Origin: Candidatus Methanomethylicia archaeon
Lineage (GTDB): Archaea > Thermoproteota > Methanomethylicia > Culexarchaeales > Culexarchaeaceae
Assembly: GCA_038727515.1 (NCBI GenBank)
Contig: JAVYVS010000001.1
Span: 160,001-224,000 of the forward strand
DNA length: 64,000 bases
Direction of reading: 5' to 3'
Part shown: positions 1 through 64,000 of the stretch, piece after piece
How the letters are laid out: each line of letters begins with the position of its first letter
How positions within the stretch are numbered: position 1 is the stretch's first letter
Notes under the pieces: model-generated
What the model saw: the letters and a program-made list of their open reading frames with translations, nothing else
What the model was told of the DNA's origin: nothing
The model's database searches: none
Translations under genes and position numbers: made by a program

Positions 1-2
1 AA

Positions 3-272
3 TGGGCTAGACAGTGGGGACCATATAATGTTCCCATGCTTATTGCATGTATAGGTGTTTCAGCGCCCGGGGTTACCCCATACCTTCAATCTGGACAAGT
101 TAAAGGTTTACTTCCAGGTTTGAGGGCTGGTGCTGAATATGAGCTTCTTATCGGTAGGAAGGGGCTTGCAGTAGCTTCGGCTGATGCTTTATCCACTACA
201 CATATGCTCTTCTTGATATTCGTGGTTATAGGCAATATTAGTTATTTTGCTAAGAGGAGGGGGATTAAATGA
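3..272 (+). CDS. 3' part (5'-truncated by window) of uncharacterised membrane-anchored protein, paralog of 42235..43098
   Basis: Frame is open from base 3 (WARQWGPYNVPMLIAC...). GLRAGAEYELL...DALSTTH...IGNISYF aligns with GLRGAAEYEIL...DAQSLGH...IGNIGYF of 42235..43098. Confidence 0.85.
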   Translation, partial: WARQWGPYNVPMLIACIGVSAPGVTPYLQSGQVKGLLPGLRAGAEYELLIGRKGLAVASADALSTTHMLFLIFVVIGNISYFAKRRGIK

Positions 273-991
273 GTGAGTTAACTACATTTTTTGCAGCATT
301 TTGCGGTGTATTCTTTACACTTGCAGTTTATACTTTTCTATATAAAGAGAATCCATGGTCTAGATTTGCAGAATACGCTTTCATAGGAACTGCTGCTGGT
401 TATGATGTTGCATACTTCTTAGATTGGTTGCGTGGTCAATGGGAGGGGACGTGGTCTACTACAACTAGTGGTACTATTGCATTTATCTTTGCAATGTTGA
501 TAAGTGTATTATGGTACTTTAGATTTTCAAAGAGATTCTTCTGGATTTATAGGATTCCATTGGCTGTGGTTGTAGGTACTGGTATTGGTTTAGCTTTGAG
601 AACTGTGGTTTTTGCACAATTAATTGCTCAAGTTAGAGCTACGGCAGGTTTATCATTTATTGGTGTTGATGCTTGGACTGTATTTAATAATCTAGTTACA
701 GCTGTAATTGTGGTATGTGTACTATTATACTTTATATTTACGATTAAGCAAGAAGCTATTTATTGGAAGCCAGTAAATAAGTTTGCTAGATACTCTATGA
801 TGGTAGGCTTTGGATCAGCATATGGATATACTGTATTAACGAGAATGTCTATGTTTATAGGTCGTGCACAATTCCTATTAGGCATACCTCCATATGCCCC
901 TGAAAATAAGATGTTCTTCCCATGGATTGCCTTACTCCTACTAGCTACACTCATAGGGTACGATTACTACCAAAGAATCAAAAAATCCTAA
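269..991 (+). CDS. Uncharacterised multi-pass membrane protein, paralog of 41542..42234
   Basis: Shares LYKEN.F.R.AE.A..G, YR.P.A.V.GT.IG and R..M..GFG...G.T...R.S.FIGR motifs with 41542..42234; overlaps the upstream stop. Confidence 0.88.
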   Translation: MSELTTFFAAFCGVFFTLAVYTFLYKENPWSRFAEYAFIGTAAGYDVAYFLDWLRGQWEGTWSTTTSGTIAFIFAMLISVLWYFRFSKRFFWIYRIPLAVVVGTGIGLALRTVVFAQLIAQVRATAGLSFIGVDAWTVFNNLVTAVIVVCVLLYFIFTIKQEAIYWKPVNKFARYSMMVGFGSAYGYTVLTRMSMFIGRAQFLLGIPPYAPENKMFFPWIALLLLATLIGYDYYQRIKKS

Positions 992-1014
992 ATTTTTACT
1001 TTTTTTATCTTTTT
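992..1014 (+). terminator. Oligo-T terminator
   Basis: ATTTTTACTTTTTTTATCTTTTT immediately after the stop; a similar tract follows the paralogous module at 41514..41541 on the - strand. Confidence 0.55.
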
Positions 1015-1023
1015 ATATGAATA

Positions 1024-1467
1024 TCATTGGAAGTTTTTAATAAATTCATCTTTGATCTTATCTACTATTTTCTGTAGAATTTCCAATTTAATTTCCATTT
1101 GTGGGTATGGATAATAGTGTTTACCCCAATTTTCATCTACGAATTTTATTCCTTCAAAAATTCTTTCAGTCTTATATCTTGGAATAATGTGGAGATGTAA
1201 ATGTCTAACAATATTTCCAAGCATAGCATAATTGAATAAGTCTGGTTGGAAAATTTTCTTTAAAACTTTAACAAATGTTTTAGTCAATGAAATTAATTCC
1301 ATCAATTCATCATCCGATAATTCCAATGGATCCTCTAAGTGTCTTTTAAGTATAATCATAGATCTACCAAGATAGTATTGATTGGGGTTTAGAGTAATCT
1401 TCCAATATCTTCCTTCATAAATTGTAATTTTATTGATTTCTTCATCACAAAAGGGGCACTTCATCAT
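1024..1467 (-). CDS. HIT family hydrolase
   Basis: N-terminal CPFC and histidine triad HLHLHIIPR. Confidence 0.93.
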   Translation of the reverse strand: MMKCPFCDEEINKITIYEGRYWKITLNPNQYYLGRSMIILKRHLEDPLELSDDELMELISLTKTFVKVLKKIFQPDLFNYAMLGNIVRHLHLHIIPRYKTERIFEGIKFVDENWGKHYYPYPQMEIKLEILQKIVDKIKDEFIKNFQ

Positions 1468-1542
1468 TTACAATTCCCATATATTTTTAAACCATTAGAT
1501 TTAATTTATTTTGAAAGTTACATTTTTATATTTTGATGAAGT

Positions 1543-1680
1543 ATGAATGAAGAAACTCATCTAAACTTAAATGAACTGTTTAATGTTATTTCATATTCTT
1601 TAAAGATAAAATACTGAGGATTACTTGTTGAAAAGCCTCTTAGTTTTAATGAACTTAATGTTGAGAGTATGAAAATGTAA
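1543..1680 (+). pseudogene. Possible decayed ArsR-like winged-helix gene start
   Basis: Reads MNEETHLNLNELFNVISYSLKIKY*GLLVEKPLSFNEL, like the ArsR pattern lF.al.hp.Rl.Il.lL...pls..El, with an internal stop. Confidence 0.35.
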
Positions 1681-1972
1681 ACTTCAAATGTCATACATAC
1701 GTTGAACGATATGAATGGCAAAACGATCTTTTCCATTAAGTTCATTAACTCATATTTTATTTATAAATCCTCTATTCTTGTTGGATACTTATCTGTAGAT
1801 GATGAGTATTATTAAATTAGGGATGATTAAACCTTTTTCCCTCGTAGATTTCCTCTTCATAAATCATGTTATTAATGAAAAGTCTTTGCAAATAAAGTAC
1901 GTGGAATTATGGATTCATTATGAATCTTTAGGAATAGTATTTATGGGTGATTCTAAAATTATTATTTAGATT

Positions 1973-2815
1973 ATGAAATATCAGCGTTTTCTAGTTAAAG
2001 GATTTAAACCTTTTAATCCTTTGGAATTAGCTAAACAAACTGAGGAGATAGTGATTAGGGAGGGTTCCGATGGTGTTGAGAGGAAATATACGGATTTCTA
2101 TTCAGTGCCAGTGTATAGGGGGATTGCTACTGGTTATGCTATTGGTTGTTGTTTAAGATGTTTTTATTGCTGGAGTAATTGGTCTAGAGATTTCCCTGAG
2201 ATTTTTGGGGAATTTTATTCACCGAAGATGGTTGCTCAAAAACTTTTAGAAGCAGCTAAGAGGGGTATTACTTATTCATCTTATTGGAGTAGGAAGATTC
2301 CAGTAATTAGGAAGTTTAGATTGTCTGGATGTGAACCTACATTGGGTAGAGAACATTTAATTTCAGTTTTAGAGCATGTTGAGAAAATGAATTTTCCATT
2401 TTATCTTGAAACTAATGGTATACTTTTAGGTGCTGATAGAAGTTATGTGAGGGATTTAGCTCAATTTTCAAAATTCATTTATGTGAGAGTTTCATTTAAA
2501 GCAGCAACCCCTGAAACCTTTACTCAGAGGACTGGTGCATTGGGTGAATACTATGAATTACCATTTAAAGCTTTAAAATACTTGTTGGATGAAGGTATTT
2601 TTGCAAGAGCTGCAGCTATGACTGATCCAAGAATTATGTCAAATGAAGAGAGGGAGTTATTAATTGAAAAATTGAGTGAAATTGATTCAAGATATTCAGA
2701 AGGTGAACTTGAAGAAGAAGTTATAGATCCTTACGATACAACAATTAAAAGGATTAAAGCATATTATGATGAAAATTTTGCAGAAAAATTGATGAAATCC
2801 TTTCAATTAAAGTAG
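1973..2815 (+). CDS. Radical SAM protein (uncharacterised archaeal family)
   Basis: CxxxCxxC (CCLRCFYC), SGCEP, ETNG motifs. Confidence 0.9.
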   Translation: MKYQRFLVKGFKPFNPLELAKQTEEIVIREGSDGVERKYTDFYSVPVYRGIATGYAIGCCLRCFYCWSNWSRDFPEIFGEFYSPKMVAQKLLEAAKRGITYSSYWSRKIPVIRKFRLSGCEPTLGREHLISVLEHVEKMNFPFYLETNGILLGADRSYVRDLAQFSKFIYVRVSFKAATPETFTQRTGALGEYYELPFKALKYLLDEGIFARAAAMTDPRIMSNEERELLIEKLSEIDSRYSEGELEEEVIDPYDTTIKRIKAYYDENFAEKLMKSFQLK

Positions 2816-2819
2816 AGAG

Positions 2820-3176
2820 AGATTTGTATTAGCTTTAAAGAGAAGTCATATTTCTACTGGAGAAACATATATCCTATCTGAAGATAGAGCATATACCTAT
2901 AGGGAAGTTTATCAAATATTATCTGAGATATTGGGTAGAAGTCCACCTAAATATTCCATACCTCCAAGTATAGCTAAAATTTTATTGTCATTTACAGAGG
3001 TATATGATAAATTAAGGGGAGGAGACAACATCTTATTTAGAAGGATGATTGTTGATGCAGTTACTAAACATAGAGCATATAGTATTGAGAAGGCGAGGAG
3101 AGAATTGGGTTATACTCCTCAATATACTTTGAGGAATGGATTAAGAGAGACTATTGAATGGTATATTAATCAATGA
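2820..3176 (+). pseudogene. C-terminal relic of NAD-dependent epimerase/dehydratase (extended SDR)
   Basis: Open frame RFVLALKRSHISTGETYILSEDRAYTYREV...YSIEKARRELGYTPQYTLRNGLRETIEWY; no GxxGxxG or YxxxK; begins at the upstream gene's stop. Confidence 0.75.
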
Positions 3177-3290
3177 ATAATAAAGGTGTAAACTATTTTT
3201 GTTGGAATAAATCTTTGTTTTCATTATTGTAATTTATTTTATTGTTTAATCGTAAAGTTTTATACTTGTAATTTATCATCTAATTTATAA

Positions 3291-4061
3291 GTGTTTTTTA
3301 TGGTTGTTTGGAGGCTTCTACCCTTTATCAGGGTTAATGGTTATTTGCAGATGGCTATTGATGAATCTATTTTGATTCATAGATGTGAGGGTAAGGTTCC
3401 AAATACCGTTCGCTTTTATCAATTTTATCCTAGTGCTGTTACAATAGGGTATTTTCAATCTATTTTTGAAGAGGTTTATTTAGATTATTGTTCTAGTAAT
3501 GGTATTGATGTTGTTAGACGTATTACTGGTGGTGGAGCTGTTTTCCATGATGAAAATGGTGAAATAACTTATTCTGTTGTTGCTGGAATTAATGATGTTC
3601 CAAGGGATATCATCGAATCTTATGGTTATATTTGTAATGGACTTATATATGCTCTTGAATATTTTGGTTTGAAGGGTGAATTTAAACCTTTAAATGATGT
3701 TGTTGTTCTTGGTAAGAAGATTTCTGGTTCAGCTCAAACTAGACGTAGAGAAGCAATACTTCAACATGGAACTTTTATGTATTCCACTAATATCGGGAAA
3801 CTTGTTAATTCCCTTAAAATTGTTCCTGAGAAATTGAAGGATAAGGGTATTCAAGCATTAGAGGAGAGGGTTATAACTTTATCTAAAGCTCTTAATAGGA
3901 GTGTTTTAAGGGATGAAGTTTTAGAAGCTTTAATCAACGGTTTTAAGAAGGCTCTTAATGTTGAATTTATTGTTTCTGAACTTACTGAGAGTGAATGGAA
4001 TCTTGCTAAGGAACTTGCTGAAGAAAAGTATTCTCGTAGAGATTGGAATTATATGGTTTAG
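3291..4061 (+). CDS. Lipoate-protein ligase / octanoyltransferase family (LplA/LipM catalytic domain)
   Basis: MAIDE, RRITGGGAVFHD, KISGSAQ, LQHGT motifs. Confidence 0.93.
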   Translation: MFFMVVWRLLPFIRVNGYLQMAIDESILIHRCEGKVPNTVRFYQFYPSAVTIGYFQSIFEEVYLDYCSSNGIDVVRRITGGGAVFHDENGEITYSVVAGINDVPRDIIESYGYICNGLIYALEYFGLKGEFKPLNDVVVLGKKISGSAQTRRREAILQHGTFMYSTNIGKLVNSLKIVPEKLKDKGIQALEERVITLSKALNRSVLRDEVLEALINGFKKALNVEFIVSELTESEWNLAKELAEEKYSRRDWNYMV

Positions 4062-4064
4062 GAC

Positions 4065-4934
4065 TTGGTGTCTGTTTTGGTTAAAGGTTATCGTCCACTA
4101 CCATTATTCCCCTCCATCTCTATTACTGGTGATAAATGTGGTTTAAAATGTAAGTTTTGTGAGGGTAGAGTTTTAGGTGAAATGCTTCATGCTTCTTCTC
4201 CCCATAATCTTTATGAGCTTGTTAAATATTTGAAGAATAAGTATGGTATTCTAGGTTTATTGATTAGTGGTGGATTTGATGTTAATGGTTTTCTACCGAT
4301 AAGACCATTTATACCAATTATACGTGATATTAAAAGGGATTTTGATTTAATTGTTAGTGTTCATTGTGGTTTTGTAGATATTGATTATGCTAGGATGTTG
4401 AGGGAGGCTGGTATTGATGTTGTGGATTTAAATATTTATGGGGCATTAACCATGAGGGATGTTATTGGATTAAATGTTGATTGGGATTTCATTGTGAATA
4501 ATCTTAATTGCATATATACCCATGGACCTGAATATATTGCTCCACACATACTTGCAGGAGCATATTTTGGTAAGTTGATGGAGGAAAATTCTATAATTGA
4601 TTTATTGAACGATTATGATCCATACATATTGATTTTCCTATCTATGATTCCAGTGAAGGGTACATGTTTTGAGAATACCCATTTAGTTGACATAAATGAT
4701 TTCTGTGAACTTTTTAGACTTGCTAGGAGGTTGCTATCTAAAACTGAATTGACTCTTGGATGTATGAGGGTTAGAGGTGAATACTCCATATCCATAGAGA
4801 GGATATTATTTAATGAAAATCTATTGGATAGAATTGTATTGCCAAATACTATTAAAGTTGATAAGATTTTACCATTTTGTTGTTCACTTCCAAGAGAGTT
4901 GGAAGATAAATTAATGTCTAAGATTGGCAATTAG
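4065..4934 (+). CDS. lipS1: Radical SAM protein, probable archaeal lipoyl synthase component LipS1
   Basis: SITGxxCxxxCxxC, LISGG, C-terminal GCMR and CC motifs as described for Thermococcus LipS1; co-operonic with lipoate ligase. Confidence 0.72.
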   Translation: MVSVLVKGYRPLPLFPSISITGDKCGLKCKFCEGRVLGEMLHASSPHNLYELVKYLKNKYGILGLLISGGFDVNGFLPIRPFIPIIRDIKRDFDLIVSVHCGFVDIDYARMLREAGIDVVDLNIYGALTMRDVIGLNVDWDFIVNNLNCIYTHGPEYIAPHILAGAYFGKLMEENSIIDLLNDYDPYILIFLSMIPVKGTCFENTHLVDINDFCELFRLARRLLSKTELTLGCMRVRGEYSISIERILFNENLLDRIVLPNTIKVDKILPFCCSLPRELEDKLMSKIGN

Positions 4935-4980
4935 TATATGAGTATTTAGCGTATCCTACTGTTAAGCTTACTATTTATAA

Positions 4981-6228
4981 GTGGTGTTTTCCATGGGTTT
5001 TATAGGGTATTTGAAAAAAGAATTTTCCTTTTTAAAGGGGAATTATTTAGTCCTTATTGTAAGTTGGATTTTAATGCATTTTGCAGATCCCATAGCTTAT
5101 ATTTATCATTCACTATTTGTCTTAGAGCTTGGCGCTACACCATATATCTTAGGATTAATAAATTCATTATCCACATTATCCTTTGCATTAGTGCAGTTTA
5201 TTGGAGGTTATATTGCTGATTACTATGGGAGACGTAAAATAATTGTTTTAATGACATTTGGACTTGCCTTTTCCAATTTATTCTTTGTTTTCGCTGAAAA
5301 TTGGCTTCACATCCTTTTTGGATCTATTTTTGGAAATATATTTTTAGTGTATAGTCCTGCTCTATCTGCAATTACAGCTGATTCTATTCCACCTGAGAAA
5401 CGTGGCTTAGGATTTTCTCTTTCACATATGATTGTTATAGTTTCAGTATTTTCTCCACTTATTGCAAGTTTCTTAGTAGTCAATTATGGCATTGTATATG
5501 GTGTTAAATTAGCCTACTTAATAGTTTTCATATTCTACATTATTTCAGCAATTATTAGAACAAGATTAAAGGAAACTCTTCCTACTGTACGTGGGAGTAT
5601 AGGTTCATATAATATTTTTAAGGTTTATGTTAATGCTGTTTATGAAAGTTTTTCTGCTTTAAAATTTGCTTCACGTGATGTCATAAAGTTTTTACTTATT
5701 ACTGTTGTTCTGGATTTTTCTATGCGTCTTTCCATGCCCTTCTTTGTAGTTTATGCTAAGAATGTTATAGGTTTAAGTGAAGGTCAATGGGCTATTTTAA
5801 TGACTCTATACTATTTATCTTCTTCTGTTTCTGGAATATTTATAGGTAAAATTATAGATGTTTTCGGTCGTAAAAATCCATTAATTTTAGCATGTTTTCT
5901 ACAAATTATTACCCTTATAATATTCATACATGGTAGTTATACTACTCTAATTCCACTATTTATTTTATGGGCATTATTTGATTTGTTGATGATGACTTCC
6001 CGTGATGCTATGAATGCTGATCTTATTCCAAGGAATTTGAGGGGTAGACTTTCTAGTGTTAGATTATTTTTTGAATATGTTGCAATGTCCCTAGGTTATT
6101 TAATTGGTGGTTACCTATATGAACATATTTCACCGCAATACCCATTTATTTTAAATATAGTATTTGCATTTGTTTGTGCAATAGCATTACTCATTTTAAT
6201 CGCTGAACCTATTAAGAGAGAATTATAA
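4981..6228 (+). CDS. MFS transporter
   Basis: About 12 TM segments; motif A GYIADYYGRRK and GKIIDVFGRK. Confidence 0.93.
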   Translation: MVFSMGFIGYLKKEFSFLKGNYLVLIVSWILMHFADPIAYIYHSLFVLELGATPYILGLINSLSTLSFALVQFIGGYIADYYGRRKIIVLMTFGLAFSNLFFVFAENWLHILFGSIFGNIFLVYSPALSAITADSIPPEKRGLGFSLSHMIVIVSVFSPLIASFLVVNYGIVYGVKLAYLIVFIFYIISAIIRTRLKETLPTVRGSIGSYNIFKVYVNAVYESFSALKFASRDVIKFLLITVVLDFSMRLSMPFFVVYAKNVIGLSEGQWAILMTLYYLSSSVSGIFIGKIIDVFGRKNPLILACFLQIITLIIFIHGSYTTLIPLFILWALFDLLMMTSRDAMNADLIPRNLRGRLSSVRLFFEYVAMSLGYLIGGYLYEHISPQYPFILNIVFAFVCAIALLILIAEPIKREL

Positions 6229-6256
6229 ATTGAATTTCAATTTACTTTGGATATCG

Positions 6257-6331
6257 TTATTTTCCATATAAATGGCATGCTATCAACCTATTATCTATGT
6301 TTAATAATTCTGGCTCTATTTTGCTGCATTT
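6257..6331 (-). pseudogene. In-frame continuation of the DppF relic after a nonsense codon
   Basis: After TAA at 6334..6332 the same frame reads KCSKIEPELLNIDNRLIACHLYGK*, the canonical DppF/OppF tail. Confidence 0.85.
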
Positions 6332-6979
6332 TTACATGGCGTATGGGCATCTTGGATGGAATCTACATCCACTTGGTGGATTTAATGCACTTGGTATTTC
6401 TCCTTTTATTGGTATTTTACTCCTTCTATATTCTGGGTCTGGTATTGGTACTGCTGATACCAATGCTTGTGTATATGGGTGTTTTGGATCTTCTAATACT
6501 CTATCTATATCCCCCATTTCCACTATTTTTCCAAGGTACATTATTGTTATTCTTTCACATATAATGTAAGTTTTTATGGAAAATTTATTGGAAATATACT
6601 TTAATTTCTCTTGTGGAATTGTAAATTTAATGATCTCCGTAATTACAGTAGATTTTATAATGATTTCCCGTGAATAATAGCTTTCTATGTTATTCCATAT
6701 ATATGTGTTATCTGAGTATATTATGCTTTGTATACTTAATATCTTTATACTTATATCAATTGGATTTATAATTGTGTAATTTATTATGATTTTAGCTTCT
6801 AACTCATCAACTTTTAAATTAATACTTGCCACTTTTACTTTAAACATTTTGCCGATGAAATATGTTTTACCTATTAAATCTATTGAAATTATTATTGTAT
6901 ATGTAGCATATAATGTTAGAATTAATAGTAATAGTGATGGAAGTATTTCAATTAGATTACTTTTTAGTATTCTCTTCAT
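6332..6979 (-). CDS. Chimeric ORF: membrane-anchored beta-rich protein fused in frame to the C-terminal part of an oligopeptide ABC ATPase (DppF/OppF-type); probably a pseudogene
   Basis: N-terminal TM helix and LEA-like strands, then ICERITIMYLGKIVE...PKHPYTQAL...GEIPSALNPPSGCRFHPRCPYAM; no Walker motifs. Start taken at ATG 6979. Confidence 0.65.
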   Translation of the reverse strand: MKRILKSNLIEILPSLLLLILTLYATYTIIISIDLIGKTYFIGKMFKVKVASINLKVDELEAKIIINYTIINPIDISIKILSIQSIIYSDNTYIWNNIESYYSREIIIKSTVITEIIKFTIPQEKLKYISNKFSIKTYIICERITIMYLGKIVEMGDIDRVLEDPKHPYTQALVSAVPIPDPEYRRSKIPIKGEIPSALNPPSGCRFHPRCPYAM

Positions 6980-7037
6980 TCTCCTACACACACCAAAATA
7001 ATAAAACTTTAATTTTATCTTTACGGTATATGTTTTA

Positions 7038-7403
7038 ATGAAACATAGTATTTTACTTTTATTTTTGACTTTAACCATAATATTCACTGGTTCAAATACC
7101 TTATTCATTTATTGGAATGAGGAAATTCAATGGTATGTTATTATCTTATTTTCATCGATTATAATGGCTTTTATAAATACTTCAATTAATCTTAAGATGA
7201 AAATAGGAATTCTCTTTTTAGCATGGATTGCAAGTATTGTATTTACAAGTTTCGTAATTTGTTATCCACTTATTTTATGGGGAGGAAGTCTAACCGCTAA
7301 TGAGGTAATCATATCTACAGTTGCACGTACATTAATTATTGTTTTCATAGGATTAACAATATCATTAGTTTCATTATTGTTCTTCTCATTCTTCAAGAGA
7401 TAG
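7038..7403 (+). CDS. Small hypothetical membrane protein (about 4 TM)
   Basis: Hydrophobic 121-aa ORF filling the gap, divergent from 6979. Confidence 0.6.
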   Translation: MKHSILLLFLTLTIIFTGSNTLFIYWNEEIQWYVIILFSSIIMAFINTSINLKMKIGILFLAWIASIVFTSFVICYPLILWGGSLTANEVIISTVARTLIIVFIGLTISLVSLLFFSFFKR

Positions 7404-7460
7404 TTCCATACGTTTACAATAAACATTTTAATTCTACTATGATTAAATGTATTTGAGATT

Positions 7461-8267
7461 ATGTGTGGAATTCTTGGGTATATAGGTTTTACGCCAATAA
7501 GCATTGATTCATGTTTAGATATTCTTAAGGCTCTTGAAGTTGAGCAACTCCCCATAGAGTCTAGTCCTGTTGGTGGTCATGGTGCTGGTTTAATGGTTTA
7601 TGATGATGGAGAATTATTTATTGAGAAGGTTGGTGGTAATGGTCTTTCTCCTGTTGATAAATTGAGGAACATTATTTATAGTAATTGGAGGATTAATTTT
7701 TCAAAGATTGTTTTAGGTCATGTTAGAAGGGCTTCACAAGTATTTGAGCGTACTATACCCTTTAAGGAATGTACACAACCATATGTTGTTAATTGTCTTG
7801 GAAGGTTTACTATTGTTTCTGTGCATAATGGGTTTCTAAAGAATTATTTGGATATTAAAGCCAACTTTAAAGTTGAGCATAAATTTGAATCTGAAAGTAT
7901 AACTTTAATTGATTCAGAGATTTTCCCACATTTCCTTGAAGAGTTAATATCGATTTATGGTGATGGAATTGAAACTGCTAAGATTCTCTTTGATCATATT
8001 GAAGGTGGTAATACTGTTGCTATGATGGTTTTCTTTGATGATTACATATCCCTTTATATTATTCATAAGGGTTTAACTAGGGGTTTAGCTCTTTGGCGCA
8101 ATGATAAAGGTCACCTATTATTTTCATCTAGAAGTTATATTATCGATAAATTTGCTAGAGGATTTATACGTGAAAATATGTTTGAAATTGAAGTTATCAT
8201 TAAACCTAGGGTTGAAGGTAGCTTCGTAAAGTATTATAGATTTGATAAAGATAGTTTATTGAAATAA
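7461..8267 (+). CDS. Class II glutamine amidotransferase (Ntn hydrolase) domain protein, stand-alone
   Basis: N-terminal MCGI, GHVR, HNG and DSE motifs. Confidence 0.88.
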   Translation: MCGILGYIGFTPISIDSCLDILKALEVEQLPIESSPVGGHGAGLMVYDDGELFIEKVGGNGLSPVDKLRNIIYSNWRINFSKIVLGHVRRASQVFERTIPFKECTQPYVVNCLGRFTIVSVHNGFLKNYLDIKANFKVEHKFESESITLIDSEIFPHFLEELISIYGDGIETAKILFDHIEGGNTVAMMVFFDDYISLYIIHKGLTRGLALWRNDKGHLLFSSRSYIIDKFARGFIRENMFEIEVIIKPRVEGSFVKYYRFDKDSLLK

Positions 8268-8297
8268 TTTTTCAATATCATCTATCTTATTGTTAAT

Positions 8298-9302
8298 GTG
8301 AATGTTATGTGTATTGTGGGCCCTGAAGATTTAATTTGGCTTATAACTGCTAGATGCAATTTAAATTGTCTTCATTGTTATGCTAGTTTATATCATGGTG
8401 AATTAGAGCTTAATTTAGATAGTATAATTAGAATTATTGATAGTGCTGTAGAAGCTGGAGTTGAACATATCAATTTTACTGGTGGAGACCCACTCCTTAG
8501 AAGTGACATCTTTAATATTTTAGAGTATTGTATTAATGTTGGTATTGAACCTTCAATTTTTACTAATTTGACTTTAATTAATGATGAAATTGCTTCAAGA
8601 CTTTCAAAAATGGAAATATATGTTTTAACTAGTATTGATGGTTTTTCAAAGGAAACTTATGAGAAGATTAGAGGGTTTAATAATTGGGAGAGATTTCTTA
8701 ATGGTGTTAAAAAGATTATTTCTTATGGCATTGAAGCTCATGCAAATATTTCAGTAAATGTTTTGAATTATAGTTATGTTGATAAAATTATAGAGGAAGT
8801 TTTGAAACTTGGATTTCAACATTTATCCATGATACCTACAATACCCTCTGGTAGAGCCTTTAAATGGAATTTATATGTTGATTCAAGAATGTTTATGGAA
8901 GCTGTTAAACTTGCTGCTAATAAAATGGAGGAAATTGGTTATTCTCTAGGTGTTTGGTGTGCACCATTTACTGGTGTTATTGTAGATTCCAGTAGATTGT
9001 ATTTTGGATGTTGTAGGAAGTGGAGGGTTATGGATATAACTCCATCTGGTAGAGTTGTATTATGTGATGTTCTAAACATAGAAGTTAGTAATGTCAATGA
9101 TTTTAGTGTTAAAGATGCTTGGATGAAATTACTGAATAATCCAATTGTTAAAAGTGTTAGAAATCCAAAGCTTATACACCCATGTGATAAATGTAGATTT
9201 TGGAGTAATTGTATGGGTGGATGCTATGCAAGAGCATATGTATTAACTGGAAATTTTGGGAATCCAGATCCATTATGTCCAAAGGTTAGTGGAATACTAT
9301 GA
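8298..9302 (+). CDS. Radical SAM/SPASM domain protein
   Basis: CNLNCLHC, FTGGDP, C-terminal CDKC...C.GGC.ARA...DPLC. Confidence 0.92.
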   Translation: MNVMCIVGPEDLIWLITARCNLNCLHCYASLYHGELELNLDSIIRIIDSAVEAGVEHINFTGGDPLLRSDIFNILEYCINVGIEPSIFTNLTLINDEIASRLSKMEIYVLTSIDGFSKETYEKIRGFNNWERFLNGVKKIISYGIEAHANISVNVLNYSYVDKIIEEVLKLGFQHLSMIPTIPSGRAFKWNLYVDSRMFMEAVKLAANKMEEIGYSLGVWCAPFTGVIVDSSRLYFGCCRKWRVMDITPSGRVVLCDVLNIEVSNVNDFSVKDAWMKLLNNPIVKSVRNPKLIHPCDKCRFWSNCMGGCYARAYVLTGNFGNPDPLCPKVSGIL

Positions 9303-9343
9303 TTTTCACTTGTACTTTATATTATTGTTGAATTATCTAGATA

Positions 9344-10180
9344 ATGGATTTATATAGAATTGTGGATATAGGATTGGAAGATATGAAATTCCATTACGAT
9401 TTATTGATTATTGATCTTGATGGTGTTGTTTGGAGAGGTTCTAAAATAATATATGATAATGTGGTTGCATTGAAGCTATTAAATGATTTAAATGTTAAAC
9501 TTATTTTTGCATCTAATAATTCTACCATTTGTAGAAGGGATTATGCATTGAAGTTAAGTGAAATTCTCGGATTTAAAATCCCCATTACCCATGTTTTTAA
9601 TAGTGGTTTTCTAGTTTCTAAATGGCTTTTAGATAAATATGGTGTAAAAAGGGTTTATCCTATTGGTGAACATGGTCTTTTCGAAGAATTATCTTCTAAT
9701 GGACATATTATTGTTGATGGTAATATTCCAAGTGAAATTGAAGTTGTTGTAGTTGGTTTAGATAGGAATTTAACTTATAAGAAGCTTGAAATTGCTCATA
9801 AAGCTATTACAAGGTATAATGCTATTTTCGTTGCATGTAATGAAGATCATATACTTCCATTTGATGATTGGAGTATTCCAGGTGCTGGGGCAATAGTTGC
9901 ATCATTAATTAAAAGCACTGGTGTACATCCAATAGTTATTGGTAAACCTAATCCATACCTTGCTGAGATTATACTTGAATCCTTCAATACACCTAGAGAT
10001 AAGATTCTAGTTGTTGGTGATAGATGTGATATGGATATTGCATTTGCTAGAAATGCTGGTTTAGATTGTTTACTTGTTTTAACTGGTGTTTCAAGGATTG
10101 AAGATGTTGAAAAATGTAAACCTACATATTTCGCAGAAGACCTCCTTCAATTCGTTAAGAATATGATTAATGGATTATAG
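9344..10180 (+). CDS. HAD-IIA (NagD-like) phosphatase
   Basis: DLDGV, SNNS, GKP, GDRCDMD, VLTG motifs. Confidence 0.92.
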   Translation: MDLYRIVDIGLEDMKFHYDLLIIDLDGVVWRGSKIIYDNVVALKLLNDLNVKLIFASNNSTICRRDYALKLSEILGFKIPITHVFNSGFLVSKWLLDKYGVKRVYPIGEHGLFEELSSNGHIIVDGNIPSEIEVVVVGLDRNLTYKKLEIAHKAITRYNAIFVACNEDHILPFDDWSIPGAGAIVASLIKSTGVHPIVIGKPNPYLAEIILESFNTPRDKILVVGDRCDMDIAFARNAGLDCLLVLTGVSRIEDVEKCKPTYFAEDLLQFVKNMINGL

Positions 10181-10184
10181 CTAT

Positions 10185-10396
10185 TTAACTTTCACCTATA
10201 TATCTCTTAAATACCTCTTTAAAATCTTCACTGTTAATAATTGGTTTACCATTTCTATGTATTTCTTGTAGTGATGGTGGCTTCATTTGATATCATGGTA
10301 ATCTATTAATGATTCTTTCTTCAAATGATGGTTTTAATGTATCTTGATAAAAGATTCCAATTGGACTTTCTTGATTTCCATAGCTTTCTTCATAGC
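10185..10396 (-). pseudogene. C-terminal relic of 2-oxoacid:ferredoxin oxidoreductase beta subunit
   Basis: Minus strand reads AMKKAME, a frameshift, then PIGIFYQDTLKPSFEERIINRLP*YQMKPPSLQEI..., resembling the crenarchaeal OforB tail (IPIGIFYQNE..PSYEERI). Confidence 0.6.
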
Positions 10397-10398
10397 AT

Positions 10399-11577
10399 TT
10401 AGTATTTTTCTTGAATTAATTGTTTTTGAACTTCTTTGACGCTTTCTCCAATGATTGTTTTATAACCTAATGTATTCAAGCTTCTTTCTATGGCTGATAC
10501 TGTTGCCACAATATCATTGGCATTTACAGATCCCATATGTCCAACTCTAAAGTAGTTTATGTTTGGGTATAATCCTCCTGCAACTATCACATTCCTTTTA
10601 TTCATTTCATTTAGGAATTGTTGTATGTTTATGTTTTGCGGTAGGTAGATTGCTGTTATTGTTGAAGCAGCATAATCTTCAGATTTAGCCATGATCTTTA
10701 GGTTCATAGCTTCTATACCCTTTCTAAAAGCTTTTGATAATATTTTATGTCTTTTAAATCTAGTTTCCATACCTTCATCTAGTATTAATTTTAAACTTTT
10801 GTTTAATGCTACTATGAGGTTTACCGCTGGTGTTGCAAAGTATGATGCTTTCAATTCTTCATATGAGTTCATAATGTTTATCCATCTTGTTAATTCCATG
10901 TAGTATGGAGAGTATTTCGATTTTGTCTCCTTTAGTCTATCTAATGCTTTTGGTGATAACCATATTATTGCTAATCCTGGTGGTACACCTATAGCTTTTT
11001 GACTTCCAGTGAATAGTACATCTATACCCCAATTTTTCATGTATATTTCTTCTCCAGCTACACTACATACTCCATCAACAACCAATAATGTTTCATTATG
11101 TTTACTTATTTCTTCTCCAAGTTTCTTTAATTCCTGTCTAACTCCAGTACTTGTATCTACATGTGTTACTATCACTAAACTATATTTTTCTTCTTCAATT
11201 TTCCTAAGGATTTCATTGGTGTCAACCATTTCACCAATTTCTTTAGCTTTTAATACATCTATTTTCACTGGGTATTTTGATAATAATTCTATCATTCTAT
11301 CCCCGAAGTATCCATTGGAAACTATAAGCACTTTATCGTTTTCCCTTATGAAATTTGTTGTACTTGCTTCCATAGCTAATGTTCCACTTCCAGCTATTAC
11401 TATAGGTTTATACTCTTCATTTACAAACACTATTTTCCTAAGGTTTTTCAATACATCATGGAATATCTGTATGAATTCTTTTGATGTATGGCTTAATGTT
11501 GTTGTACTTAATTCCCTTAGTACTGAAGGTTCGAATATTATTGGTCCTGGAATCATCAGTAATGATCTTTCACTCAT
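10399..11577 (-). CDS. Class V aminotransferase (alanine-glyoxylate / serine-pyruvate type)
   Basis: LMIPGP, GSGT.AME, HVDTSTG, VDGVCS, GSQKA (PLP Lys), FRVGHMG. Confidence 0.93.
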   Translation of the reverse strand: MSERSLLMIPGPIIFEPSVLRELSTTTLSHTSKEFIQIFHDVLKNLRKIVFVNEEYKPIVIAGSGTLAMEASTTNFIRENDKVLIVSNGYFGDRMIELLSKYPVKIDVLKAKEIGEMVDTNEILRKIEEEKYSLVIVTHVDTSTGVRQELKKLGEEISKHNETLLVVDGVCSVAGEEIYMKNWGIDVLFTGSQKAIGVPPGLAIIWLSPKALDRLKETKSKYSPYYMELTRWINIMNSYEELKASYFATPAVNLIVALNKSLKLILDEGMETRFKRHKILSKAFRKGIEAMNLKIMAKSEDYAASTITAIYLPQNINIQQFLNEMNKRNVIVAGGLYPNINYFRVGHMGSVNANDIVATVSAIERSLNTLGYKTIIGESVKEVQKQLIQEKY

Positions 11578-11668
11578 TTAAACCACAAATCAAATTATAT
11601 TTCAATTTATATTAAAGGTTTGGGGCAACCCATATATATTCATTGAATATATAACTCTATGTGATTTT

Positions 11669-12247
11669 ATGACTACCCTCATTAGAATCTCTAGAATTTG
11701 CGGTTTTATTACGCCGATTGTAGCCTATGGATTCATCTTTCTTGCAATATCTAATGCTCCATGGTTTTCTTGGTATAAGAATGCTTTAAGTGATCTTGGT
11801 GCTAGAAGTCCTTCTGATATCTACTTTAATTCTGGTTTAATATTATCGGGGATTCTTGAAATAATCTTCTCCCTTGGATTTTATAAGGTTATTAATGGAA
11901 TTATGGGTAAGCTTTCTGCAATAATCCTATTCATTGATTCTATTGCTTTAATTGGTATAGGATTATTCCCTGAAACTGCTGGTAGAATACATTTCTACTT
12001 TTCAGTTATCTTCTTCCTCCTCTACCCCATATCTTCACTATTATTCGGTTTAAGTTTAATAGCGTCTAAGAGTAATGTTGTTTTTGGTTTTCTAAGTATA
12101 ATTATGACATTCATATGCTTCGCTATATGGTTTATAATTCCATGGAGATCTATGGGTGTAACTGGAGTTGCTATACCCGAATTCCTCTCTTCAATTTTCG
12201 GATGCATATGGATGGTTTACATCGCCTATAGGTACTTGAAAACCTAA
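11669..12247 (+). CDS. DUF998-family membrane protein
   Basis: PWFSW..NALSDLG, FNSGLI, GIGLFPE, H motifs. Confidence 0.85.
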   Translation: MTTLIRISRICGFITPIVAYGFIFLAISNAPWFSWYKNALSDLGARSPSDIYFNSGLILSGILEIIFSLGFYKVINGIMGKLSAIILFIDSIALIGIGLFPETAGRIHFYFSVIFFLLYPISSLLFGLSLIASKSNVVFGFLSIIMTFICFAIWFIIPWRSMGVTGVAIPEFLSSIFGCIWMVYIAYRYLKT

Positions 12248-12300
12248 ATTTAATAAAACCCTTTATATGCTTTCTCTATATATATGACTTTGGTGAATAT

Positions 12301-13338
12301 ATGCGTATTGTAGATTTACGTAGTGATACCGTTACTATTCCACCAAAGGAAGCTTTAGCCACCATCCTTGAAGCCCCGTTAGGTGATGATGTCTACCGTG
12401 AAGACCCCACTGTTAATAAACTTGAAGCTATGGCTGCTGAAATATTTGAGAAAGAAGCTGCACTATTAGTTACTAGTGGTACTCAAGCAAATTTGATTTC
12501 AGTTATGGCTCATACTAAACGTGGTGATGAAGTTATTGTAGAATATGATTCCCATATATACAATTATGAAGTTGGAGGAATATCTTGGATTGCTGGTGTT
12601 CATCCAAGACCCATCAAGGGATTTAGAGGTTTTATGGATCCTGCAGCTATAGAATCTGCTATTAGACCTAAAGATATTCATTGCGGAGAAACCACTCTAC
12701 TATGTGTTGAAAATACTCATAATAGGGCTGGTGGAACTGTTATAACTCCTAAACAAATGGAAGCTATGGCTGAAGTAGCTAGGAGACATGGTTTAAAGGT
12801 TTATGTTGATGGTGCAAGAATATTTAATGCAGCCGTCGCTTTAAATATTAAACCTTCAAAACTCGTGGAGAATGCTGATTCTCTAAGCTTCTGCCTCTCT
12901 AAAGGTTTAGCTGGTCCAATTGGCTCTCTTATGGTTGGACCTAAAGAATTTATTGAACGTGCAAGGAAGATTCGAAAAGTTTTAGGTGGTGGTATGAGAA
13001 AGGCTGGCGTTATTGCTGCACCTGGAATTTGGGTTTTGGAACATATGGTGGATCGTTTAAAGGAAGATCATGAAAATGCACGTAAACTTGCTTTAGGTTT
13101 ATCGAAGATTCCAGAAATTTCTATTGATCTAGAATGTGTTCAAACGAATATTGTAATATTTGAATTGAAGAGCATTAGTGCTAGAGCCTTTGTTGAAGCA
13201 TTATCTAGAAGAGGAGTTAAATGTGGCGCTATTGGTCCTAGGAGAATTCGTATGGTAACTCATTATGGAATAACATCTGAAGATATAGATTATACTTTGA
13301 AAATAGTGAAAATGGTTTTAGAAGATTTATTAGAGTAG
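12301..13338 (+). CDS. ltaE: Low-specificity L-threonine aldolase
   Basis: DLRSDTVT, GDDVY.EDPT, SGTQAN, ENTHN, DGARIFNA, CLSKGL, GGGMR. Confidence 0.95.
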   Translation: MRIVDLRSDTVTIPPKEALATILEAPLGDDVYREDPTVNKLEAMAAEIFEKEAALLVTSGTQANLISVMAHTKRGDEVIVEYDSHIYNYEVGGISWIAGVHPRPIKGFRGFMDPAAIESAIRPKDIHCGETTLLCVENTHNRAGGTVITPKQMEAMAEVARRHGLKVYVDGARIFNAAVALNIKPSKLVENADSLSFCLSKGLAGPIGSLMVGPKEFIERARKIRKVLGGGMRKAGVIAAPGIWVLEHMVDRLKEDHENARKLALGLSKIPEISIDLECVQTNIVIFELKSISARAFVEALSRRGVKCGAIGPRRIRMVTHYGITSEDIDYTLKIVKMVLEDLLE

Positions 13339-13560
13339 ATTCATTAAACTAATTTATTCAACCAATTATTTTTGTTTAATTTTTATTTAAATCCATTTTA
13401 TAATGGTATTTTAATCATTTTCATGTATACATTTTTGTAAATGTTATAATGTTTTGCTGCATTTTCTTGTAGATGATATATTTAATTTTCAATTTAAAAT
13501 GGTAACATTTAATTTATCCTTTACTACTTATGTTATGGTTGGTTGTTTGAGGTTAATTAT

Positions 13561-14928
13561 ATGTGGAGTATGCTTTATTTCCTTAGGAATAACCCTGAGA
13601 GAATTAGGATTTCTCAACGTGCTAGAGGTTTAGATGAATCTATTGTTGATAAAGCTTTAGAATTGGATTTAAAGTGGAGGAAGGTTTTAACTTATATTAA
13701 TGAGTTGAGGCGTGAGCATAATAGGATTTCACGTGAAATTGCTGGTTTAATTGGGGTGGAGAGGGAGAAGAAGCTTGAAGAAGCTCGTAAATTGGCTGAA
13801 AAGATCGAAATTGAAGAAAAAATTTTGAATGATTTGGAGGCTGAACGTACACGTATATTGCTTAGTATACCAAATATTGTCCATGAATCTGTTCCTATTG
13901 GTAGAAGTGAGGAAGATAATGTTCCAATAAGATTTTATGGTAAACCAAAAGTTTACTACGAGTTTGAAAATGAATTTTTAAAGCAAATTAAGGGGTTTAA
14001 AGTTGATTATGAAATTATTGATTGGAAGCCTATGGGTCATGCTGATATGCTTGATTTCCTGGGGTTGGGTGATACTGTTAAAGCTGGTGAAGTTGCTACT
14101 TCAAGGTTTTATTATCTATTTGATGATCTTGTATGGCTTGATTTATCACTTCTCCTCTATGCTTTAGATTTCCTATCTAGTCAGGGGTTTAAAGTTGTTT
14201 TAACTCCTTACATGCTTAGAAGAGCTGCATATGAGGGTGTTACAACACTTAGTGATTTTGAAGAAGCTTTATATAAGATTGAAGGTGAAGATCTATATTT
14301 AATTGCTACAAGTGAGCATCCCATTGCTGCTTATCAAATGAATAATTTAATTGATGGAAAAGACTTGCCAATTCTATATGCTGGTATTAGTGCATGCTTT
14401 AGGAAGGAGGCTGGAGCTCATGGTAAGGATACTAAGGGTATATTTAGAGTTCATCAATTCAATAAAATTGAACAATTTGTTTTCTGTTTACCAGAGGATT
14501 CTTGGATTTGGATTGAAAGATTAATTGAAAATGCTGAGAAGCTTTGGTCTGGTTTAGATATACCATATAGAGTTGTTAATATATGTTCTGGTGAATTAAG
14601 TGCTGTAGTTTCTAAAAGGTATGATTTAGAGGCGTGGATGCCTGCTCAAGGTAAGTATAGGGAGATGGTTTCATGTAGTAATTGTCTTGATTGGCAGAGT
14701 TATAGGCTTAATATTAGATTTCAGAGGAAAGGTGAAAAGGGTTTAGAGAGAGGTTACGTACATACGTTAAATTCAACTGCTATAGCTTCAACAAGAGCTA
14801 TAACTGCTATACTTGAGAATTATCAAGAAGCTGATGGTACAGTTATTATACCAAAGGTTTTAAGACCATACCTTGAAATGTTTAAGAAGGCTCCTAAAGA
14901 AGCTATATATCCAATTAAGAAAAGATAA
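13561..14928 (+). CDS. serS: Serine--tRNA ligase
   Basis: Coiled-coil N-terminus, ATSE, FRKEAG, RVHQF.K.E, SCSNC, HTLNST; start set at ATG 13561. Confidence 0.97.
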   Translation: MWSMLYFLRNNPERIRISQRARGLDESIVDKALELDLKWRKVLTYINELRREHNRISREIAGLIGVEREKKLEEARKLAEKIEIEEKILNDLEAERTRILLSIPNIVHESVPIGRSEEDNVPIRFYGKPKVYYEFENEFLKQIKGFKVDYEIIDWKPMGHADMLDFLGLGDTVKAGEVATSRFYYLFDDLVWLDLSLLLYALDFLSSQGFKVVLTPYMLRRAAYEGVTTLSDFEEALYKIEGEDLYLIATSEHPIAAYQMNNLIDGKDLPILYAGISACFRKEAGAHGKDTKGIFRVHQFNKIEQFVFCLPEDSWIWIERLIENAEKLWSGLDIPYRVVNICSGELSAVVSKRYDLEAWMPAQGKYREMVSCSNCLDWQSYRLNIRFQRKGEKGLERGYVHTLNSTAIASTRAITAILENYQEADGTVIIPKVLRPYLEMFKKAPKEAIYPIKKR

Positions 14929-14932
14929 TTGT

Positions 14933-16225
14933 TTAGTTTATTTTTATCTTTAATTTTATTGAATGTACTGAACATGAAATGCATGGATCATAGTTTCTTA
15001 TTATTTGTTCCACTATTAATTGAGCTTCTTCTATTGGTTTACTTATGATTAATGGTATTTGATTTATGATATCTTGTTCTATATGTGCTAAGTTTTGTGT
15101 TGTAGGAGCTATTATCCTAGCTTTTTCAACAAATCCTTCATCATTCAATTTATACGAATGATATAATACTCCTCTTGGAGCTTCCGTTGCTCCACATCCC
15201 CAACCTCCCTTCACTTTATATTCTACGTATGGTTTTTCCGGTTCTCTATATTCATCAATTAATCTCTCTATCTCCAAGGTTGCATGGAATATTTCTGCAA
15301 GTCTCGCTATTATACTTTGATATGTGTTTGTTAATGGTGCTTTATAACCATTGTCCTCTATTATATCTCTTACTTCCCCCCTTAAAGTATTGTAGTTATT
15401 GTTGTATCTAGCTATGGGTCCAGTTATATAGAATCCTCTTCTCCTTATTTTGCATCTTAGCGATGTAGAGTATGGTACTTGTATTTCTTCTATTTCCTTT
15501 TCAAAATCTTCTTCTACAATGTTTAAACCTTTATTGGATATTATTCTTCCACCTATTGTTGGATATTCATTATCTTGATCTTTTAGGGAGAGGTATTCAT
15601 AATCACATTTTACCTCTGGTATCTTAAGTTTAAATGTCCATTTCAATAGTTCTTTTGCTATTTCTTGGTATTCTCTGCATTTATCCTTTATATCTTTTAG
15701 TTCTGTTTTCCTTATTACTCTATAGAATCCGCCTATTCTACATGAGATTGGATGTACAGGTCTTCCACCTAATTTTTCAATTATGTAGTTTCCGAAGGCT
15801 TTTAATCTCATTGCTTTTCTAATTGTTTCAGGTTCTATTTTAGCTAATTCTATAGCATCATTTAATCTTAGGAAGTCTGGAGCGTGAAGTAGAAATGCAT
15901 GTAGAGTATGACTGCTTATCCATTCTCCAAATAGCATGATCTTCCTCAACTCTCTTATTTCTTTAGGTATTTCAATTTCAAAGATTTTCTCTATTGCTCT
16001 GCTGCTACTATAGATGTATGGTATTGGGCATATACCGCATATTCTTGCAACTAAATCTGGAACTTCACTGTATTTTCTACCTATCAAGAATGCTTCGAAG
16101 AATCTTGGAGCTTCAAATATATTTAACTCTAATTTCTCTATTTTTCCATTTGTTATTATTAATTCTACTCCTCCTTCTCCTTCAACTCTCGTTAATGGTT
16201 TAATTTTTAAATCTATTTTACTCAT
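14933..16225 (-). CDS. hydA: Group 3b [NiFe]-hydrogenase (sulfhydrogenase) large/alpha subunit
   Basis: TRVEG, RICGIC, EAPRG, DPCISCSVH plus a short cleavable tail. Confidence 0.95.
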   Translation of the reverse strand: MSKIDLKIKPLTRVEGEGGVELIITNGKIEKLELNIFEAPRFFEAFLIGRKYSEVPDLVARICGICPIPYIYSSSRAIEKIFEIEIPKEIRELRKIMLFGEWISSHTLHAFLLHAPDFLRLNDAIELAKIEPETIRKAMRLKAFGNYIIEKLGGRPVHPISCRIGGFYRVIRKTELKDIKDKCREYQEIAKELLKWTFKLKIPEVKCDYEYLSLKDQDNEYPTIGGRIISNKGLNIVEEDFEKEIEEIQVPYSTSLRCKIRRRGFYITGPIARYNNNYNTLRGEVRDIIEDNGYKAPLTNTYQSIIARLAEIFHATLEIERLIDEYREPEKPYVEYKVKGGWGCGATEAPRGVLYHSYKLNDEGFVEKARIIAPTTQNLAHIEQDIINQIPLIISKPIEEAQLIVEQIIRNYDPCISCSVHSIKLKIKIN

Positions 16226-16977
16226 TTATTTATCACCTCTCTGAACTTTTGATTCCAATTTTCGAATTTCTTTAATAGTAATGATATGTCCATTTTACTT
16301 AACCCCTTATTTCTAAAGTGTTCCATTAATCTCTCTACTTCTGGTTTATCTGAGGGTCCATAGCATGCGTAGCATGGTCTTTGGAAGCTTGGGCATAGAG
16401 CTCCACATCCAACCATAACTATTGGTCCTAAGCATGGTTCACCTTTAGTTACAAGTACACATGTATACCCCTTTATTTTACATTGTATACATAAACTATG
16501 TGTGGGTAGGAATGGTTCTCTACCAAGCATTATTTGGCTTAATACCCATAATAATTGGCGTCTATTTATTGGGCATCCATTTATTTCAAAATCTACTTTT
16601 ACATGTTCAGATATAGGTGTTGATTTCTCTAACGTTTTAATCCACTCTGGATTTGGATAAACGATCTTTTTATAATCATTGATTTGATTACTCCAATTTC
16701 TTAATGCTTGTATTCCACCTGATGTAGCACATGAACCTATTGCTATTACATATTTTGATTCATTCCTTACCCTTTTAATTTCTTCTTCTTGTTCTGGTGT
16801 TGATATACTTCCCTCAATTAATGCTATATCATAGGGTCCTTCACTAATTTTCTTTGAAGCTTCTATGAAGTATGCTACTTCAACTTTTTCCGCTATTTTT
16901 AAGAGTTCTTCCTCAAGATTTAATAGCTCTAATTGGCATCCACTACAACTTGCAAATTTGAATATTGCCAACTTCAT
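16222..16977 (-). CDS. hydD: Group 3b hydrogenase small/delta subunit
   Basis: SCSGCQ, EGS, GSCA..GG, GCP and C-terminal Cys clusters. Confidence 0.93.
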   Translation of the reverse strand: MKLAIFKFASCSGCQLELLNLEEELLKIAEKVEVAYFIEASKKISEGPYDIALIEGSISTPEQEEEIKRVRNESKYVIAIGSCATSGGIQALRNWSNQINDYKKIVYPNPEWIKTLEKSTPISEHVKVDFEINGCPINRRQLLWVLSQIMLGREPFLPTHSLCIQCKIKGYTCVLVTKGEPCLGPIVMVGCGALCPSFQRPCYACYGPSDKPEVERLMEHFRNKGLSKMDISLLLKKFENWNQKFREVINK

Positions 16978-17792
16978 ATTTGCTCCACCTCAAAATAACC
17001 TTTTATTTTTGAAAATTGGAATACTGGTCCATCCTTACATACGAAGTATGGTCCCACTTGACAATGTCCGCATTGCCCTATTCCGCATCGCATCCTCCTC
17101 TCCATTGAAATATATATCCTCTCTTCCGGAATCTTCTTTTTAATTAAGTCTTTTACCGTGAATTTCATCATTATCTCTGGTCCACAAACCATTGCTATTG
17201 TATTTTTAGGGTCTACGTCTACTTTTGGTATTAATGTTGTAACAACACCTACAGCTCCAGCCCATTCCTCTTCCCCTCTATCAACGGTTACATGAAATTC
17301 AGTATTCCTTATCCTCTTATACCTTTCAAATTCTCTTCTATAAACTAAATCTCTTGGGGTTCTTGCACCATAAAGTATTATCATTCTACCATATCTATCC
17401 CTATTTCTCTCTACTTCCATTATTACTGGTCTTAGGGGTGCTATTCCTATTCCACCTGATACTATTAGTATATCAAATCCTTCAGCTTCCTTCACTGGCC
17501 ATGTATTTCCATAAGGTCCTCTAAAACCAATGATATCATTCTCCTTAATCTTACTGATCATTCTTGTTACTGCACCTACAATTTTTATTGTATGCATTAT
17601 CTTTCCATCTTCTAATCCACTTATTGAAATTGGTATTTCCCCTCCACCATATACGTATAATATATTGAATTGTCCTGGTGAACCCTTTACTTCACCTTCC
17701 ATTGGCGTTACATAATACGTGTATACGTCTTGTGTTTCTTGAATAATTTTATTTATCAAACCCTTTTTGAATATGTATTCTTTATAGATCAT
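16974..17792 (-). CDS. hydG: Group 3b hydrogenase gamma subunit (FAD/NAD(P)-binding, 2Fe-2S)
   Basis: PGQF, RGPYG, GGIGIAP, CGPE.MM, M.CG.G.CGHC...C.DGPVF. Confidence 0.93.
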   Translation of the reverse strand: MIYKEYIFKKGLINKIIQETQDVYTYYVTPMEGEVKGSPGQFNILYVYGGGEIPISISGLEDGKIMHTIKIVGAVTRMISKIKENDIIGFRGPYGNTWPVKEAEGFDILIVSGGIGIAPLRPVIMEVERNRDRYGRMIILYGARTPRDLVYRREFERYKRIRNTEFHVTVDRGEEEWAGAVGVVTTLIPKVDVDPKNTIAMVCGPEIMMKFTVKDLIKKKIPEERIYISMERRMRCGIGQCGHCQVGPYFVCKDGPVFQFSKIKGYFEVEQI

Positions 17793-18871
17793 TTTTCTCC
17801 ACCGCCTAATACCCTTATTATACTTTCTCTAATGTCTATTCCCATGGGACACCACGTTATACATCTACCACATCCCACACAACCTAATGTATCAAACTGC
17901 TTCTCCCAATATGAGAATTTATGTAGTAGCCATTGCCTATATCTAGCCCATAAATCAGGTCTAAAGTTTCCACCAGCTACTTCTGCATATCTATAGGTGA
18001 AGCAGCTATCCCAATATCTAATTCTATCAACATATTCATCTAAATGTGATTCATCATATATGTCGAAGCAGAAGCAGGTGGGACATACCATTGTACAATT
18101 TCCACATCCAACACATTTTTCAGAGACTTTTCTCCATAAATCTTTATTCATAATTTTCTCTTCCAATTCCTTTGGTAAGTTTTCTATGTTAAATGGAGCT
18201 TTCGCCTTCTTTTCAGCTTCCTCCATGGTTTTTATTAAACTAGTGATGTCATCTACTGATGCCTCCCTTAGTTCATTTAAAGATTTCAGTATTTTCCCAC
18301 CTTTTTCACTTCCAACTTCAAATAATACTTTACCATTTATTTTCGTGTATGCTATATCAAAATTTTCTTTAACTCTAGGTCCAGTACCCATTGTGGCACA
18401 AAAGCATGTTTTACCGGGATCTATACAATTTTCCACTATTATTGTGAGTTTTTCTCTTATGGTTTTATAGTATACATCTTCATTCCATGAAAAAGTTTTA
18501 TCCATGATTTTTATCGCAGCAGAATCACATGGTTTTATTGCAAAAAATGTTATTTCCATATTCTGGTAATCGTATGGTTCTATCCTTAATCCTTTGTATA
18601 CTCTGATAATTTTAAGTGTTGGTGGAAACAAGTATTTCTTTGGTGAATCAAATCCATGTCTAAAGAATTTCCCCTTAAATAATCTATAGTTTCCTGGTTC
18701 TTGCAAATCTTCAACATCCCTTGCTAATTCTTCATAATCATTTAATTCTTCATACACTATTGAATTTCCATCTGCTGATATCCTTGGTCCTATCACCTTT
18801 GTCTTTTCCCTTAATATTTTAAAGAGTTTTTCCAGATCGCGCTCTAATCCACTTTTAATTTCTACTATCAT
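17789..18871 (-). CDS. hydB: Group 3b hydrogenase beta subunit (Fe-S)
   Basis: PCD, CFC, CVGCGNCTMVCPTCFC, WDSC, CVGCGRCITWCP. Confidence 0.93.
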   Translation of the reverse strand: MIVEIKSGLERDLEKLFKILREKTKVIGPRISADGNSIVYEELNDYEELARDVEDLQEPGNYRLFKGKFFRHGFDSPKKYLFPPTLKIIRVYKGLRIEPYDYQNMEITFFAIKPCDSAAIKIMDKTFSWNEDVYYKTIREKLTIIVENCIDPGKTCFCATMGTGPRVKENFDIAYTKINGKVLFEVGSEKGGKILKSLNELREASVDDITSLIKTMEEAEKKAKAPFNIENLPKELEEKIMNKDLWRKVSEKCVGCGNCTMVCPTCFCFDIYDESHLDEYVDRIRYWDSCFTYRYAEVAGGNFRPDLWARYRQWLLHKFSYWEKQFDTLGCVGCGRCITWCPMGIDIRESIIRVLGGGEK

Positions 18872-19008
18872 AACATCACCGATAAGTCTCCCTCAACTCC
18901 TATTGGTATAACTTGCTTTTAAAGTAGTAATTAATTAAATTATTTATTTCTTTTCATCCGGACTTTTTATGATAAATGTTAAATTTAAATGTATGTAATA
19001 TATGATTT
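18872..19008. promoter_or_regulatory. Divergent promoter region between the two hydrogenase operons
   Basis: 137-bp AT-rich gap; TTTAAAT at 18984..18990 before ATG 19009; GGTGA SD (18880..18876) before hydB. Confidence 0.55.
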
Positions 19009-19503
19009 ATGATGAATAGTATTGAGTCATTTAAAGAGCAGAGGATACTCTTATTTGATTTTCGTAAATGTTCTGGTTGTTTTATTTGTATGTTGGTATG
19101 TTCATATACCCATTATGGTGGTTTTGATTTCAATAAATCTCATATACGTGTTTATGAGAATCCTAAAGCTCCTTTATCATTTATTAGTATGTATTGTACC
19201 CATTGTGATCATCCAATTTGTGAAGCTGCATGTCCAGCTAATCCTAAAGCTATAGTGAAATCTTCTGATACCGGTTTTGTTAAGATTGATAGGATGAAAT
19301 GTATAGGATGTAGATCATGTATATGTGCATGTCCAATATCTATTCCTCATTTTGATGAGGAATATGGTGTATGTTCTAAATGTGATGCTTGTGATGGAAA
19401 ATTTTTATGTGCAGAATTTTGTAGCACTGGGGCTTTAATGGTTGTTCCGAGAAGTAAAGCTAAGTATTATCTTGAAAATATCATGGGTGTAAAATATGAG
19501 TAG
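19009..19503 (+). CDS. 4x[4Fe-4S] ferredoxin-like subunit (HycB/CooF/DmsB-like)
   Basis: CSGCFICMLVC, CTHCDHPICEAAC, CIGCRSCICAC, KCDAC...CAEFC. Confidence 0.92.
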   Translation: MMNSIESFKEQRILLFDFRKCSGCFICMLVCSYTHYGGFDFNKSHIRVYENPKAPLSFISMYCTHCDHPICEAACPANPKAIVKSSDTGFVKIDRMKCIGCRSCICACPISIPHFDEEYGVCSKCDACDGKFLCAEFCSTGALMVVPRSKAKYYLENIMGVKYE

Positions 19504-19753
19504 TGATGAAAATTTATATCCATGGAGGAAGAGGGAGAATCCTTTAGCTTCATCAATTAGTAGCCCAATCCTTAGGCTTATTAGAATTGGACATATTCAT
19601 AGACTTCTACCCATCATGGAGAAGGAGAGGGAAAAGATGGGGTTGCAGAAACTTCCTCCATCCGCTTTTTCATCAAAGGATGCTGTATCTGAAGTTAATA
19701 TTTTACTTCAATACAACTTGAGTGATAAAATTAAAAGGAGGATTAAATTGTAA
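19496..19753 (+). CDS. Cys-free 85-aa protein resembling the C-terminal helical arm of HdrC
   Basis: GH........R...GL..LPP.......A..EV..L pattern as in HdrC tails; overlaps both neighbours and directly precedes hdrB. Confidence 0.65.
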   Translation: MSSDENLYPWRKRENPLASSISSPILRLIRIGHIHRLLPIMEKEREKMGLQKLPPSAFSSKDAVSEVNILLQYNLSDKIKRRIKL

Positions 19754-20601
19754 TGTTAAAATATTCTCTCTTTCTTGGCTGTTTTATACCTGCTATGCAA
19801 CCCTTTGCTGAAGCAGCTTTTAGAAAGATTTCTTCTATTCTCGGTATTGAATTAATTGATATTAAGGGGGCTTCTTGCTGTCCAGTATCTGATGTTTTTG
19901 GAATTGTTAGTTATGATGCTTGGGTTAATATTGCTGCTAGAAATATGTCTTTGGCTGAAGAAATTAATGGAGATATCGTTGTTTTATGTAATGGTTGTTG
20001 GGATACATTTTCCAGTGTATTGAAGAAGTTAGTTGAAGATGATAATCTTCTAAATAAAGTAAATAATAATTTATCTCTTTTAGGTAGGAAGTTTACTGGT
20101 AAATTAAAGGTTAAACATTATTTTGAAGTCTTAGTTGAAGATATTGGTTTAGAGAAGGTTCAGGAGAATGTGAAAATTCCATTAAATTTGAATATTGCTA
20201 TGCAGTATGGTTGTAAATTGTATAGGGATAATAGATTGTTAAAGTATTTTGATGAATTAATAGAGGTTATTGGTGCTAAAAAGGTTTTTTATGATGCTGA
20301 AAGATTATGTTGTGGTTATCCACTATCCCTATATTCACAAGATCTAGCTTTCTCTGAGAGAACTAAGAGGAAGATTGATTCAATAATTAAAGCTGAAGTT
20401 GATTGTATTGCTGTTACATGCCCAGCATGTTTCTACTATTTAGAGGAGGGTGAATTGAATTTGATTAAGAGTGGATATAAATGTAATATTCCAATTCTAC
20501 ATTTATCTGAACTCATAGCTTTATCCTTTGGATTTAAACCTAGTGAAATTGGAGGATCCCTACATAAAATTGGATATATGAATATTCTTGGTGGTAGATG
20601 A
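19753..20601 (+). CDS. hdrB: Heterodisulfide reductase subunit B-like (two CCG domains)
   Basis: FLGC...SCCP...ARN...CNGC and YGC...CCG...CPAC, both CCG motifs intact. Confidence 0.92.
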   Translation: MLKYSLFLGCFIPAMQPFAEAAFRKISSILGIELIDIKGASCCPVSDVFGIVSYDAWVNIAARNMSLAEEINGDIVVLCNGCWDTFSSVLKKLVEDDNLLNKVNNNLSLLGRKFTGKLKVKHYFEVLVEDIGLEKVQENVKIPLNLNIAMQYGCKLYRDNRLLKYFDELIEVIGAKKVFYDAERLCCGYPLSLYSQDLAFSERTKRKIDSIIKAEVDCIAVTCPACFYYLEEGELNLIKSGYKCNIPILHLSELIALSFGFKPSEIGGSLHKIGYMNILGGR

Positions 20602-21022
20602 TATGATTGAGGTATTAAATTCTCTAAGGGATTTATTAGGAAGTGATCTATTTGATTTTTATCGTGATCGTTATGGTAGATATTATCTTTTAACTAAAGC
20701 TGAGAGGATATTGGATGTAGTTGGTTTAATTGTTAAATTTGATGGGAGATTTATAGCTTTATCCGCCAATGATCTTGGAAGTTTAGGTTTTGAATTAATT
20801 TATCATTTTGATTTTAGTGGTTTTGGAGAACCTTATGTAGTGTCAATTAAGGTTAGAGTATCTAGAGAGAATCCTGTTATAAAATCTATTGTTAATATTG
20901 TGGAAGCTGCTAATTGGGCTGAGAGGGAAATTATGGAATTGATGGGTGTTAAATTTGAGGGGCATCCTGATCCTAGAAGATTATTCTTACCATATGCATG
21001 GCCTAAGGAGGAAGTGGCATAA
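20588..21022 (+). CDS. Group 4 hydrogenase NuoC/EchD-like subunit
   Basis: YHF, A.WAERE..ELMG..F.GHPDPRRL; true start may be ATG 20602. Confidence 0.9.
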   Translation: MVVDDMIEVLNSLRDLLGSDLFDFYRDRYGRYYLLTKAERILDVVGLIVKFDGRFIALSANDLGSLGFELIYHFDFSGFGEPYVVSIKVRVSRENPVIKSIVNIVEAANWAEREIMELMGVKFEGHPDPRRLFLPYAWPKEEVA

Positions 21023-22239
21023 TGGGTGAGAATAATTCTAAAGAAACTTCACTTAAAATTGGAGGGTTAAATTCATCTCAATTCATAGTTCCAATAGGAC
21101 CTTTTCATCCAGCTCTTCTTGAAGGTGAATTCTTTAAGTTAAAGGTTGATGGTGAGAAGATAATTAGTGCAGATATTAAGCTTGGCTATAATTATAGGGG
21201 GATTATGAAACTCGCTGAGGAAAGAGATTATTGGAAGAATATTTACTTATTTGAAAGGATTTGTGGTATATGCAATTTTACACATACATTAGCATATGTT
21301 ATGACGGTTGAAATGATCGGTGGAATAGATATACCTGATAGAGCTAGGTATATAAGAACTTTCTTAGCGGAATTGGAGAGAATTCATAGTCATATGTTAT
21401 GGGCTGGCATAGCTGTAGAACTTCTTGGATTCAAGACCTTATTCATGTATATTTGGAGGGAGAGGGAGCATGCACTTGACATCTTTGAGATGATTACTGG
21501 TAATAGAAGGCATTCAGCTATGAATACTATTGGTGGTGTTAGGAGAGATATAAGTATTGACTTAATTAATAGGATTGAAGGTAAAATTAAGGTTTTGGGG
21601 AAGAAGGTTAAAGAAATTGAGAAAATGATATTGGAAGATCCTATACTAAAATCTCGTACTAAAGGTATTGGTGTTCTCGGTAAAGATAATGCTAAGAAGT
21701 TGGGTGTTGTTGGACCTGTGGCTAGAGCCAATGGATTGAAAGTTGATATTAGAAAGATGGATCCATATGCTGCCTATAAGGATGTTCCTTTTGATATTAT
21801 TACCCGTGATGATGGTGATGTATATTCTTTAATTGAAGTTCGAATAGGTGAACTCTATGAATCTATAGGTATATGCTTGTATTGTTTAGATGTACTTAAG
21901 AGGATTGGAGGCCCTATAAAGGTTGATGTGAGTGAACTTCCACCTGGTGAAGCTATTGGAAGAACTGAAGCTCCTAGAGGTGAACTTTTCTATTATATTC
22001 TTTCTAATGGTACAAATATTCCTGAGAGAGTTAGAATTAGAACTCCATCATATATGAATGATTATGCAATTTTACATATGCTACCAGGTTATACTTTAGC
22101 TGATGCTCCAATAATAATAGCTAGTGTTGATCCATGTATGACTTGTACTGATCGTTGTATATATGTTGAAGACGTTAGGATTGGCATGGTGAAAAAGACT
22201 ACTCTAATGGATTTATCTAGAGAAGTTTGTGGTGGATAA
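21022..22239 (+). CDS. Group 4 [NiFe]-hydrogenase large subunit
   Basis: GPFHP, ERICGIC (L1), ELERI.SH, EAPRGE, RTPS, DPCMTCTDR (L2) plus C-terminal extension. Confidence 0.95.
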   Translation: MGENNSKETSLKIGGLNSSQFIVPIGPFHPALLEGEFFKLKVDGEKIISADIKLGYNYRGIMKLAEERDYWKNIYLFERICGICNFTHTLAYVMTVEMIGGIDIPDRARYIRTFLAELERIHSHMLWAGIAVELLGFKTLFMYIWREREHALDIFEMITGNRRHSAMNTIGGVRRDISIDLINRIEGKIKVLGKKVKEIEKMILEDPILKSRTKGIGVLGKDNAKKLGVVGPVARANGLKVDIRKMDPYAAYKDVPFDIITRDDGDVYSLIEVRIGELYESIGICLYCLDVLKRIGGPIKVDVSELPPGEAIGRTEAPRGELFYYILSNGTNIPERVRIRTPSYMNDYAILHMLPGYTLADAPIIIASVDPCMTCTDRCIYVEDVRIGMVKKTTLMDLSREVCGG

Positions 22240-24110
22240 ATATGATTGATCCAAGTATAATGATCTTCTTGATATTTTCGTCAGCAGTATTTTCATTGAT
22301 TCATAGAATTCCAAGAATTATTAGGGATTTCATGTTTGTTTCATCAACTCTTCTCACTCTGATAATCGTTATTATCAACTTATGTAATCCATATACTGGA
22401 TTTATATTTCTAAATATGTTTAATTTGTCAATTAGAGTTAATGGTTTTACATTATTCCTCTCTTTAATTGTTTCATTTATTAGTTTTATGGTGTCAATAT
22501 ATTCAATTGAGTATATAGAGGATGAAGATAGGGGTATCTATAGTTTTTTAGTGTTAATTATTGTTGGATGTTTAATTGTAATGGCTTTTTCATGGAATCT
22601 CATGGTCTTATTCATATTTTCTGAAATATGTATTTTTGCATCATCACTTCTTGTAACCCATTATAAAACTTCTATTTCATATGAAGCTGCTTTAAAATAC
22701 CTTGCGGTACAATTTATTTCTTCAATTTTAATATTGAGTGGAATTGGAATTTTATATGATGAAATTTTGAAGAAGGGGTTTTATGGGTTTCCAGTTTTTG
22801 ATCTTGATTTCTTATCTCAATATTTAGAGGGTAATGTTGCTATTAAGATTGGTATAATTTTCATTTTAATTGGTTTTATGGCTAAATTACCATTATTTCC
22901 AATGCATATTTGGCTTCCAGATGCTTCAACTGTGTGTCCAGCTCCTATTAGTGTTCTATTGCATACTATGATGATAAAGGTTGCGGGTATTCCCAGCTTC
23001 CTTACATTATTTAAGCTTTCAAATATTTTCCATAATCCCATTATTCTCTGGTTTCTTCTATGTTGGTTGGGGATTATAACTATGTTTGTTAATACTGTAA
23101 TGGCTTTTGCTCAAGATGATGTTAAAAGGCTTCTAGCTTTTGATAGTGTTGGTCAAATGGGTTATGTTGTGCTTGGGCTTGGTATTGGAGGTCTTGGATT
23201 TATGAAGTTTAATATTTATGGTGATGTTACTTGGCTTGAAGTTGCTATTATAGGTTTATCTTCTGGTTTATTTCACATGTTTAATCATACATTATTTAAA
23301 TCAGTTTTATTCTTTTGTTCTGGTAATATAGAGCATGAAACTGGAATTAGGGATATCAATAGACTGGGAGGTTTATTTAATCATATGCCCTTTACAAGTA
23401 TTTCAATGCTTATAGGTTCCTTAGCTATTTCTGGAATTCCATTTCTCAATGGTTTTGTTAGTAAGTGGATGATTTATAATGCATGTATTGGTGGAGGAGA
23501 ATTCATTATGGCCTTTATCTCCATTTTTACTTGTGCTTTAACTTTTGCATTATTTATGAAGGTTATTGGATCTATGTGTCTGGGCTTATCCAGCTTTAAT
23601 AAAGATGTTAAGGAGGCATCAAATATTATGATTTTCCCACCAATCCTATTATCCGTATTCTGTATAATTTTTGGAATATTTCCACATATAGTTTTGAGAT
23701 ATTTATTGTATCCCGCTATTTACTCATTGACATCAATAGTTAGTTTTCCAGTAATTGATCCTTTTGAATCATTAATTAAATTATTATATGGATTTTTTGA
23801 TGTATATTGGCTTTTTTCTCTGTTTATGTTGATATCTTTACTTATATACCTAATTATTCATAGATTTTCTCAAAAGAAGATTCCTACGGTTTCTAGGGAT
23901 AAATATCTTCCATTTACTGGTGGAGTTTTTCAAGAACCCTACATGGTGATTAATGAGATTAAAGTTTCATCAACTCCATTTACATGGTTTATACTTAGAT
24001 TTTTCAATTTATTTAGGATGTATCATGGTGGATTTATAAATTGGTATGTATTGGTGATTTTAACATTTATTGTCGTCATTTTTACGCTTACTATTTTTGG
24101 AGGTGTTTAA
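22227..24110 (+). CDS. Antiporter-like ion-translocating subunit (NuoL/HyfB/MrpA-D family)
   Basis: EAALKY, K...FP.H.WLPDA...PAP.S..L, D.KRLLA, H..FK..LF, G.P..NGF.SKW. Confidence 0.93.
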   Translation: MWWINMIDPSIMIFLIFSSAVFSLIHRIPRIIRDFMFVSSTLLTLIIVIINLCNPYTGFIFLNMFNLSIRVNGFTLFLSLIVSFISFMVSIYSIEYIEDEDRGIYSFLVLIIVGCLIVMAFSWNLMVLFIFSEICIFASSLLVTHYKTSISYEAALKYLAVQFISSILILSGIGILYDEILKKGFYGFPVFDLDFLSQYLEGNVAIKIGIIFILIGFMAKLPLFPMHIWLPDASTVCPAPISVLLHTMMIKVAGIPSFLTLFKLSNIFHNPIILWFLLCWLGIITMFVNTVMAFAQDDVKRLLAFDSVGQMGYVVLGLGIGGLGFMKFNIYGDVTWLEVAIIGLSSGLFHMFNHTLFKSVLFFCSGNIEHETGIRDINRLGGLFNHMPFTSISMLIGSLAISGIPFLNGFVSKWMIYNACIGGGEFIMAFISIFTCALTFALFMKVIGSMCLGLSSFNKDVKEASNIMIFPPILLSVFCIIFGIFPHIVLRYLLYPAIYSLTSIVSFPVIDPFESLIKLLYGFFDVYWLFSLFMLISLLIYLIIHRFSQKKIPTVSRDKYLPFTGGVFQEPYMVINEIKVSSTPFTWFILRFFNLFRMYHGGFINWYVLVILTFIVVIFTLTIFGGV

Positions 24111-25082
24111 ATGTTTTGGGATAAATTGTTAACATTCTTTGCATCTATATTTTTATCTTTTATTATTGGATGGTTTAATTTCTGGATTTTTAGGAAGTTG
24201 AGAGCTAAATTTCAATCTAGGGTTGGTCCTCCATGGTATCAGCCCTTTGCAGATATAATTAAACTTTTTGGAAAGGAATTCTTTATACCATCTCTTTCTC
24301 AAAGGTCAATTTATGTATTTTCTCCGATTTTATCTTTATCTTCAATTTTAATTTTAAGTTTCTTAATACCTCCGGGGATCCCCCATTGGATTGGGTCTTT
24401 CACTGGAGATTTAATAGTTATAATATATTTCTCAGTTATGTTTTCCTTATCGTTTATTTTAGCTGGTGTTTCTAGTGGGAATGTTTTTAGTTTTGTTGGA
24501 TCTAGTAGGGAGACTATAATGGTTTTAATTGTAGAATTGCCTTTGGCTATATCATTAATTATTCCTTCAATAATTTTAAATCGTCTCTATGGATTTCCTT
24601 CACTTTCTCTCTCTATGATATTAGAATTTCAGTTTTCCACGTGGTTTTCAATATTTCCTAATTGGTTTATATTTCATGCACCATTTTCAGCTTTAGCTTT
24701 ATTCATTTGTGTTCTTACTAAGTGTTCTTTAAAGCCCTTTGGAGATATACCTGAAGCTGAACAGGAAATAATTGCTGGTCCATTAACTGAATATGGTGGT
24801 CCTCTTCTAGGGCTTTTTGAAATTTCTAGATTACTTAGATTCTATGTCTTTCCAGCTTTATTTGTCAATTTATATTTGGGTGGTGGTGATACCTTCATAT
24901 ATCCATATAATATCATAATATTTTTAATAAAGATCTTCATAGTTGATGTAATTTTGGTAATTGTGGATTGTATATATCCAAGATTTAGGATTGATCAAGC
25001 TTTTAAATGGTATATGACCTTCTGTCTTGTTTTAACGTTAATTGATTTATTTAGATTTTCCTTGGGGGTTTTGGTATGGTGA
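24111..25082 (+). CDS. NuoH/HycD/EchB-like membrane subunit
   Basis: RK..A..Q.R.GPP..QP.AD..KL..KE, PF..PEAEQE..AG..TEY.G, PRFR.DQ. Confidence 0.93.
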   Translation: MFWDKLLTFFASIFLSFIIGWFNFWIFRKLRAKFQSRVGPPWYQPFADIIKLFGKEFFIPSLSQRSIYVFSPILSLSSILILSFLIPPGIPHWIGSFTGDLIVIIYFSVMFSLSFILAGVSSGNVFSFVGSSRETIMVLIVELPLAISLIIPSIILNRLYGFPSLSLSMILEFQFSTWFSIFPNWFIFHAPFSALALFICVLTKCSLKPFGDIPEAEQEIIAGPLTEYGGPLLGLFEISRLLRFYVFPALFVNLYLGGGDTFIYPYNIIIFLIKIFIVDVILVIVDCIYPRFRIDQAFKWYMTFCLVLTLIDLFRFSLGVLVW

Positions 25083-25639
25083 AATTAAATATTTTGAGGG
25101 AATTATTGAAATCTTTTATGAGACCTTCTACAATAAAGTTTCCTAAAGGGTCTATAACTGAAGTTCCAGAGGGTTTTAGAGGTCTTCCACAATTTGATGA
25201 GAAGAAATGTATTGGTTGTAAAGCTTGTTTAAATGTTTGTTCATCTAAAGCCATTTTTGCATATGAGGATGGAGGTCTTATGAAATTAAATATTTTCTAT
25301 GCTAGATGTATATTTTGTGGTAGATGCGAAGAAGTTTGTCCTGAGGGTGCTATTAAACTTTCACGGAAATTTGATTTAACCAGTTATAGTAGGGATGATT
25401 GTATACTTGGTATTCAATTGAGTTTAACTGTTTGTAGGAATTGTGGTAGAATCTTTGCATGTACGAATCAATTGAATAGAGTTAAAGATCGTATTTTAGA
25501 GAATATTGATCCCTCAATTAAAAGTATAGTTTTGAAAGATTTAGAGTATTATATTTATCTATGTCCTGATTGTAGGAGGATTTTAAGTTATGAATTTAAT
25601 TTTCATCCAGTTAAATTCTATGTTGTTTCAGGTGTATAG
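25076..25639 (+). CDS. NuoI/HycF-like Fe-S subunit
   Basis: T..FP...FRG, CIGC.AC...C, CIFCGRCEEVCP, extra CRNC...CPDC. Confidence 0.92.
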   Translation: MVKLNILRELLKSFMRPSTIKFPKGSITEVPEGFRGLPQFDEKKCIGCKACLNVCSSKAIFAYEDGGLMKLNIFYARCIFCGRCEEVCPEGAIKLSRKFDLTSYSRDDCILGIQLSLTVCRNCGRIFACTNQLNRVKDRILENIDPSIKSIVLKDLEYYIYLCPDCRRILSYEFNFHPVKFYVVSGV

Positions 25640-25641
25640 GT

Positions 25642-26220
25642 ATGATTGAAATCATAATTAACATTATAATGGTTATTTTAGCTATGATTATGATAGAAGT
25701 AAGGAAATTACTTTTACTTCCAATTCTACTTGCTGCACAAGGACTTCTATTTACATGCTCTATTCTTCTTGAAGGATTTAGTGAACATGTCTTTCCAATT
25801 ATTTTCTTTTCAATATTCTTTTCACCATTCATGGTTAATTATATTATTAGGAGGATTCATTTATCTGAATCAAATCCATTGCTTCCCCACATAATTTCGA
25901 TTGCTTTACTCTTACTCTTAGTCTTTCTATGTATTTCAATTCAGTTCCTTATCTTTGGTATTGTAGATTTGAATTTAATAATCATTATTATTGGTGTTTA
26001 TGGTATTATTGTGAAAACTGATTTAAGGAAGATTATTGCTTGTCTATCTATGATTTTTATGATATCACATGTATTCCTAGAATATCTCCCACTGGAATTA
26101 TCTATTATCTTAACATTTCTCTCTATCCTCTTCTTATCCTTCTTCATATTCTTCACTTTAAAGTTTTATTTAGTTAGTGGAAAGATAAGTACAAGAGATT
26201 TAAAGGAGTTGAGATTTTAA
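25642..26220 (+). CDS. Small hydrophobic hydrogenase membrane subunit (HyfE-like)
   Basis: Multi-TM, AAQG motif, C-terminal DLKELR; located inside the operon. Confidence 0.7.
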   Translation: MIEIIINIIMVILAMIMIEVRKLLLLPILLAAQGLLFTCSILLEGFSEHVFPIIFFSIFFSPFMVNYIIRRIHLSESNPLLPHIISIALLLLLVFLCISIQFLIFGIVDLNLIIIIIGVYGIIVKTDLRKIIACLSMIFMISHVFLEYLPLELSIILTFLSILFLSFFIFFTLKFYLVSGKISTRDLKELRF

Positions 26221-26666
26221 TGAAGATTTTAAAGTGGGCTAGGGAGAGATCTCCTTGGATTGCTTTATTTCATGCTGGTGGATGTAATAATTGTGATATT
26301 GAAGTCGTGGATTCTCTTACACCTAGGTTTGATATTGAACGTCTTGGAATACTATTAAAACAGAATCCGAGGCATGCGGATATACTTGTTGTAACTGGTT
26401 GTGTAACTAAGCATTCTAAGGTTTTCTTAAAGAGGATATATGATCAAATGCTATATCCAAATGTTGTTGTTGCCGTTGGAACTTGTGCTTGTACTGGAGG
26501 TGTCTTTGTGGATGGAGTAGGGGTTGAATTGAAGGAAACTCATGCAGTTATTGGTGGTGTTGATAAAGTTGTTCCAGTTGATGTTTATGTACCTGGATGT
26601 CCACCTAAACCTGAAGCAATTATACAAGGAGTAATTAAAGCTATTGGTAAACTTAAAGAGAAATAG
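26220..26666 (+). CDS. Group 4 hydrogenase small subunit (NuoB/EchC-like)
   Basis: GGCNNCDIE, PRHAD, VG.CA..GG.F, PGCPP.PE. Confidence 0.95.
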   Translation: MKILKWARERSPWIALFHAGGCNNCDIEVVDSLTPRFDIERLGILLKQNPRHADILVVTGCVTKHSKVFLKRIYDQMLYPNVVVAVGTCACTGGVFVDGVGVELKETHAVIGGVDKVVPVDVYVPGCPPKPEAIIQGVIKAIGKLKEK

Positions 26667-26718
26667 GTTTACATGTAGGTATATTTATTATATTGATTTC
26701 CCCATATATTTTTGGGCA

Positions 26719-27861
26719 ATGTTCCTTCGCGGTAAATATGGTGGTATATGTAAAATTTGTGGAATTGAAAGTAAGATAGTTTCAAGTGTTATTGGTGTTT
26801 GTGTAGATTGTTTAAGGAATAATTGGAGTGAAGCTAAGAAGATTATTTTAAATGTTCATGATAGATCTAGAGCACGTTATGGTTTACCTCAATTTCCACC
26901 TAAAAGTATTGGTGGATTAAGATGTGGTATTTGTGATTTAGATTGTATATTAAGTGTTGGTGATAAGGGGTTTTGTGGTTTAGTTGAAAATGTTAATGGT
27001 AAACTCGTTAGATATGCTGGTACTCCTATGGCTGGACTTGTTGAATGGTATTATGATCCTATACCAACGAATTGTGTTGGTGCTTGGTTTTGCCCTGCAT
27101 CAACTGGATTAGGTTATCCAAAATATGCTTTAACAATGAATGGGGAACATGGATATTATAATTTAGCTGTATTTTATGGTGGATGTAATTCTGATTGTCT
27201 TTTTTGTCAGAATTGGCAGCATAAGCAACTTGTTGTTAAAGGTAAACCTTTAATGTCTGCTGAAGATTTAGCTTCAAAAGTTAATTTTCGTACAACTTGC
27301 ATATGCTTTTTCGGTGGAGATCCATCTCCTCATGTTGTTCATGCTCTTGCAGTTTCTGAATATGCTTTAAAGAAAGCTTCATCTGAAGGTCGCATTCTAC
27401 GGATATGTTGGGAGACCAATGGTCATTTTAGTGAAGCTTTTATGAATAGAATTGTTGATGTTTCTCTTAAGAGTGGTGGAATTATTAAATTTGATTTAAA
27501 AGCTTGGTCTCCTGAAGTTTATTATACTTTAACTGGTATTGATATTGGACGTGTATATGAAAATGTTAAGCTTATCCTTAAACATTGGAATGAGAGACCT
27601 GAAGTTCCACTTTTCATGGCTAGTACACTTCTCGTTCCAGGGTATGTAGATGTATATGAAGTGGAGGGGATCTCAAGATTTCTAGCTTCTTTTGATCGTA
27701 ACATACCATATTCATTACTTGCTTTTCACCCAGATTATCTATTAATTGATCTTCCACCAACAAGTAAATCGCATGCTAAAATAGCTTTAGAAACTGCTAG
27801 AAATGCTGGTTTAAGGAATGTTAATTTAGGAAATATTTTCCTATTAGGAAACTATTATTGA
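26719..27861 (+). CDS. Radical SAM protein, PFL-activase-like (AmmeMemoRadiSam-related)
   Basis: N-terminal CxxC pairs, GCNSDCLFCQNW, GGDP, ETNG, DLKA, FHP.Y; start set at ATG 26719. Confidence 0.88.
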   Translation: MFLRGKYGGICKICGIESKIVSSVIGVCVDCLRNNWSEAKKIILNVHDRSRARYGLPQFPPKSIGGLRCGICDLDCILSVGDKGFCGLVENVNGKLVRYAGTPMAGLVEWYYDPIPTNCVGAWFCPASTGLGYPKYALTMNGEHGYYNLAVFYGGCNSDCLFCQNWQHKQLVVKGKPLMSAEDLASKVNFRTTCICFFGGDPSPHVVHALAVSEYALKKASSEGRILRICWETNGHFSEAFMNRIVDVSLKSGGIIKFDLKAWSPEVYYTLTGIDIGRVYENVKLILKHWNERPEVPLFMASTLLVPGYVDVYEVEGISRFLASFDRNIPYSLLAFHPDYLLIDLPPTSKSHAKIALETARNAGLRNVNLGNIFLLGNYY

Positions 27862-27932
27862 ATCCTAATAATCTTTATTTGTTTTAACATCGTAATAATT
27901 AACAACTCTTATATTCCTCATGGTGATGTTTA

Positions 27933-29174
27933 TTGATAGCTGGTGCTGAAATTCTACTATTATTTGTTTTCACAGTTTTTCTAGGTTATTTAAGTGAATT
28001 ATTTTATGATAAGACTAGAGTTCCAGATATTATTTGGCTAATTTTTTTCGGCATATTTCTAGGTCCAGTTCTACATTTATATGATCCTTCCCCATTTATT
28101 AGGGCTTCTCCAATTATGAGTATTATTGCATTGTGTATAATAGTTTTTGATGCTGGTATACATATGGATTTTAATGTTTTTCTAAAATCTTTTCCACGTA
28201 GCCTACCTTTAACCTTCCTATACTATTTTCTAACAATAATTATTGTGGGTATTACATCCTACATGTTTATGCATAACTACCTCAGTCTATTGGAATGTAT
28301 TTTGCTTGGAGCTATGTTTAGTAATAGTGCAGTAACTGTTTCTGCAGTTTTACGTAATCTAGAATCTTCTTCAAATGTTGATTTAAATAACATTAGGAAT
28401 ATTTTGTTATTGGAGTCAATATTATCTGATTCTATAGCTTTTATAACTGTAATAACTATTATTCGATTAATTATAACTCCATATATGTCTATTATTGAAG
28501 GTTTTGAGAATGTATTTCTATCTTTCATTTTCTCTCTTAGTTTTGGCTCTCTTAGTGGGATTCTTTGGAGTTTTATTTTAAATAAACTTAGTCATCGAAA
28601 ATTTAATTATATTCTTACGATGGCTATGGTATTTTTTGTTTATGTTTTTTCAGAGGAACTTGTGGAAGGGTCGGGTGTTTTATCCCTTTTATTTTATGCT
28701 TTGCTAATTGTTAATAGTGATACTCTTTTTGAGAAATTTGGTTTAAAGGATCATTTCATAGTGGATTCTAAACATTTACGTGAATTTCATGAAGAAATGA
28801 CCTTTCTTTTGAAATCATTTTTCTTTGTTTTTGTTGGTTTAATAATGCAATTTTCCTTTGAGCATGTTTTCTTTGGTCTTATAGTTTCGTTGGTAATGTT
28901 TGGTTCTAGAGTTTTATGCACCATCATTTATGATTTTATGTTTAAGCTTAATCATATTGAGAAATTTGCGATTATGTATACTTTTACAAATGGTTTATCT
29001 ACTCTTGTAATGTCTCGTCTCCCCTCGGTATATGATCCAAATAAATTGTTCTTTAAAAATTCTGAAATTTACACTAATATCTGTTTTATCACTGTTTTTG
29101 TAACTGTTCTATTAGGGATTTTTATAGCTCCATATATGATCTCAAGAAATATAAAATCTATAAATAAATGTTAA
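27933..29174 (+). CDS. Cation:proton antiporter (CPA1/NhaP-like)
   Basis: About 12 TM; VPD, G..LGP, FDAG, LES..SD, FFFV..G. Confidence 0.88.
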   Translation: MIAGAEILLLFVFTVFLGYLSELFYDKTRVPDIIWLIFFGIFLGPVLHLYDPSPFIRASPIMSIIALCIIVFDAGIHMDFNVFLKSFPRSLPLTFLYYFLTIIIVGITSYMFMHNYLSLLECILLGAMFSNSAVTVSAVLRNLESSSNVDLNNIRNILLLESILSDSIAFITVITIIRLIITPYMSIIEGFENVFLSFIFSLSFGSLSGILWSFILNKLSHRKFNYILTMAMVFFVYVFSEELVEGSGVLSLLFYALLIVNSDTLFEKFGLKDHFIVDSKHLREFHEEMTFLLKSFFFVFVGLIMQFSFEHVFFGLIVSLVMFGSRVLCTIIYDFMFKLNHIEKFAIMYTFTNGLSTLVMSRLPSVYDPNKLFFKNSEIYTNICFITVFVTVLLGIFIAPYMISRNIKSINKC

Positions 29175-29182
29175 TTTTCATT

Positions 29183-29947
29183 TTACATATCTTCCATGGC
29201 TTCATTCATCATTTGATTCACTATTTTTGTAATGTTTATTAGTTTTGATTTTACTGTTTTGAGATTTATGGCTAATTCAACATCATATACCTTTATAAGT
29301 TCTCTCAAAGTTTTTATTTCAGTTTTTATTTCTCTAAGATGTCTTATCATCTTATTTTTATCATCTTTATTAAGGTCTTGTAGCATCATGCTTATTTTTT
29401 CAGTTCTCTTCATTAATGATCGTTTTAAATCTTCTATAAACACTTTACCACTTCTTGGATATATCAATTTTAATCTAGATGCACTTATAACTTTACCTCC
29501 ATACATTATTATCTTTTTTATCAATATATTTGGTGAAATAATTCTACTTCCAATATATTCATCGTAGTTTATATAGGGGAATAAATATATCAAGCTTGAA
29601 GCTTTAAAACATGGTGCCCTATTAATCAGTCTATATATGGTTCTATTTCCACTTATATCCTTTAAAGGTTCATATGCCACTAGAATTAAGCTTCCAAGAT
29701 TATATATTCCATTTTCATAATCTATCTTTGCTTTTTCAACATTTCTACTAGTCTTTAATACTATTAAAGGTTCATTTTCACCCAGATTCTCATAGAACTC
29801 CTTATTTATCCTATTTGATATAAATAAATTCTTTTTCAATTTAAGCGGCATGGTTTTGGATTCTTCTACTATCCTATTCAAAATTGAATCATCATGTAGA
29901 ATTATATAGAACGGCATTATTTTCAAAATGAACCTATTATATACCAA
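29183..29947 (-). CDS. Hypothetical protein with C-terminal coiled coil
   Basis: 254-aa ORF with normal local codon usage; no firm family. Confidence 0.65.
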   Translation of the reverse strand: MVYNRFILKIMPFYIILHDDSILNRIVEESKTMPLKLKKNLFISNRINKEFYENLGENEPLIVLKTSRNVEKAKIDYENGIYNLGSLILVAYEPLKDISGNRTIYRLINRAPCFKASSLIYLFPYINYDEYIGSRIISPNILIKKIIMYGGKVISASRLKLIYPRSGKVFIEDLKRSLMKRTEKISMMLQDLNKDDKNKMIRHLREIKTEIKTLRELIKVYDVELAINLKTVKSKLINITKIVNQMMNEAMEDM

Positions 29948-30025
29948 AATAAAAGTTTAATGTTAATCATATATGAAAATAATTATAAAAAAATGAGGGA
30001 GTATTAAGATTTATTTAAAGGTAAT

Positions 30026-30073
30026 TTACTTCTTCTTCTTTGGTTTCTTCTCCTCAGGTTTCTTCTCGGCCAT
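30026..30073 (-). CDS. Putative 15-aa Lys-rich microprotein MAEKKPEEKKPKKKK
   Basis: ATG at 30073 preceded at 5 nt by AGGAGGTGA; TAA at 30028..30026; not in the ORF track. Confidence 0.5.
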   Translation of the reverse strand: MAEKKPEEKKPKKKK

Positions 30074-30091
30074 ATTTTTCACCTCCTTCTA

Positions 30092-30121
30092 CAAAAAAGA
30101 AAACCCCATATAGGGGTTTTC
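30092..30121 (-). terminator. 9-bp hairpin plus T-tract
   Basis: GAAAACCCC-tatat-GGGGTTTTC (30121..30099), overlapping the upstream TGA and followed by TTTTTT. Confidence 0.7.
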
Positions 30122-30404
30122 ACCATTCTTCTTCCTCTTCCTCCTCTTCCTCTTCCTCCCACTCTTCCTCTTCCCATTCTTCCTCTTCTTCCCACTCTTC
30201 TTCCTCTAACTCTTCCCATTCTTCCTCTTCTTCTTCTTCCTCTTCCTCAACAACTTTTAAATTCCATCTACGACCCTTTTGCTCTATGGATAGTGAGACT
30301 CCACAGGATGGGCACTCGATTACATCTCCTACATGTGGCTTTTCCCCTAAGTCAATGGTTTCATCACATATTGGACATCTAGCTTTAGGCATTTCTATAA
30401 CCAT
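30120..30404 (-). CDS. LysW-like zinc-ribbon protein with 42-residue Glu/Trp tail
   Basis: CPIC...GDVIECPSCGVSL as in LysW/ArgW; tail is E10-W-EEL-E4-W-E5-W-E4-W-E11-W; lacks terminal EDWGE. Confidence 0.8.
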   Translation of the reverse strand: MVIEMPKARCPICDETIDLGEKPHVGDVIECPSCGVSLSIEQKGRRWNLKVVEEEEEEEEEEWEELEEEEWEEEEEWEEEEWEEEEEEEEEEEW

Positions 30405-30669
30405 TTTCTATTTGAACTTATTATACTAAAAAGGTTTTTCACACATATACCTCTTCCTTATTTTTCCACATTTAACATTTTCATATATATTTTTACTTTA
30501 TTTTCCATAATTCGTCCTAATAGTATCTTTTTATTTGTTTTTTGAATTTTATTTTATTTATTTCGCGATTTTTATCCTTATTAGTTTAAAATGTTTCTGT
30601 CAATTTTTTATATTCTCATTTATATTTTTAATGTATTCTTAAAAAAAGTATTTAAATTTATTAATTGGT

Positions 30670-32022
30670 TTATGTTGTAATTCTTACTTTTTCGAATTTT
30701 ATTGATGGTGCAATTAATGAACCTCTTTGTTTTATGTCATCTCCTTGTTCGGTGTACTTCTCTAATAATTCTTTGAATGTTCCAGCGATCATGCATCCCT
30801 TCACCTGCCCTATTATTTCTCCCTTCTTTATTATGTAGGAGGGATTTGCAGTTATTGAGAAGGCTCCTGTCGCTATGTTTGTACTATGTGCACCCATTAC
30901 CCCCTGAATTATTATACCTTCATTTACTTCTCTTATTAATTCTTCTAGCTTTACTTCTTCACCCTTTATTATTTGGTTCCTGGGTGCAATAGTTATTGGT
31001 GTTCTAAATTGTCTAAAGGCGTTACCTGTACTCTCCCTATTTTCTTTATGTGCTGTGTAACTATCATATATGTAGCTTTTCAATATTCCATTTTCTATTA
31101 TTATGGTTTTTTGTGATGGTACTCCTTCCACATCTGTGGGTGTTGTTCTTAATCCACCTTTTAATGTTCCATCATCTATTATTGTTAATTTTTCTGAAGC
31201 TACTAATTCACCTATTTTCCCCGTTAGGTATGATTTTCCCTCTTGAACATTATATGCATCTATAGCTCTTATGAAGGCGAATTCCATTAGGGATTCAAGA
31301 GCTTCTGGACTAAATATAACAGTTTTTTCTCCAGATTCAATTCTATCTACTTTGAAACCTATTTTCACTTTTTCTATTGCTTCCTCCATGTATTTTCTCA
31401 AATTTATCTTATTTAATTCTCTACTAGCTTCCCCCTCCCATCCTAGACTTCTAATACCATTCTTTTCTCCAAGTATTGATACTCCTGCATTTACAATTGT
31501 TTCTCTAAAACTTACTTCTACTCCTAAATTATTATGTATGGCTCTTTCAGTTGATGTAAAGCTGATATTTGAACTTATGGTGTTGAAGTTTGGATCTGCA
31601 TCTAATCCTTCACTTAATATCTTTCTTAATTCTTCAAAGGTTTCTTCTATTGGTGGTGTTAATATCTTTGGATCAAATATCCCCTCAACCTGTGTAGGCG
31701 TTTTTGGTGATGGTAGTGTTTTGAATTCTGGATCTGGATCTTTTATCTTTGCTAATTTTATTGCTGTTTTAACGGTTTCCTCAATGCTTTCTTCATCTAG
31801 TATCGTTGTGTAAGAATATGCTAAACTCTTTCCAACAATTACTCTTATACTTAATCCCTTTATTTCTTCACTTGATCCACTCCTACTCTTAATACCACTT
31901 TTCCTATCGTTAGAGGTTAATATGCTTATTCTATTGGATATTGTAGCATAGGCTTCTGCTTGTGTTGCATTATTCTTTAAAGCTTTTTCTACAGCTATTC
32001 TTACTGCTTCTATTAATTCCAT
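30670..32022 (-). CDS. pmbA: PmbA/TldE family protein
   Basis: AEAY, F.P.A, SYL.GK.G..VAS, D.EG.P, STGNA, G.FS; lacks HExxH. Confidence 0.92.
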   Translation of the reverse strand: MELIEAVRIAVEKALKNNATQAEAYATISNRISILTSNDRKSGIKSRSGSSEEIKGLSIRVIVGKSLAYSYTTILDEESIEETVKTAIKLAKIKDPDPEFKTLPSPKTPTQVEGIFDPKILTPPIEETFEELRKILSEGLDADPNFNTISSNISFTSTERAIHNNLGVEVSFRETIVNAGVSILGEKNGIRSLGWEGEASRELNKINLRKYMEEAIEKVKIGFKVDRIESGEKTVIFSPEALESLMEFAFIRAIDAYNVQEGKSYLTGKIGELVASEKLTIIDDGTLKGGLRTTPTDVEGVPSQKTIIIENGILKSYIYDSYTAHKENRESTGNAFRQFRTPITIAPRNQIIKGEEVKLEELIREVNEGIIIQGVMGAHSTNIATGAFSITANPSYIIKKGEIIGQVKGCMIAGTFKELLEKYTEQGDDIKQRGSLIAPSIKFEKVRITT

Positions 32023-33407
32023 TACACCCTCCCCCCAACCATCATATTCTCAATTCTCATATGAGGTCCACCACATGTATTTCTCATTGATTGACCCATT
32101 TTACCACAGAAGCTTGGATATATATCGAAATCCTTTGCTACTCCTGTTACATTTTTTAATGTTTCAAGTATAAATCCACTCATACTGAAATCCCTCAATC
32201 TATCGGTTATTTCACCATTCTTTATGATATATGCTTCTTGTGCTCCAAATTGGAATATTCCTTCAGCTGGACTTACCTGTCCTCCTCTACCACCTTTAGC
32301 ATATATTCCATACTTTATATCTTCAATTAATTCTTCAAAATTCATGTCTCCAGGTTGGAAGAATGTATTTGTCATTCTAACTATTGGTTGAAATCTATAA
32401 TCTTGTGCTCTAGCATTTCCAGTTAATGGTAAACCCATTTTACCTGCAGCTTCTCTATTAGTTAGATACCCCTTTAATATCCCTTTTTGAATTATAACCT
32501 TTCTTTGTGCTCTAATCCCTTCATCATCATATACATCTGTTCCAAATCTACCATTTATCGTAGCATCATCTATTAAAGTTACATGTTCAGAACCTATTTT
32601 CTCACCTAGTTTTCCACGTAATATGCTTGTCCCCCTTAATACTCCATCTGCTTCTGATGCGTGTCCAATAGCTTCATGAGCTAGTAATCCTGAAAGTACT
32701 CCATCTATTACAACTGTGAATTTTCCTCCTGGAGCTGGTTTAGCCTTTAATAATTCCATAGCTTTTTTGGCTGCTTCTCTAGATCTTTCTTCAGCATTCA
32801 TTTTCTCAGTAACTTCAAATCCACCTAGCATTGCAAATCTATCTCTATATGATTGTATTAATCCAGCTTCTCTAGCATATGCCCACATACCCCAGTAAAC
32901 CCATGAATTATTAATCTCTAATTGTGTACCATCACTTGTACATATAATCTTGTATTCAGAGTAATCATTGTAATTTGATGTTGTTTTTATATTTGGTGAT
33001 ACTTCCCTTGCAACATTATCTACATTTAATAGAAACTTTATTTTCTCTTCAATAGATACTTCTTCCAATGGTTCTTTCACATAGACTTTTACTTTATCCA
33101 TTGTTATAGTACTTGGAGCTAATTTTACTGGTTCTGTATCTATACTTGATTGCTTAGCCATTTTTATTGCTGTCGTTAATGCTGATTGTAATGAATCTTT
33201 ACTTATACTATTTGTTGTAGAGAAACCCCATCCACCCTTAAATAAGACTCTTATTGCAACACCTTGTTCTATTCCAGGTACTGCTGATATAACTTTTCCA
33301 TCTCTAACCTCTATATCTGTACTATGGAATTTTTGATATCTTGCTTCTACATACTCTAATCCTTCATTCACACCTTTATTTACCAACCATATTAATAAAT
33401 CCATCAT
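32022..33407 (-). CDS. tldD: TldD family metalloprotease
   Basis: HEAIGH..EAD, DDEG, TGNAR, RMTNT, CGK.GQ...GGP. Confidence 0.95.
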   Translation of the reverse strand: MMDLLIWLVNKGVNEGLEYVEARYQKFHSTDIEVRDGKVISAVPGIEQGVAIRVLFKGGWGFSTTNSISKDSLQSALTTAIKMAKQSSIDTEPVKLAPSTITMDKVKVYVKEPLEEVSIEEKIKFLLNVDNVAREVSPNIKTTSNYNDYSEYKIICTSDGTQLEINNSWVYWGMWAYAREAGLIQSYRDRFAMLGGFEVTEKMNAEERSREAAKKAMELLKAKPAPGGKFTVVIDGVLSGLLAHEAIGHASEADGVLRGTSILRGKLGEKIGSEHVTLIDDATINGRFGTDVYDDEGIRAQRKVIIQKGILKGYLTNREAAGKMGLPLTGNARAQDYRFQPIVRMTNTFFQPGDMNFEELIEDIKYGIYAKGGRGGQVSPAEGIFQFGAQEAYIIKNGEITDRLRDFSMSGFILETLKNVTGVAKDFDIYPSFCGKMGQSMRNTCGGPHMRIENMMVGGRV

Positions 33408-33441
33408 GGCATTTTCAAAATAATATTTTTAAGATTATTTT

Positions 33442-34284
33442 TTATAATTTTCTAATCCAGAAATCAATCCAATACTCTAATGTTCTCTTTTTCATTTCTA
33501 ATCTTAATGGTTGATAAAACTCTATTTTGCTTATGATATCCATAATTTCATTTTTACCTAATCCTTTTTCTGAGAGTTCTTTTACTTCCATTTTTACTTT
33601 CTCCATAAAGTTTAGGTATTTTTCTACTTCCTCTTTTCCACATATTGGACCATGACCTGGAATTATCTTTTTTATCTTCATTTCTAAAATCATTTTTAAT
33701 GCTTTTATCCATTTATCTGGATCTGCTGTTGGGTCTCCTCCCCAAGGGAATGAATGGGAGAATATTATATCTCCAGAAAATAGTATTTCTTTATCTTTAA
33801 TGTATATTATGGATGAATCTTCTGTATGTCCACCAACGTTGATGATTTCCATATCTTCTAAAGTATATTTATCATCAAATACTTCATTTGGAGGTATTAT
33901 TTCACTTAATCCCTCATATAACCATGCGCTTTCAGGTCTTTCTACTTTTACTCTTTCAATTAAATTCTTTAATTCCTCCTTTCTCCATATGGTTTTCATG
34001 TTTTCCTCCATTATTTCTCTAAGTTTTCTATGTGAAATTATCTTACACTCTTTAAATTCTTGACATCCAAAGGTATGATCTGCATGGTAATGTGTTAATA
34101 TTAGATGTGTTATAGGCTTACTTGTTAATTTCATTATTTCATTTTTAGCTTCTCTTGCAATGGCTGGGAATCCTGCGTCAATAAATATAACTTTATCTTC
34201 ATAAATTATTGCTCCTATATTCCCTCCCTTTCCAAGTCTAGTATCCGCATATACATTCTCCAATACTTTCTCCAAGGTTTTCAC
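33442..34284 (-). CDS. MBL-fold metallo-hydrolase (cyclase/glyoxalase II-like)
   Basis: THYHADH, GGHT, SGD, PGHG. Confidence 0.9.
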   Translation of the reverse strand: MKTLEKVLENVYADTRLGKGGNIGAIIYEDKVIFIDAGFPAIAREAKNEIMKLTSKPITHLILTHYHADHTFGCQEFKECKIISHRKLREIMEENMKTIWRKEELKNLIERVKVERPESAWLYEGLSEIIPPNEVFDDKYTLEDMEIINVGGHTEDSSIIYIKDKEILFSGDIIFSHSFPWGGDPTADPDKWIKALKMILEMKIKKIIPGHGPICGKEEVEKYLNFMEKVKMEVKELSEKGLGKNEIMDIISKIEFYQPLRLEMKKRTLEYWIDFWIRKL

Positions 34285-34384
34285 CGTTAAACATAATTCT
34301 ATTATTTATATATGAAGTATTTTGTTTATGGGTTACTGCAATGTAAAATATATTTATTACCAAAGTTATGTTTTATTGGTTTAT

Positions 34385-34765
34385 ATGTTGCTTCCCTGTG
34401 AGATTGCTGTTAAATTTGTTTTACCTAGTGTGAGGGCTGCTATTGCAACTAGGCTTATTTCAAATTATGGTTTAAAGCAAATGGATGCAGCTAAACTTTT
34501 AGGTATTAGTCAACCTGCTATTAGCTTATATACTAGACGTCTCCGTGGTGGTAAGTTACATCTTGAGGATTATCCAGATTTGACTGAGGCCATTGATAAA
34601 TTAGCTGGTATGCTGGTTAATGGTTATTCTAATTTTAATTCCTTTGTTGAAGAATTTTGTAGGATATGTAGACTTATTAAGTCTAAAGGTTTATTATGCT
34701 CATTTCATAAATTATTGGATTCAAATATTGATACCAGTAGATGTGATATTTGCAAATGTATTTAG
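34385..34765 (+). CDS. Archaeal HTH transcriptional regulator with C-terminal Cys/His cluster
   Basis: PCE.....LP..R..IA, Q..AA..LGISQPAIS.Y...RG, C..C...C..H...C..C; start set at ATG 34385. Confidence 0.85.
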   Translation: MLLPCEIAVKFVLPSVRAAIATRLISNYGLKQMDAAKLLGISQPAISLYTRRLRGGKLHLEDYPDLTEAIDKLAGMLVNGYSNFNSFVEEFCRICRLIKSKGLLCSFHKLLDSNIDTSRCDICKCI

Positions 34766-34803
34766 GTGAAGCTTAATCTTAAAAATAGATATAAAATAAT
34801 TGT

Positions 34804-35220
34804 TTATACTGTTTTTATTTTTACTTCAACATTTTCCTTTAATGTCCATAAAACTGGGCAGTACTTTTCAGATAATTCGACTGCTTTTATAAGTTCTTCT
34901 TCTGGTATTCCTTCCGCTTTTATTTCAACTTCTATGGTTTTGTATCTCCTTGGAGTTTCCTCCATGGTTTCCCCTTTAACTACCACTTCAAATTTTTCTA
35001 CATTCAATTTTTTGGCATTTAGTATTCTTAGGGTTACTGATGATAGGCATCCTCCAAGTGCTGCTAATACTAATTCCATTGCTGAGGGGCCGTATCTCCT
35101 GTTTGCCCCTACAGTTTCCTCTGTTCCACCCATGGTTATTGTGAATCCTGTTTCTGTTACGGCTATTAGTCCTATCCCCTTATGTAATGAAACTCTTACT
35201 TCAGGCACATGTATCCCCAA
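34804..35220 (-). CDS. OsmC family protein
   Basis: GPSAMEL.LAALGGC and KYCPV..TL. Confidence 0.9.
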   Translation of the reverse strand: MGIHVPEVRVSLHKGIGLIAVTETGFTITMGGTEETVGANRRYGPSAMELVLAALGGCLSSVTLRILNAKKLNVEKFEVVVKGETMEETPRRYKTIEVEIKAEGIPEEELIKAVELSEKYCPVLWTLKENVEVKIKTV

Positions 35221-35237
35221 ATGTTTATTTCAAATTT

Positions 35238-36023
35238 TTATTTAAGGTTTATTGGTTGATTTGGTAGATACCCTGTTAATTCTATGATTTTTATTATTTC
35301 TTCTTCTCTCTTCTTTGTGTATGTTAATTTTCTTTTTACATTGTCTATCCATGTAATATCGCTTCTCTTAGAATATTTTTCATAATATCCTTCTTCTTTG
35401 AGTTTTTCTATCATTATTTTTGCTGCTTCTATTAATTCATTGGGATCTGGTTCTCTATATTGGTTTATTGAGAGCATTATTTTTGTTGGTAATCTAGGTC
35501 TTATTGGCGGGTTTTCATCTGGATAACCAATGCATATTAGGAATAATGGTAGAACTCCATTTGGCAATTTTAATAGTTCAATTAACCTTTTGTTTGCTAA
35601 GGCTGTTCCAACGTAAACTGATGATAATCCAAGTGATTCTGCTGCTATCACTATGTTTTGTGCTGCTAGTGTTGCATCAATTATGGAGAATAATTTTACT
35701 TCGTATCCACATTCCATTTTTTGGTTATTGCATTCATCTATTGCATCTACTATTTTGAGTATTTTTCTTACGTCTGCACATACTACTAGTGTTATTGGGG
35801 CTTCAAGTATGAATGATTGTTTACCACATGCTTCATATACTTCTTTCCTTATTTTATCGTCTTTTACCCATATTATACTGTATGTTTGTAGTGAGCATGC
35901 TGTTGGAGCTCTTTGTCCTGCTTCAATTAATTTATAGACTATTTCTTCTGGTATTGGTGTGTTTTTAAATTTCCTTATTGTCCTTCTATTCATTATTACT
36001 TCTAGTGTTTTCATGTTTTTCAC
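35238..36023 (-). CDS. Nitroreductase / flavin reductase (NfsA-like)
   Basis: RRTIRKF, APT...LQ.Y, IDA.LAAQN...AAES.GL, GYP, RPRLP. Confidence 0.92.
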   Translation of the reverse strand: MKNMKTLEVIMNRRTIRKFKNTPIPEEIVYKLIEAGQRAPTACSLQTYSIIWVKDDKIRKEVYEACGKQSFILEAPITLVVCADVRKILKIVDAIDECNNQKMECGYEVKLFSIIDATLAAQNIVIAAESLGLSSVYVGTALANKRLIELLKLPNGVLPLFLICIGYPDENPPIRPRLPTKIMLSINQYREPDPNELIEAAKIMIEKLKEEGYYEKYSKRSDITWIDNVKRKLTYTKKREEEIIKIIELTGYLPNQPINLK

Positions 36024-37977
36024 CTTTATCTTTTGATTTTAGATATTTATCAAACCATTCCATCATATACTTCAATCTTTTTACTCTGTTTTTAGGTTTT
36101 CCAGATCTACTGAATACATGGCTTCCCTCTGTGAAGAGTAATAGTTTTGCTTCTTTTCTAAGATATTTTAGTGCTGTATAGAAGAGTAGTGCCTGGTCTA
36201 TGTAGCATCTATAGTCTTCCATGCTATGTATTATTAGTATTGGTGTTTGAACTTTATCTGCATGTGTTATTGGTGATTTATTTATCCATTCTTCTCTATT
36301 TGTCCACCAGTCTCCACCTATCTGGTCTGGTACAAAGTGGAATCCTATGTCTGTGGTTCCGAATTCTGCTAGCCAACAGCTTATTCCATTTAATGATACT
36401 GCTGCTTTAAATTTGTTTGTTTGTGTTATTATCCAGTTTGTCATATATCCTCCATAACTTATTCCTGTGATGCCTATTCTTTCTTCATCTATTGATGGAT
36501 AGGTTTTTGTAATGTAGTCTACCATTTCCATGAAGTCTTGGTAGTCTCTTTCACCATATTTCCTTCTTATGTCTGCAAATTCTTCACTGTATCCTCCGCT
36601 TCCTCTAATGTTTGCGTATACTACTATGTAGCCATTTGATGCGAAGATTTGATGTTCAAACATTAATGAATATCCAAATGTGCTTTTTGGTCCTCCATGT
36701 ATGAATATTATTGTGGGATATTTCTTCCCCTCCACATAGTTTACTGGTTTTATTAGCCATCCTTCAATTATTTCTCCATCTGATGCTTTAAATTGGAATT
36801 TCTCATGTGTTTGTAAGTATACTTCTTTTAGTATTTCATCGTTGAAGTTTGTTAATTTCCTTTCAATCCCATTTTCCATTACGTATATTTCTGCTGGTGT
36901 ATTTTCTGTTATTTTTGTGTATACGATTTTTCCATTTTTTACTTGGAAGTTGTCTATTATGAAGTTTCCTACAACTACTCCCTCTATATCCTCTGTTTTT
37001 AGATTCATTTTGTATATATTGTGTGTTCCACCTTTTGTTAATGTGAAGTATAATTCTTCTCTTTCTATTATTGGTGGTTGTGGTGATTGGTAAGGTCCTC
37101 TAACATCATAGTATATACTTAGATTTGTTTGATATCCTGTTTTACCTGTTAAATTCCTTATTTCTCCTGTGCTTATGTTTATCATCCATATTCCTTCATG
37201 TGTTGGATAGCCCCTTTTGTAATCATTTCCTTTGAAGTATATTCTTTCATTGCAGGGGCACCATGCCATTGGTCCTATACCCATGTCTGGATGATCTAAT
37301 CTTATTGTTTCTCCATTTTCTAAGTCTATTATATGTAGTTTTTGTTTTCTTGGTTCAAGATAGTTTGTTGTTGCTGCAAAAGCTATTTTCTTCCCATCAT
37401 TAGAGTATTTTGCCTCTATTATATTCATTTCTCCATGGGTTAATTGATTTATTTCTCCAGAATTTACTTCTATTTGGAATAGATGTATTTGTATGTGATG
37501 TGTAAATCCAATTCCATCAAACCATATTGGTATTCTGTCTATGAGTCTTGCTTCAGAATCTATTTCTCCACTTATCACCGGTGATCTGTATAGTATGTAT
37601 CTCCCATTTGGACTCCATGATGGTTGTATTATTCCAGTTTTACTTTTAATTATTAGTCTTGGTTCTCCACCCTTTATTGGTAGTAGCCATAATTCATTTC
37701 CAGGTTCTCTCTCCTTTATTGTTCTCTTTGATAAGAAGAGTATATATTTTCCATTTGGGCTCCATCTAGGCCATGTATCTGTGAAGCCATTTGTTGATAA
37801 TTCTATTTCCCCTGTTTCTGAGTTTATAATCCATATTTTTGAGTTGTATGTATTTCCTTCTTGATCTGGTTTTAGTGTTACGAAGGCTATGTATTTTCCA
37901 TTTGGGGATATTTGTGGGTCGTTTACTGATGTAAATCTATTGTAATCTTCTATTTTTAGTGGTCTCATAATTTTCAT
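35986..37977 (-). CDS. S9 family peptidase (acylaminoacyl/dipeptidyl peptidase)
   Basis: Beta-propeller WSPNG repeats, IHGGP, GISYGG nucleophile, D.RC, SH. Confidence 0.95.
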   Translation of the reverse strand: MKIMRPLKIEDYNRFTSVNDPQISPNGKYIAFVTLKPDQEGNTYNSKIWIINSETGEIELSTNGFTDTWPRWSPNGKYILFLSKRTIKEREPGNELWLLPIKGGEPRLIIKSKTGIIQPSWSPNGRYILYRSPVISGEIDSEARLIDRIPIWFDGIGFTHHIQIHLFQIEVNSGEINQLTHGEMNIIEAKYSNDGKKIAFAATTNYLEPRKQKLHIIDLENGETIRLDHPDMGIGPMAWCPCNERIYFKGNDYKRGYPTHEGIWMINISTGEIRNLTGKTGYQTNLSIYYDVRGPYQSPQPPIIEREELYFTLTKGGTHNIYKMNLKTEDIEGVVVGNFIIDNFQVKNGKIVYTKITENTPAEIYVMENGIERKLTNFNDEILKEVYLQTHEKFQFKASDGEIIEGWLIKPVNYVEGKKYPTIIFIHGGPKSTFGYSLMFEHQIFASNGYIVVYANIRGSGGYSEEFADIRRKYGERDYQDFMEMVDYITKTYPSIDEERIGITGISYGGYMTNWIITQTNKFKAAVSLNGISCWLAEFGTTDIGFHFVPDQIGGDWWTNREEWINKSPITHADKVQTPILIIHSMEDYRCYIDQALLFYTALKYLRKEAKLLLFTEGSHVFSRSGKPKNRVKRLKYMMEWFDKYLKSKDKGEKHENTRSNNE

Positions 37978-38018
37978 TGTTAACTATATCATCTATTTTA
38001 TTTAATCTATTTGATTTG

Positions 38019-39035
38019 TTATGATTGTGTTAATTCATCTATTAATTTATTGTATATTTCTATGGCTTCTTCTTCACTTTTTACTCCTTTTATTATCATT
38101 CTTCCATTCTTGAATATGCTTACATCCTTTTCATCATATTTTATTGCTATCATAATTTCCGTTGATATTTTTATTTGGTATCGTTTAGATAGTTTTTCTC
38201 TAATTTCCTTTATGTTTATCTTCACTGGTTTTATTGGATTTACATTTATCGTGTTTCTTCCACATAGCCATGTTATTTTTGGTTGTGTTATTTCTATTTC
38301 GGTTTTTTGTTTGCATACTGGACAATTCTCTCTTTTGCTTATGTTTATTTTGTGGAATTCCATGGTTTTGAAATCACATACTAATAGTTTTCCCTTTAAT
38401 CCATTTTCTATTCCTGCTATTAGTTTTATTGCTTCCATTGCTTCTATGGATCCAATTATTCCTGGTGTTGCCCCTATTACTCCTCTTGTTTCACATGTGG
38501 GTATTAGGTTGTCATCTATTTTTGGGAATATGCATTCTAGGCATGGTGTTTCTGGTGGATGTATTACTGTTATATTTCCTTCTAATCCTATTGCTCCTGC
38601 GAATATGTATGGAATATTCTTTTTAACGCTTACTCTATTTATTATATATCTTGTAGTCATATTGTCGAGTCCATCCACTATAACGTCTACACCATCTAAG
38701 AGCTCTTCTGCATTTAATTGGTTTAAGTGTTCTGGTATTGGTTCTACTTTTACTTGTGGATTCATTTTTGATAGTTTTCTTGCTGCTACTTCAACTTTTG
38801 GTTGACCAATTTCACTTGGATCGTATAGTATTTGTCTATGTAGATTGTGTTCTTCAATTATGTCGTGATCTATTATTCTTATATGTCCGATTCCTGCTAA
38901 GGTTAGGTATATTGATGCTATGCTTCCAAGTCCTCCAATTCCTACAATAGCCACTTTTGCTTTCATTAATTTTCTTTGTCCTTCAATTCCAAGTTCTCTT
39001 AATGCTATCTGCCTTGAATAATATTCACTTATCAT
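38019..39035 (-). CDS. HesA/MoeB/ThiF family E1-like adenylyltransferase with C-terminal extension
   Basis: YSRQ, GIGGLG, D.....NLHRQ, D.LDN, PCLEC, CPVC. Confidence 0.93.
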   Translation of the reverse strand: MISEYYSRQIALRELGIEGQRKLMKAKVAIVGIGGLGSIASIYLTLAGIGHIRIIDHDIIEEHNLHRQILYDPSEIGQPKVEVAARKLSKMNPQVKVEPIPEHLNQLNAEELLDGVDVIVDGLDNMTTRYIINRVSVKKNIPYIFAGAIGLEGNITVIHPPETPCLECIFPKIDDNLIPTCETRGVIGATPGIIGSIEAMEAIKLIAGIENGLKGKLLVCDFKTMEFHKINISKRENCPVCKQKTEIEITQPKITWLCGRNTINVNPIKPVKINIKEIREKLSKRYQIKISTEIMIAIKYDEKDVSIFKNGRMIIKGVKSEEEAIEIYNKLIDELTQS

Positions 39036-39079
39036 TTCGGGTTAATTCTATATTTTAATTTTGATTTATATGTTTTCTT

Positions 39080-40528
39080 TCACCATACTTTATTTGTTGT
39101 TTTCCAAGTTACGTATGCATATGGTATTGTTAAGGTTAGTATACATAGTGCTGATGCTTTGTAACCAAATATTAATAGGATTATCATTGCGATTAATCCC
39201 ATTATTGTTGTTATGCTTTCTATAATTCCAGATCTTCTGCTACTGCTTTTCTTTGCAATTTCTCCTTTTGGTGTGATATTCCATTTCTCTCTTTTACCGA
39301 ATATTATTTTTATGTCTTGTAACAGTATGTGTATAGCTAGTGCTGTGGCTAGTGCTGTGCATCTACCCATTATGGTTATGCTTTTCCATGTTTTTAATCC
39401 AAGTTTTTTTGCTGTATGCATGTATGATGCTGCTTCTAATGCTGATAATACTATTGTTATTGGTATTAGGGGTGTTATTTGGGATATGATATCCATTCTT
39501 ACTATTATTGATGATATTGCAAGTATTGCCATTGCAAAATTTGCTAGTACTGCTTGATATTGTAATAGATATAGTATTACATCTATCTTCCATATTAATG
39601 GTATTTTTGCATTAATTATTCTTGTGGCATTTTTCACTAGTGTTTGTACTGCTCCATATATCCATCTTGATTGTTGTTTTTTGAAATCTTCATAGTTTGA
39701 TGGAACTTCAACTTTTACTTCTGTTTCATCTAGATATCCAATGCGTTTACCTTTTGTTACTAGTTTTACTGATAGATCTAAGTCTTCTGCTAGTGATTCT
39801 TCATTCCAACCCCCTAATTCCATTAGTACATCTCTTTTGAATATGCATCCACATCCAGGTATTATTATTGGCTTTCTTGATATTGCTCTTCCCCTAAGTA
39901 TTATTGATGTTAGGAATTCCATGGAGATTGCTTGTGCTTCCGATATTGGTGAATCATTTATGTTTAATGTAGACCATTTTGTTGCAATTGCATCTAATTT
40001 TTCTCCTTCCATGTATGCTATTGCCTTTTCTATTAGATCTTCCTTTGGAATTGCATCTGCATCAAATACTACTATATATTTTCCATTACTTCTTTTTAAT
40101 GCGTAATTTAATGCTCCTGCTTTAAATCCTCTTCTTTCCTCTCTCCTATAGATTTTTATGTTTAAATTGTATTTAGATGATGCTTTCATAACTTCATTTT
40201 CAATGTTCATATACTTTTCCTTTGTATCATCGCTTACTATTATTATCTCCATTTTATCCTTTGGATATGATTGTTTTGATAATGCTTCTATCAATCTTAA
40301 AATTATATTTATTGATTCATTTACTGTTGGTATTATTACTGTTATTTCTGGTGCTTTCTCTAAGTCTAGATTGTACTTATTTATTTTGTATTCTCTTTTT
40401 CTTCCAATCCAGTAGTATATTGAATGGAATATTATTATTGTCCATACTAATGAATATATTGCAATTACTAGTATTGTTGCATGTATTGGTTGTATTGTTG
40501 GTGTCACTATTTGCAGCATTCTCATCAA
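39080..40528 (-). CDS. Processive GT2 glycosyltransferase (cellulose synthase/CslA-like)
   Basis: DD, KAGALN, FDAD, AED, QQSRW and flanking TM helices. Confidence 0.92.
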   Translation of the reverse strand: MMRMLQIVTPTIQPIHATILVIAIYSLVWTIIIFHSIYYWIGRKREYKINKYNLDLEKAPEITVIIPTVNESINIILRLIEALSKQSYPKDKMEIIIVSDDTKEKYMNIENEVMKASSKYNLNIKIYRREERRGFKAGALNYALKRSNGKYIVVFDADAIPKEDLIEKAIAYMEGEKLDAIATKWSTLNINDSPISEAQAISMEFLTSIILRGRAISRKPIIIPGCGCIFKRDVLMELGGWNEESLAEDLDLSVKLVTKGKRIGYLDETEVKVEVPSNYEDFKKQQSRWIYGAVQTLVKNATRIINAKIPLIWKIDVILYLLQYQAVLANFAMAILAISSIIVRMDIISQITPLIPITIVLSALEAASYMHTAKKLGLKTWKSITIMGRCTALATALAIHILLQDIKIIFGKREKWNITPKGEIAKKSSSRRSGIIESITTIMGLIAMIILLIFGYKASALCILTLTIPYAYVTWKTTNKVW

Positions 40529-40651
40529 TCCCTAGAGTTTAATGTAACTATGCTTTAATTCTTAAATTACAAGAGTATATTATCTACATTTTAATGTTTT
40601 GGTTTTGGATAGGTATATATTGTTGTTTACATGTTGTTATAATGTGTTTTT

Positions 40652-41515
40652 ATGAGGTTGACTGTGGATTTTGTTAAGTATCATGGATGTGGTAATGATT
40701 TTATAGTTGTAGATGAATTGGATGGTGAAGTTGTTCCTGAAAAATTTAAAGGTTTATTTTCAATGAAGGTTTGTCGTAGAAGGTTTTCTATTGGTGCTGA
40801 TGATGTTCTATTTATTGTTCCCTCCACGTGTGGTGCTCATGGTTTTATGAGGGTTCTTGAGCCTGATGGTACTGAAGCTGAAATGTGTGGTAATGGTTTA
40901 CGTTGTGTAGCCAGTTACTTATCTGAGAAATTTAATTTAAATGAATTGAAAATTGAAACTAAAGCTGGAGTTTTAAATGTGTGGAAGGTTGAAGATGGAT
41001 GGTTTAAAGTGAATATGGGTGTACTAAGGAAGACTTTTGGGGAATTGAAAAATTATGTTAATCTAAATTTTAGGGATGATGAAGAATTAATTGCTAAACG
41101 TTTAAAACTCCCATTACTGGGTGAAATTGAATTATCAATTGTTAATACCGGCGTCCCACATGTTGTAGTCTTTGTAGATGATGTAGATAAAATTGATTTA
41201 AACCTATATGCTGAAGCTATTTCAAAAAATAAAACATTATTTCCAGAAGGTATATGTGTGAATGTTGTTGAAGTTTTGAATGATCATTCCATTAAGGTTA
41301 GAACTTATGAAAGTGGCGTTTGGGATGAAACTTATGCTTGTGGAACTGGATCTACTGCTTCAGCTGCAGTAGCATATATACTTGGAAAAATTAAAAGTAG
41401 AACTGTTGATGTACATGTTCGTGGAGGATTACTAAAAATTATTGTTGATGACCCGTTATATATGATTGGACCTGTAGAAAAAGTTTTTACAGGTAGAATA
41501 ACTATTGAAATCTAA
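40652..41515 (+). CDS. dapF: Diaminopimelate epimerase
   Basis: KYHG.GNDF, GAD, EMCGNG, G.PH, E....ET.ACGTG (both catalytic Cys). Confidence 0.93.
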   Translation: MRLTVDFVKYHGCGNDFIVVDELDGEVVPEKFKGLFSMKVCRRRFSIGADDVLFIVPSTCGAHGFMRVLEPDGTEAEMCGNGLRCVASYLSEKFNLNELKIETKAGVLNVWKVEDGWFKVNMGVLRKTFGELKNYVNLNFRDDEELIAKRLKLPLLGEIELSIVNTGVPHVVVFVDDVDKIDLNLYAEAISKNKTLFPEGICVNVVEVLNDHSIKVRTYESGVWDETYACGTGSTASAAVAYILGKIKSRTVDVHVRGGLLKIIVDDPLYMIGPVEKVFTGRITIEI

Positions 41516-41541
41516 AAAATAAAAAGAAGTAAATTTATGGT

Positions 41542-42234
41542 TTATTTGCTTTTCTTCATGTAATCTAATGCTACTGCCACTACTAATGCTATTGCTGCTA
41601 TTACACATACGTATGGAGCTGGGTATGTGAAGTATAGGAATCTTATTCTCCCAATGAATAATGAAATTCTACTCATAATTGTTAATCCGAAGCTTCCTCC
41701 AAACCCTGCTACAAGAGTGTATCTACCAATTTTAGCCACAGTGTTTAATGGTCCTTTAAATTCTGCTGTGAAGTAGAAGTAGAATAATGCTGTTAATACT
41801 CCTATTGCCACTAATACTCCATCCAATGGCTTTGGTAGTAGGACTACTGTAGTTGTAGATTCACTTATTGTGGATCTAATTTGTTCAAGGAATTGCGTTT
41901 TTATGTATCTTGCCACTATTGTTCCAATGCTTGTTCCTAATACTATGGCTGTTGGATACCTGTATAGGTAGAAGTATTTTCTTGTGAAGAAGAAAATGTA
42001 TAGTAATCCAATTGGTACTGTTAGCCACCACCACCATTGCCCTTTAGAAACATAATCATAGAGGTATACCCATGCTGTGTCTACACTTATTAGTGTTGTA
42101 TATGCTGCAGCGGCACCCATGTATGCATGTTCTGCAATTCTGAAAAACCTATTTTCCTTGTAAAGCCAACTGAATAACATTAACGTTATTCCAGCGGCAA
42201 CTATCGTTACTATAGTATCCATACTTAGGGACAT
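41542..42234 (-). CDS. Uncharacterised multi-pass membrane protein (gene 4 of DUF6754-type module)
   Basis: About 7 TM, apparent internal two-fold repeat; paralog of 269..991. Confidence 0.88.
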   Translation of the reverse strand: MSLSMDTIVTIVAAGITLMLFSWLYKENRFFRIAEHAYMGAAAAYTTLISVDTAWVYLYDYVSKGQWWWWLTVPIGLLYIFFFTRKYFYLYRYPTAIVLGTSIGTIVARYIKTQFLEQIRSTISESTTTVVLLPKPLDGVLVAIGVLTALFYFYFTAEFKGPLNTVAKIGRYTLVAGFGGSFGLTIMSRISLFIGRIRFLYFTYPAPYVCVIAAIALVVAVALDYMKKSK

Positions 42235-43098
42235 TTACATCCTCCTCCTAGATAGGAAGTATCCTATATTCCCAATTATTATGAAGATTACCGTTACTAG
42301 ATGTCCTAGGGATTGAGCATCCATTCCTGCTGCACCTTCTCCAGGTCTTTTAACTAGGATCTCGTATTCTGCTGCACCTCTCAATCCATTACAGAATCCA
42401 ACTATTTTATCTGGGTAGTATGGGTACATTCTTGAGACTAGTACTGCTCCTACAGCTCCACCAACTTTTGTTCCATAGACATCTGTGAGTTGTCTAACAA
42501 CCCAGTCTACTGAGCTGTTTCCGAAGTATATTGCTATTGCCCAATCTTTTGCTGTTCCTGTGGGTAGGTCTTGGAAGAATGGCATTTTCTTTAAATCATT
42601 GCCATATGCATCTTTACCTGTATAGAATACGTCTGCTGCTAATGCTGCTAATCCAACCTCATATTGTGGTATATATCCTAAATTAACATATTTCTTTCCA
42701 TAGTCTGGATGATCATTTGAAGCTCCTAAAATTGTTTTCATGGTTGATTCTATATATGGTACAGCTTCTGTTCGTGCTGCAAAGAATAAAACCCTTAAAC
42801 CTTTATTTACACAGTGTTGGAAAATTGCAAGTTCTGAGGGGTAGCATTCTGCTGCTGCAGCTGGGCTTTGATCATCTATAAATACTACTATGCTTCCTGG
42901 TGGAAGTTTATCTAGGAAGTTGTATAATCCAAGTGTTTCTGCACTATATTTTCCAAGGGGGATTCCTATTGGCCTCAGTATTGGTACGCTTACTGCTATC
43001 CAAACTAATAGGTATATATATCTTACATCTATGTTTTGTATTTTCTCCCATATTGTTTCTGGTTTTTTACTCTCCACGACCCATCCACCCCCTCTCAT
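42235..43098 (-). CDS. Uncharacterised protein: N-terminal TM, alpha/beta domain, C-terminal TM (gene 3 of module)
   Basis: R.IYL....V..P...P.G.P, YG..YVNLGY, G...GL.GAAEYE, MDAQS..H. Confidence 0.88.
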   Translation of the reverse strand: MRGGGWVVESKKPETIWEKIQNIDVRYIYLLVWIAVSVPILRPIGIPLGKYSAETLGLYNFLDKLPPGSIVVFIDDQSPAAAAECYPSELAIFQHCVNKGLRVLFFAARTEAVPYIESTMKTILGASNDHPDYGKKYVNLGYIPQYEVGLAALAADVFYTGKDAYGNDLKKMPFFQDLPTGTAKDWAIAIYFGNSSVDWVVRQLTDVYGTKVGGAVGAVLVSRMYPYYPDKIVGFCNGLRGAAEYEILVKRPGEGAAGMDAQSLGHLVTVIFIIIGNIGYFLSRRRM

Positions 43099-43726
43099 AT
43101 CCTAAGAGCATTCGTACATATAGTGCTAAAGTGGCCAGTAATCCTGATATTATTATAACTCTTGCTTCTGCTCTAACCCAAACGTTATTTACCCAATCTT
43201 TTAGCGGCACGAATCCAGGCCATATGAGTTCTCCTATTGGTGCATTTCCAAGCATTGCTATTATTCCAGCTAATAATAGTACTGTTGCTTCTACACTTCT
43301 AGCTCTAAAGGCTCTGTAGGCTGCTGAAGCTATGAAGAATACTAGTATAGAGTATATTGTCGAATCTCCTGGTGCTACTATTGCATTGAATACTTGAGTT
43401 ATGCTTGGTTCTACTGATGGTTTTATCCCTTGGAATGCATATCTAGCTAATCCCCATACTAATGGTACCCATAAGCATATGAGTAATACCCAGCTTTCAA
43501 TTCTTTTAGGTTCTCTTTGGATCCTCCTTGCGTGAATCCTGGTTAATAGTGTTACTGAAATTATTGCTGCAAAAGTTCCAATTATTGCCTGTGCCTTCCT
43601 AATATCTGCTGCCAGATTATTTATTGTTGGTTGTAGTACAAGTGTATCCATTGCTGTTATAAATGTTAAGATTACCATAATCATCCATGGTATATATCTT
43701 CTAATGACTATTGACATTTCATTCAT
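43067..43726 (-). CDS. Uncharacterised multi-pass membrane protein (gene 2 of module)
   Basis: YSIL.FFIASAAYRAFRARS.EAT.LL.AG...MLG..P.G motif; about 6 TM. Confidence 0.88.
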   Translation of the reverse strand: MNEMSIVIRRYIPWMIMVILTFITAMDTLVLQPTINNLAADIRKAQAIIGTFAAIISVTLLTRIHARRIQREPKRIESWVLLICLWVPLVWGLARYAFQGIKPSVEPSITQVFNAIVAPGDSTIYSILVFFIASAAYRAFRARSVEATVLLLAGIIAMLGNAPIGELIWPGFVPLKDWVNNVWVRAEARVIIISGLLATLALYVRMLLGYERGWMGRGE

Positions 43727-43730
43727 CCCC

Positions 43731-44567
43731 CTATATATTTAATAGATCATAAAACCATCTATTTCCAAATGCCCAGAATATTAATCCAATTATTGTTAAT
43801 GCTAATCCAATTAGCCTTATAATGTCTTGTCCAAATATTGTCCCTATTTGTTCTGGCGTTCCTGCAACATAAGCTCCTGCAGTTATTAATTCTTCACTTA
43901 TTAATGTGTAGTCGCATGTGGCTATGAAGAATGGTATTTGATAGCTATTTGTTGTTCCAGCTATTTGTATTGCTCCAGCTCTAAATCCTGCTTCAGCTAA
44001 TATTAGTGATTCCGCTGCGAAGTATCCAAGTAATAGGTTTGCAGCAACTTTTTCTCTAAGTATTAATCCCATGGCTCCACTGGCGTATGCAAATTGCCTA
44101 TTGGAGAGCCATATAACATTTTCAGGTCTAAATTCATCTGGTTTTCCAGCCATTGTATATGCATTTTTAATTAAGTCTCTGGCAACTGGTTCTACTGTTG
44201 GATCTGAAAATGTAAATAGGAATCTAACACCATATTCTGCACATTTTTTAGCTACGTATTGGCATATACTTAATCCTGCAATGACCTGTGTATCTCCAAC
44301 TCCACCTAAACCAACTGTGTAATGTACTGGTCTACCCATTTCAGTGGCTCTGCCTATCGCTTCATCCAGGGCATCCATCCCTGGAAGTTTCCTAATTTTT
44401 GGTTTAATTACACCCTTCTTTGTAAAGTAGACCGCTAGGAATATTATGATTATTGAAGCAATGAACATCACTGTGGAACCAATATAGGTAGACCTAATAC
44501 TTAAACTCATGTATGACTCTCTCCTTAAAACTTTTTCAAAAATGTAGTTCTCGTATATTTTTCTCAA
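43731..44567 (-). CDS. DUF6754-like protein (gene 1 of module)
   Basis: IR.LPG.DA.DEAIGRATEMGRPV, QFAY, G.F.AESL..AE.G...GA.QIAGT....QIPFF..TCDYTLI.EE...AGAY; true start probably ATG 44510. Confidence 0.85.
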   Translation of the reverse strand: MRKIYENYIFEKVLRRESYMSLSIRSTYIGSTVMFIASIIIIFLAVYFTKKGVIKPKIRKLPGMDALDEAIGRATEMGRPVHYTVGLGGVGDTQVIAGLSICQYVAKKCAEYGVRFLFTFSDPTVEPVARDLIKNAYTMAGKPDEFRPENVIWLSNRQFAYASGAMGLILREKVAANLLLGYFAAESLILAEAGFRAGAIQIAGTTNSYQIPFFIATCDYTLISEELITAGAYVAGTPEQIGTIFGQDIIRLIGLALTIIGLIFWAFGNRWFYDLLNI

Positions 44568-44636
44568 CTAATAGCTATTTATATTTTTCCTAAATTTTTC
44601 AAATTTTTTTCAATGAAAAGTTTAAATGAGTAAATT

Positions 44637-45344
44637 CTAATCCTTCTTTAATTTAGTAATTACATCTGGTTTATTACTTACAATTCCATCTATTCCACGA
44701 TTCTTTAATTCTAATGCAGTTTCATAATCATCTACAGTCCATGCTGCAATCATAAGTTTCAATTTATGTGCAAATTCTATTGCTTTAGCTGTTGCTAAAC
44801 GATAATATGGTAATGCAATTTTTGCACCTATCTTTTTAGCACCTAGAATTCCATCCATCGGTTTAATGTATATTAAGCCAACATTAGCTTTACTATTAAA
44901 TTTTAAAACTTCAATTAAGTGTTCAATATAGAATGATGTGAAGAGAACTGAATCCCATAATTTTCTAGCATTTACCTCCATAATTGCTGGTTTAATAGCT
45001 TCATTGGTTTTCAACTCTAAAAATATTATACATTTATCACCAATAAGGTCTAATGCTTCACTTAGTAAGGGCACTTTCTCATCCAATCCAATCTTAAGTT
45101 TGCTTACATAATCCCAATCAAGTTCAGCAATCTTACCACTACCATTGGTAGTTCTATCCACAGTTTCATCATGCATAATAACTGCTTTACCATCCCTCGT
45201 TACTCTAACATCCATTTCAATGGCATCAACACCAAAATCCAAAGCCAATTTAAAAGCACTCAAAGTATTCTCGGGTTTATAGGCACTTGCACCCCTATGC
45301 GCAACAACAAAAAACTTATTACGTAAATCATCAAACACAACCAT
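44637..45344 (-). CDS. Glycerophosphodiester phosphodiesterase
   Basis: AHRG, PENT, E.DV..T.DG, HD..VDRTT, ELK, WTVD; start set at ATG 45344. Confidence 0.94.
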   Translation of the reverse strand: MVVFDDLRNKFFVVAHRGASAYKPENTLSAFKLALDFGVDAIEMDVRVTRDGKAVIMHDETVDRTTNGSGKIAELDWDYVSKLKIGLDEKVPLLSEALDLIGDKCIIFLELKTNEAIKPAIMEVNARKLWDSVLFTSFYIEHLIEVLKFNSKANVGLIYIKPMDGILGAKKIGAKIALPYYRLATAKAIEFAHKLKLMIAAWTVDDYETALELKNRGIDGIVSNKPDVITKLKKD

Positions 45345-45390
45345 AAACACAACCTCAAACAATAATCTACACACATACAAATTTCACTTT

Positions 45391-45470
45391 CGCTACGCAA
45401 CCCAAAATTTTCGGGGGTTTGCTGGGGTTGGGGTGGCTCCGCAACCCGTCTTCTTCGGGTTGCGTCGCCG
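45391..45470. other. GC-rich structured intergenic element with alternative inverted repeats (candidate ncRNA, leader or cis DNA element)
   Basis: CGCAACCCG-tcttctt-CGGGTTGCG hairpin (45440..45464); ACGCAACCC (45395..45403) can pair with the same right arm; G-runs in between. Confidence 0.6.
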
Positions 45471-45508
45471 TTTATGCTAGGTTTAAATATTCCTCTTTAT
45501 ATTAAGGT

Positions 45509-47857
45509 TTGGATAAATTGGCTGGGGCTTTTAAGGTTAGGGTTGTTGGGATTGTTCAGGGGGTTGGCTTTAGACCATTCATATATAGGCTTGCCAAGAG
45601 GCTTGGTTTAAGGGGGTATGTGGTGAATCTTGGGGGTAGTGAAGTTGAGATTCACGTTGAAGGTGTTGATAGGGTTGGGCTGGAAAGATTTCTGGAGGCT
45701 ATGGAGAGGGAGAAGCCTCCGAGAACGGTGATAGAGAGGATAATGGTAATAGAGGTAGACTCAGAGGGGTACATGGACTTTAAAATACTGGAGAGTAAGG
45801 GGGAGATTGCATCTAGAAGCATGATTCCACCAGACACATCCATATGCGATGACTGTGTAAAGGAGATTCTAGACCCAAACAATAATGGTAGATTCTATGG
45901 GTATCACTGGAATAGCTGCGCATGGTGTGGACCTAGATTCTCCATGATGTATAGAACACCCTACGACCGTGAAAACACCTCCATGGGGAAATTCAAGCTT
46001 TGCAGTGAATGCGCTAAAAGCTACAGTGACCCCGAGGATCTAAGGAGGTTTCATGGGCAGGGGATAAGCTGCTTGAAATGTGGACCTAAAACCCATGTTT
46101 ATGGTATGGATGGATTGAGGATTGAGGTTGAGGATCCAGTGGAATTCGCTGTAAAGGTGATTTTGGAGGGTGGATTCATAGCTTTAAAGGGTGTAGGTGG
46201 ATTCCACATTGCATGTTTAGCTTCAAGGGATGATGTGGTGGCTGAATTGAGGAGGAGGAAGAAGAGGCCTCAGCAGCCCTTTGCATTGATGGCTAGAGAT
46301 TGGAGTGTGGTTTTAAGGCTTGTGGATCCACCTTTAGAGGCTAGAGGGCTTTTGGAGGGTCCACGGAAGCCTATACTAGTACTCCCCAAAAAATTGGGTG
46401 CACCAGTTTCAGAGCTTGTTGCACCTGGACTCTCCACCCTCGGGGTTATGCTCCCCTACACCGGCTTCCAAACCCTACTTTTAAATGGGATTCCAGAAGG
46501 CTTCCTAATTATGACTAGTGGGAATAGGAGTGGGAGACCTATGTGTACAAGTCTTGGCGAAGCTCTTGTAGAGCTTCGTGGAATAGTGGATTACATTGTG
46601 GATCATGAGAGGGAGATCGTGCATAGAGTGGATGATAGCGTGTTAAGGTTTACTGATGGTAGACCAGTCTTCCTCAGGAGGGGGAGGGGTTATGCTCCTG
46701 AATGGGTGGAGGTAGGCTTCAGAATCGTGGAGGCAGCGGCTGTGGGAGGTGAACTTCAAAGTGTGGGTGGAGTTGGATTTGAGGATAAGATTGTTTTAAC
46801 ACAGTTCATTGGGGATGTGGATGAACCAGCCCAGCTATGGAGTTTAGAACGTGAATTAAAATGGCTTATAGAGGTTTATGGGCTTAAACCTAGGATAATA
46901 GCCTTAGATATGCATCCACAATACTCCAATAGGCTGGTGGCGGAAAGGCTAGGTGAAACTTATGGTGCTAGGCTAATTGAAGTTCAACATCACCATGCCC
47001 ATGCAGCCACTGTAATAGGCGAATTAAAGGCTGAATCAAGCGAGAGGTTTATGGCTATAACCATTGATGGAACCGGATATGGTGAGGGAGGGGAAATCTG
47101 GGGTGGAGAAATACTATTGGCATCCCTGGAAAGCTATAAGCGTGTGGGAAGCATAAAACCCTTCACACTGCCAGGTGGAGATACAGCTGCAAGACACCCA
47201 GCAAAAACATTGGTAAGCCTATTAGCCTCAAATGGATACAGTGAGGAAGAAACCATTGAAATCCTATATAGACATGGAGTCATAGATGGATTCCCCCATG
47301 GAATAATAGAGGCGAAACTAACCCATAGATTAGCAGCCTCCAAAAGAGGATTTAAAACCTCAAGTCTAGGCAGGATTCTAGACGCCTTCTCCACACTCCT
47401 AGGAGCATGCAAAGAGAGAACCTATGAGGGGGAGCCAGCAATAAAACTTGAAGCCCTCGCAGACAATGTAAACCAGCCACCCATAGACCAAGAACCAAGA
47501 ATAACCATGGGTGAAAACAGACTCCTAATAGATGTAAAACCCCTATTGGAATGGACACTGGAAAACCTCAACACCATAGAAAAGGGTAGAATAGCCTTAA
47601 CCATACAATACAACCTCGGAAAAACCCTGGCGAAAACAGTCCTAGAAGCCTTAAAGGGGAGGAGAAACATTAGAAGAGAAGTAATAGTAAGTGGAGGAGC
47701 AGCAGTAAACACCCACATAATCAAAGGAATAAAAAGTATACTGAGAAAAGAAGGACTAGAGGTAATCCTACCATCAAAAACACCACCAGGAGACGGAGGA
47801 ATAGCCCTAGGACAAATACTAGTTGCATCTAGTGTAAACTTCAAATCCCAAATTTAA
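45509..47857 (+). CDS. hypF: Hydrogenase maturation carbamoyltransferase HypF
   Basis: G.VQGVGFRPF, two CxxC-CxxC zinc fingers, KG.GGFH, MTSGN, QHHHAH, DGTGYG, GDGG.ALGQ; TATA-like TTTAAAT at 45482. Confidence 0.97.
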   Translation: MDKLAGAFKVRVVGIVQGVGFRPFIYRLAKRLGLRGYVVNLGGSEVEIHVEGVDRVGLERFLEAMEREKPPRTVIERIMVIEVDSEGYMDFKILESKGEIASRSMIPPDTSICDDCVKEILDPNNNGRFYGYHWNSCAWCGPRFSMMYRTPYDRENTSMGKFKLCSECAKSYSDPEDLRRFHGQGISCLKCGPKTHVYGMDGLRIEVEDPVEFAVKVILEGGFIALKGVGGFHIACLASRDDVVAELRRRKKRPQQPFALMARDWSVVLRLVDPPLEARGLLEGPRKPILVLPKKLGAPVSELVAPGLSTLGVMLPYTGFQTLLLNGIPEGFLIMTSGNRSGRPMCTSLGEALVELRGIVDYIVDHEREIVHRVDDSVLRFTDGRPVFLRRGRGYAPEWVEVGFRIVEAAAVGGELQSVGGVGFEDKIVLTQFIGDVDEPAQLWSLERELKWLIEVYGLKPRIIALDMHPQYSNRLVAERLGETYGARLIEVQHHHAHAATVIGELKAESSERFMAITIDGTGYGEGGEIWGGEILLASLESYKRVGSIKPFTLPGGDTAARHPAKTLVSLLASNGYSEEETIEILYRHGVIDGFPHGIIEAKLTHRLAASKRGFKTSSLGRILDAFSTLLGACKERTYEGEPAIKLEALADNVNQPPIDQEPRITMGENRLLIDVKPLLEWTLENLNTIEKGRIALTIQYNLGKTLAKTVLEALKGRRNIRREVIVSGGAAVNTHIIKGIKSILRKEGLEVILPSKTPPGDGGIALGQILVASSVNFKSQI

Positions 47858-48685
47858 AATGTCAGAATCAAGATCTAGAGGGCCAATAGCACCAGTATTC
47901 TCAGAGCTAAACCGCCCGAAACTTTCAGAACCAGGCTGCCAGAAACAAACACTTTGAAAGAGAAACTCACAATATTCACTTCCACGAGAAACACATTCAA
48001 CCTCACACCCATACAAACTCTTCCCAAGAAACCTACTAAACCACCCCTCAAGAAAACCTAAAATGAAAGATGACCCCCTAAACCCCTTAAGACCCCTACA
48101 AACTCTACACTCAATGGAATCATAAACCCTAACCTGCAGAAAACCAAGCTCAAGATCCACCTTCACAAGCTCAAGAGAACCAAACCCCAACCCACTAAAA
48201 AACGTAGACCCCACACTAAAAACAAGGTTGAAACTCCCCTGACCCACAAAACTAAGACAATAATCATGAAACTTACAGCCCATCTCAAAACCTATACTAT
48301 AGGAGACGGCAGGCGCAGTCACATTAAGAGTCTTAAACAAACCCTCAAACAAACTCTTAAACAAACCTCCAGTAAGAATCACATTCCTACCATCCAAAAC
48401 CTCCCAATAATAATCTTCAAAATAAACCTTGAAAACACCCTCAAAACTCCTCTTCAACCTATCCCTAACCTCATCAACAAAACCATTCAAATCACCATTA
48501 AACCCATCAAAACTAAGCAAAACCCCAACATAACTAGAATCACCCACACGAAAAGAATTTAAACCCAAAACCCTAACACCCTTAGAAGAAAGAAACTGCA
48601 AAACACTGGAAACACCATTAAAATCACGAATCAAATCACCTGGAATCATCATCTTAACAATCTTAACACTACCATCAACCTGCAT
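47819..48685 (-). CDS. V4R domain protein with ACT-like N-terminal region
   Basis: GLGFG, DS.EC, F..GFL.G, E.EC.S.G..YCEF; 3' end overlaps hypF by 39 nt. Confidence 0.85.
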   Translation of the reverse strand: MQVDGSVKIVKMMIPGDLIRDFNGVSSVLQFLSSKGVRVLGLNSFRVGDSSYVGVLLSFDGFNGDLNGFVDEVRDRLKRSFEGVFKVYFEDYYWEVLDGRNVILTGGLFKSLFEGLFKTLNVTAPAVSYSIGFEMGCKFHDYCLSFVGQGSFNLVFSVGSTFFSGLGFGSLELVKVDLELGFLQVRVYDSIECRVCRGLKGFRGSSFILGFLEGWFSRFLGKSLYGCEVECVSRGSEYCEFLFQSVCFWQPGSESFGRFSSENTGAIGPLDLDSDILNLGFEVYTRCN

Positions 48686-48815
48686 GTAAAACGCTATATA
48701 AAAACATTTAAGAAACTTATGAATGAGAAATCTAAAACCATGTTCAGAACAAAAATCTATACCAAAAATTCACAAACAATTTAAAACAAGCATAAAAATA
48801 CATAAACGACCAACC

Positions 48816-49481
48816 ATGAAAATAGGTAGAAATAAAAGGGGAATGATTGGAATAGAAGCAGCAATAATACTAATAGCCTTCGTAATAGTGGCATCAGCCT
48901 TCAGCTACATGGTAATCAGCATGGGGCTCGCATCCACACAAAGAGGAAAAGAAACCATAACCTCAAGCCTACAAGAAGTCTTAAGCCCACTAATCATAGA
49001 CGGATCCATAACCATAAAAACCGAAAACCAAAAGGTAACCGGCATAATAATCCCACTAAAAGTTTCAGGAGTATCATATGTACCCATGGGAGCCAATAGA
49101 ACCGTAGTCACACTAAAAATCAAATACGCAGACACATCAAAAGACCCAGTATCATACCCAAACATATATGTAGGAGTAAACACAACCATTGACCCAGCAA
49201 AAACAGGTTTCACAGACATCCTTGATGGTCTCAAATTCAAATACAAGGACAATGGTATAAATGCAACCGCCCAACTATTCCTAGAGGAAAACAATAAGGA
49301 TGACGCCTTCGACTTCTTTGAAAAGGGATACCTAGTAATAAAATTAGATCCCAGCCTAGATTTAACCTCTAGATGCGAAGTATACATTGAAGTTAGACCT
49401 GAAAAAGGAGCCCCACTCACAATAAACTTCATAATACCAGCAAACCTACCCACAGGAAACCACTACATAACAGTAGTATAA
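48816..49481 (+). CDS. arlB: Archaellin
   Basis: Class III signal peptide KRG|MIGIEAAIILIAFVIVAS; C-terminal EVRPE.GAP; start at ATG 48816. Confidence 0.95.
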   Translation: MKIGRNKRGMIGIEAAIILIAFVIVASAFSYMVISMGLASTQRGKETITSSLQEVLSPLIIDGSITIKTENQKVTGIIIPLKVSGVSYVPMGANRTVVTLKIKYADTSKDPVSYPNIYVGVNTTIDPAKTGFTDILDGLKFKYKDNGINATAQLFLEENNKDDAFDFFEKGYLVIKLDPSLDLTSRCEVYIEVRPEKGAPLTINFIIPANLPTGNHYITVV

Positions 49482-49546
49482 ACCACACCCTAAACCCTAC
49501 ACATTTTTTTAAACCTTAACAAACATTTATTATTTATGGGTGGGGG

Positions 49547-50176
49547 ATGAAAATGGCGGGAAACGAGAAAGAAACCAGAGACAAAGAAATAGAAGAATTA
49601 AAGAAAACAGTGGAATCACTAAAGGAAGCCATAATGGACATTAGAACCACATTAAGCGAACTGGAAAACCCCTTCAACCTACTAAAATCCATAACTGATA
49701 TAGCCCCAAACATAATAAAACAGGGGGAAGAAACAAGCCAACCAAAACCAGAACCAAAAGAGAATGAAATAGAAGAGAAACCTGAAACCAAGAAGATAGA
49801 GGAAAAACCAATAGAAAAACCTGCACCACCACAACAGCCCCCAACACCAATGAGCACAACCTTCGGCTTCAACCTACTCAAATGGGCATGGATACTAATG
49901 GATGCGGGAATGAGCAAAGAAGACATCATGTCCATAACAAAATACTGTGAACTAGTGGGATACCTACCAAAAAACTCAAGCACACTAATAGAATACGCCC
50001 TAGACCCCATGTACAAAGCAAGACTTGGAGGATTAAACTATGATGAATTCACCCTAATAATATATAATGCAGCCAGAGCAGCAGGAGTAAACATTAGAAT
50101 AGAAAGCCTAGAGGAAATGGCCTTCAACCTACTAAGAAAAATACTCAAGAAGATAGAATATGAAGAGCATAGGTGA
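49547..50176 (+). CDS. Archaellum accessory protein, ArlC/D/E-like (soluble; coiled coil, low-complexity linker, helical C-domain)
   Basis: Coiled coil ending ENPF, Pro/Glu/Lys linker, LLKW..LM..G...I..Y...VGY; located between arlB and arlG; no TM helix. Confidence 0.6.
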   Translation: MKMAGNEKETRDKEIEELKKTVESLKEAIMDIRTTLSELENPFNLLKSITDIAPNIIKQGEETSQPKPEPKENEIEEKPETKKIEEKPIEKPAPPQQPPTPMSTTFGFNLLKWAWILMDAGMSKEDIMSITKYCELVGYLPKNSSTLIEYALDPMYKARLGGLNYDEFTLIIYNAARAAGVNIRIESLEEMAFNLLRKILKKIEYEEHR

Positions 50177-50664
50177 AATCCATGGGCTTTTCCACCACAT
50201 ACACTGAACTCATAATACTAATGGCATCCATAATACTAGCCACCACAGCCTCCACATACATCATATACATGTCAAACAACATCCAAACAAGCATAATGCA
50301 AATCACACAGGAAACAAGCAAATCACTAAACACGAGAATAGAAATAGTATACGCCACCATCATGAACGGCACAGAACAAGGATACAAAATCTATGCAAAA
50401 AACATAGGGCTAATAGCAATACACCAATACGAGGAAATAGACGTATACATAGGACCATATGGACAAGCAAAATACTATCGATACTCAAAAACCCCACAGG
50501 AAAACACCTTCACAATAATAGATGCAGATCAAGATGGAACATGGGAAATATGGGAAACCGCAGAAATAAAGGTATACACAACCCCCACAACCAATGGAAC
50601 AATAGAAGTAAGAATAAAACCATTAAATGGGCCCACAGCCACCTACATATTCACACCCCCATAA
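50173..50664 (+). CDS. arlG: Archaellum protein ArlG (FlaG)
   Basis: S....ELI...ASI.LA anchor, T.IEI, YAKNIG, WE..ET. Confidence 0.85.
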   Translation: MKSMGFSTTYTELIILMASIILATTASTYIIYMSNNIQTSIMQITQETSKSLNTRIEIVYATIMNGTEQGYKIYAKNIGLIAIHQYEEIDVYIGPYGQAKYYRYSKTPQENTFTIIDADQDGTWEIWETAEIKVYTTPTTNGTIEVRIKPLNGPTATYIFTPP

Positions 50665-50676
50665 GGGGGGAAATAA

Positions 50677-51177
50677 ATGGGGATATCAACACCCATAACC
50701 ACCATAATACTATCCACCATAATAATCCTCACCATAACCACCACCTATCACACCCTCCTCACACAATCCACCACCATCATACAAAACCAGTTAAACACCA
50801 ACATAGAAAATAGAAACACAATACTAACAATAGAAAACGTACAAATACAAGAGAGAAGCATAACCCTAAAACTTAGAAACATAGCTGGAAACCCCATAAT
50901 ATTTGGAGGAGAAACATACAAATGGTGCAGCTTCATAATCTCATACAAAAGCCAAAATGAATGGGTAACAACACTAATAGAAAACTACACCATAACGAAA
51001 ATAGAAATCACAGGAACCAGCATAACCACAACAAACACAACACTAAACCCCGGGCAAGAAGCCACCATCACCATCAACATACCCCCCACCAACCCACCAA
51101 TACCCCCAAACACCATAGTAAAAATAGTATTCACAACAAACAATGGGGTAAAAACAACCTATGTAGGGGCGAGGTAA
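50677..51177 (+). CDS. arlF: Archaellum protein ArlF (FlaF)
   Basis: MG.S TM anchor, L.N.G, LNPGQ, TNNG; position between arlG and arlH. Confidence 0.82.
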   Translation: MGISTPITTIILSTIIILTITTTYHTLLTQSTTIIQNQLNTNIENRNTILTIENVQIQERSITLKLRNIAGNPIIFGGETYKWCSFIISYKSQNEWVTTLIENYTITKIEITGTSITTTNTTLNPGQEATITINIPPTNPPIPPNTIVKIVFTTNNGVKTTYVGAR

Positions 51178-51888
51178 ATGGCCACCACAAAACTAATCCC
51201 CCTCACCATACCAGAACTAAACAAAGCCTTTGGAGGTGGAATACCAATCCCCAGCCTAATATCCATAGAAGGAGACCATGGAAGCGGAAAAACAGTAATC
51301 TCACAACACATACTCTACAGCATGGTGAAAAACGGGATAGAAGCCATAGTAATAACAACAGAAACCACAACAAAGGAATATGTAAAAATGATGCAAACAA
51401 TAAAACTAGATGTAACCAGGGAATACATAAAAGGCAAACTAAAAGTATACTCACTACACATAAGAGAAGGAGCCTGGAGCAAAGAACTAGCACCATACTT
51501 CCTACAAGCCCTAACAAGATTCCTAGAATCAAAAAACACATATGACAAATGCATACTAATAGACGACCTAAGCAACCTAGCACTAAACGTAGACAACATA
51601 AAACTATTAACCTTCATCACAAGAATAAGAAACCTAATCACCACAGGAAAAACCGTAATACTCACCTTCCACCCAAACTTCATAGACCAAGAAATAACAA
51701 GAGTAGTAAAAGCATCCAGCGAAATATACCTAACACTAGAAAGCAAAGTAGTAGGAGGACTCTCCATAAAAACCCTAAAAATAATAAAACTGTGGGGAAG
51801 CAAAGGGGAAAGAACACCCATAATAAACCTAGAAATAAACCCCACACTGGGATTAAGAGTCCTACCCATAGGAGAAGTATCCATATGA
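51178..51888 (+). CDS. arlH: Archaellum ATP-binding protein ArlH (FlaH)
   Basis: EL...GGGIP, GDHGSGKT, IDDLS, TFHP. Confidence 0.93.
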   Translation: MATTKLIPLTIPELNKAFGGGIPIPSLISIEGDHGSGKTVISQHILYSMVKNGIEAIVITTETTTKEYVKMMQTIKLDVTREYIKGKLKVYSLHIREGAWSKELAPYFLQALTRFLESKNTYDKCILIDDLSNLALNVDNIKLLTFITRIRNLITTGKTVILTFHPNFIDQEITRVVKASSEIYLTLESKVVGGLSIKTLKIIKLWGSKGERTPIINLEINPTLGLRVLPIGEVSI

Positions 51889-53537
51889 AGATAACCCAAA
51901 TCATAAAAACCACAAGAAAAAGAGAACAAGAGAAAAACATAGAAGTAAAAACACCATTAGACACGAAAATACCAGAAAAAATGGAAGACGCCATAAGAGA
52001 AAACCCACACCTAGAAGAATACCTAAAAAAACTAGGATCAAAACCAATCTACACACTAAAAATAGACCCCATAAAAACCATGGATAAAGAGATAATAATA
52101 CCACTACCACAAAGAATATTCATACACATAAACCCAGAGAAAAGAACCTACAAAATAATAGAACCAGAAAAACCATCACCAGAAATCATGGAGAAAATAG
52201 AGACAGCACTAGCCAGGATAATAGCGGAAAAAGACATACAAGTAACCACAGAAAACAAGATAAAAATAATAATGGAACTCCTCCCACAAGCCATAAGAAA
52301 AGCAAAAATAAAGGTAGACAAGAGAAGAGAAGAAGAACTATTATACCACATGCTAAGAGAAAAAGTTGGATACGGATTCCTAGACCCCTTCCTACTAGAC
52401 GAAAACCTAGAAGATATAAGCATACCAGGAGCAGGAAACATCTTCGTATACCATAGAGCATATGGATACCTAGAATCAAACATACACGTAGAAAAAAGCG
52501 AGATAGATAGAGTACTAAGAAGCATGGCTGAAAGACATGGAAAAATAATAAGCCACGTAAACCCAATACTAGACATACACCTACCAGATGGAAGCCGACT
52601 AAACATAGTATTCGGAGAAGACATAAGCCTACATGGAAGCAACTTCACCATAAGAAAATTCGCAAAAGAACCACTATCCATCGCACAACTAGTAAGGGGA
52701 AACACACTCACAGCAGAAATGGCAGCATACATGTGGATGCTAATAGAAGTCGGAGTATCCATGTTCATATGCGGAGAAACAGCCTCTGGAAAAACCACAA
52801 CCCTAAACGCACTACTATCCTTCATACCCTACTACAACAAAGTGGTAAGCATAGAAGAAACACCAGAAGTAAGACTACCACACAAAAACTGGGTTAGAGA
52901 AGTAACGAGACTACACACTGGAAGCCCAGTAACCATGTTCGACCTAGTAAAAGCAGCCCTAAGACAGAGACCAGACTACATAATAGTAGGAGAAATAAGA
53001 GGAGAAGAAGGGAGAATAGCCTTCCAAGCCATAAACACCGGACACCCCGTAGTCTCCACATTCCACGCAGGAACACTAACACAACTATTCCAAAGATTAA
53101 CCTCAGACCCAATAAACGTACCAAAATCACAAATAGACGGATTAAACATAACCATATTCCAAGCAAGAATAGAGAGAAATGGGAAATTCATAAGGAGAGT
53201 AACCACAGTAAACGAAATACTGGGATACAATGTAAAAACCGGAAACCTCATGTACATCCCCACATACATATACGACCCAGACGCAGACAAGCTAAGCAGC
53301 ACCGGAATAAGCTACCTACTAGAATCAAAAGTTCTACCAGCAAGAGGATGGAGCAGAGAACAACTACCAAAACTATACGAAGAACTATCAAAAAGAGCAG
53401 AAATAATAAGATGGCACAGCCAAAATGCGCCAAGATACCTAGACCTCTGGAAAACTGTAATCGAAGTAAACACCCTAGGCGTAGACCAAGTATATGAGAG
53501 AATCATGAGAGGCGAAAAACCATGGAGAGAAGACTAA
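51885..53537 (+). CDS. arlI: Archaellum motor ATPase ArlI (FlaI)
   Basis: G.G.LDPFL.D..LEDIS, FTIRKF, GETASGKTT, ALRQRPD.IIVGEIRG, TGH....TFHA; start at ATG 51885. Confidence 0.95.
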   Translation: MKITQIIKTTRKREQEKNIEVKTPLDTKIPEKMEDAIRENPHLEEYLKKLGSKPIYTLKIDPIKTMDKEIIIPLPQRIFIHINPEKRTYKIIEPEKPSPEIMEKIETALARIIAEKDIQVTTENKIKIIMELLPQAIRKAKIKVDKRREEELLYHMLREKVGYGFLDPFLLDENLEDISIPGAGNIFVYHRAYGYLESNIHVEKSEIDRVLRSMAERHGKIISHVNPILDIHLPDGSRLNIVFGEDISLHGSNFTIRKFAKEPLSIAQLVRGNTLTAEMAAYMWMLIEVGVSMFICGETASGKTTTLNALLSFIPYYNKVVSIEETPEVRLPHKNWVREVTRLHTGSPVTMFDLVKAALRQRPDYIIVGEIRGEEGRIAFQAINTGHPVVSTFHAGTLTQLFQRLTSDPINVPKSQIDGLNITIFQARIERNGKFIRRVTTVNEILGYNVKTGNLMYIPTYIYDPDADKLSSTGISYLLESKVLPARGWSREQLPKLYEELSKRAEIIRWHSQNAPRYLDLWKTVIEVNTLGVDQVYERIMRGEKPWRED

Positions 53538-55072
53538 CCACAATCATACTAATAGCATCAATAACCCCAATCATAATACTAATACACTATGGAAACCAGC
53601 TACTCACAGTAATCTACACAATCATACCAGCATCTATAGCAACCATAACAATAATAAACAGAATGAGTAAAAACATTGGGAAAATGGATATAAAACTTGC
53701 ACTAGCCATCACACACATGTACACACTATCACTAGGACAAACAGAACCAAGAACACTAATAGAATGCATATCACAATCAGATGAATACAAGGAGTATAGG
53801 AAAATCTTCAACACCATACTAAACCTAGCAATAAACCTAGCACAAGGATTAACAAAAGCCATCTCACAAGTAGCAGAAATGGTGAAACCACCATTAAAGG
53901 ATATATTGATAAGAATGGTGGAAGCCTTCTCCACCACAAAACCAAGAGACTACCTAGAACTGGAACACTCAACCATCATGGAAGAATACATGAGCTACCT
54001 AAACAGGACAATAGAAACCATAAGGCTACTTGGAGGAGTATATGGAACCTTCCAAAGCGTAGCCATCCTAATAATCTTAGTAACCATAACCATGAGCATA
54101 TTCCTCATAGACCCACAAACCATAATCCTCTCCTACATAGTATCAGCAACATCCACAATAGTAATACTACTAGCAATAAAACTAGTAACGCCAAGGGACA
54201 TCATGGTATACGCAGGAAAAGACTCCCCACCACACCAAACAGTTAGATATGCAGCCATAATACTAATTCCAACATCAATAATAATATTCATCACAATACA
54301 ATTAACAATAAAAATATCGGCAATAGCCTTCATATCAAGTGGATTAACCATCGCCATAACCGGATACATAGCTAGAAAACTAGAAAAGAAAGTGGCAAAA
54401 TACGATGAATACTATCCCACACTAATAAAAACAATAGGGGAAAACCTCTCAACAACACTAAACCCAAAAAGCGCATTAATATACTCAACACACGTACACC
54501 TAGGCCCACTAAAGAAACACGTTGAACACACCATAAGCTGGATAAACCTAGGATTAGACATAGAAAAATCCTTTAAACTCATGGCAGAAGAAACAGCCTC
54601 CCACACCATAAGAATAATGAATAAAATGCTCATAGACAGCATAAGAGTAGGAGCACCACCAATACAAGTAACAAAAACCATAGCAGACACAACCATAAAA
54701 ATCCTAGAAACAAGAAAGAGGAGAATAGCGACAGCAAGAGGAATGGAAGCCATAATACTAATGATGCACCCCATAACCATCCTAATACTAGCATCCATAA
54801 CCAACATACTAGATAAATTCACAAGACTAATCCCACCCACACAATACATAACACTAAACCCAATACCCACAAACATGATCAACCTTGGAAACATCATACT
54901 AATCTACACACTATCCATAATCAACGCTGCAACCATGACCATAGTTAGAGGAGGCTACCAATGGAGGATAACCCTAAACATAGCCATACTACTAATAATA
55001 AGCGGAATAATGCTCATAGCCTCAGACATAATCACCAACCGCCTACTACCCCCAATAACAATACCAATCTAA
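53522..55072 (+). CDS. arlJ: Archaellum membrane platform protein ArlJ (FlaJ)
   Basis: Multi-TM with two T2SSF-like cytoplasmic domains; follows arlI. Confidence 0.88.
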   Translation: MERRLTTIILIASITPIIILIHYGNQLLTVIYTIIPASIATITIINRMSKNIGKMDIKLALAITHMYTLSLGQTEPRTLIECISQSDEYKEYRKIFNTILNLAINLAQGLTKAISQVAEMVKPPLKDILIRMVEAFSTTKPRDYLELEHSTIMEEYMSYLNRTIETIRLLGGVYGTFQSVAILIILVTITMSIFLIDPQTIILSYIVSATSTIVILLAIKLVTPRDIMVYAGKDSPPHQTVRYAAIILIPTSIIIFITIQLTIKISAIAFISSGLTIAITGYIARKLEKKVAKYDEYYPTLIKTIGENLSTTLNPKSALIYSTHVHLGPLKKHVEHTISWINLGLDIEKSFKLMAEETASHTIRIMNKMLIDSIRVGAPPIQVTKTIADTTIKILETRKRRIATARGMEAIILMMHPITILILASITNILDKFTRLIPPTQYITLNPIPTNMINLGNIILIYTLSIINAATMTIVRGGYQWRITLNIAILLIISGIMLIASDIITNRLLPPITIPI

Positions 55073-55151
55073 AGGTGATGAAAAATGTTAAAAATAAAAC
55101 TAGACATAAATATTAAAGAACGTTAAAACGAGTTGCCTCCATAAACAACAT

Positions 55152-55475
55152 ATGGGGGCATTCAACATGTCCACAGACAGAATAAAAAACTTCATGAAAA
55201 GAAGAGACAGAATAACAATATACATAAGCATCCTAGAATCAATAATGGAATGCTCCTCAAAAAACGCAACTGGATACGCAAAATTCACACATGTAATGTA
55301 TAGATCAAACCTATCCTCACAAAGACTAAAAGAAAGACTACAAGAACTCTCATACCTAGACCTAATAACATGGGACAACCTAGGAATAAAACTAACACAC
55401 AAAGGAAAAAACTTCCTAGAAGAATACAAAAACCTAATGATAAAAATAGAGAAATACATAAAAATGAGAGATTAA
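55152..55475 (+). CDS. Winged-helix DNA-binding protein
   Basis: RRDR..IY..IL, T.VMY.SNLS...L...L..L, LT.KG..FL. Confidence 0.88.
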   Translation: MGAFNMSTDRIKNFMKRRDRITIYISILESIMECSSKNATGYAKFTHVMYRSNLSSQRLKERLQELSYLDLITWDNLGIKLTHKGKNFLEEYKNLMIKIEKYIKMRD

Positions 55476-55597
55476 ATCAAACAACCACAACCCCCAAATC
55501 ATATACACAATTAAACACTGAAAAACAAGTTAACCCCACAAAACACACCTAAAATTACACCACAAGAAATATATGTATTGAAAGAGATAGCAAAACC

Positions 55598-56299
55598 ATG
55601 AAATACATGAATAAGAAAATAACGGTTCTATCCATATTCATAATAATATTTCTAACGGCGACAACAGCAAACACATGGACAAAACCAAGCGAACAACTAT
55701 TAGTGATTGAATGGTCCCTGGAAAAAACAGGTCAAACCACGGGCAATAGCATACCCCCAGAAGACAATTCCATGACCAACACAAACTATAAACTATTAAA
55801 CTTCTACTGGCATACAACACCAATAAAATACTATGTAAACCCCTCAAACAAATATGGCTTCACAGCCAACCAAGTTGTAAACATAATCATAGCAGCAGCC
55901 AACACCTGGGACAACCAAACCAGTACAACACTCTTCCAATACATGGGCACAACAACAAAAACTGCTGGGAAGAGGGATGGAATCAACGTAATCTCATGGG
56001 GAGCATACAAAACCGGCGTAATAGCAGTCACATACATATGGTATATTGGAGACACCATAATTGAAACAGACACCAAACTAAACACCTACTATAAATGGAG
56101 TTTAAACGGTGAACCTGGAAAAATGGATCTACAAAACATAATGACACACGAATTCGGACACTGGTGTGGACTAGACGACCTATACACAGACCAAGACTAC
56201 TGGTTAACCATGTATGGATACACAGCCCCAGGCGAAACCTATAAACGCAGCCTTGGACTAGGAGACATACTAGGACTACAGGAAAGGTATGGACCTTGA
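55598..56299 (+). CDS. Secreted matrixin-like zinc metalloprotease
   Basis: Signal peptide, DG.N.I.W, HEFGHWCGLDD, Met-turn TMYG. Confidence 0.9.
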   Translation: MKYMNKKITVLSIFIIIFLTATTANTWTKPSEQLLVIEWSLEKTGQTTGNSIPPEDNSMTNTNYKLLNFYWHTTPIKYYVNPSNKYGFTANQVVNIIIAAANTWDNQTSTTLFQYMGTTTKTAGKRDGINVISWGAYKTGVIAVTYIWYIGDTIIETDTKLNTYYKWSLNGEPGKMDLQNIMTHEFGHWCGLDDLYTDQDYWLTMYGYTAPGETYKRSLGLGDILGLQERYGP

Positions 56300-56436
56300 A
56301 AAACAAATTTAAATGCCCAATATGCGGAGAAAACTTCAACCAAATAGGGGAACTAGACAAACACCTCCAAGAAAAACATAAAAGAAGGGTTAAACTGAAA
56401 AAGATGGAACACCCAGAGAAAACCATGAAAACATAA
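56296..56436 (+). CDS. 46-aa C2H2 zinc-finger microprotein
   Basis: TTG start overlapping the protease TGA; MKNKFKCPICGENFNQIGELDKHLQEKH...; not in the ORF track. Confidence 0.75.
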   Translation: MKNKFKCPICGENFNQIGELDKHLQEKHKRRVKLKKMEHPEKTMKT

Positions 56437-56476
56437 ACCAATATATACCTTAATAAACATAATGTTTTAACGGTGA

Positions 56477-57409
56477 ATGAAAACGACCCTACACTTCATA
56501 GATCCAAACAAAATCCACTATAAATGGGATAACAGCCTTAAACCAGCCCTAAAAATAAAACCCGGCGACAGAGTAGTATTCGAACTCAGAGACGTCTCAG
56601 ACAATCAGATAACACCAAACTCCACAGTAGAAGACCTAATCAAACTAGATTGGAATAGGGTATACCCACTCTCAGGACCCATATACATAGAAGGAGCAGA
56701 ACCAGGAGACGCACTAATAGTAAACGTTATAGACATTAAATGTAAAGGTTGGGGCTGGAGCGCCATAATCCCAGGATACGGCCTACTAGAAGAATTCGAT
56801 AAACCATACCTATACATCTGGGATCTAAGCGAAGGAACCTACACCACACTAAACAATAAAGCCTACATACCCCTAAACCCCTTCCCAGGAGTAATGGGAG
56901 TAGCACCAGCAAAACCAGGCCAACACCCAATCATGCCACCAGGACCCCACGGAGGAAACATGGACATAAGAAACCTAACCATAGGCTCCACACTAAAACT
57001 CCCAGTACAAGTGGAGGGAGCACTATTCTCCTGTGGAGACGGCCACGCAGCACAAGGAGATGGAGAAGTATGCGTAACAGCCATAGAAGCACCACTATAC
57101 CTAGTCCTAGAATTCAACCTAGAGAAAAACGCTGAACTAGAATACCCCCAAATAACCACATACATAGAACCAGAATTAGAAGCAGGAGAATACCATGTAA
57201 CCATGGGAATAAGCCCAAACCTAATGGAAGCAGCAAAAACCGCTGTTAGACAAATGATCAAACACCTAACCAGAAAATATGGATTCACAAGAGAAGAAGC
57301 CTACATACTAACAAGCATAACATGCCACCTAAAAATAAGTGAAATAGTGGATAAACCAAACTGGATAGTCACATGCCACCTACCACTACAAATACTCATA
57401 GAAACATAA
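56477..57409 (+). CDS. Acetamidase/formamidase family protein
   Basis: GPIY.EGAEPGD.L, PFPG.MG, HGGNMD, GD.HAAQGDGEV...A.E. Confidence 0.95.
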   Translation: MKTTLHFIDPNKIHYKWDNSLKPALKIKPGDRVVFELRDVSDNQITPNSTVEDLIKLDWNRVYPLSGPIYIEGAEPGDALIVNVIDIKCKGWGWSAIIPGYGLLEEFDKPYLYIWDLSEGTYTTLNNKAYIPLNPFPGVMGVAPAKPGQHPIMPPGPHGGNMDIRNLTIGSTLKLPVQVEGALFSCGDGHAAQGDGEVCVTAIEAPLYLVLEFNLEKNAELEYPQITTYIEPELEAGEYHVTMGISPNLMEAAKTAVRQMIKHLTRKYGFTREEAYILTSITCHLKISEIVDKPNWIVTCHLPLQILIET

Positions 57410-57448
57410 ATAACAATGGGTAAACATAAACTATAATGGTGAACCCCA

Positions 57449-58129
57449 ATGGAAATATTAAAGGGGGAATTAACAGAGAAAGAAATAAAAATCCTATACC
57501 TAGGATACTCAGCAATAATACTTAGAACTAGAAATCACACATTAATCTTCGACCCAGCAAACCTAATTGGGAAAAGAGAAATAGAAGAATTAAAAAATGC
57601 AAGAAACCTAATAACACTATACACCCACGACCACTACGACCATTACGATGAAAAAACACTAAAAGAAATATACAATCAAACACAATGCCCAATAATAATT
57701 GAACCAGCAATGACCATGAAAACAAGCATGATAATACCAAGAGAAAAAATATATCCAGCACAACCAGGAAAAACCATAGAAATCTACGGAGCAAAAATAA
57801 ATGGAATTAAAGGTCTACATAGAGGACCAATAACACTATACCACATAGAAGTAGACAACCTAAAAATATTCCATGGAGGAGACTCAGCATACGTAAAACT
57901 AGAAGGATACAAAGCAGACATAGCCATAACACCCACAGGAGACCCCTCACCCACAGCAAACCCAAAAGACGCATACAACATGATAAAAGACCTAAAACCA
58001 AAAATAGCAATACCCATACATGGATCAACAACACAACACAATGAATTCAAAAAACTAGTGGAAAAGGACATGCCAGAAATAAAAGTGGAATTAATAGAGA
58101 AGGGGAAAACATACACCATAAAAACATAA
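57449..58129 (+). CDS. MBL-fold hydrolase (UlaG/UPF0173-like)
   Basis: THDHYDH, FHGGD, IPIH. Confidence 0.88.
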   Translation: MEILKGELTEKEIKILYLGYSAIILRTRNHTLIFDPANLIGKREIEELKNARNLITLYTHDHYDHYDEKTLKEIYNQTQCPIIIEPAMTMKTSMIIPREKIYPAQPGKTIEIYGAKINGIKGLHRGPITLYHIEVDNLKIFHGGDSAYVKLEGYKADIAITPTGDPSPTANPKDAYNMIKDLKPKIAIPIHGSTTQHNEFKKLVEKDMPEIKVELIEKGKTYTIKT

Positions 58130-58144
58130 TGAAGGGGGATAAAC

Positions 58145-58480
58145 ATGCAGAAACCAACAATAACCATAGAAGAATTCAATAAACTAGACATAAGAGTATG
58201 TAGAGTAATAGAAGCAGAAAGAATACCTGGAAAACAAAAACTACTAAAACTATTGGTAGACCTAGGACCACTAGGAACAAGAACAATAATAGCTGGAGGA
58301 GGAGAACACTACAACCCAGAAGACTACAAGGGAAAACTATTCATAGCCATAATAAATCTACAACCAAAAACCATAGCTGGAATAAAAAGCGAAGGAATGC
58401 TACTAGCAGCAGACCAAAATGGAAAACCAATATGGCTAACAACCATAAGTGAAACACCACCAGGAACCATAATAAGATAA
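58145..58480 (+). CDS. Stand-alone tRNA-binding OB-fold protein (Trbp111/CsaA-like)
   Basis: F.KLDIRV, KLL.L.VDLG, NL.P....G..SEGMLLAA. Confidence 0.92.
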   Translation: MQKPTITIEEFNKLDIRVCRVIEAERIPGKQKLLKLLVDLGPLGTRTIIAGGGEHYNPEDYKGKLFIAIINLQPKTIAGIKSEGMLLAADQNGKPIWLTTISETPPGTIIR

Positions 58481-58497
58481 ACTAAGAGGGAAACCAT

Positions 58498-59361
58498 ATG
58501 GAGATAAAAACCATTGGAGTAATCGGAGCAGGAACCATGGGAAGAGGAATAGCACAAATCTTCGCAGAAAACAAATTCCAAGTATTAATATACGATGTAA
58601 ACCCACAAGCATGCATAGAAGCCATAAACACCATTAAAAAACTATTGGATAGAGCAATAGAGAAAAAGGCTAAAACACCAATAGAAGCAGAAGAAACACT
58701 GAAGAGAATAAGGATATGCAATGAAATAAGAGAAGTAGCGGAAAACTCAGATCTAATAATAGAAGCAGTATACGAAGACATAAACGTGAAAAAAGAAGTT
58801 TTCAGAGAAATAGATAAATACGCAAAACCCAACGCCATAATAGCCTCCAACACATCATCCCTAAGCATAACAGAAATAGCCAACACCACAAAAAACCCAG
58901 CCAGAATACTTGGAATACACTTCTTCAACCCACCACAAATAATGAAGCTAGTGGAAATAGTAAAGGGAGAGAAAACATCCAATGAAACCATTGAAAAAGC
59001 CAAGAAGATAATTGAAGGCATAGGGAAAATACCAGTAGAAGTAATAGATTCACCAGGATTCATAGTAAACAGACTCCTAATACCATTCATAAATGAAGCA
59101 ATAGAACTAGTAGCACAAGGAATAGCAACACCCCACAACATAGATACAGCATGCAAACTAGGATTAAACCACCCCATGGGACCACTAGAACTAGCAGACT
59201 TCATAGGATTAGACATAGTACTAGCCATAATGGAAACCCTACACAATGAAACCAGAGACCCCAAATACCGACCAAGCCCACTACTAAAAAGAATGGTGAG
59301 AGCAGGATTACTCGGCAGAAAAACTGGAAAAGGATTCTATGATTACGGTGAGAAAAAATGA
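58498..59361 (+). CDS. hbd: 3-hydroxybutyryl/3-hydroxyacyl-CoA dehydrogenase
   Basis: GAGTMG.GIA, IEAV.E, SNTSS, HFFNP, PGFIVNR, PMGP, G.KTG.GFY. Confidence 0.95.
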
Positions 59362-60125
59362 AGACAACCATCACCAAACAAGAGGGAATAACAAGAATAA
59401 AACTATCCAATCCACCATTAAACCTAATAGACAATGAAACACTAAATGAACTAGAACAACACATAAAAAAGATTGAAGAAGACAATGAAACAAGAATAGT
59501 AATAATCGAGGGAGAAGGAAAAACCTTCTCAGCAGGAGCAGACATAAAAACATTCATGGAAGCAAACCCAGAAAAAGCCTATGAAATCTCCATAAAAGGA
59601 CAAAGGATAATGGAAGCCATAAGAAAATCAGGAAAAATATACATCGCCAAAGTACATGGATACGCCCTAGGAGGAGGATTAGAACTAGCATTAGCATGCC
59701 ACATAACCATAACATCAAAAACAGCGAAACTAGGATTACCAGAAACAACACTGGGATTAATACCAGGATGGACGGGAACACAAATCCTACCAAAACTAAT
59801 AGGAGAGAAAAAAGCCATAGAACTAATATTAACGGGAAACCAAATCACAGGAGAAGAAGCTGAAAAAATCGGATTAATAAACATAGCAGTAGAAGAAGAA
59901 AAACTAGAAGAGAAAACCATGGAAATAGCAAAAAGAATAATGGGAAATGCACCCATAGCAATCCAAAAAGCAAAAAAACTAGTAATAGAAGCAGAAGAAA
60001 AGAAATTAGAGGAAGGATTAAAAAGAGAAGCAGAAGAATTCAAGAAAATATTTGAAACAGAAGATTTAAGAGAAGGCTTAAAAGCCTTCAAAGAAAAGAG
60101 GAAACCAATATACAAAGGAAGATAA
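59358..60125 (+). CDS. crt: Enoyl-CoA hydratase (crotonase)
   Basis: [33 protein letters not shown]. Confidence 0.93.
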
Positions 60126-60126
60126 A

Positions 60127-60828
60127 ATGGAAAAAGAAGTAATAGTTAAACTAGAAAACATACATAAAGCCTATAAAATTGGAGAAAACCTATACTGGGC
60201 ATTAAAAGGAATAAACCTAGAAATAAGAAGTGGAGAATTAATATCAATAATGGGACCATCAGGATCAGGGAAAACAACACTACTAAACATGATGGGACTA
60301 CTAGATAAACCAACCATGGGAAAAATAATACTGGAGGGAAGAGACGTAAGCAAACTAGACGATAAAGAACTAGCAAAAATAAGAAACCGAAAAATAGGAT
60401 TCATATTTCAACAATTCAACCTAATAAATAGATTAACAGTACAAGAAAACATTGAACTACCCCTAATAGCAAGAGGAACCCCAAAAAACTTAAGAGAGAA
60501 AATGGCTATAGAAGCACTATTAAAAGCTGGAGGAGAAGAATCATGGCTAAAGAAGAGGCCAAACCAACTCAGCGGAGGACAACAACAAAGAGTAGCCATA
60601 GCAAGAGCACTAGTAACAAACCCAAAAATCATATTAGCAGATGAACCCACAGGAAACCTAGACTCAAACTCAGCGAGAAAAGTAGTGGAAACACTAGTAA
60701 AACTAAACGAAATGGGCCAAACAATAATAATAGTAACACACAACATCGAAGTAGCCAACTCCACACAAAAAATCTACCTACTAAGAGATGGAAAAATAAT
60801 TGGAATAAGAAAACCAGGAGAAACATAA
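60127..60828 (+). CDS. ABC transporter ATP-binding protein (LolD/MacB/SalX type)
   Basis: GPSGSGKTT, GFIFQQFNL, LSGGQQQRVAIARAL, ADEPTGNLD, VTH. Confidence 0.95.
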   Translation: MEKEVIVKLENIHKAYKIGENLYWALKGINLEIRSGELISIMGPSGSGKTTLLNMMGLLDKPTMGKIILEGRDVSKLDDKELAKIRNRKIGFIFQQFNLINRLTVQENIELPLIARGTPKNLREKMAIEALLKAGGEESWLKKRPNQLSGGQQQRVAIARALVTNPKIILADEPTGNLDSNSARKVVETLVKLNEMGQTIIIVTHNIEVANSTQKIYLLRDGKIIGIRKPGET

Positions 60829-60879
60829 ATACAATCTACACTAGGTAAAAAAGATTTAAACATATGTAAATAAAAACAT

Positions 60880-61308
60880 AAAATAGGCTTACCATAGCCA
60901 ATGACAAGAGCCCCAGCCTTAATAGGAAGAGACCAAGTAAACGCCCTCAGCCCAATAGAAGAAGTCAATGCCAAAGGAGGAATAAGATCACTGGGAGGAG
61001 CAAGAATAAGACTCTTCGCAGGTGATGCAAAGGGAGACCCAAAAATGGGAGCAGCAGAAACAGAAAAACTAATAACAGAACTCAAAGTAATATACTAGTA
61101 GGCGCATACCAAAGCACTGTAACAGCCACATACAGTGAAACCGCTGAGAGATATGGCATACCCCTCATAAACCCAGACTCCACACCCAAGCCTCACAGAA
61201 AGAGGATTCAAATAGTTCTTCAGAGTTACACCACACAATGGAATACTAGTGAAAAACATGGTTGACTTCGTAAAAGACCTACAAACAAAAACTACCCCAA
61301 GAACTTAA
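60880..61308 (+). pseudogene. Decayed branched-chain amino acid ABC substrate-binding protein (LivJ-like)
   Basis: KIGLP*PMT...EEVNAKGGIRSLGGA...GDPK.G..E.EKLI / VGAYQS.VT....AERYGIP / LTERGFK*FFRVTP with stops and frameshifts. Confidence 0.88.
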
Positions 61309-61501
61309 AAGATATGGAATACTAACAAAATTCATTGAATACTCAATAACCATGATGAAACAAGAAGAAATAAAACTATTAGAAGAAAAGATAGAGAAGA
61401 GGAAAAAGGAGTTGGAAACAATAAAAACCCTTGAAGACCTACAAATATTCTAAAACTTAATGTACAAATAAATAAAAACCTAGCCTCACATTTTTCAATT
61501 T

Positions 61502-61600
61502 AGAAAATTATCCTATACTTCTTCAATCCACCGCAAACATGAAATTAATGGAAACACTAGTAAAACTAAATGAAATAGGTCAAACAATAGTAATAGCAAC
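61502..61600 (+). pseudogene. Chimeric relic: hbd fragment joined to ABC-ATPase fragment
   Basis: 61516..61553 resembles hbd 58918..58957 (FFNPPQ.MKL.E); 61549..61600 matches 60686..60737 at 47 of 52 nt. Confidence 0.75.
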
Positions 61601-61667
61601 CCAAACAAGATAAATCATACGATTACCGAATATAGATAAATATATATGACGTGAAAACCTTGTATTT

Positions 61668-64000
61668 ATGGAGAATATGAAGAAGACAACCATACTTATC
61701 ATAGCCCTAATATTTAGCATCCTAATACTAGTATACTGTAAAGCAGAGACTATAAACTTCCAAATACTAAATGTAACTTGGAAAACCACAGCCAACACAC
61801 CAGCATACCCAGGAAGCAGAAATGTACAGCTAAGAATAGAATTGAAATATAATGGTACAGAAACCATATATGCATGTAACGGTAGAATAGGGGATCTACC
61901 AAACGGAGTAACCCCAAGTGCAGGACAGGGATATATAAGCCCAGCAAGAAACCCCAATGGAACAACGGTAACCACCCTATATCCAGGAGACATAATATAC
62001 TTCACATACCAACTTGACATAGAGAAGACAGTTCAACCTGGAAACTACACCATAACCCTAACAATAAGCTATAGAACTGGAACATGGATAACTGTTGAGG
62101 AAAAATACCAAATAAACATAAACATAAACAGTTATCCACCAATAAATATCAGCATTATAGATGCATATTTCACACCATCCCCATACCCAAACACATTAAA
62201 CACAAATCTGAGGGTAACCCTTAGAAATAATGGCGAATCAAGAATAACAGGTGGAACAGTAAAACTAAATCTCCCAAGCAACTTCAACCCCACAGAAATG
62301 AAACTTCAACTTCCAGCCATAGATTTAGGTGGACAAGCAACCATAGAATTCAACAATATAAACATAGCTGAAAACACGCAGCCAAACATTTACACAGCCA
62401 CTATACAATTCAATGCCACACTACAAACAAGAGACGGCGTTACATACAACGATACCATAACGAGAAATGTAAATGTAAAAGTTGACCCAACGCCAAACCA
62501 CCTAAAAATACTCATACCAACAACACTACAATGGGGTGAAACGAGACCAACACCCACATATCAAAACACTAGATACACAGCCTTAACCATAACAATAATG
62601 AATAATGGTGGATACGATGCACAGGGGATAACAGCCACAGTAGAATCACAATACCTAAAACCAGTAAAACCAGTAGACACATATCAAGGAAGATTAACCA
62701 CTGGAGGAACATGCACAATAACCCTATACTATGACGTAGACCCATATACACCATTAAAATTCAATATACAAATAACATTATCATACTGGGTAGATCTAGG
62801 TGGAGGAACCATGACCAAAATCACATCCACACACACTCAAACAATAAACATAGAGGAAATGCCGAGGGGTGGAGGAACAGAAATAATATCCACCACATGG
62901 CAAAACAATATAAACGTATACCCAAACACTGAAAACGCTACACTACAAATAACCATAGCCAATAAACAACCATACACAATAAGAGGTTTAAAAGCCACCC
63001 TAAAACTTCCAAATGGTATGAGTGGAAACAATGGGGAATACTCTACAACCTACATTAATGGGCCAATACAATCCTATGCAACCACCACAATACCAATACA
63101 AATAAGTATTGGAGAAATAAAACCGGGGAAATACAAGGCAAAATTAACCCTAGAATACATTGCAGAAACAGGAGGACCTGGAACAAAATTCATAGATCAA
63201 CATGAAATAACAATAAACGTTATAAGCGATATAGAAGCCATAGAAGTAATAAACGTATACTGGATGCAATCAACAGTGGAACCAGGCACATACGGTGCAA
63301 CACTAAGAATAGACATTAGAAACAACTATATAGACGCCATGAATGGCCCAATAATGGAAATAAAACTTCCAAAGGGATTCATAAACGCCTTCGACAATAA
63401 AAGCAACACAATAAAAGTAACACCAGTAACACAACAAGCAATACAACAATTAATACAAACACCAACAAACCTACAAACAATACTCACATTAATGCAAACA
63501 TCAACACAACAAAAACAGCAATATACAAGAGGAGAAACACTAACATTCATAGCACCCATAAACATACATGTAAACAAAACTGGAATATACCATGCCAATA
63601 TAACACTATCATACATTGATGGATGGGGATGCAAAAGAACAGTGGAAGAAACCATTGAAATACCAATACTTGGAGCCACAAAATTCATAAATGCTGAAAT
63701 AAGTGGGAGAATAAACATAAAAAGTAGGTATACCACATTAAACCTAACATTAAATTGCATTGGAAGTTCACCAGCATACAACGTATACATAACCCTAAGA
63801 TCACTACAAACAAACCCAATACTAATAGCAACACCATCAAACATATACCTAGAAAAACTACATGGAGAAATAAACATACCAATAAAATTCGCATACAACC
63901 CCACAGCATCACAAACAGCCCTAGGAGCAACAACAATGATAAACTATGGAGTAATACCCATATCAATACAAATACAATATAGAGATGCCTCTGGAAATCA
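61668..64000 (+). CDS. Large secreted COG1361/S-layer-like Ig-repeat protein (3'-truncated by window)
   Basis: Signal peptide MKKTTILIIALIFSILILVYCKA; repeated YPG/PGxY/L.N.G and I.Y.D..G motifs; the last bases of the window are in the same frame (QIQYRDASGN); absent from the ORF track because there is no stop. Confidence 0.88.
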   Translation, partial: MENMKKTTILIIALIFSILILVYCKAETINFQILNVTWKTTANTPAYPGSRNVQLRIELKYNGTETIYACNGRIGDLPNGVTPSAGQGYISPARNPNGTTVTTLYPGDIIYFTYQLDIEKTVQPGNYTITLTISYRTGTWITVEEKYQINININSYPPINISIIDAYFTPSPYPNTLNTNLRVTLRNNGESRITGGTVKLNLPSNFNPTEMKLQLPAIDLGGQATIEFNNINIAENTQPNIYTATIQFNATLQTRDGVTYNDTITRNVNVKVDPTPNHLKILIPTTLQWGETRPTPTYQNTRYTALTITIMNNGGYDAQGITATVESQYLKPVKPVDTYQGRLTTGGTCTITLYYDVDPYTPLKFNIQITLSYWVDLGGGTMTKITSTHTQTINIEEMPRGGGTEIISTTWQNNINVYPNTENATLQITIANKQPYTIRGLKATLKLPNGMSGNNGEYSTTYINGPIQSYATTTIPIQISIGEIKPGKYKAKLTLEYIAETGGPGTKFIDQHEITINVISDIEAIEVINVYWMQSTVEPGTYGATLRIDIRNNYIDAMNGPIMEIKLPKGFINAFDNKSNTIKVTPVTQQAIQQLIQTPTNLQTILTLMQTSTQQKQQYTRGETLTFIAPINIHVNKTGIYHANITLSYIDGWGCKRTVEETIEIPILGATKFINAEISGRINIKSRYTTLNLTLNCIGSSPAYNVYITLRSLQTNPILIATPSNIYLEKLHGEINIPIKFAYNPTASQTALGATTMINYGVIPISIQIQYRDASGN

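Follow-up and report, generated by a model that had tools for sequence, protein, structure and literature searches.

A ten-gene operon on the 64,000-nucleotide stretch of DNA analysed here (the window), from a hot-spring, non-methanogenic Thermoproteota (Culexarchaeales-like) archaeon, probably encodes one membrane complex resembling formate hydrogenlyase (FHL), in which HdrB replaces formate dehydrogenase and the reduction of a disulfide by H2 is linked to ion movement. Most likely, H2 would serve as electron donor for a disulfide (or a similar S-S compound) that is different from CoM-S-S-CoB. All ten genes of the tightly packed set announced in the preliminary description are present as + strand ORFs between positions 19009 and 26666, and in the ORF map each overlaps, abuts or lies 2 nt from the next (Table 1). 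Families were assigned from Pfam and NCBIfam profile matches. The AT-rich region upstream is presumed to be a bidirectional promoter region. On the 3' side, nuoB is followed by a radical SAM gene and an NhaP-type antiporter gene.

Table 1. Features of the HdrB-hydrogenase locus and its upstream neighbour
Feature	Coordinates	Strand	Assignment and remarks	Junction with next gene
Group 3b (sulfhydrogenase-type) [NiFe] hydrogenase, four genes	14933..18871	-	Divergent neighbour; ShyA/ShyB-like, below cut-offs	
AT-rich intergenic region, 137 bp	18872..19008	none	Between divergent group 3b hydrogenase and HdrB-hydrogenase operons	
HycB/DmsB-type polyferredoxin (fdx), 164 aa	19009..19503	+	16 Cys, four [4Fe-4S] motifs; Fer4_11 E 6e-14	8-nt overlap
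Mini-HdrC, 85 aa	19496..19753	+	Cys-free homologue of HdrC C-terminal tail; profile match to HdrC	1-nt overlap
HdrB-type subunit, 282 aa	19753..20601	+	Two CCG motifs (10 Cys) for two noncubane [4Fe-4S] clusters; CCG E 1.4e-23	14-nt overlap
NuoC-like subunit, 144 aa	20588..21022	+	Unfused to large subunit; Complex1_30kDa E 1e-23	1-nt overlap
NuoD-like [NiFe] large subunit	21022..22239	+	Complex1_49kDa and NiFeSe_Hases; both ligand pairs	13-nt overlap
NuoL/MrpA/MbhH-like antiporter subunit, 627 aa	22227..24110	+	The sole one; Proton_antipo_M E 4e-50 (Proton_antipo_M/N)	abutting
NuoH-like membrane subunit, 323 aa	24111..25082	+	NADHdh E 2e-63	7-nt overlap
NuoI/HycF-like 2x[4Fe-4S] subunit, 187 aa	25076..25639	+	C-terminal extension with four further invariant Cys	2-nt gap
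192-aa membrane subunit	25642..26220	+	Seven helices, without Pfam family; conserved in five loci	1-nt overlap
NuoB-like small subunit, 148 aa	26220..26666	+	Cys of proximal [4Fe-4S] cluster; Oxidored_q6 E 3e-31	

The NiFe site had been described as intact, and both CxxC ligand pairs are indeed found in the large subunit (RICGIC...H and DPCMTC..R), whose best solved relatives are MbhL (6CFW_L, 282 bits) and HycE (7Z0S_E, 268 bits). The antiporter-like subunit aligns over almost the whole length of NuoL (TIGR01974 spans residues 65-621) and matches MbhH (6CFW_H) at 192 bits. The 192-aa membrane subunit keeps E19, a KTDxRK motif and H143 invariant across five loci. Its C-terminal part resembles MbhG/NuoK-type subunits weakly (MbhG E 0.02), and the N-terminal half of its structure model (pLDDT 84.7) matches NuoJ/ND6/MbsD chains with Z 6.7-8.1, values within helical-bundle noise. 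The earlier label "HyfE-like" is thus only roughly right; the protein probably combines a NuoJ/MbhD-like N-terminal half with a NuoK/MbhG-like segment.

The link between this core and HdrB would be the polyferredoxin, whose 16 Cys are all invariant among orthologues and whose relatives in the PDB are the AOR/WOR5 Fe-S subunits and HycB. Its predicted partner, the NuoI-like subunit, has the formate hydrogenlyase Fe-S subunit as top NCBIfam match (124 bits, below the cut-off); the invariant Cys of its extension are C120, C123, C163 and C166. Complex prediction for the pair gave an ipSAE of 0.83 against 0.00 for the best of three controls. Of 80 solved complexes, 58 score at least as high as the mark used here, as do 2 of 110 mismatched pairs; both figures are approximate, since own alignments were used. 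Prediction runs agreed in at least 84% of contacts, with a partner pLDDT of at least 86. In the model, the polyferredoxin docks on the extension at the C-terminus of NuoI, which forms the interface as it does in formate hydrogenlyase; this pass may reflect likeness to the solved HycB-HycF pair (FHL, 7Z0S) rather than binding by the window copy.

The likeness to FHL extends to subunit composition, with matches to HycE, HycB and HycC. Like E. coli FHL-1 (7Z0S), the operon specifies large and small subunits, a HycF-type Fe-S subunit, a NuoH-like subunit, one antiporter-like subunit and, judging from the genes and the predicted docking, a HycB-type four-cluster polyferredoxin bridging toward a peripheral catalytic subunit. 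Unlike in FHL-1, this catalytic subunit is HdrB with an HdrC tail instead of the molybdo-enzyme FdhF, NuoC is separate from NuoD, and a NuoJ/K-like subunit is added. The redox partner is also expected to be a high-potential S-S compound, whereas FHL-1 works with low-potential formate.

HdrB retains 10 of 10 cluster Cys and scores 220 bits against solved 5ODC_B and 238 bits against TIGR03288, under the cut-off of 345. The name mini-HdrC proved apt for the small ORF upstream: its orthologue profile matches HdrC residues about 122-181 (8rvu_c, E 2.3e-7), and its YPxRK, GH and PP motifs are invariant in the six loci where it is conserved. As in the soluble HdrABC-MvhAGD complex (5ODC), the HdrB fold, the ten noncubane-cluster ligands and the HdrC C-terminal tail are thus kept; unlike in that complex, an unrelated four-cluster polyferredoxin stands in place of the HdrC ferredoxin domain and the CoM/CoB pocket is lost. 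The contacts to CoM/CoB in 5ODR HdrB are R14, G46, G198, R201 and R240 (PMC13261682). The window protein has M, D, L (or a gap), Y (or S) and E at these positions, i.e., 0 of 5 kept, in contrast to the methanogen Ehd HdrB, which keeps three (K14, G46 and R240). In addition, every hydrogenase-linked HdrB has CCG(Y/F/V/L)(P/L), with two residues deleted, in place of the canonical CCGxGGGVR. Because the HdrB score lies below the cut-off and the substrate pocket is remodelled, it is the conserved cluster ligands that suggest disulfide chemistry for this subunit, and the replaced contacts strengthen the earlier idea that the disulfide may not be CoM-S-S-CoB.

Alternatively, CoM-S-S-CoB could be the actual substrate of the encoded reductase, the role proposed for the Ehd of methanogenic Methanomethylicia; methanogen HdrB is the most similar among solved structures, and ComB (2-phosphosulfolactate phosphatase) is encoded elsewhere in the genome (1.59 Mb, 32.9% GC). 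We consider this highly improbable, given the pocket replacements and the lack of mcrA and comA matches in a genome-wide search of this 93.6% complete assembly, which agrees with the claimed absence of methanogenesis genes. Culexarchaeia as described lack mcr and have incomplete CoM/CoB synthesis (Kohtz et al. 2022, PMC9723716). Likewise, neither HdrA nor Mvh is among the ten operon genes, as first noted, and without HdrA no flavin-based bifurcation would occur within the operon; yet two HdrA proteins, two more HdrBC pairs and Mvh-like proteins are encoded elsewhere in the genome.

HdrB is linked to the hydrogenase in every close relative examined, and among 80 loci with the nearest large-subunit relatives only the ten closest archaeal ones show this linkage. 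All ten genes, among them the small ORF, stand in the same order in the window as in Hodarchaeota (L103), Odinarchaeota (L106) and a vent contig (L104). A JGI contig (L105) has the first six genes in this order before it ends, and a Hermodarchaeota locus (L001) has the same order, with no intact nuoB ORF listed. The group 3b four-gene set also lies directly upstream in L103 and L106; a 426-aa ORF without annotation takes its position in L001. The Asgard loci carry a gene for a CoA-disulfide-reductase-like flavoprotein after nuoB, where the window has its radical SAM and NhaP-type genes. The polyferredoxin, HdrB and small ORF module recurs in the Methanosuratincola Ehd locus and in the second HdrB-linked hydrogenase of the window genome, an Ehe-like cluster.

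The nearest relatives of the window large subunit (62-64% identical) come from Hod-, Odin-, Hermod- and Promethearchaeota MAGs. In the large-subunit tree, the window and its Asgard and metagenome relatives form one clade (support 100/99) outside the fused-NuoCD Ehd/Ehe clade, and the window protein, together with one metagenome contig (82% identical), is sister to the Asgard group rather than nested inside it. The HdrB and hydrogenase trees are incongruent, as the Ehe HdrB falls with clade-B HdrBs and the Ehe large subunit does not. Therefore, modules have been exchanged, and function is not necessarily uniform across the family.

Such independent mobility would suit a separate soluble enzyme of polyferredoxin, mini-HdrC and HdrB that shares only a transcript with the hydrogenase, any electron exchange between the two running through free ferredoxin; adjacency of genes by itself is no proof of a complex. 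This arrangement nevertheless seems improbable to us, since the genes overlap translationally, their order is the same in three Asgard classes and in the Thermoproteota window genome, hdrB lies between nuoC and nuoD in Bathyarchaeia loci, and the model places the polyferredoxin specifically on NuoI, a prediction to be read with the resemblance to solved FHL in mind.

In the complex that we favor, NuoH, a single NuoL-like antiporter subunit and a single NuoJ/K-like subunit would make up a short membrane arm. This arm would carry a group 4 [NiFe] core formed by the NuoD-like large, the NuoB-like small and the NuoC subunits. The HycF-like NuoI would bear the four-cluster polyferredoxin on its C-terminal extension, and the polyferredoxin would wire HdrB, which may be clamped by the cluster-less HdrC-tail remnant. 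This wiring would connect the NiFe site to both noncubane [4Fe-4S] clusters of HdrB for electron transfer, and ion movement through the arm would somehow be linked to the disulfide reaction. Group 4 hydrogenases, as known from Mbh, Ech and complex I, couple the export of ions to proton reduction. Run backwards, with H2 oxidized at a group 4 site, the reaction would be expected to import ions, and the large drop in free energy on the way to a disulfide would take place far from the membrane. An ion-pumping H2:disulfide oxidoreductase is thus only a mechanistic proposal.

The known coupling sense agrees with a mainly ferredoxin-oxidizing, H2-evolving, ion-exporting hydrogenase of the Mbh/FHL type. 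In such an enzyme, polyferredoxin-HdrB would be a second, non-pumping outlet or inlet, and the H2 pressure and the supply of disulfide would decide whether ferredoxin electrons go to protons or to a disulfide. Among solved structures, the large and antiporter subunits are nearest to MbhL/MbhH, parts of the H2-evolving, ferredoxin-dependent Mbh, and to HycE, which points the same way. The Asgard relatives are Mbh-like in subunits (Appler et al. 2024, bioRxiv 10.1101/2024.07.04.601786), and Culexarchaeia, described as anaerobic generalists, may produce H2 (Kohtz et al. 2022, PMC9723716). We regard this alternative as rather unlikely, as it leaves the tight and wide conservation of HdrB with the core unexplained and the modelled polyferredoxin covers the NuoI surface where ferredoxin would dock in Mbh.

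Kohtz et al. 2022 (PMC9723716) have already put forward the H2:disulfide reading for Ehd, Ehe and Ehd-like clusters. The window shares with them a group 4 core, one antiporter-like subunit, HdrB, a polyferredoxin, a small HdrC-like ORF and a non-methanogen host, which bears out the initial tie to Ehd-like clusters of TACK genomes, published for Culexarchaeia in that study. It differs from Ehd/Ehe in its separate NuoC and NuoD, their large subunits belonging to the fused-NuoCD clade. The same study reports in one sentence a second, "Ehd-like" HdrB-hydrogenase in "Ca. Culexarchaeum jinzeense" JZ-Bin-30, placed with Bathyarchaeia and Methanomethylicia, whereas the window cluster is nearest to Asgard sequences. 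Our genome agrees with that description in GC content (about 33%) and size (about 1.5 Mb), in an Ehe cluster that includes HdrA2B2C2, SdhA and GcvH, and in a second HdrB-hydrogenase absent from other class members, and we infer that the two genomes are the same. In Asgard archaea, group 4l/4q hydrogenases of Mbh-like subunit composition with a peripheral heterodisulfide reductase domain have been described and given the same reading (Appler et al. 2024, bioRxiv 10.1101/2024.07.04.601786), and the nearest Asgard relatives of the window cluster share its ten-gene order.

The cluster type is thus in print as a prediction, and very likely so is the window cluster itself. To this literature our analysis adds the loss of the CoM/CoB pocket from HdrB and the predicted docking of the polyferredoxin on the NuoI extension, features of a complex that would most likely serve its Culexarchaeales-like host in the H2-dependent reduction of another disulfide.

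Pfam and NCBIfam searches identified the genes of the operon and bore out its ten-gene arrangement, with all ORFs on the forward strand between positions 19009 and 26666 of the window and junctions that overlap by 1-14 nt, abut, or lie 2 nt apart. An Rfam search of the window returned no match. The cluster unites NuoB-, NuoI-, NuoH-, and antiporter-type genes with a large subunit carrying the NuoD-type ligand motifs of group 4 [NiFe] hydrogenases (RxCGxCxxxH and DPCxxCxxR/H). Its NiFe site, described as intact from the sequence alone, shows the two pairs of ligands, RICGIC...H and DPCMTC..R, and these motifs are invariant in 22 relatives.

Features of the operon, its surroundings, and related loci. 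Unprefixed positions refer to the window; L103, L106, L104, and L001 are loci of Hodarchaeota, Odinarchaeota, a vent contig, and Hermodarchaeota, respectively; L088 and L089 lie on contig C2 of the window genome.
Feature	Location	Strand or orientation	Remarks
Polyferredoxin	operon gene 1	+	Fer4_11, 164 aa, 16 Cys in four [4Fe-4S] motifs
Mini-HdrC ORF	operon gene 2	+	85 aa, without Pfam family
HdrB-type	operon gene 3	+	282 aa, two CCG domains
NuoC-like	operon gene 4	+	Complex1_30kDa
NuoD-type [NiFe] large subunit	operon gene 5	+	Complex1_49kDa and NiFeSe_Hases
Antiporter-like subunit (single)	operon gene 6	+	627 aa, nearly full-length NuoL alignment
NuoH-like	operon gene 7	+	Pfam/NCBIfam
NuoI, 2x[4Fe-4S]	25076-25639	+	top NCBIfam family formate hydrogenlyase Fe-S subunit, below cut-off
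Membrane protein	operon gene 9	+	192 aa, without family
NuoB-type small subunit	operon gene 10	+	Pfam/NCBIfam
Group 3b (sulfhydrogenase-type) hydrogenase, four genes	14933-18871	-	divergent neighbor of the operon
Group 3b hydrogenase, four genes	L103:1847-5873	co-directional with ten-gene cluster	
Group 3b hydrogenase, four genes	L106:68-4095	co-directional with ten-gene cluster	
Radical SAM ORF	26644-27861		weak AmmeMemoRadiSam/glycyl-radical-activase-like matches
NhaP/Kef-type cation:proton antiporter	27933-29174		directly downstream of the operon
HypF	45509-47857		
CoADR/NSR-like flavoprotein	L103:13744-15120		TIGR03385, 297-412 bits across the four loci, below cut-off
CoADR/NSR-like flavoprotein	L104:7777-9147		as for L103
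CoADR/NSR-like flavoprotein	L001:15629-17008		as for L103
CoADR/NSR-like flavoprotein	L106:11906-12588		as for L103
Ehe-like cluster	C2:290669-303628 (L089:4669-17628)		HdrA-MvhD fusion, HdrC, HdrB, small Fe-S protein, SdhA-like flavoprotein, GcvH, polyferredoxin, 92-aa mini-HdrC paralogue, HdrB, NuoB, antiporter-like subunit, fused NuoCD, NuoH
ComB to third HdrC/HdrB pair	L088:3159-5821 (C2:273158-275820)		one 140-aa ORF between

The ninth gene product stands as a membrane subunit, as proposed, but its identity with HyfE is soft, a five-orthologue profile matching MbhG/NuoK-type chains weakly (E 0.02). Its confident model (pLDDT 84.7) had no Foldseek match in the PDB at E <= 0.001, and all VIA-align matches, several NuoJ/ND6/MbsD chains among them, were at noise level (Z <= 9), with the N-terminal half aligning to such chains at Z 6.7-8.1, within the noise range of helical bundles. 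The NuoJ-like assignment is tentative because these Z values reach only noise level.

HdrB aligns end to end with its Methanothermococcus thermolithotrophicus counterpart (220 bits) and keeps, in its two CCG motifs, 10 of the 10 Cys ligands of the two noncubane [4Fe-4S] clusters; at 238.3 bits, it misses the TIGR03288 equivalog cut-off of 345.15. The mini-HdrC label given to the preceding ORF is backed by a family profile that matches the C-terminal residues, about 122-181, of solved HdrC proteins (8rvu_c, E 2.3e-7; 5odc_C, E 2e-4). The protein is Cys-free and does not have the N-terminal HdrC ferredoxin domain with its two [4Fe-4S] clusters. We therefore regard it as a remnant of the HdrC tail that carries no cluster, and its ORF leaves no room for the lost domain because its start overlaps the upstream gene. 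The family has a paralogue within the same genome, shares 36-72% identity across four related loci, and keeps YPxRK, GH, and PP invariant. Equivalent small ORFs were named 'EhdD/hdrC' and 'EheH/HdrC?' by Kohtz et al. (PMC9723716). By analogy with solved Hdr complexes, this tail would wrap HdrB.

The substrate pocket of HdrB sets this operon apart from methanogen enzymes. In the methanogen structure 5ODR, G46 and G198 contact the CoM sulfonate through their backbone NH, R201 contacts the CoB carboxylate, and R14 and R240 contact the CoB phosphate (2026 Hdr substrate-analogue study, PMC13261682), a numbering that agrees with the 5ODC_B sequence. The pocket comparison called for in the preliminary description revealed that all five positions (14, 46, 198, 201, and 240) are replaced in the window protein, by M15, D47, L191 (or a gap), Y194 (or S), and E232, respectively; the stretch past the second CC, CCGYPLSLYSQ, has no Arg and no further Gly in either alignment. 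All hydrogenase-linked HdrBs examined (Asgard, Bathyarchaeia, Hadarchaeota, Baldr, Ehe, and Ehd) read CCG(Y/F/V/L)(P/L) with a two-residue deletion at the site where canonical HdrB has CCGxGGGVR, and an unlinked HdrB on one of those contigs retains the canonical R, G, and GGGVR pattern. Shared by the window protein and its Asgard relatives are a hydrophobic residue at 14, an acidic one at 46, CCG(Y/F)P with the deletion, and Lys, Asn, Arg, or Glu at 240. In contrast, K14, G46, and R240 are retained in the Ehd HdrB of a methanogen, Methanosuratincola verstraetei, and the window HdrB keeps none of them.

Searches of the window genome (1.586 Mb in 12 contigs, 93.6% complete, 32.9% GC) found no mcrA, comA, or dsrC (PF04358); comB is present. 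The replaced pocket and the absence of mcrA and comA argue that CoM-S-S-CoB is not the substrate of this HdrB and favor the earlier suggestion of a different disulfide. Protein-bound lipoate is one lead, because GcvH, which has two copies in the genome, sits in the paralogous Ehe-like cluster. CoA-type or sulfane disulfides are another, given the CoA-disulfide-reductase (CoADR)/NSR-like neighbor in Asgard archaea and the adjacent 3b sulfhydrogenase; we treat both as leads rather than findings. A DsrC-type trisulfide is without support here, as DsrC was not found in this 93.6% complete genome. The CoADR/NSR-like flavoprotein directly follows nuoB in all four Asgard or vent loci that reach far enough and possibly hints at the kind of disulfide handled there. 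The window genome holds only one CoADR-like gene (540 aa), on contig C5.

The subunits around HdrB point to a known layout. Among solved structures, the closest relatives are MbhL (6CFW) and HycE (7Z0S) for the large subunit; MbhH, MrpA, and HycC for the antiporter subunit; and the Fe-S subunits of AOR/WOR5 together with HycB (E 4.6e-8 for HycB) for the polyferredoxin, whose 16 Cys are all invariant among orthologues. NuoI is HycF-like. Its C-terminal extension bears, within residues 120-166, four further invariant Cys (C120, C123, C163, and C166) that may form an additional metal site; it is on this extension that the polyferredoxin is predicted to sit. With HycE-, HycC-, HycB-, and HycF-like subunits, the layout thus parallels that of formate hydrogenlyase, HdrB and the HdrC tail taking the place that FdhF occupies there as peripheral partner. 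Complex prediction for NuoI and the polyferredoxin scored 0.83 against 0.00 for the best of three controls, a mark reached by 58/80 solved complexes and 2/110 mismatched pairs, these counts being only rough since own alignments were used. At least 84% of contacts agreed between runs, with partner pLDDT of at least 86, and the predicted interface joins NuoI residues 128-184 and its cluster loops to the second and third cluster regions of the polyferredoxin. The model thus seats a HycB-type four-cluster polyferredoxin on a HycF-type subunit, as in formate hydrogenlyase, although the result may reflect likeness rather than binding by this copy, because HycB-HycF is itself a solved pair (7Z0S). 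Homology of the HdrC tail and conserved gene adjacency suggest that HdrB would in turn contact the polyferredoxin.

Electrons would thereby be exchanged between the NiFe site and HdrB, as the predicted wiring supports. In characterized group 4 enzymes, ion export goes with proton reduction at the NiFe site, and H2 oxidation at this site is driven by ion import (Ech/Eha-type reverse operation). In the window enzyme, the exergonic step to the disulfide would fall at the distal tip of the peripheral arm. Published readings of Ehd, Ehe, Ehg, and the Asgard forms couple H2 oxidation both to the reduction of a disulfide and to the outward transport of ions (Ehd/Ehe, PMC9723716; Asgard forms, 10.1101/2024.07.04.601786). 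Outward pumping during H2:disulfide turnover needs proof, because the known coupling sense is opposite and the exergonic step distal. A serious rival to H2:disulfide turnover is an Mbh mode that oxidizes ferredoxin and evolves H2, HdrB then serving as a side branch.

The closest protein to the large subunit is encoded on one JGI contig (82% identity), followed by Asgard MAG proteins from Odin-, Hod-, Hermod-, and Promethearchaeota (62-64%) and by fused NuoCD proteins of Bathyarchaeia (50-58%). Across 61 further species-representative genomes of this class, no large subunit exceeded 56% identity, and the best matches there were fused forms. A single-protein query with the large subunit found no relative among genome contigs; the loci of relatives were obtained with an alignment query, and distribution counts are lower bounds. 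Among the 80 loci listed for this alignment, linkage to HdrB is confined to the ten archaeal ones with the best scores and is absent from the bacterial or more distant archaeal loci. Synteny of HdrB in close relatives, on which the preliminary description had staked its reading, is upheld: the identical ten genes, small ORF included, occur in the same order in the Hodarchaeota, Odinarchaeota, and vent loci; the Hermodarchaeota locus has this order with no intact nuoB ORF listed; and the JGI contig ends after the first six genes. Group 3b genes lie directly upstream of the cluster in the Hodarchaeota and Odinarchaeota loci and are its divergent neighbor in the window, across a 137-bp AT-rich gap. 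The 3b and HdrB-linked hydrogenases thus appear to travel together.

Phylogeny of the large subunit (careful IQ-TREE, 51 rows, with which a quick 80-row tree agrees) resolved the window protein and its 82% identical relative as sister to eight Asgard or vent sequences (support 100/99), in a clade separate from Ehd and Ehe. A distinct fused-NuoCD clade gathers Methanosuratincola/Methanomethylicus Ehd, Culexarchaeia Ehe (including this genome's copy), fused Odin and Baldr forms, and some Bathyarchaeia. Acquisition straight from Asgard archaea was considered and rejected on the careful tree, where the window lineage is sister to the Asgard group and not inside it; the HdrB tree is unresolved on this nesting. 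The latter tree places the window HdrB in a 99%-supported clade with Asgard clade-B HdrBs and Culexarchaeia Ehe HdrBs. Since the Ehe HdrB falls with clade B while the Ehe large subunit lies elsewhere, the Hdr and hydrogenase modules have not strictly coevolved.

The absence of HdrA and Mvh noted earlier holds for the operon and does not extend to the genome, which encodes four CCG proteins and has Mvh/Vhu-like ADG genes elsewhere. The Ehe-like cluster on C2 is a second HdrB-linked group 4 hydrogenase that matches the published Ehe gene for gene (PMC9723716). Its large subunit has its best named matches in 'Ca. Methanomethylicia archaeon' (87% and 74%) and in 'archaeon GB-1867-035', one of the Culexarchaeia MAGs of Kohtz et al. 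(PMC9723716). A third group 4 hydrogenase is unlinked. A further HdrA/HdrC/HdrB set lies beside comB, with ComB (2-phosphosulfolactate phosphatase) just upstream of the HdrC/HdrB pair and LarA-like and HdrA genes on the opposite strand.

Around the operon, the radical SAM ORF nominally overlaps nuoB and was rejected as a member, since its domain begins near residue 170, an in-frame ATG lies at 26719, and the gene is absent beside the cluster in relatives. This ATG, preceded by a TATA-like AT-rich stretch resembling a promoter, is probably its true start. The antiporter gene downstream, not conserved in the loci of relatives, could balance ions moved by the hydrogenase. Farther along, positions 46000-64000 show a strong A-over-T skew on the forward strand (AT skew 0.4-0.5) over a run of forward-strand genes, including T2SSE/T2SSF-type (archaeal pilus or archaellum-like) ATPase and platform genes.

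We know of no HdrB-linked membrane hydrogenase that has been characterized, and a literature search on Ehd with Methanosuratincola found no expression data for Ehd in cultured methanogens. [quoted passage not shown] Its large subunit falls outside the Ehd-Ehe(-Drh) clade, in a tree without a Drh sequence. The operon is therefore Ehd-like, not Ehd or Ehe proper. As for the Asgard complexes with a peripheral heterodisulfide reductase domain that Appler et al. (2024, 10.1101/2024.07.04.601786) class as group 4l/4q, the operon agrees with them in its Mbh-like subunit set and its nearest relatives (Odin, Hermod, and Hod) and is a candidate member of these subclades. Because the description of JZ-Bin-30 (Ca. 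Culexarchaeum jinzeense; 1.48 Mb, 32.4% GC; PMC9723716) fits and the 61 other genomes of the class hold no comparable large subunit, the window genome very probably belongs to that species, and the operon is very probably its published Ehd-like cluster. The kind of cluster, and very probably this very locus, has thus already been published as a genomic prediction. What is new here, useful but incremental, is the loss of the CoM/CoB pocket relative to methanogen Ehd, the Asgard affinity with a fixed ten-gene order, and the docking resembling that of formate hydrogenlyase. A bolder reading, which we consider rather unlikely as a whole, would see a distinct HdrB-hydrogenase lineage with unfused NuoC and NuoD and fixed order beside group 3b and, in Asgard archaea, also a CoADR/NSR-like reductase, with a remodeled HdrB suited to noncoenzyme S-S bonds (GcvH-type protein-bound lipoyl, or sulfane/polysulfide), forming an H2-sulfur/disulfide redox island shared through lateral transfer by Asgard archaea and one Culexarchaeum lineage.

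Rather than a new kind of system, the window offers an example that is clean and complete, from a small genome with its own paralogous Ehe-like cluster, and adds residue-level evidence against CoM-S-S-CoB as substrate. HdrB-linked membrane hydrogenases would unite the ancestor of complex I with the methanogen heterodisulfide reductase, both textbook energy-conserving modules, in organisms that do not make methane, Asgard relatives of eukaryotes included. Their substrate and sense of ion coupling, if known, would tell how such anaerobes recycle the disulfide needed by HdrABC-type bifurcating enzymes and would inform the question of how complex I-like machines first came to be linked with high-potential acceptors.

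Follow-up and report, generated by a model that had tools for sequence, protein, structure and literature searches.

A conserved four-gene DUF6754 membrane module, a candidate importer unit served by a shared GlmL/MutL-type ATPase set

The stretch of archaeal DNA analysed here (the window, 64,000 nucleotides) carries four membrane-protein genes, A-B-C-D, on its minus strand, and the question raised by this locus is what such a gene set might do for the cell. The sequence-only reading had described four tightly coupled genes on one strand, and the corresponding open reading frames are indeed present (Table 1). The genes are translationally coupled: 4 nt separate A from B, with a GGGGG stretch at this junction, genes B and C overlap, and C meets D with a 0-nt gap, with AGGAGGAGG falling within the last codons of C. 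An alternative GTG start for C at 43077 would give a protein of ~280 aa. The longest reading frame of A extends to a TTG at 44567, which, judging by the sequence context, is probably not the start used, because an AAGGAG ribosome-binding site precedes the ATG at 44510 at the right spacing and the paralogs align from there; with this start, A is therefore ~259 aa long. The leader parts the module from a GDPD gene upstream. At its start the window also contains the tail end of another module, the paralogous M3 (G000:C1:157967-160991), whose A and B genes lie immediately before the window.

Table 1. Coordinates of the module, its leader, the tail of a second module and the ATPase gene (window positions, except for the ATPase gene)
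Feature	Position	Strand	Description	Basis
Subunit A, DUF6754	43731-44510	-	~259 aa	Pfam match, AF2 model, start context
Subunit B	43067-43726	-	219 aa, ~6 TM	ORF and paralogs, TM scan
Subunit C	42235-43098	-	287 aa	ORF, AF2 model, junction sequence
Subunit D	41542-42234	-	230 aa, ~6-7 TM	ORF and paralogs
Operon leader, intergenic	44511-44636	-	A/T-rich TATA-like stretch and AAGGAG RBS	Sequence read directly
Second paralogous module M3, tail	1-991	+	C end (to 272), whole D (269-991)	tblastn and ORFs
GlmL-like ATPase	L097:7924-9783	-	619 aa	PF13941, E 9e-121, 404 bits, profile 2-450 of 450

The A-B-C-D order was found by tblastn at eight places in the 1.59-Mb genome, which also gives eight DUF6754 matches, and together the modules occupy ~1.5% of it. 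Between 3 and 8 copies per genome are seen throughout the same archaeal order, and the remaining families of the class yielded none. We fetched 80 bacterial loci from more than 10 phyla, some of them limited by contig ends; the order 1-2-3-4 is kept in all 80 where the contig reaches, and tandem arrays of 2-3 copies are frequent among them. Among cultured species, Symbiobacterium thermophilum is a carrier. The module is also present in 111 of the 121 WOR-3 genomes sampled. The proposal of a conserved, syntenic and uncharacterised four-subunit membrane module is thus borne out by eight collinear copies in the archaeon and by a gene order retained across the bacterial loci, a recurrence well beyond what chance would give. 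A recent, lineage-specific expansion of the eight copies was considered and rejected, as the A copies are not monophyletic and interleave with those of Bacillota in a single quick FastTree analysis.

Subunit A belongs, as had been suggested, to the Pfam family DUF6754 (PF20539), which it matches over its full length (E 9.1e-83, 277.8 bits against a gathering cut-off of 27 bits, profile 11-254 of 257). This is a catalogue entry without a function that covers one subunit; the partners, the multi-copy layout and the ATPase link described below are absent from the entry, and a literature search returned nothing relevant on DUF6754. Subunits B, C and D gave no match in Pfam or NCBIfam at E values up to 1, and searches of PDB sequences with profiles of all four families returned chance matches only (E 0.37 or weaker). 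The sequence-only reading had seen no ATPase, redox-cofactor or known permease motifs in the four genes, and no such family was matched in Pfam or NCBIfam; nor did the membrane subunits have an HMM match there to TRAP, TTT, PTS EIIC/EIID, MFS or APC proteins.

Structural models were obtained for A and C, using AF2. In Foldseek searches of the PDB these reached TM-scores of at most 0.37, all to generic Rossmann proteins, and in VIA-align wide searches the hits formed flat lists at Z 8-10 in which none stood out. The RCK/KTN domains (TrkA/KtrA) and transhydrogenase domain III, which are Rossmann-like domains found on membrane transport proteins, rank among the top structural matches to either protein (Z 8-10, rmsd 3-4 Å, 125-140 residues), but hundreds of unrelated Rossmann proteins score at equal Z and there is no sequence similarity; the C domain is, moreover, predicted to be extracytoplasmic, unlike any RCK domain. 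The nearest folds of C in the ESM Atlas were C-family clusters only, with no DUF6754 among them, and the nearest clusters of B and of D were all unnamed (for B the Atlas has a low-quality model, pTM 0.43). Across the profile searches, and the folds of A and C, the module matches no studied transporter or enzyme, and it occurs in archaea and in many bacterial phyla.

Genes 2 and 4 had been read as polytopic, which agrees with the six hydrophobic segments of B in a hydropathy scan and the six to seven TM segments of D read by eye. Both proteins carry conserved motifs: B has SAAYRAFRAR where TM4 ends on the cytoplasmic side and GxER at its C-terminus, and D has LY(K/R)EN..R.AEH in a cytoplasmic loop together with YFxFT. 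The internal duplication proposed for gene 4 could not be recovered, as hhalign of the two halves of D gave a probability of only 1%, and the halves of B were also negative. Paralogs of A within the genome have a median identity of 42%, those of B, C and D 30-33%.

The AF2 models give A and C the same order of secondary structure elements (TM, helix, six beta-alpha units, TM), with a Rossmann-like alpha/beta domain of roughly 200 aa between an N-terminal and a C-terminal TM in A (pLDDT 94) and the same build in C (pLDDT 94.5), which ends in RRR. The best 50 VIA rows of the two share 14 entries, a figure to be read in light of how common Rossmann-like folds are and of models that were not directly superposed. 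A common fold class therefore seems likely, with common descent unproven: the single architecture proposed for genes 1 and 3 stands, whereas their distant paralogy is not supported, the hhalign probability being 0.4% when alignments are shallow and 1.9% when they are deep. For B against D, deep alignments gave 9%.

The A and C domains appear to face different compartments. Averaged over 92 A sequences, 4.3 K/R residues follow TM1 compared with 0.8 before it, and at least 1300 longer A proteins have outer-type domains appended at either end; by the positive-inside rule and these appendages, the A domain is predicted to be cytoplasmic, with both termini outside. In 83 C sequences an average of 3.55 K/R follows the last TM, one C homologue has CARDB inserted within its domain and Zn-ribbons are found on the N-terminus of C, which together suggest that the C domain is extracytoplasmic with both termini inside. 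Single-sequence searches found no longer or fused forms of C or of B; a profile search did recover long C forms, as insertions or as a C-C tandem, and among its matches no fusion joining different subunits was seen. As the A and C domains are predicted to lie on opposite sides of the membrane, they would not form the paired ligand-binding domains envisaged earlier.

The domains also differ considerably in conservation. In A, 56 of 187 domain positions are conserved at 90% or more (30%; 92 sequences), including the near-invariant R54, E57, R152, E167, E173, C199, D200, E206 and E207, whereas in C, which has a GAAEYE motif in its variable domain and whose family comprises 5648 representative clusters at 50% identity, this holds for 13 of 212 positions (6%). 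The contrast between a conserved A and a variable C suggests a conserved engine and a variable receptor.

Prediction of the A+B+C+D complex gave ipSAE values of 0.75, 0.74 and 0.75 with A as partner, and both partner-swap controls fell to 0.00, but a control in which C was replaced still reached 0.59, so that the prediction counts neither for nor against binding. The four subunits have company elsewhere in the genome. A co-occurring set consists of a GlmL/MutL-type ASKHA (actin/Hsp70-fold) ATPase, a barrel-sandwich/KOW partner and a small 2-TM protein, a trio clustered at one site, so that one ATPase set stands against eight modules. The GlmL-like ATPase gene lies 350 kb from the window's module, flanked by the genes for the 2-TM protein, the barrel-sandwich/KOW protein and an M55 peptidase, and its product has an extra C-terminal region of ~130 aa without a family.

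In archaeal relatives the presence of the ATPase follows that of DUF6754, and in another archaeal family the two genes are 900 bp apart. At ~10 Bacillota loci a PF13941 protein comes directly after D, with the small protein and the RnfC_N-like partner upstream, the trio also seen as a cluster in this archaeon, and all four of the diverse bacterial genomes inspected have both ATPase and module. Among the 121 WOR-3 genomes, counts that are not phylogenetically independent, 109 carry module and ATPase, 10 carry neither, 2 have the module without the ATPase and none the ATPase without the module. We consider it very probable that the four proteins form one complex whose function is linked to the ATPase set. 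The sequence-only model, a 2+2 secondary transporter or sensor that would work autonomously, with paralogous ligand domains on one side and no ATPase, fits the lack of an ATPase gene in or beside the window's copy and the equal secondary-structure order of A and C. It is very unlikely given the predicted opposite placement of those domains, the failure to detect homology for either pair, A with C or B with D, and the tight co-occurrence with an ATPase set that in some lineages adjoins the module.

The ATPase resembles GlmL/MutL of B12 glutamate mutase, DdrA/PduG and EutA in being a full-length PF13941 protein, and the A domain is Rossmann-like; GlmL relatives such as the reactivase of diol dehydratase work in a chaperone-like way on partner subunits that are Rossmann-like. 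The ATPase differs from the GlmL/MutL systems in its extra C-terminal region, its KOW and 2-TM partners and the lack of a glutamate mutase E subunit in the genome. In the 93.6%-complete genome no match to the glutamate mutase E subunit (Met_asp_mut_E) was found, so the GlmL-like protein is without its classical client, and a role as cobalamin-enzyme reactivase was set aside because no glutamate mutase was found. The sole B12-binding domain in the genome is ~413 kb away. A literature search gave nothing relevant on PF13941 or on GlmL as an ASKHA protein.

These chaperone-like relatives lend some weight to a membrane enzyme or signalling complex, in which A would be catalytic or bind a nucleotide or metabolite, C would sense a ligand outside and the ASKHA protein would act on A as chaperone or kinase and not as a motor for transport. 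The 56 near-invariant positions of A point the same way, as do its structural neighbours in the VIA-align wide search, which include RCK/KTN regulatory domains, sirtuins, SDRs and transhydrogenase dIII. We regard this as an improbable account, however, as A has neither the classical GxGxxG loop nor a known catalytic motif, the module has no output domain or regulator, and it is difficult to see B and D, both dedicated and polytopic and both with conserved polar residues, as anchors only.

The reading that we prefer, with a probability of about 0.45, is that A-B-C-D is a candidate substrate-specific importer unit of an unstudied system served by a shared ATPase. Solute uptake, proposed earlier, is kept here as a reasonable guess. 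In such an importer the outer domain of C would capture the substrate, in the long bacterial forms possibly also through the outer domains appended to A, B and D would form the membrane path, and the cytoplasmic domain of A would serve as the docking or coupling platform for the ATPase set. Several units could then work on one ATPase set, by analogy with the S-components on one ECF energising module; group II ECF transporters use one energising module for several membrane units. The likeness to ECF and ABC importers (an outward variable domain in C, polytopic B and D, a cytoplasmic A and one ATPase set for many units) is an analogy only: no P-loop/ABC domain, EcfT, S-component, BPD_transp or SBP family is matched here, the associated ATPase has the actin/Hsp70 (ASKHA) fold, which is not known from any primary transporter, and its coupling to the units is putative. 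ABC_tran (PF00005) is absent from the four proteins and their immediate neighbours, the genome's ABC domains lying elsewhere. Conventional importers are few in this genome, with 4 BPD_transp_1 domains, 1-2 Peripla_BP_6 and no SBP_bac_5.

The gene neighbourhoods offer further hints. Beside the copies lie genes for amidohydrolases, M20, M28, S9 and S49 peptidases, D-2-hydroxyacid dehydrogenase, GFO/IDH/MocA proteins, xylose-isomerase-like proteins and sulfatase, and such catabolic enzymes, typical neighbours of nutrient transporters, were for that reason counted in favour of an importer. The neighbourhoods are heterogeneous, with each recurrent neighbour in 3-7 of 80 loci and some confined to one lineage. 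The earlier appeal to a peptidase-rich region loses its force, since the eight copies have mixed neighbours, of which peptidases and amidohydrolases make up only a part. The substrates would probably be small catabolic nutrients: for this archaeon and for Bacillota, amides derived from amino acids or peptides; for Poribacteria, sugar-type compounds. Among the points against an importer, the A domain is conserved like an enzyme, with Cys, Asp, Glu and Arg among its near-invariant residues, so that a catalytic or signalling role would also fit, and, as far as the models of A and C can tell, no subunit resembles a known transporter fold.

The appended domains and neighbouring genes may instead be taken to indicate an export or surface-assembly machine, a unit with a surface polymer, a lipid-linked precursor or a protein as the cargo that it carries outward or anchors, while its outer domains act on the envelope. 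Long bacterial A forms carry BamB-like beta-propellers, PKD, fn3 or Ig-like domains outside, and machines of the surface, adhesion or assembly kind typically have beta-propeller, PKD, fn3 and CARDB appendages too; the CARDB insert in a C homologue and the near-universal presence of the module in WOR-3 agree with this, as do a Wzi-like gene and a glycosyltransferase near some copies. Export nonetheless seems unlikely to us. A small genome holding 3-8 diverged copies whose outer domains vary is easier to reconcile with a diversity of substrates than with one housekeeping route for export, the genes that recur nearby encode catabolic enzymes and not polymer synthesis, and the system spans archaea and bacteria, whose envelopes are unrelated.

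If the importer reading is taken one step further, an ASKHA ATPase acting on A would power the four-subunit units, making them a new class of primary active transporter. This we consider doubtful; coupling to an actin/Hsp70-fold ATPase is not known from any transporter. Importers driven by such an ATPase would, if real, represent a new energy-coupling class in membrane transport, and could explain nutrient uptake in many uncultured lineages of sediments and symbionts that have few classical importers of peptides and amino acids. B, C and D, three of the four subunits, are without any family, and should the module turn out to be an exporter, an enzyme or a sensor instead, it would still represent a sizeable and conserved part of prokaryotic membrane biology that is wholly unstudied.

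The subunit genes A to D of the module lie on one strand in the order A-B-C-D (Table). Subunit A matched Pfam DUF6754 (E 9.1e-83), confirming the identity that the sequence-only reading had given it, and searches of Pfam and NCBIfam with B, C and D returned no family matches. The gap between A and B is 4 nt and carries a G-run, the B and C ORFs overlap, and C and D are separated by 0 nt, with AGGAGGAGG within the final codons of C. The close coupling of the genes is borne out by these junctions, whose layout shows translational coupling from A to D. The start of A is most likely the ATG at 44510 rather than the TTG at 44567, since AAGGAG lies about 8 nt upstream of this ATG, with an A/T-rich TATA-like stretch further up, and the A paralogs align from it onward.

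The flanking genes (GDPD, HypF, DAP epimerase, GT2 glycosyltransferase, ThiF and S9 peptidase) are unrelated and mostly belong to other transcription units. Residues 271-336 of the ThiF-family protein match the TBP fold family PF00352 (E 4e-5, just above the cut-off), an unusual pairing. Elsewhere in the window, a Peripla_BP_6-like frame (branched-chain amino-acid binding protein type) adjoining an ABC ATPase is interrupted by stops, and may reflect decay of an importer gene or a match in the wrong frame. At about 46000-64000, where an archaellum-type gene cluster lies on the plus strand, base composition shifts sharply: the AT skew moves from about -0.2/-0.36 to +0.4/+0.5, with GC climbing from about 0.32 to 0.36-0.45. 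Archaellin is among the markers that identify the organism as archaeal.

Table. Features of the module, its paralogs and their surroundings. Plain numbers are window positions; L012 and L097 are stretches of the same genome, and G000:C1 and C1 denote coordinates in that genome.
Feature	Position	Strand	Remark
A ORF	43731-44567	minus	longest ORF; Pfam DUF6754 (PF20539) match
B ORF	43067-43726	minus	
C ORF	42235-43098	minus	
D ORF	41542-42234	minus	
Second paralogous module	1-991	plus	C end to 272, D 269-991; its A and B just upstream in the genome
A gene of copy M5	L012:10464-11279 (G000:C1:633963-634778)	minus	single in-frame TAA splits it
GlmL-type ATPase	C1:554304-555725		619 aa
M55 D-aminopeptidase and Orn/DAP/Arg decarboxylase	L097:5855-6694 and 4567-5847 (G000:C1:550566-552693)	minus	directly downstream of ATPase and partner
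ThiF-family E1-like protein	38019-39035	minus	E 1.6e-80
Peripla_BP_6-like frame	60880-61284	plus	four TAG and two TAA stops
ABC ATPase	60202-60651		

AF2 gave confident models of A and C (pLDDT 94 and 94.5), built on 92 and 83 aligned sequences, respectively. In both models a TM helix and a further helix lead into six beta-alpha units, after which a long TM helix forms the C-terminus. At this level the proposed common architecture stands, but homology does not: deep profile-profile comparison gave a probability of 1.9% for A against C, and the closest Atlas folds for C were unnamed C-family clusters only, with no DUF6754 cluster among them. The suggestion that A and C are distant paralogs is therefore not upheld. 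The comparison likewise detected no homology between B and D (9%). The halves of D show no mutual similarity, leaving the supposed internal duplication unconfirmed, and nor do those of B. Profiles of all four families found no PDB sequence, every Atlas look-alike of B and D is unnamed, and none of the papers searched mentions DUF6754. The Foldseek and VIA-align hits for A and C formed flat lists made up wholly of Rossmann-like proteins (Z 8-10), namely SDRs, sirtuins, GT-B halves, RCK/KTN domains, transhydrogenase dIII and MT0777; taken together, these comparisons gave no known relative. A membrane enzyme or sensor could be drawn from such lists, and we consider this unlikely.

A pattern scan covering a single genome from each species gave at least 547 relatives of A. 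Bacteria account for all of the best 80, which include Bacillota (with Symbiobacterium), WOR-3, Poribacteria, Eisenbacteria, Cloacimonadota, Zixibacteria, Planctomycetota and others. The predicted synteny holds in these 80 loci, with the order A-B-C-D preserved wherever the contig reaches, as single sets (n = 60) or, at several loci, as two or three sets in tandem. With 5648 representative clusters at 50% identity matched by its profile (E up to 0.001), C is, by this measure, a large family absent from Pfam.

In the window's genome, 1.59 Mb in size and 93.6% complete, there are eight DUF6754 matches, and tblastn with the four proteins found A, B, C and D in identical order at all eight sites, one of which reaches into the window and ends there (1-991). 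The copies are old, with A at a median pairwise identity of 42% and the other three subunits at 30-33%. The split A of copy M5, whose other three genes are intact, points either to a pseudogene or to a sequencing error. Within the same order each genome has 3-8 copies; the remaining families of the class yielded none, and across the phylum the family is rare (4 of 151 genomes). In a quick tree of A the archaeal copies fall among Bacillota sequences without forming a single clade, which hints at old subfamilies or transfer.

Across the alignments, the first TM helix of A is followed by 4.3 K/R in 12 residues versus 0.8 before it, and the tail after the last TM helix of C carries 3.55 K/R. By the positive-inside rule, the A domain is predicted to be cytoplasmic with both termini outside, and the C domain outside with both termini inside. 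Domain accretions lend this topology independent support. At least 1300 longer DUF6754 proteins bear BamB-like beta-propellers, PKD, fn3 or Ig-like domains at either terminus. Long C forms carry insertions within the domain, one containing a CARDB domain; inserts reach 550 aa at one outer-domain hot spot (profile positions about 110-130), the long bacterial homologues P0124 (630 aa) and P0138 (838 aa) show C-C tandem fusions or inserts, and Chloroflexota forms have N-terminal zinc ribbons. Given this topology and these accretions, the A and C domains would not be paired ligand-binding domains on one membrane side, as had been supposed. Conservation is uneven between the two: 56 of 187 positions of the cytoplasmic A domain reach 90% or more in sequences spanning archaea and over ten bacterial phyla, against 13 of 212 in the outer domain of C. 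Conserved charged motifs in B (YRAFRAR, GxER) and D (YKEN..R.AEH) lie mostly on the cytoplasmic face.

When the ORFs flanking the 80 bacterial loci were clustered, two neighbours recurred at about 10 Bacillota loci each, a PF13941 'MutL' (GlmL-type ASKHA) protein of 600-700 aa directly after D and a small protein before A; an RnfC_N-like barrel-sandwich protein was also seen. The single GlmL-type ATPase of the window's genome is flanked by a 148-aa two-TM protein and a 384-aa barrel-sandwich/KOW protein. Among relatives, ATPase matches above the cut-off are confined to genomes of the DUF6754-bearing order, and in another family of the phylum ATPase and DUF6754 lie 900 bp apart. All four diverse bacterial carriers examined have the ATPase, usually as one copy distant from the modules. 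In a WOR-3 sample, 111 of 121 genomes hold 1-6 module copies; 109 have both module and ATPase, 10 neither, two the module only and none the ATPase only, counts that are phylogenetically non-independent. The co-occurrence nevertheless recurs across unrelated lineages. The glutamate mutase E subunit was not found in the window's genome (93.6% complete), leaving the GlmL-like protein there without its textbook client, and none of the papers searched ties GlmL-type proteins to membranes. GlmL relatives such as diol-dehydratase reactivase act on Rossmann-like partner subunits, which makes an ATPase-A contact plausible. We propose, with a probability of roughly 0.85, that A-B-C-D form one membrane complex working with the GlmL-type ATPase set. 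The autonomous 2+2 transporter of the sequence-only reading is, next to this co-occurrence and the predicted topology, improbable.

The eight copies have mixed neighbourhoods, with M28, M20, S49 and S9 peptidases, an Amidohydro_3 protein, DUF885 and a D-2-hydroxyacid dehydrogenase as well as ThiDN, CysRS, a radical-SAM protein and a methyltransferase. Copy M1 is convergent with DAP epimerase and copy M4 divergent from the Amidohydro_3 protein. At bacterial loci, the co-directional genes within 250 bp include those for four amidohydrolases, zincins and GFO/IDH/MocA oxidoreductases, joined in Poribacteria by xylose-isomerase-like proteins and sulfatases. Such enzymes are catabolic and belong to several classes, as is usual beside nutrient transporters, though each single association is infrequent. 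Classical peptide and amino-acid importers are few in the window's genome (four BPD_transp_1 domains, one or two Peripla_BP_6 and no SBP_bac_5).

Our leading but tentative reading, held at slightly less than even odds, is that the complex serves substrate-specific uptake. The variable C domain, together with the outer appendages of long A forms, would receive the substrate, B and D would provide the membrane path, and the conserved cytoplasmic Rossmann-like domain of A would act as the coupling platform for a shared ATPase, much as ECF S-components share one energising module. An export or surface-assembly machine might bear such appendages too, and seems to us a doubtful candidate beside these catabolic neighbours. 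The M55/decarboxylase pair, DAP epimerase and Amidohydro_3 neighbours make a link to the scavenging of D-amino acids or cell-wall peptides possible.
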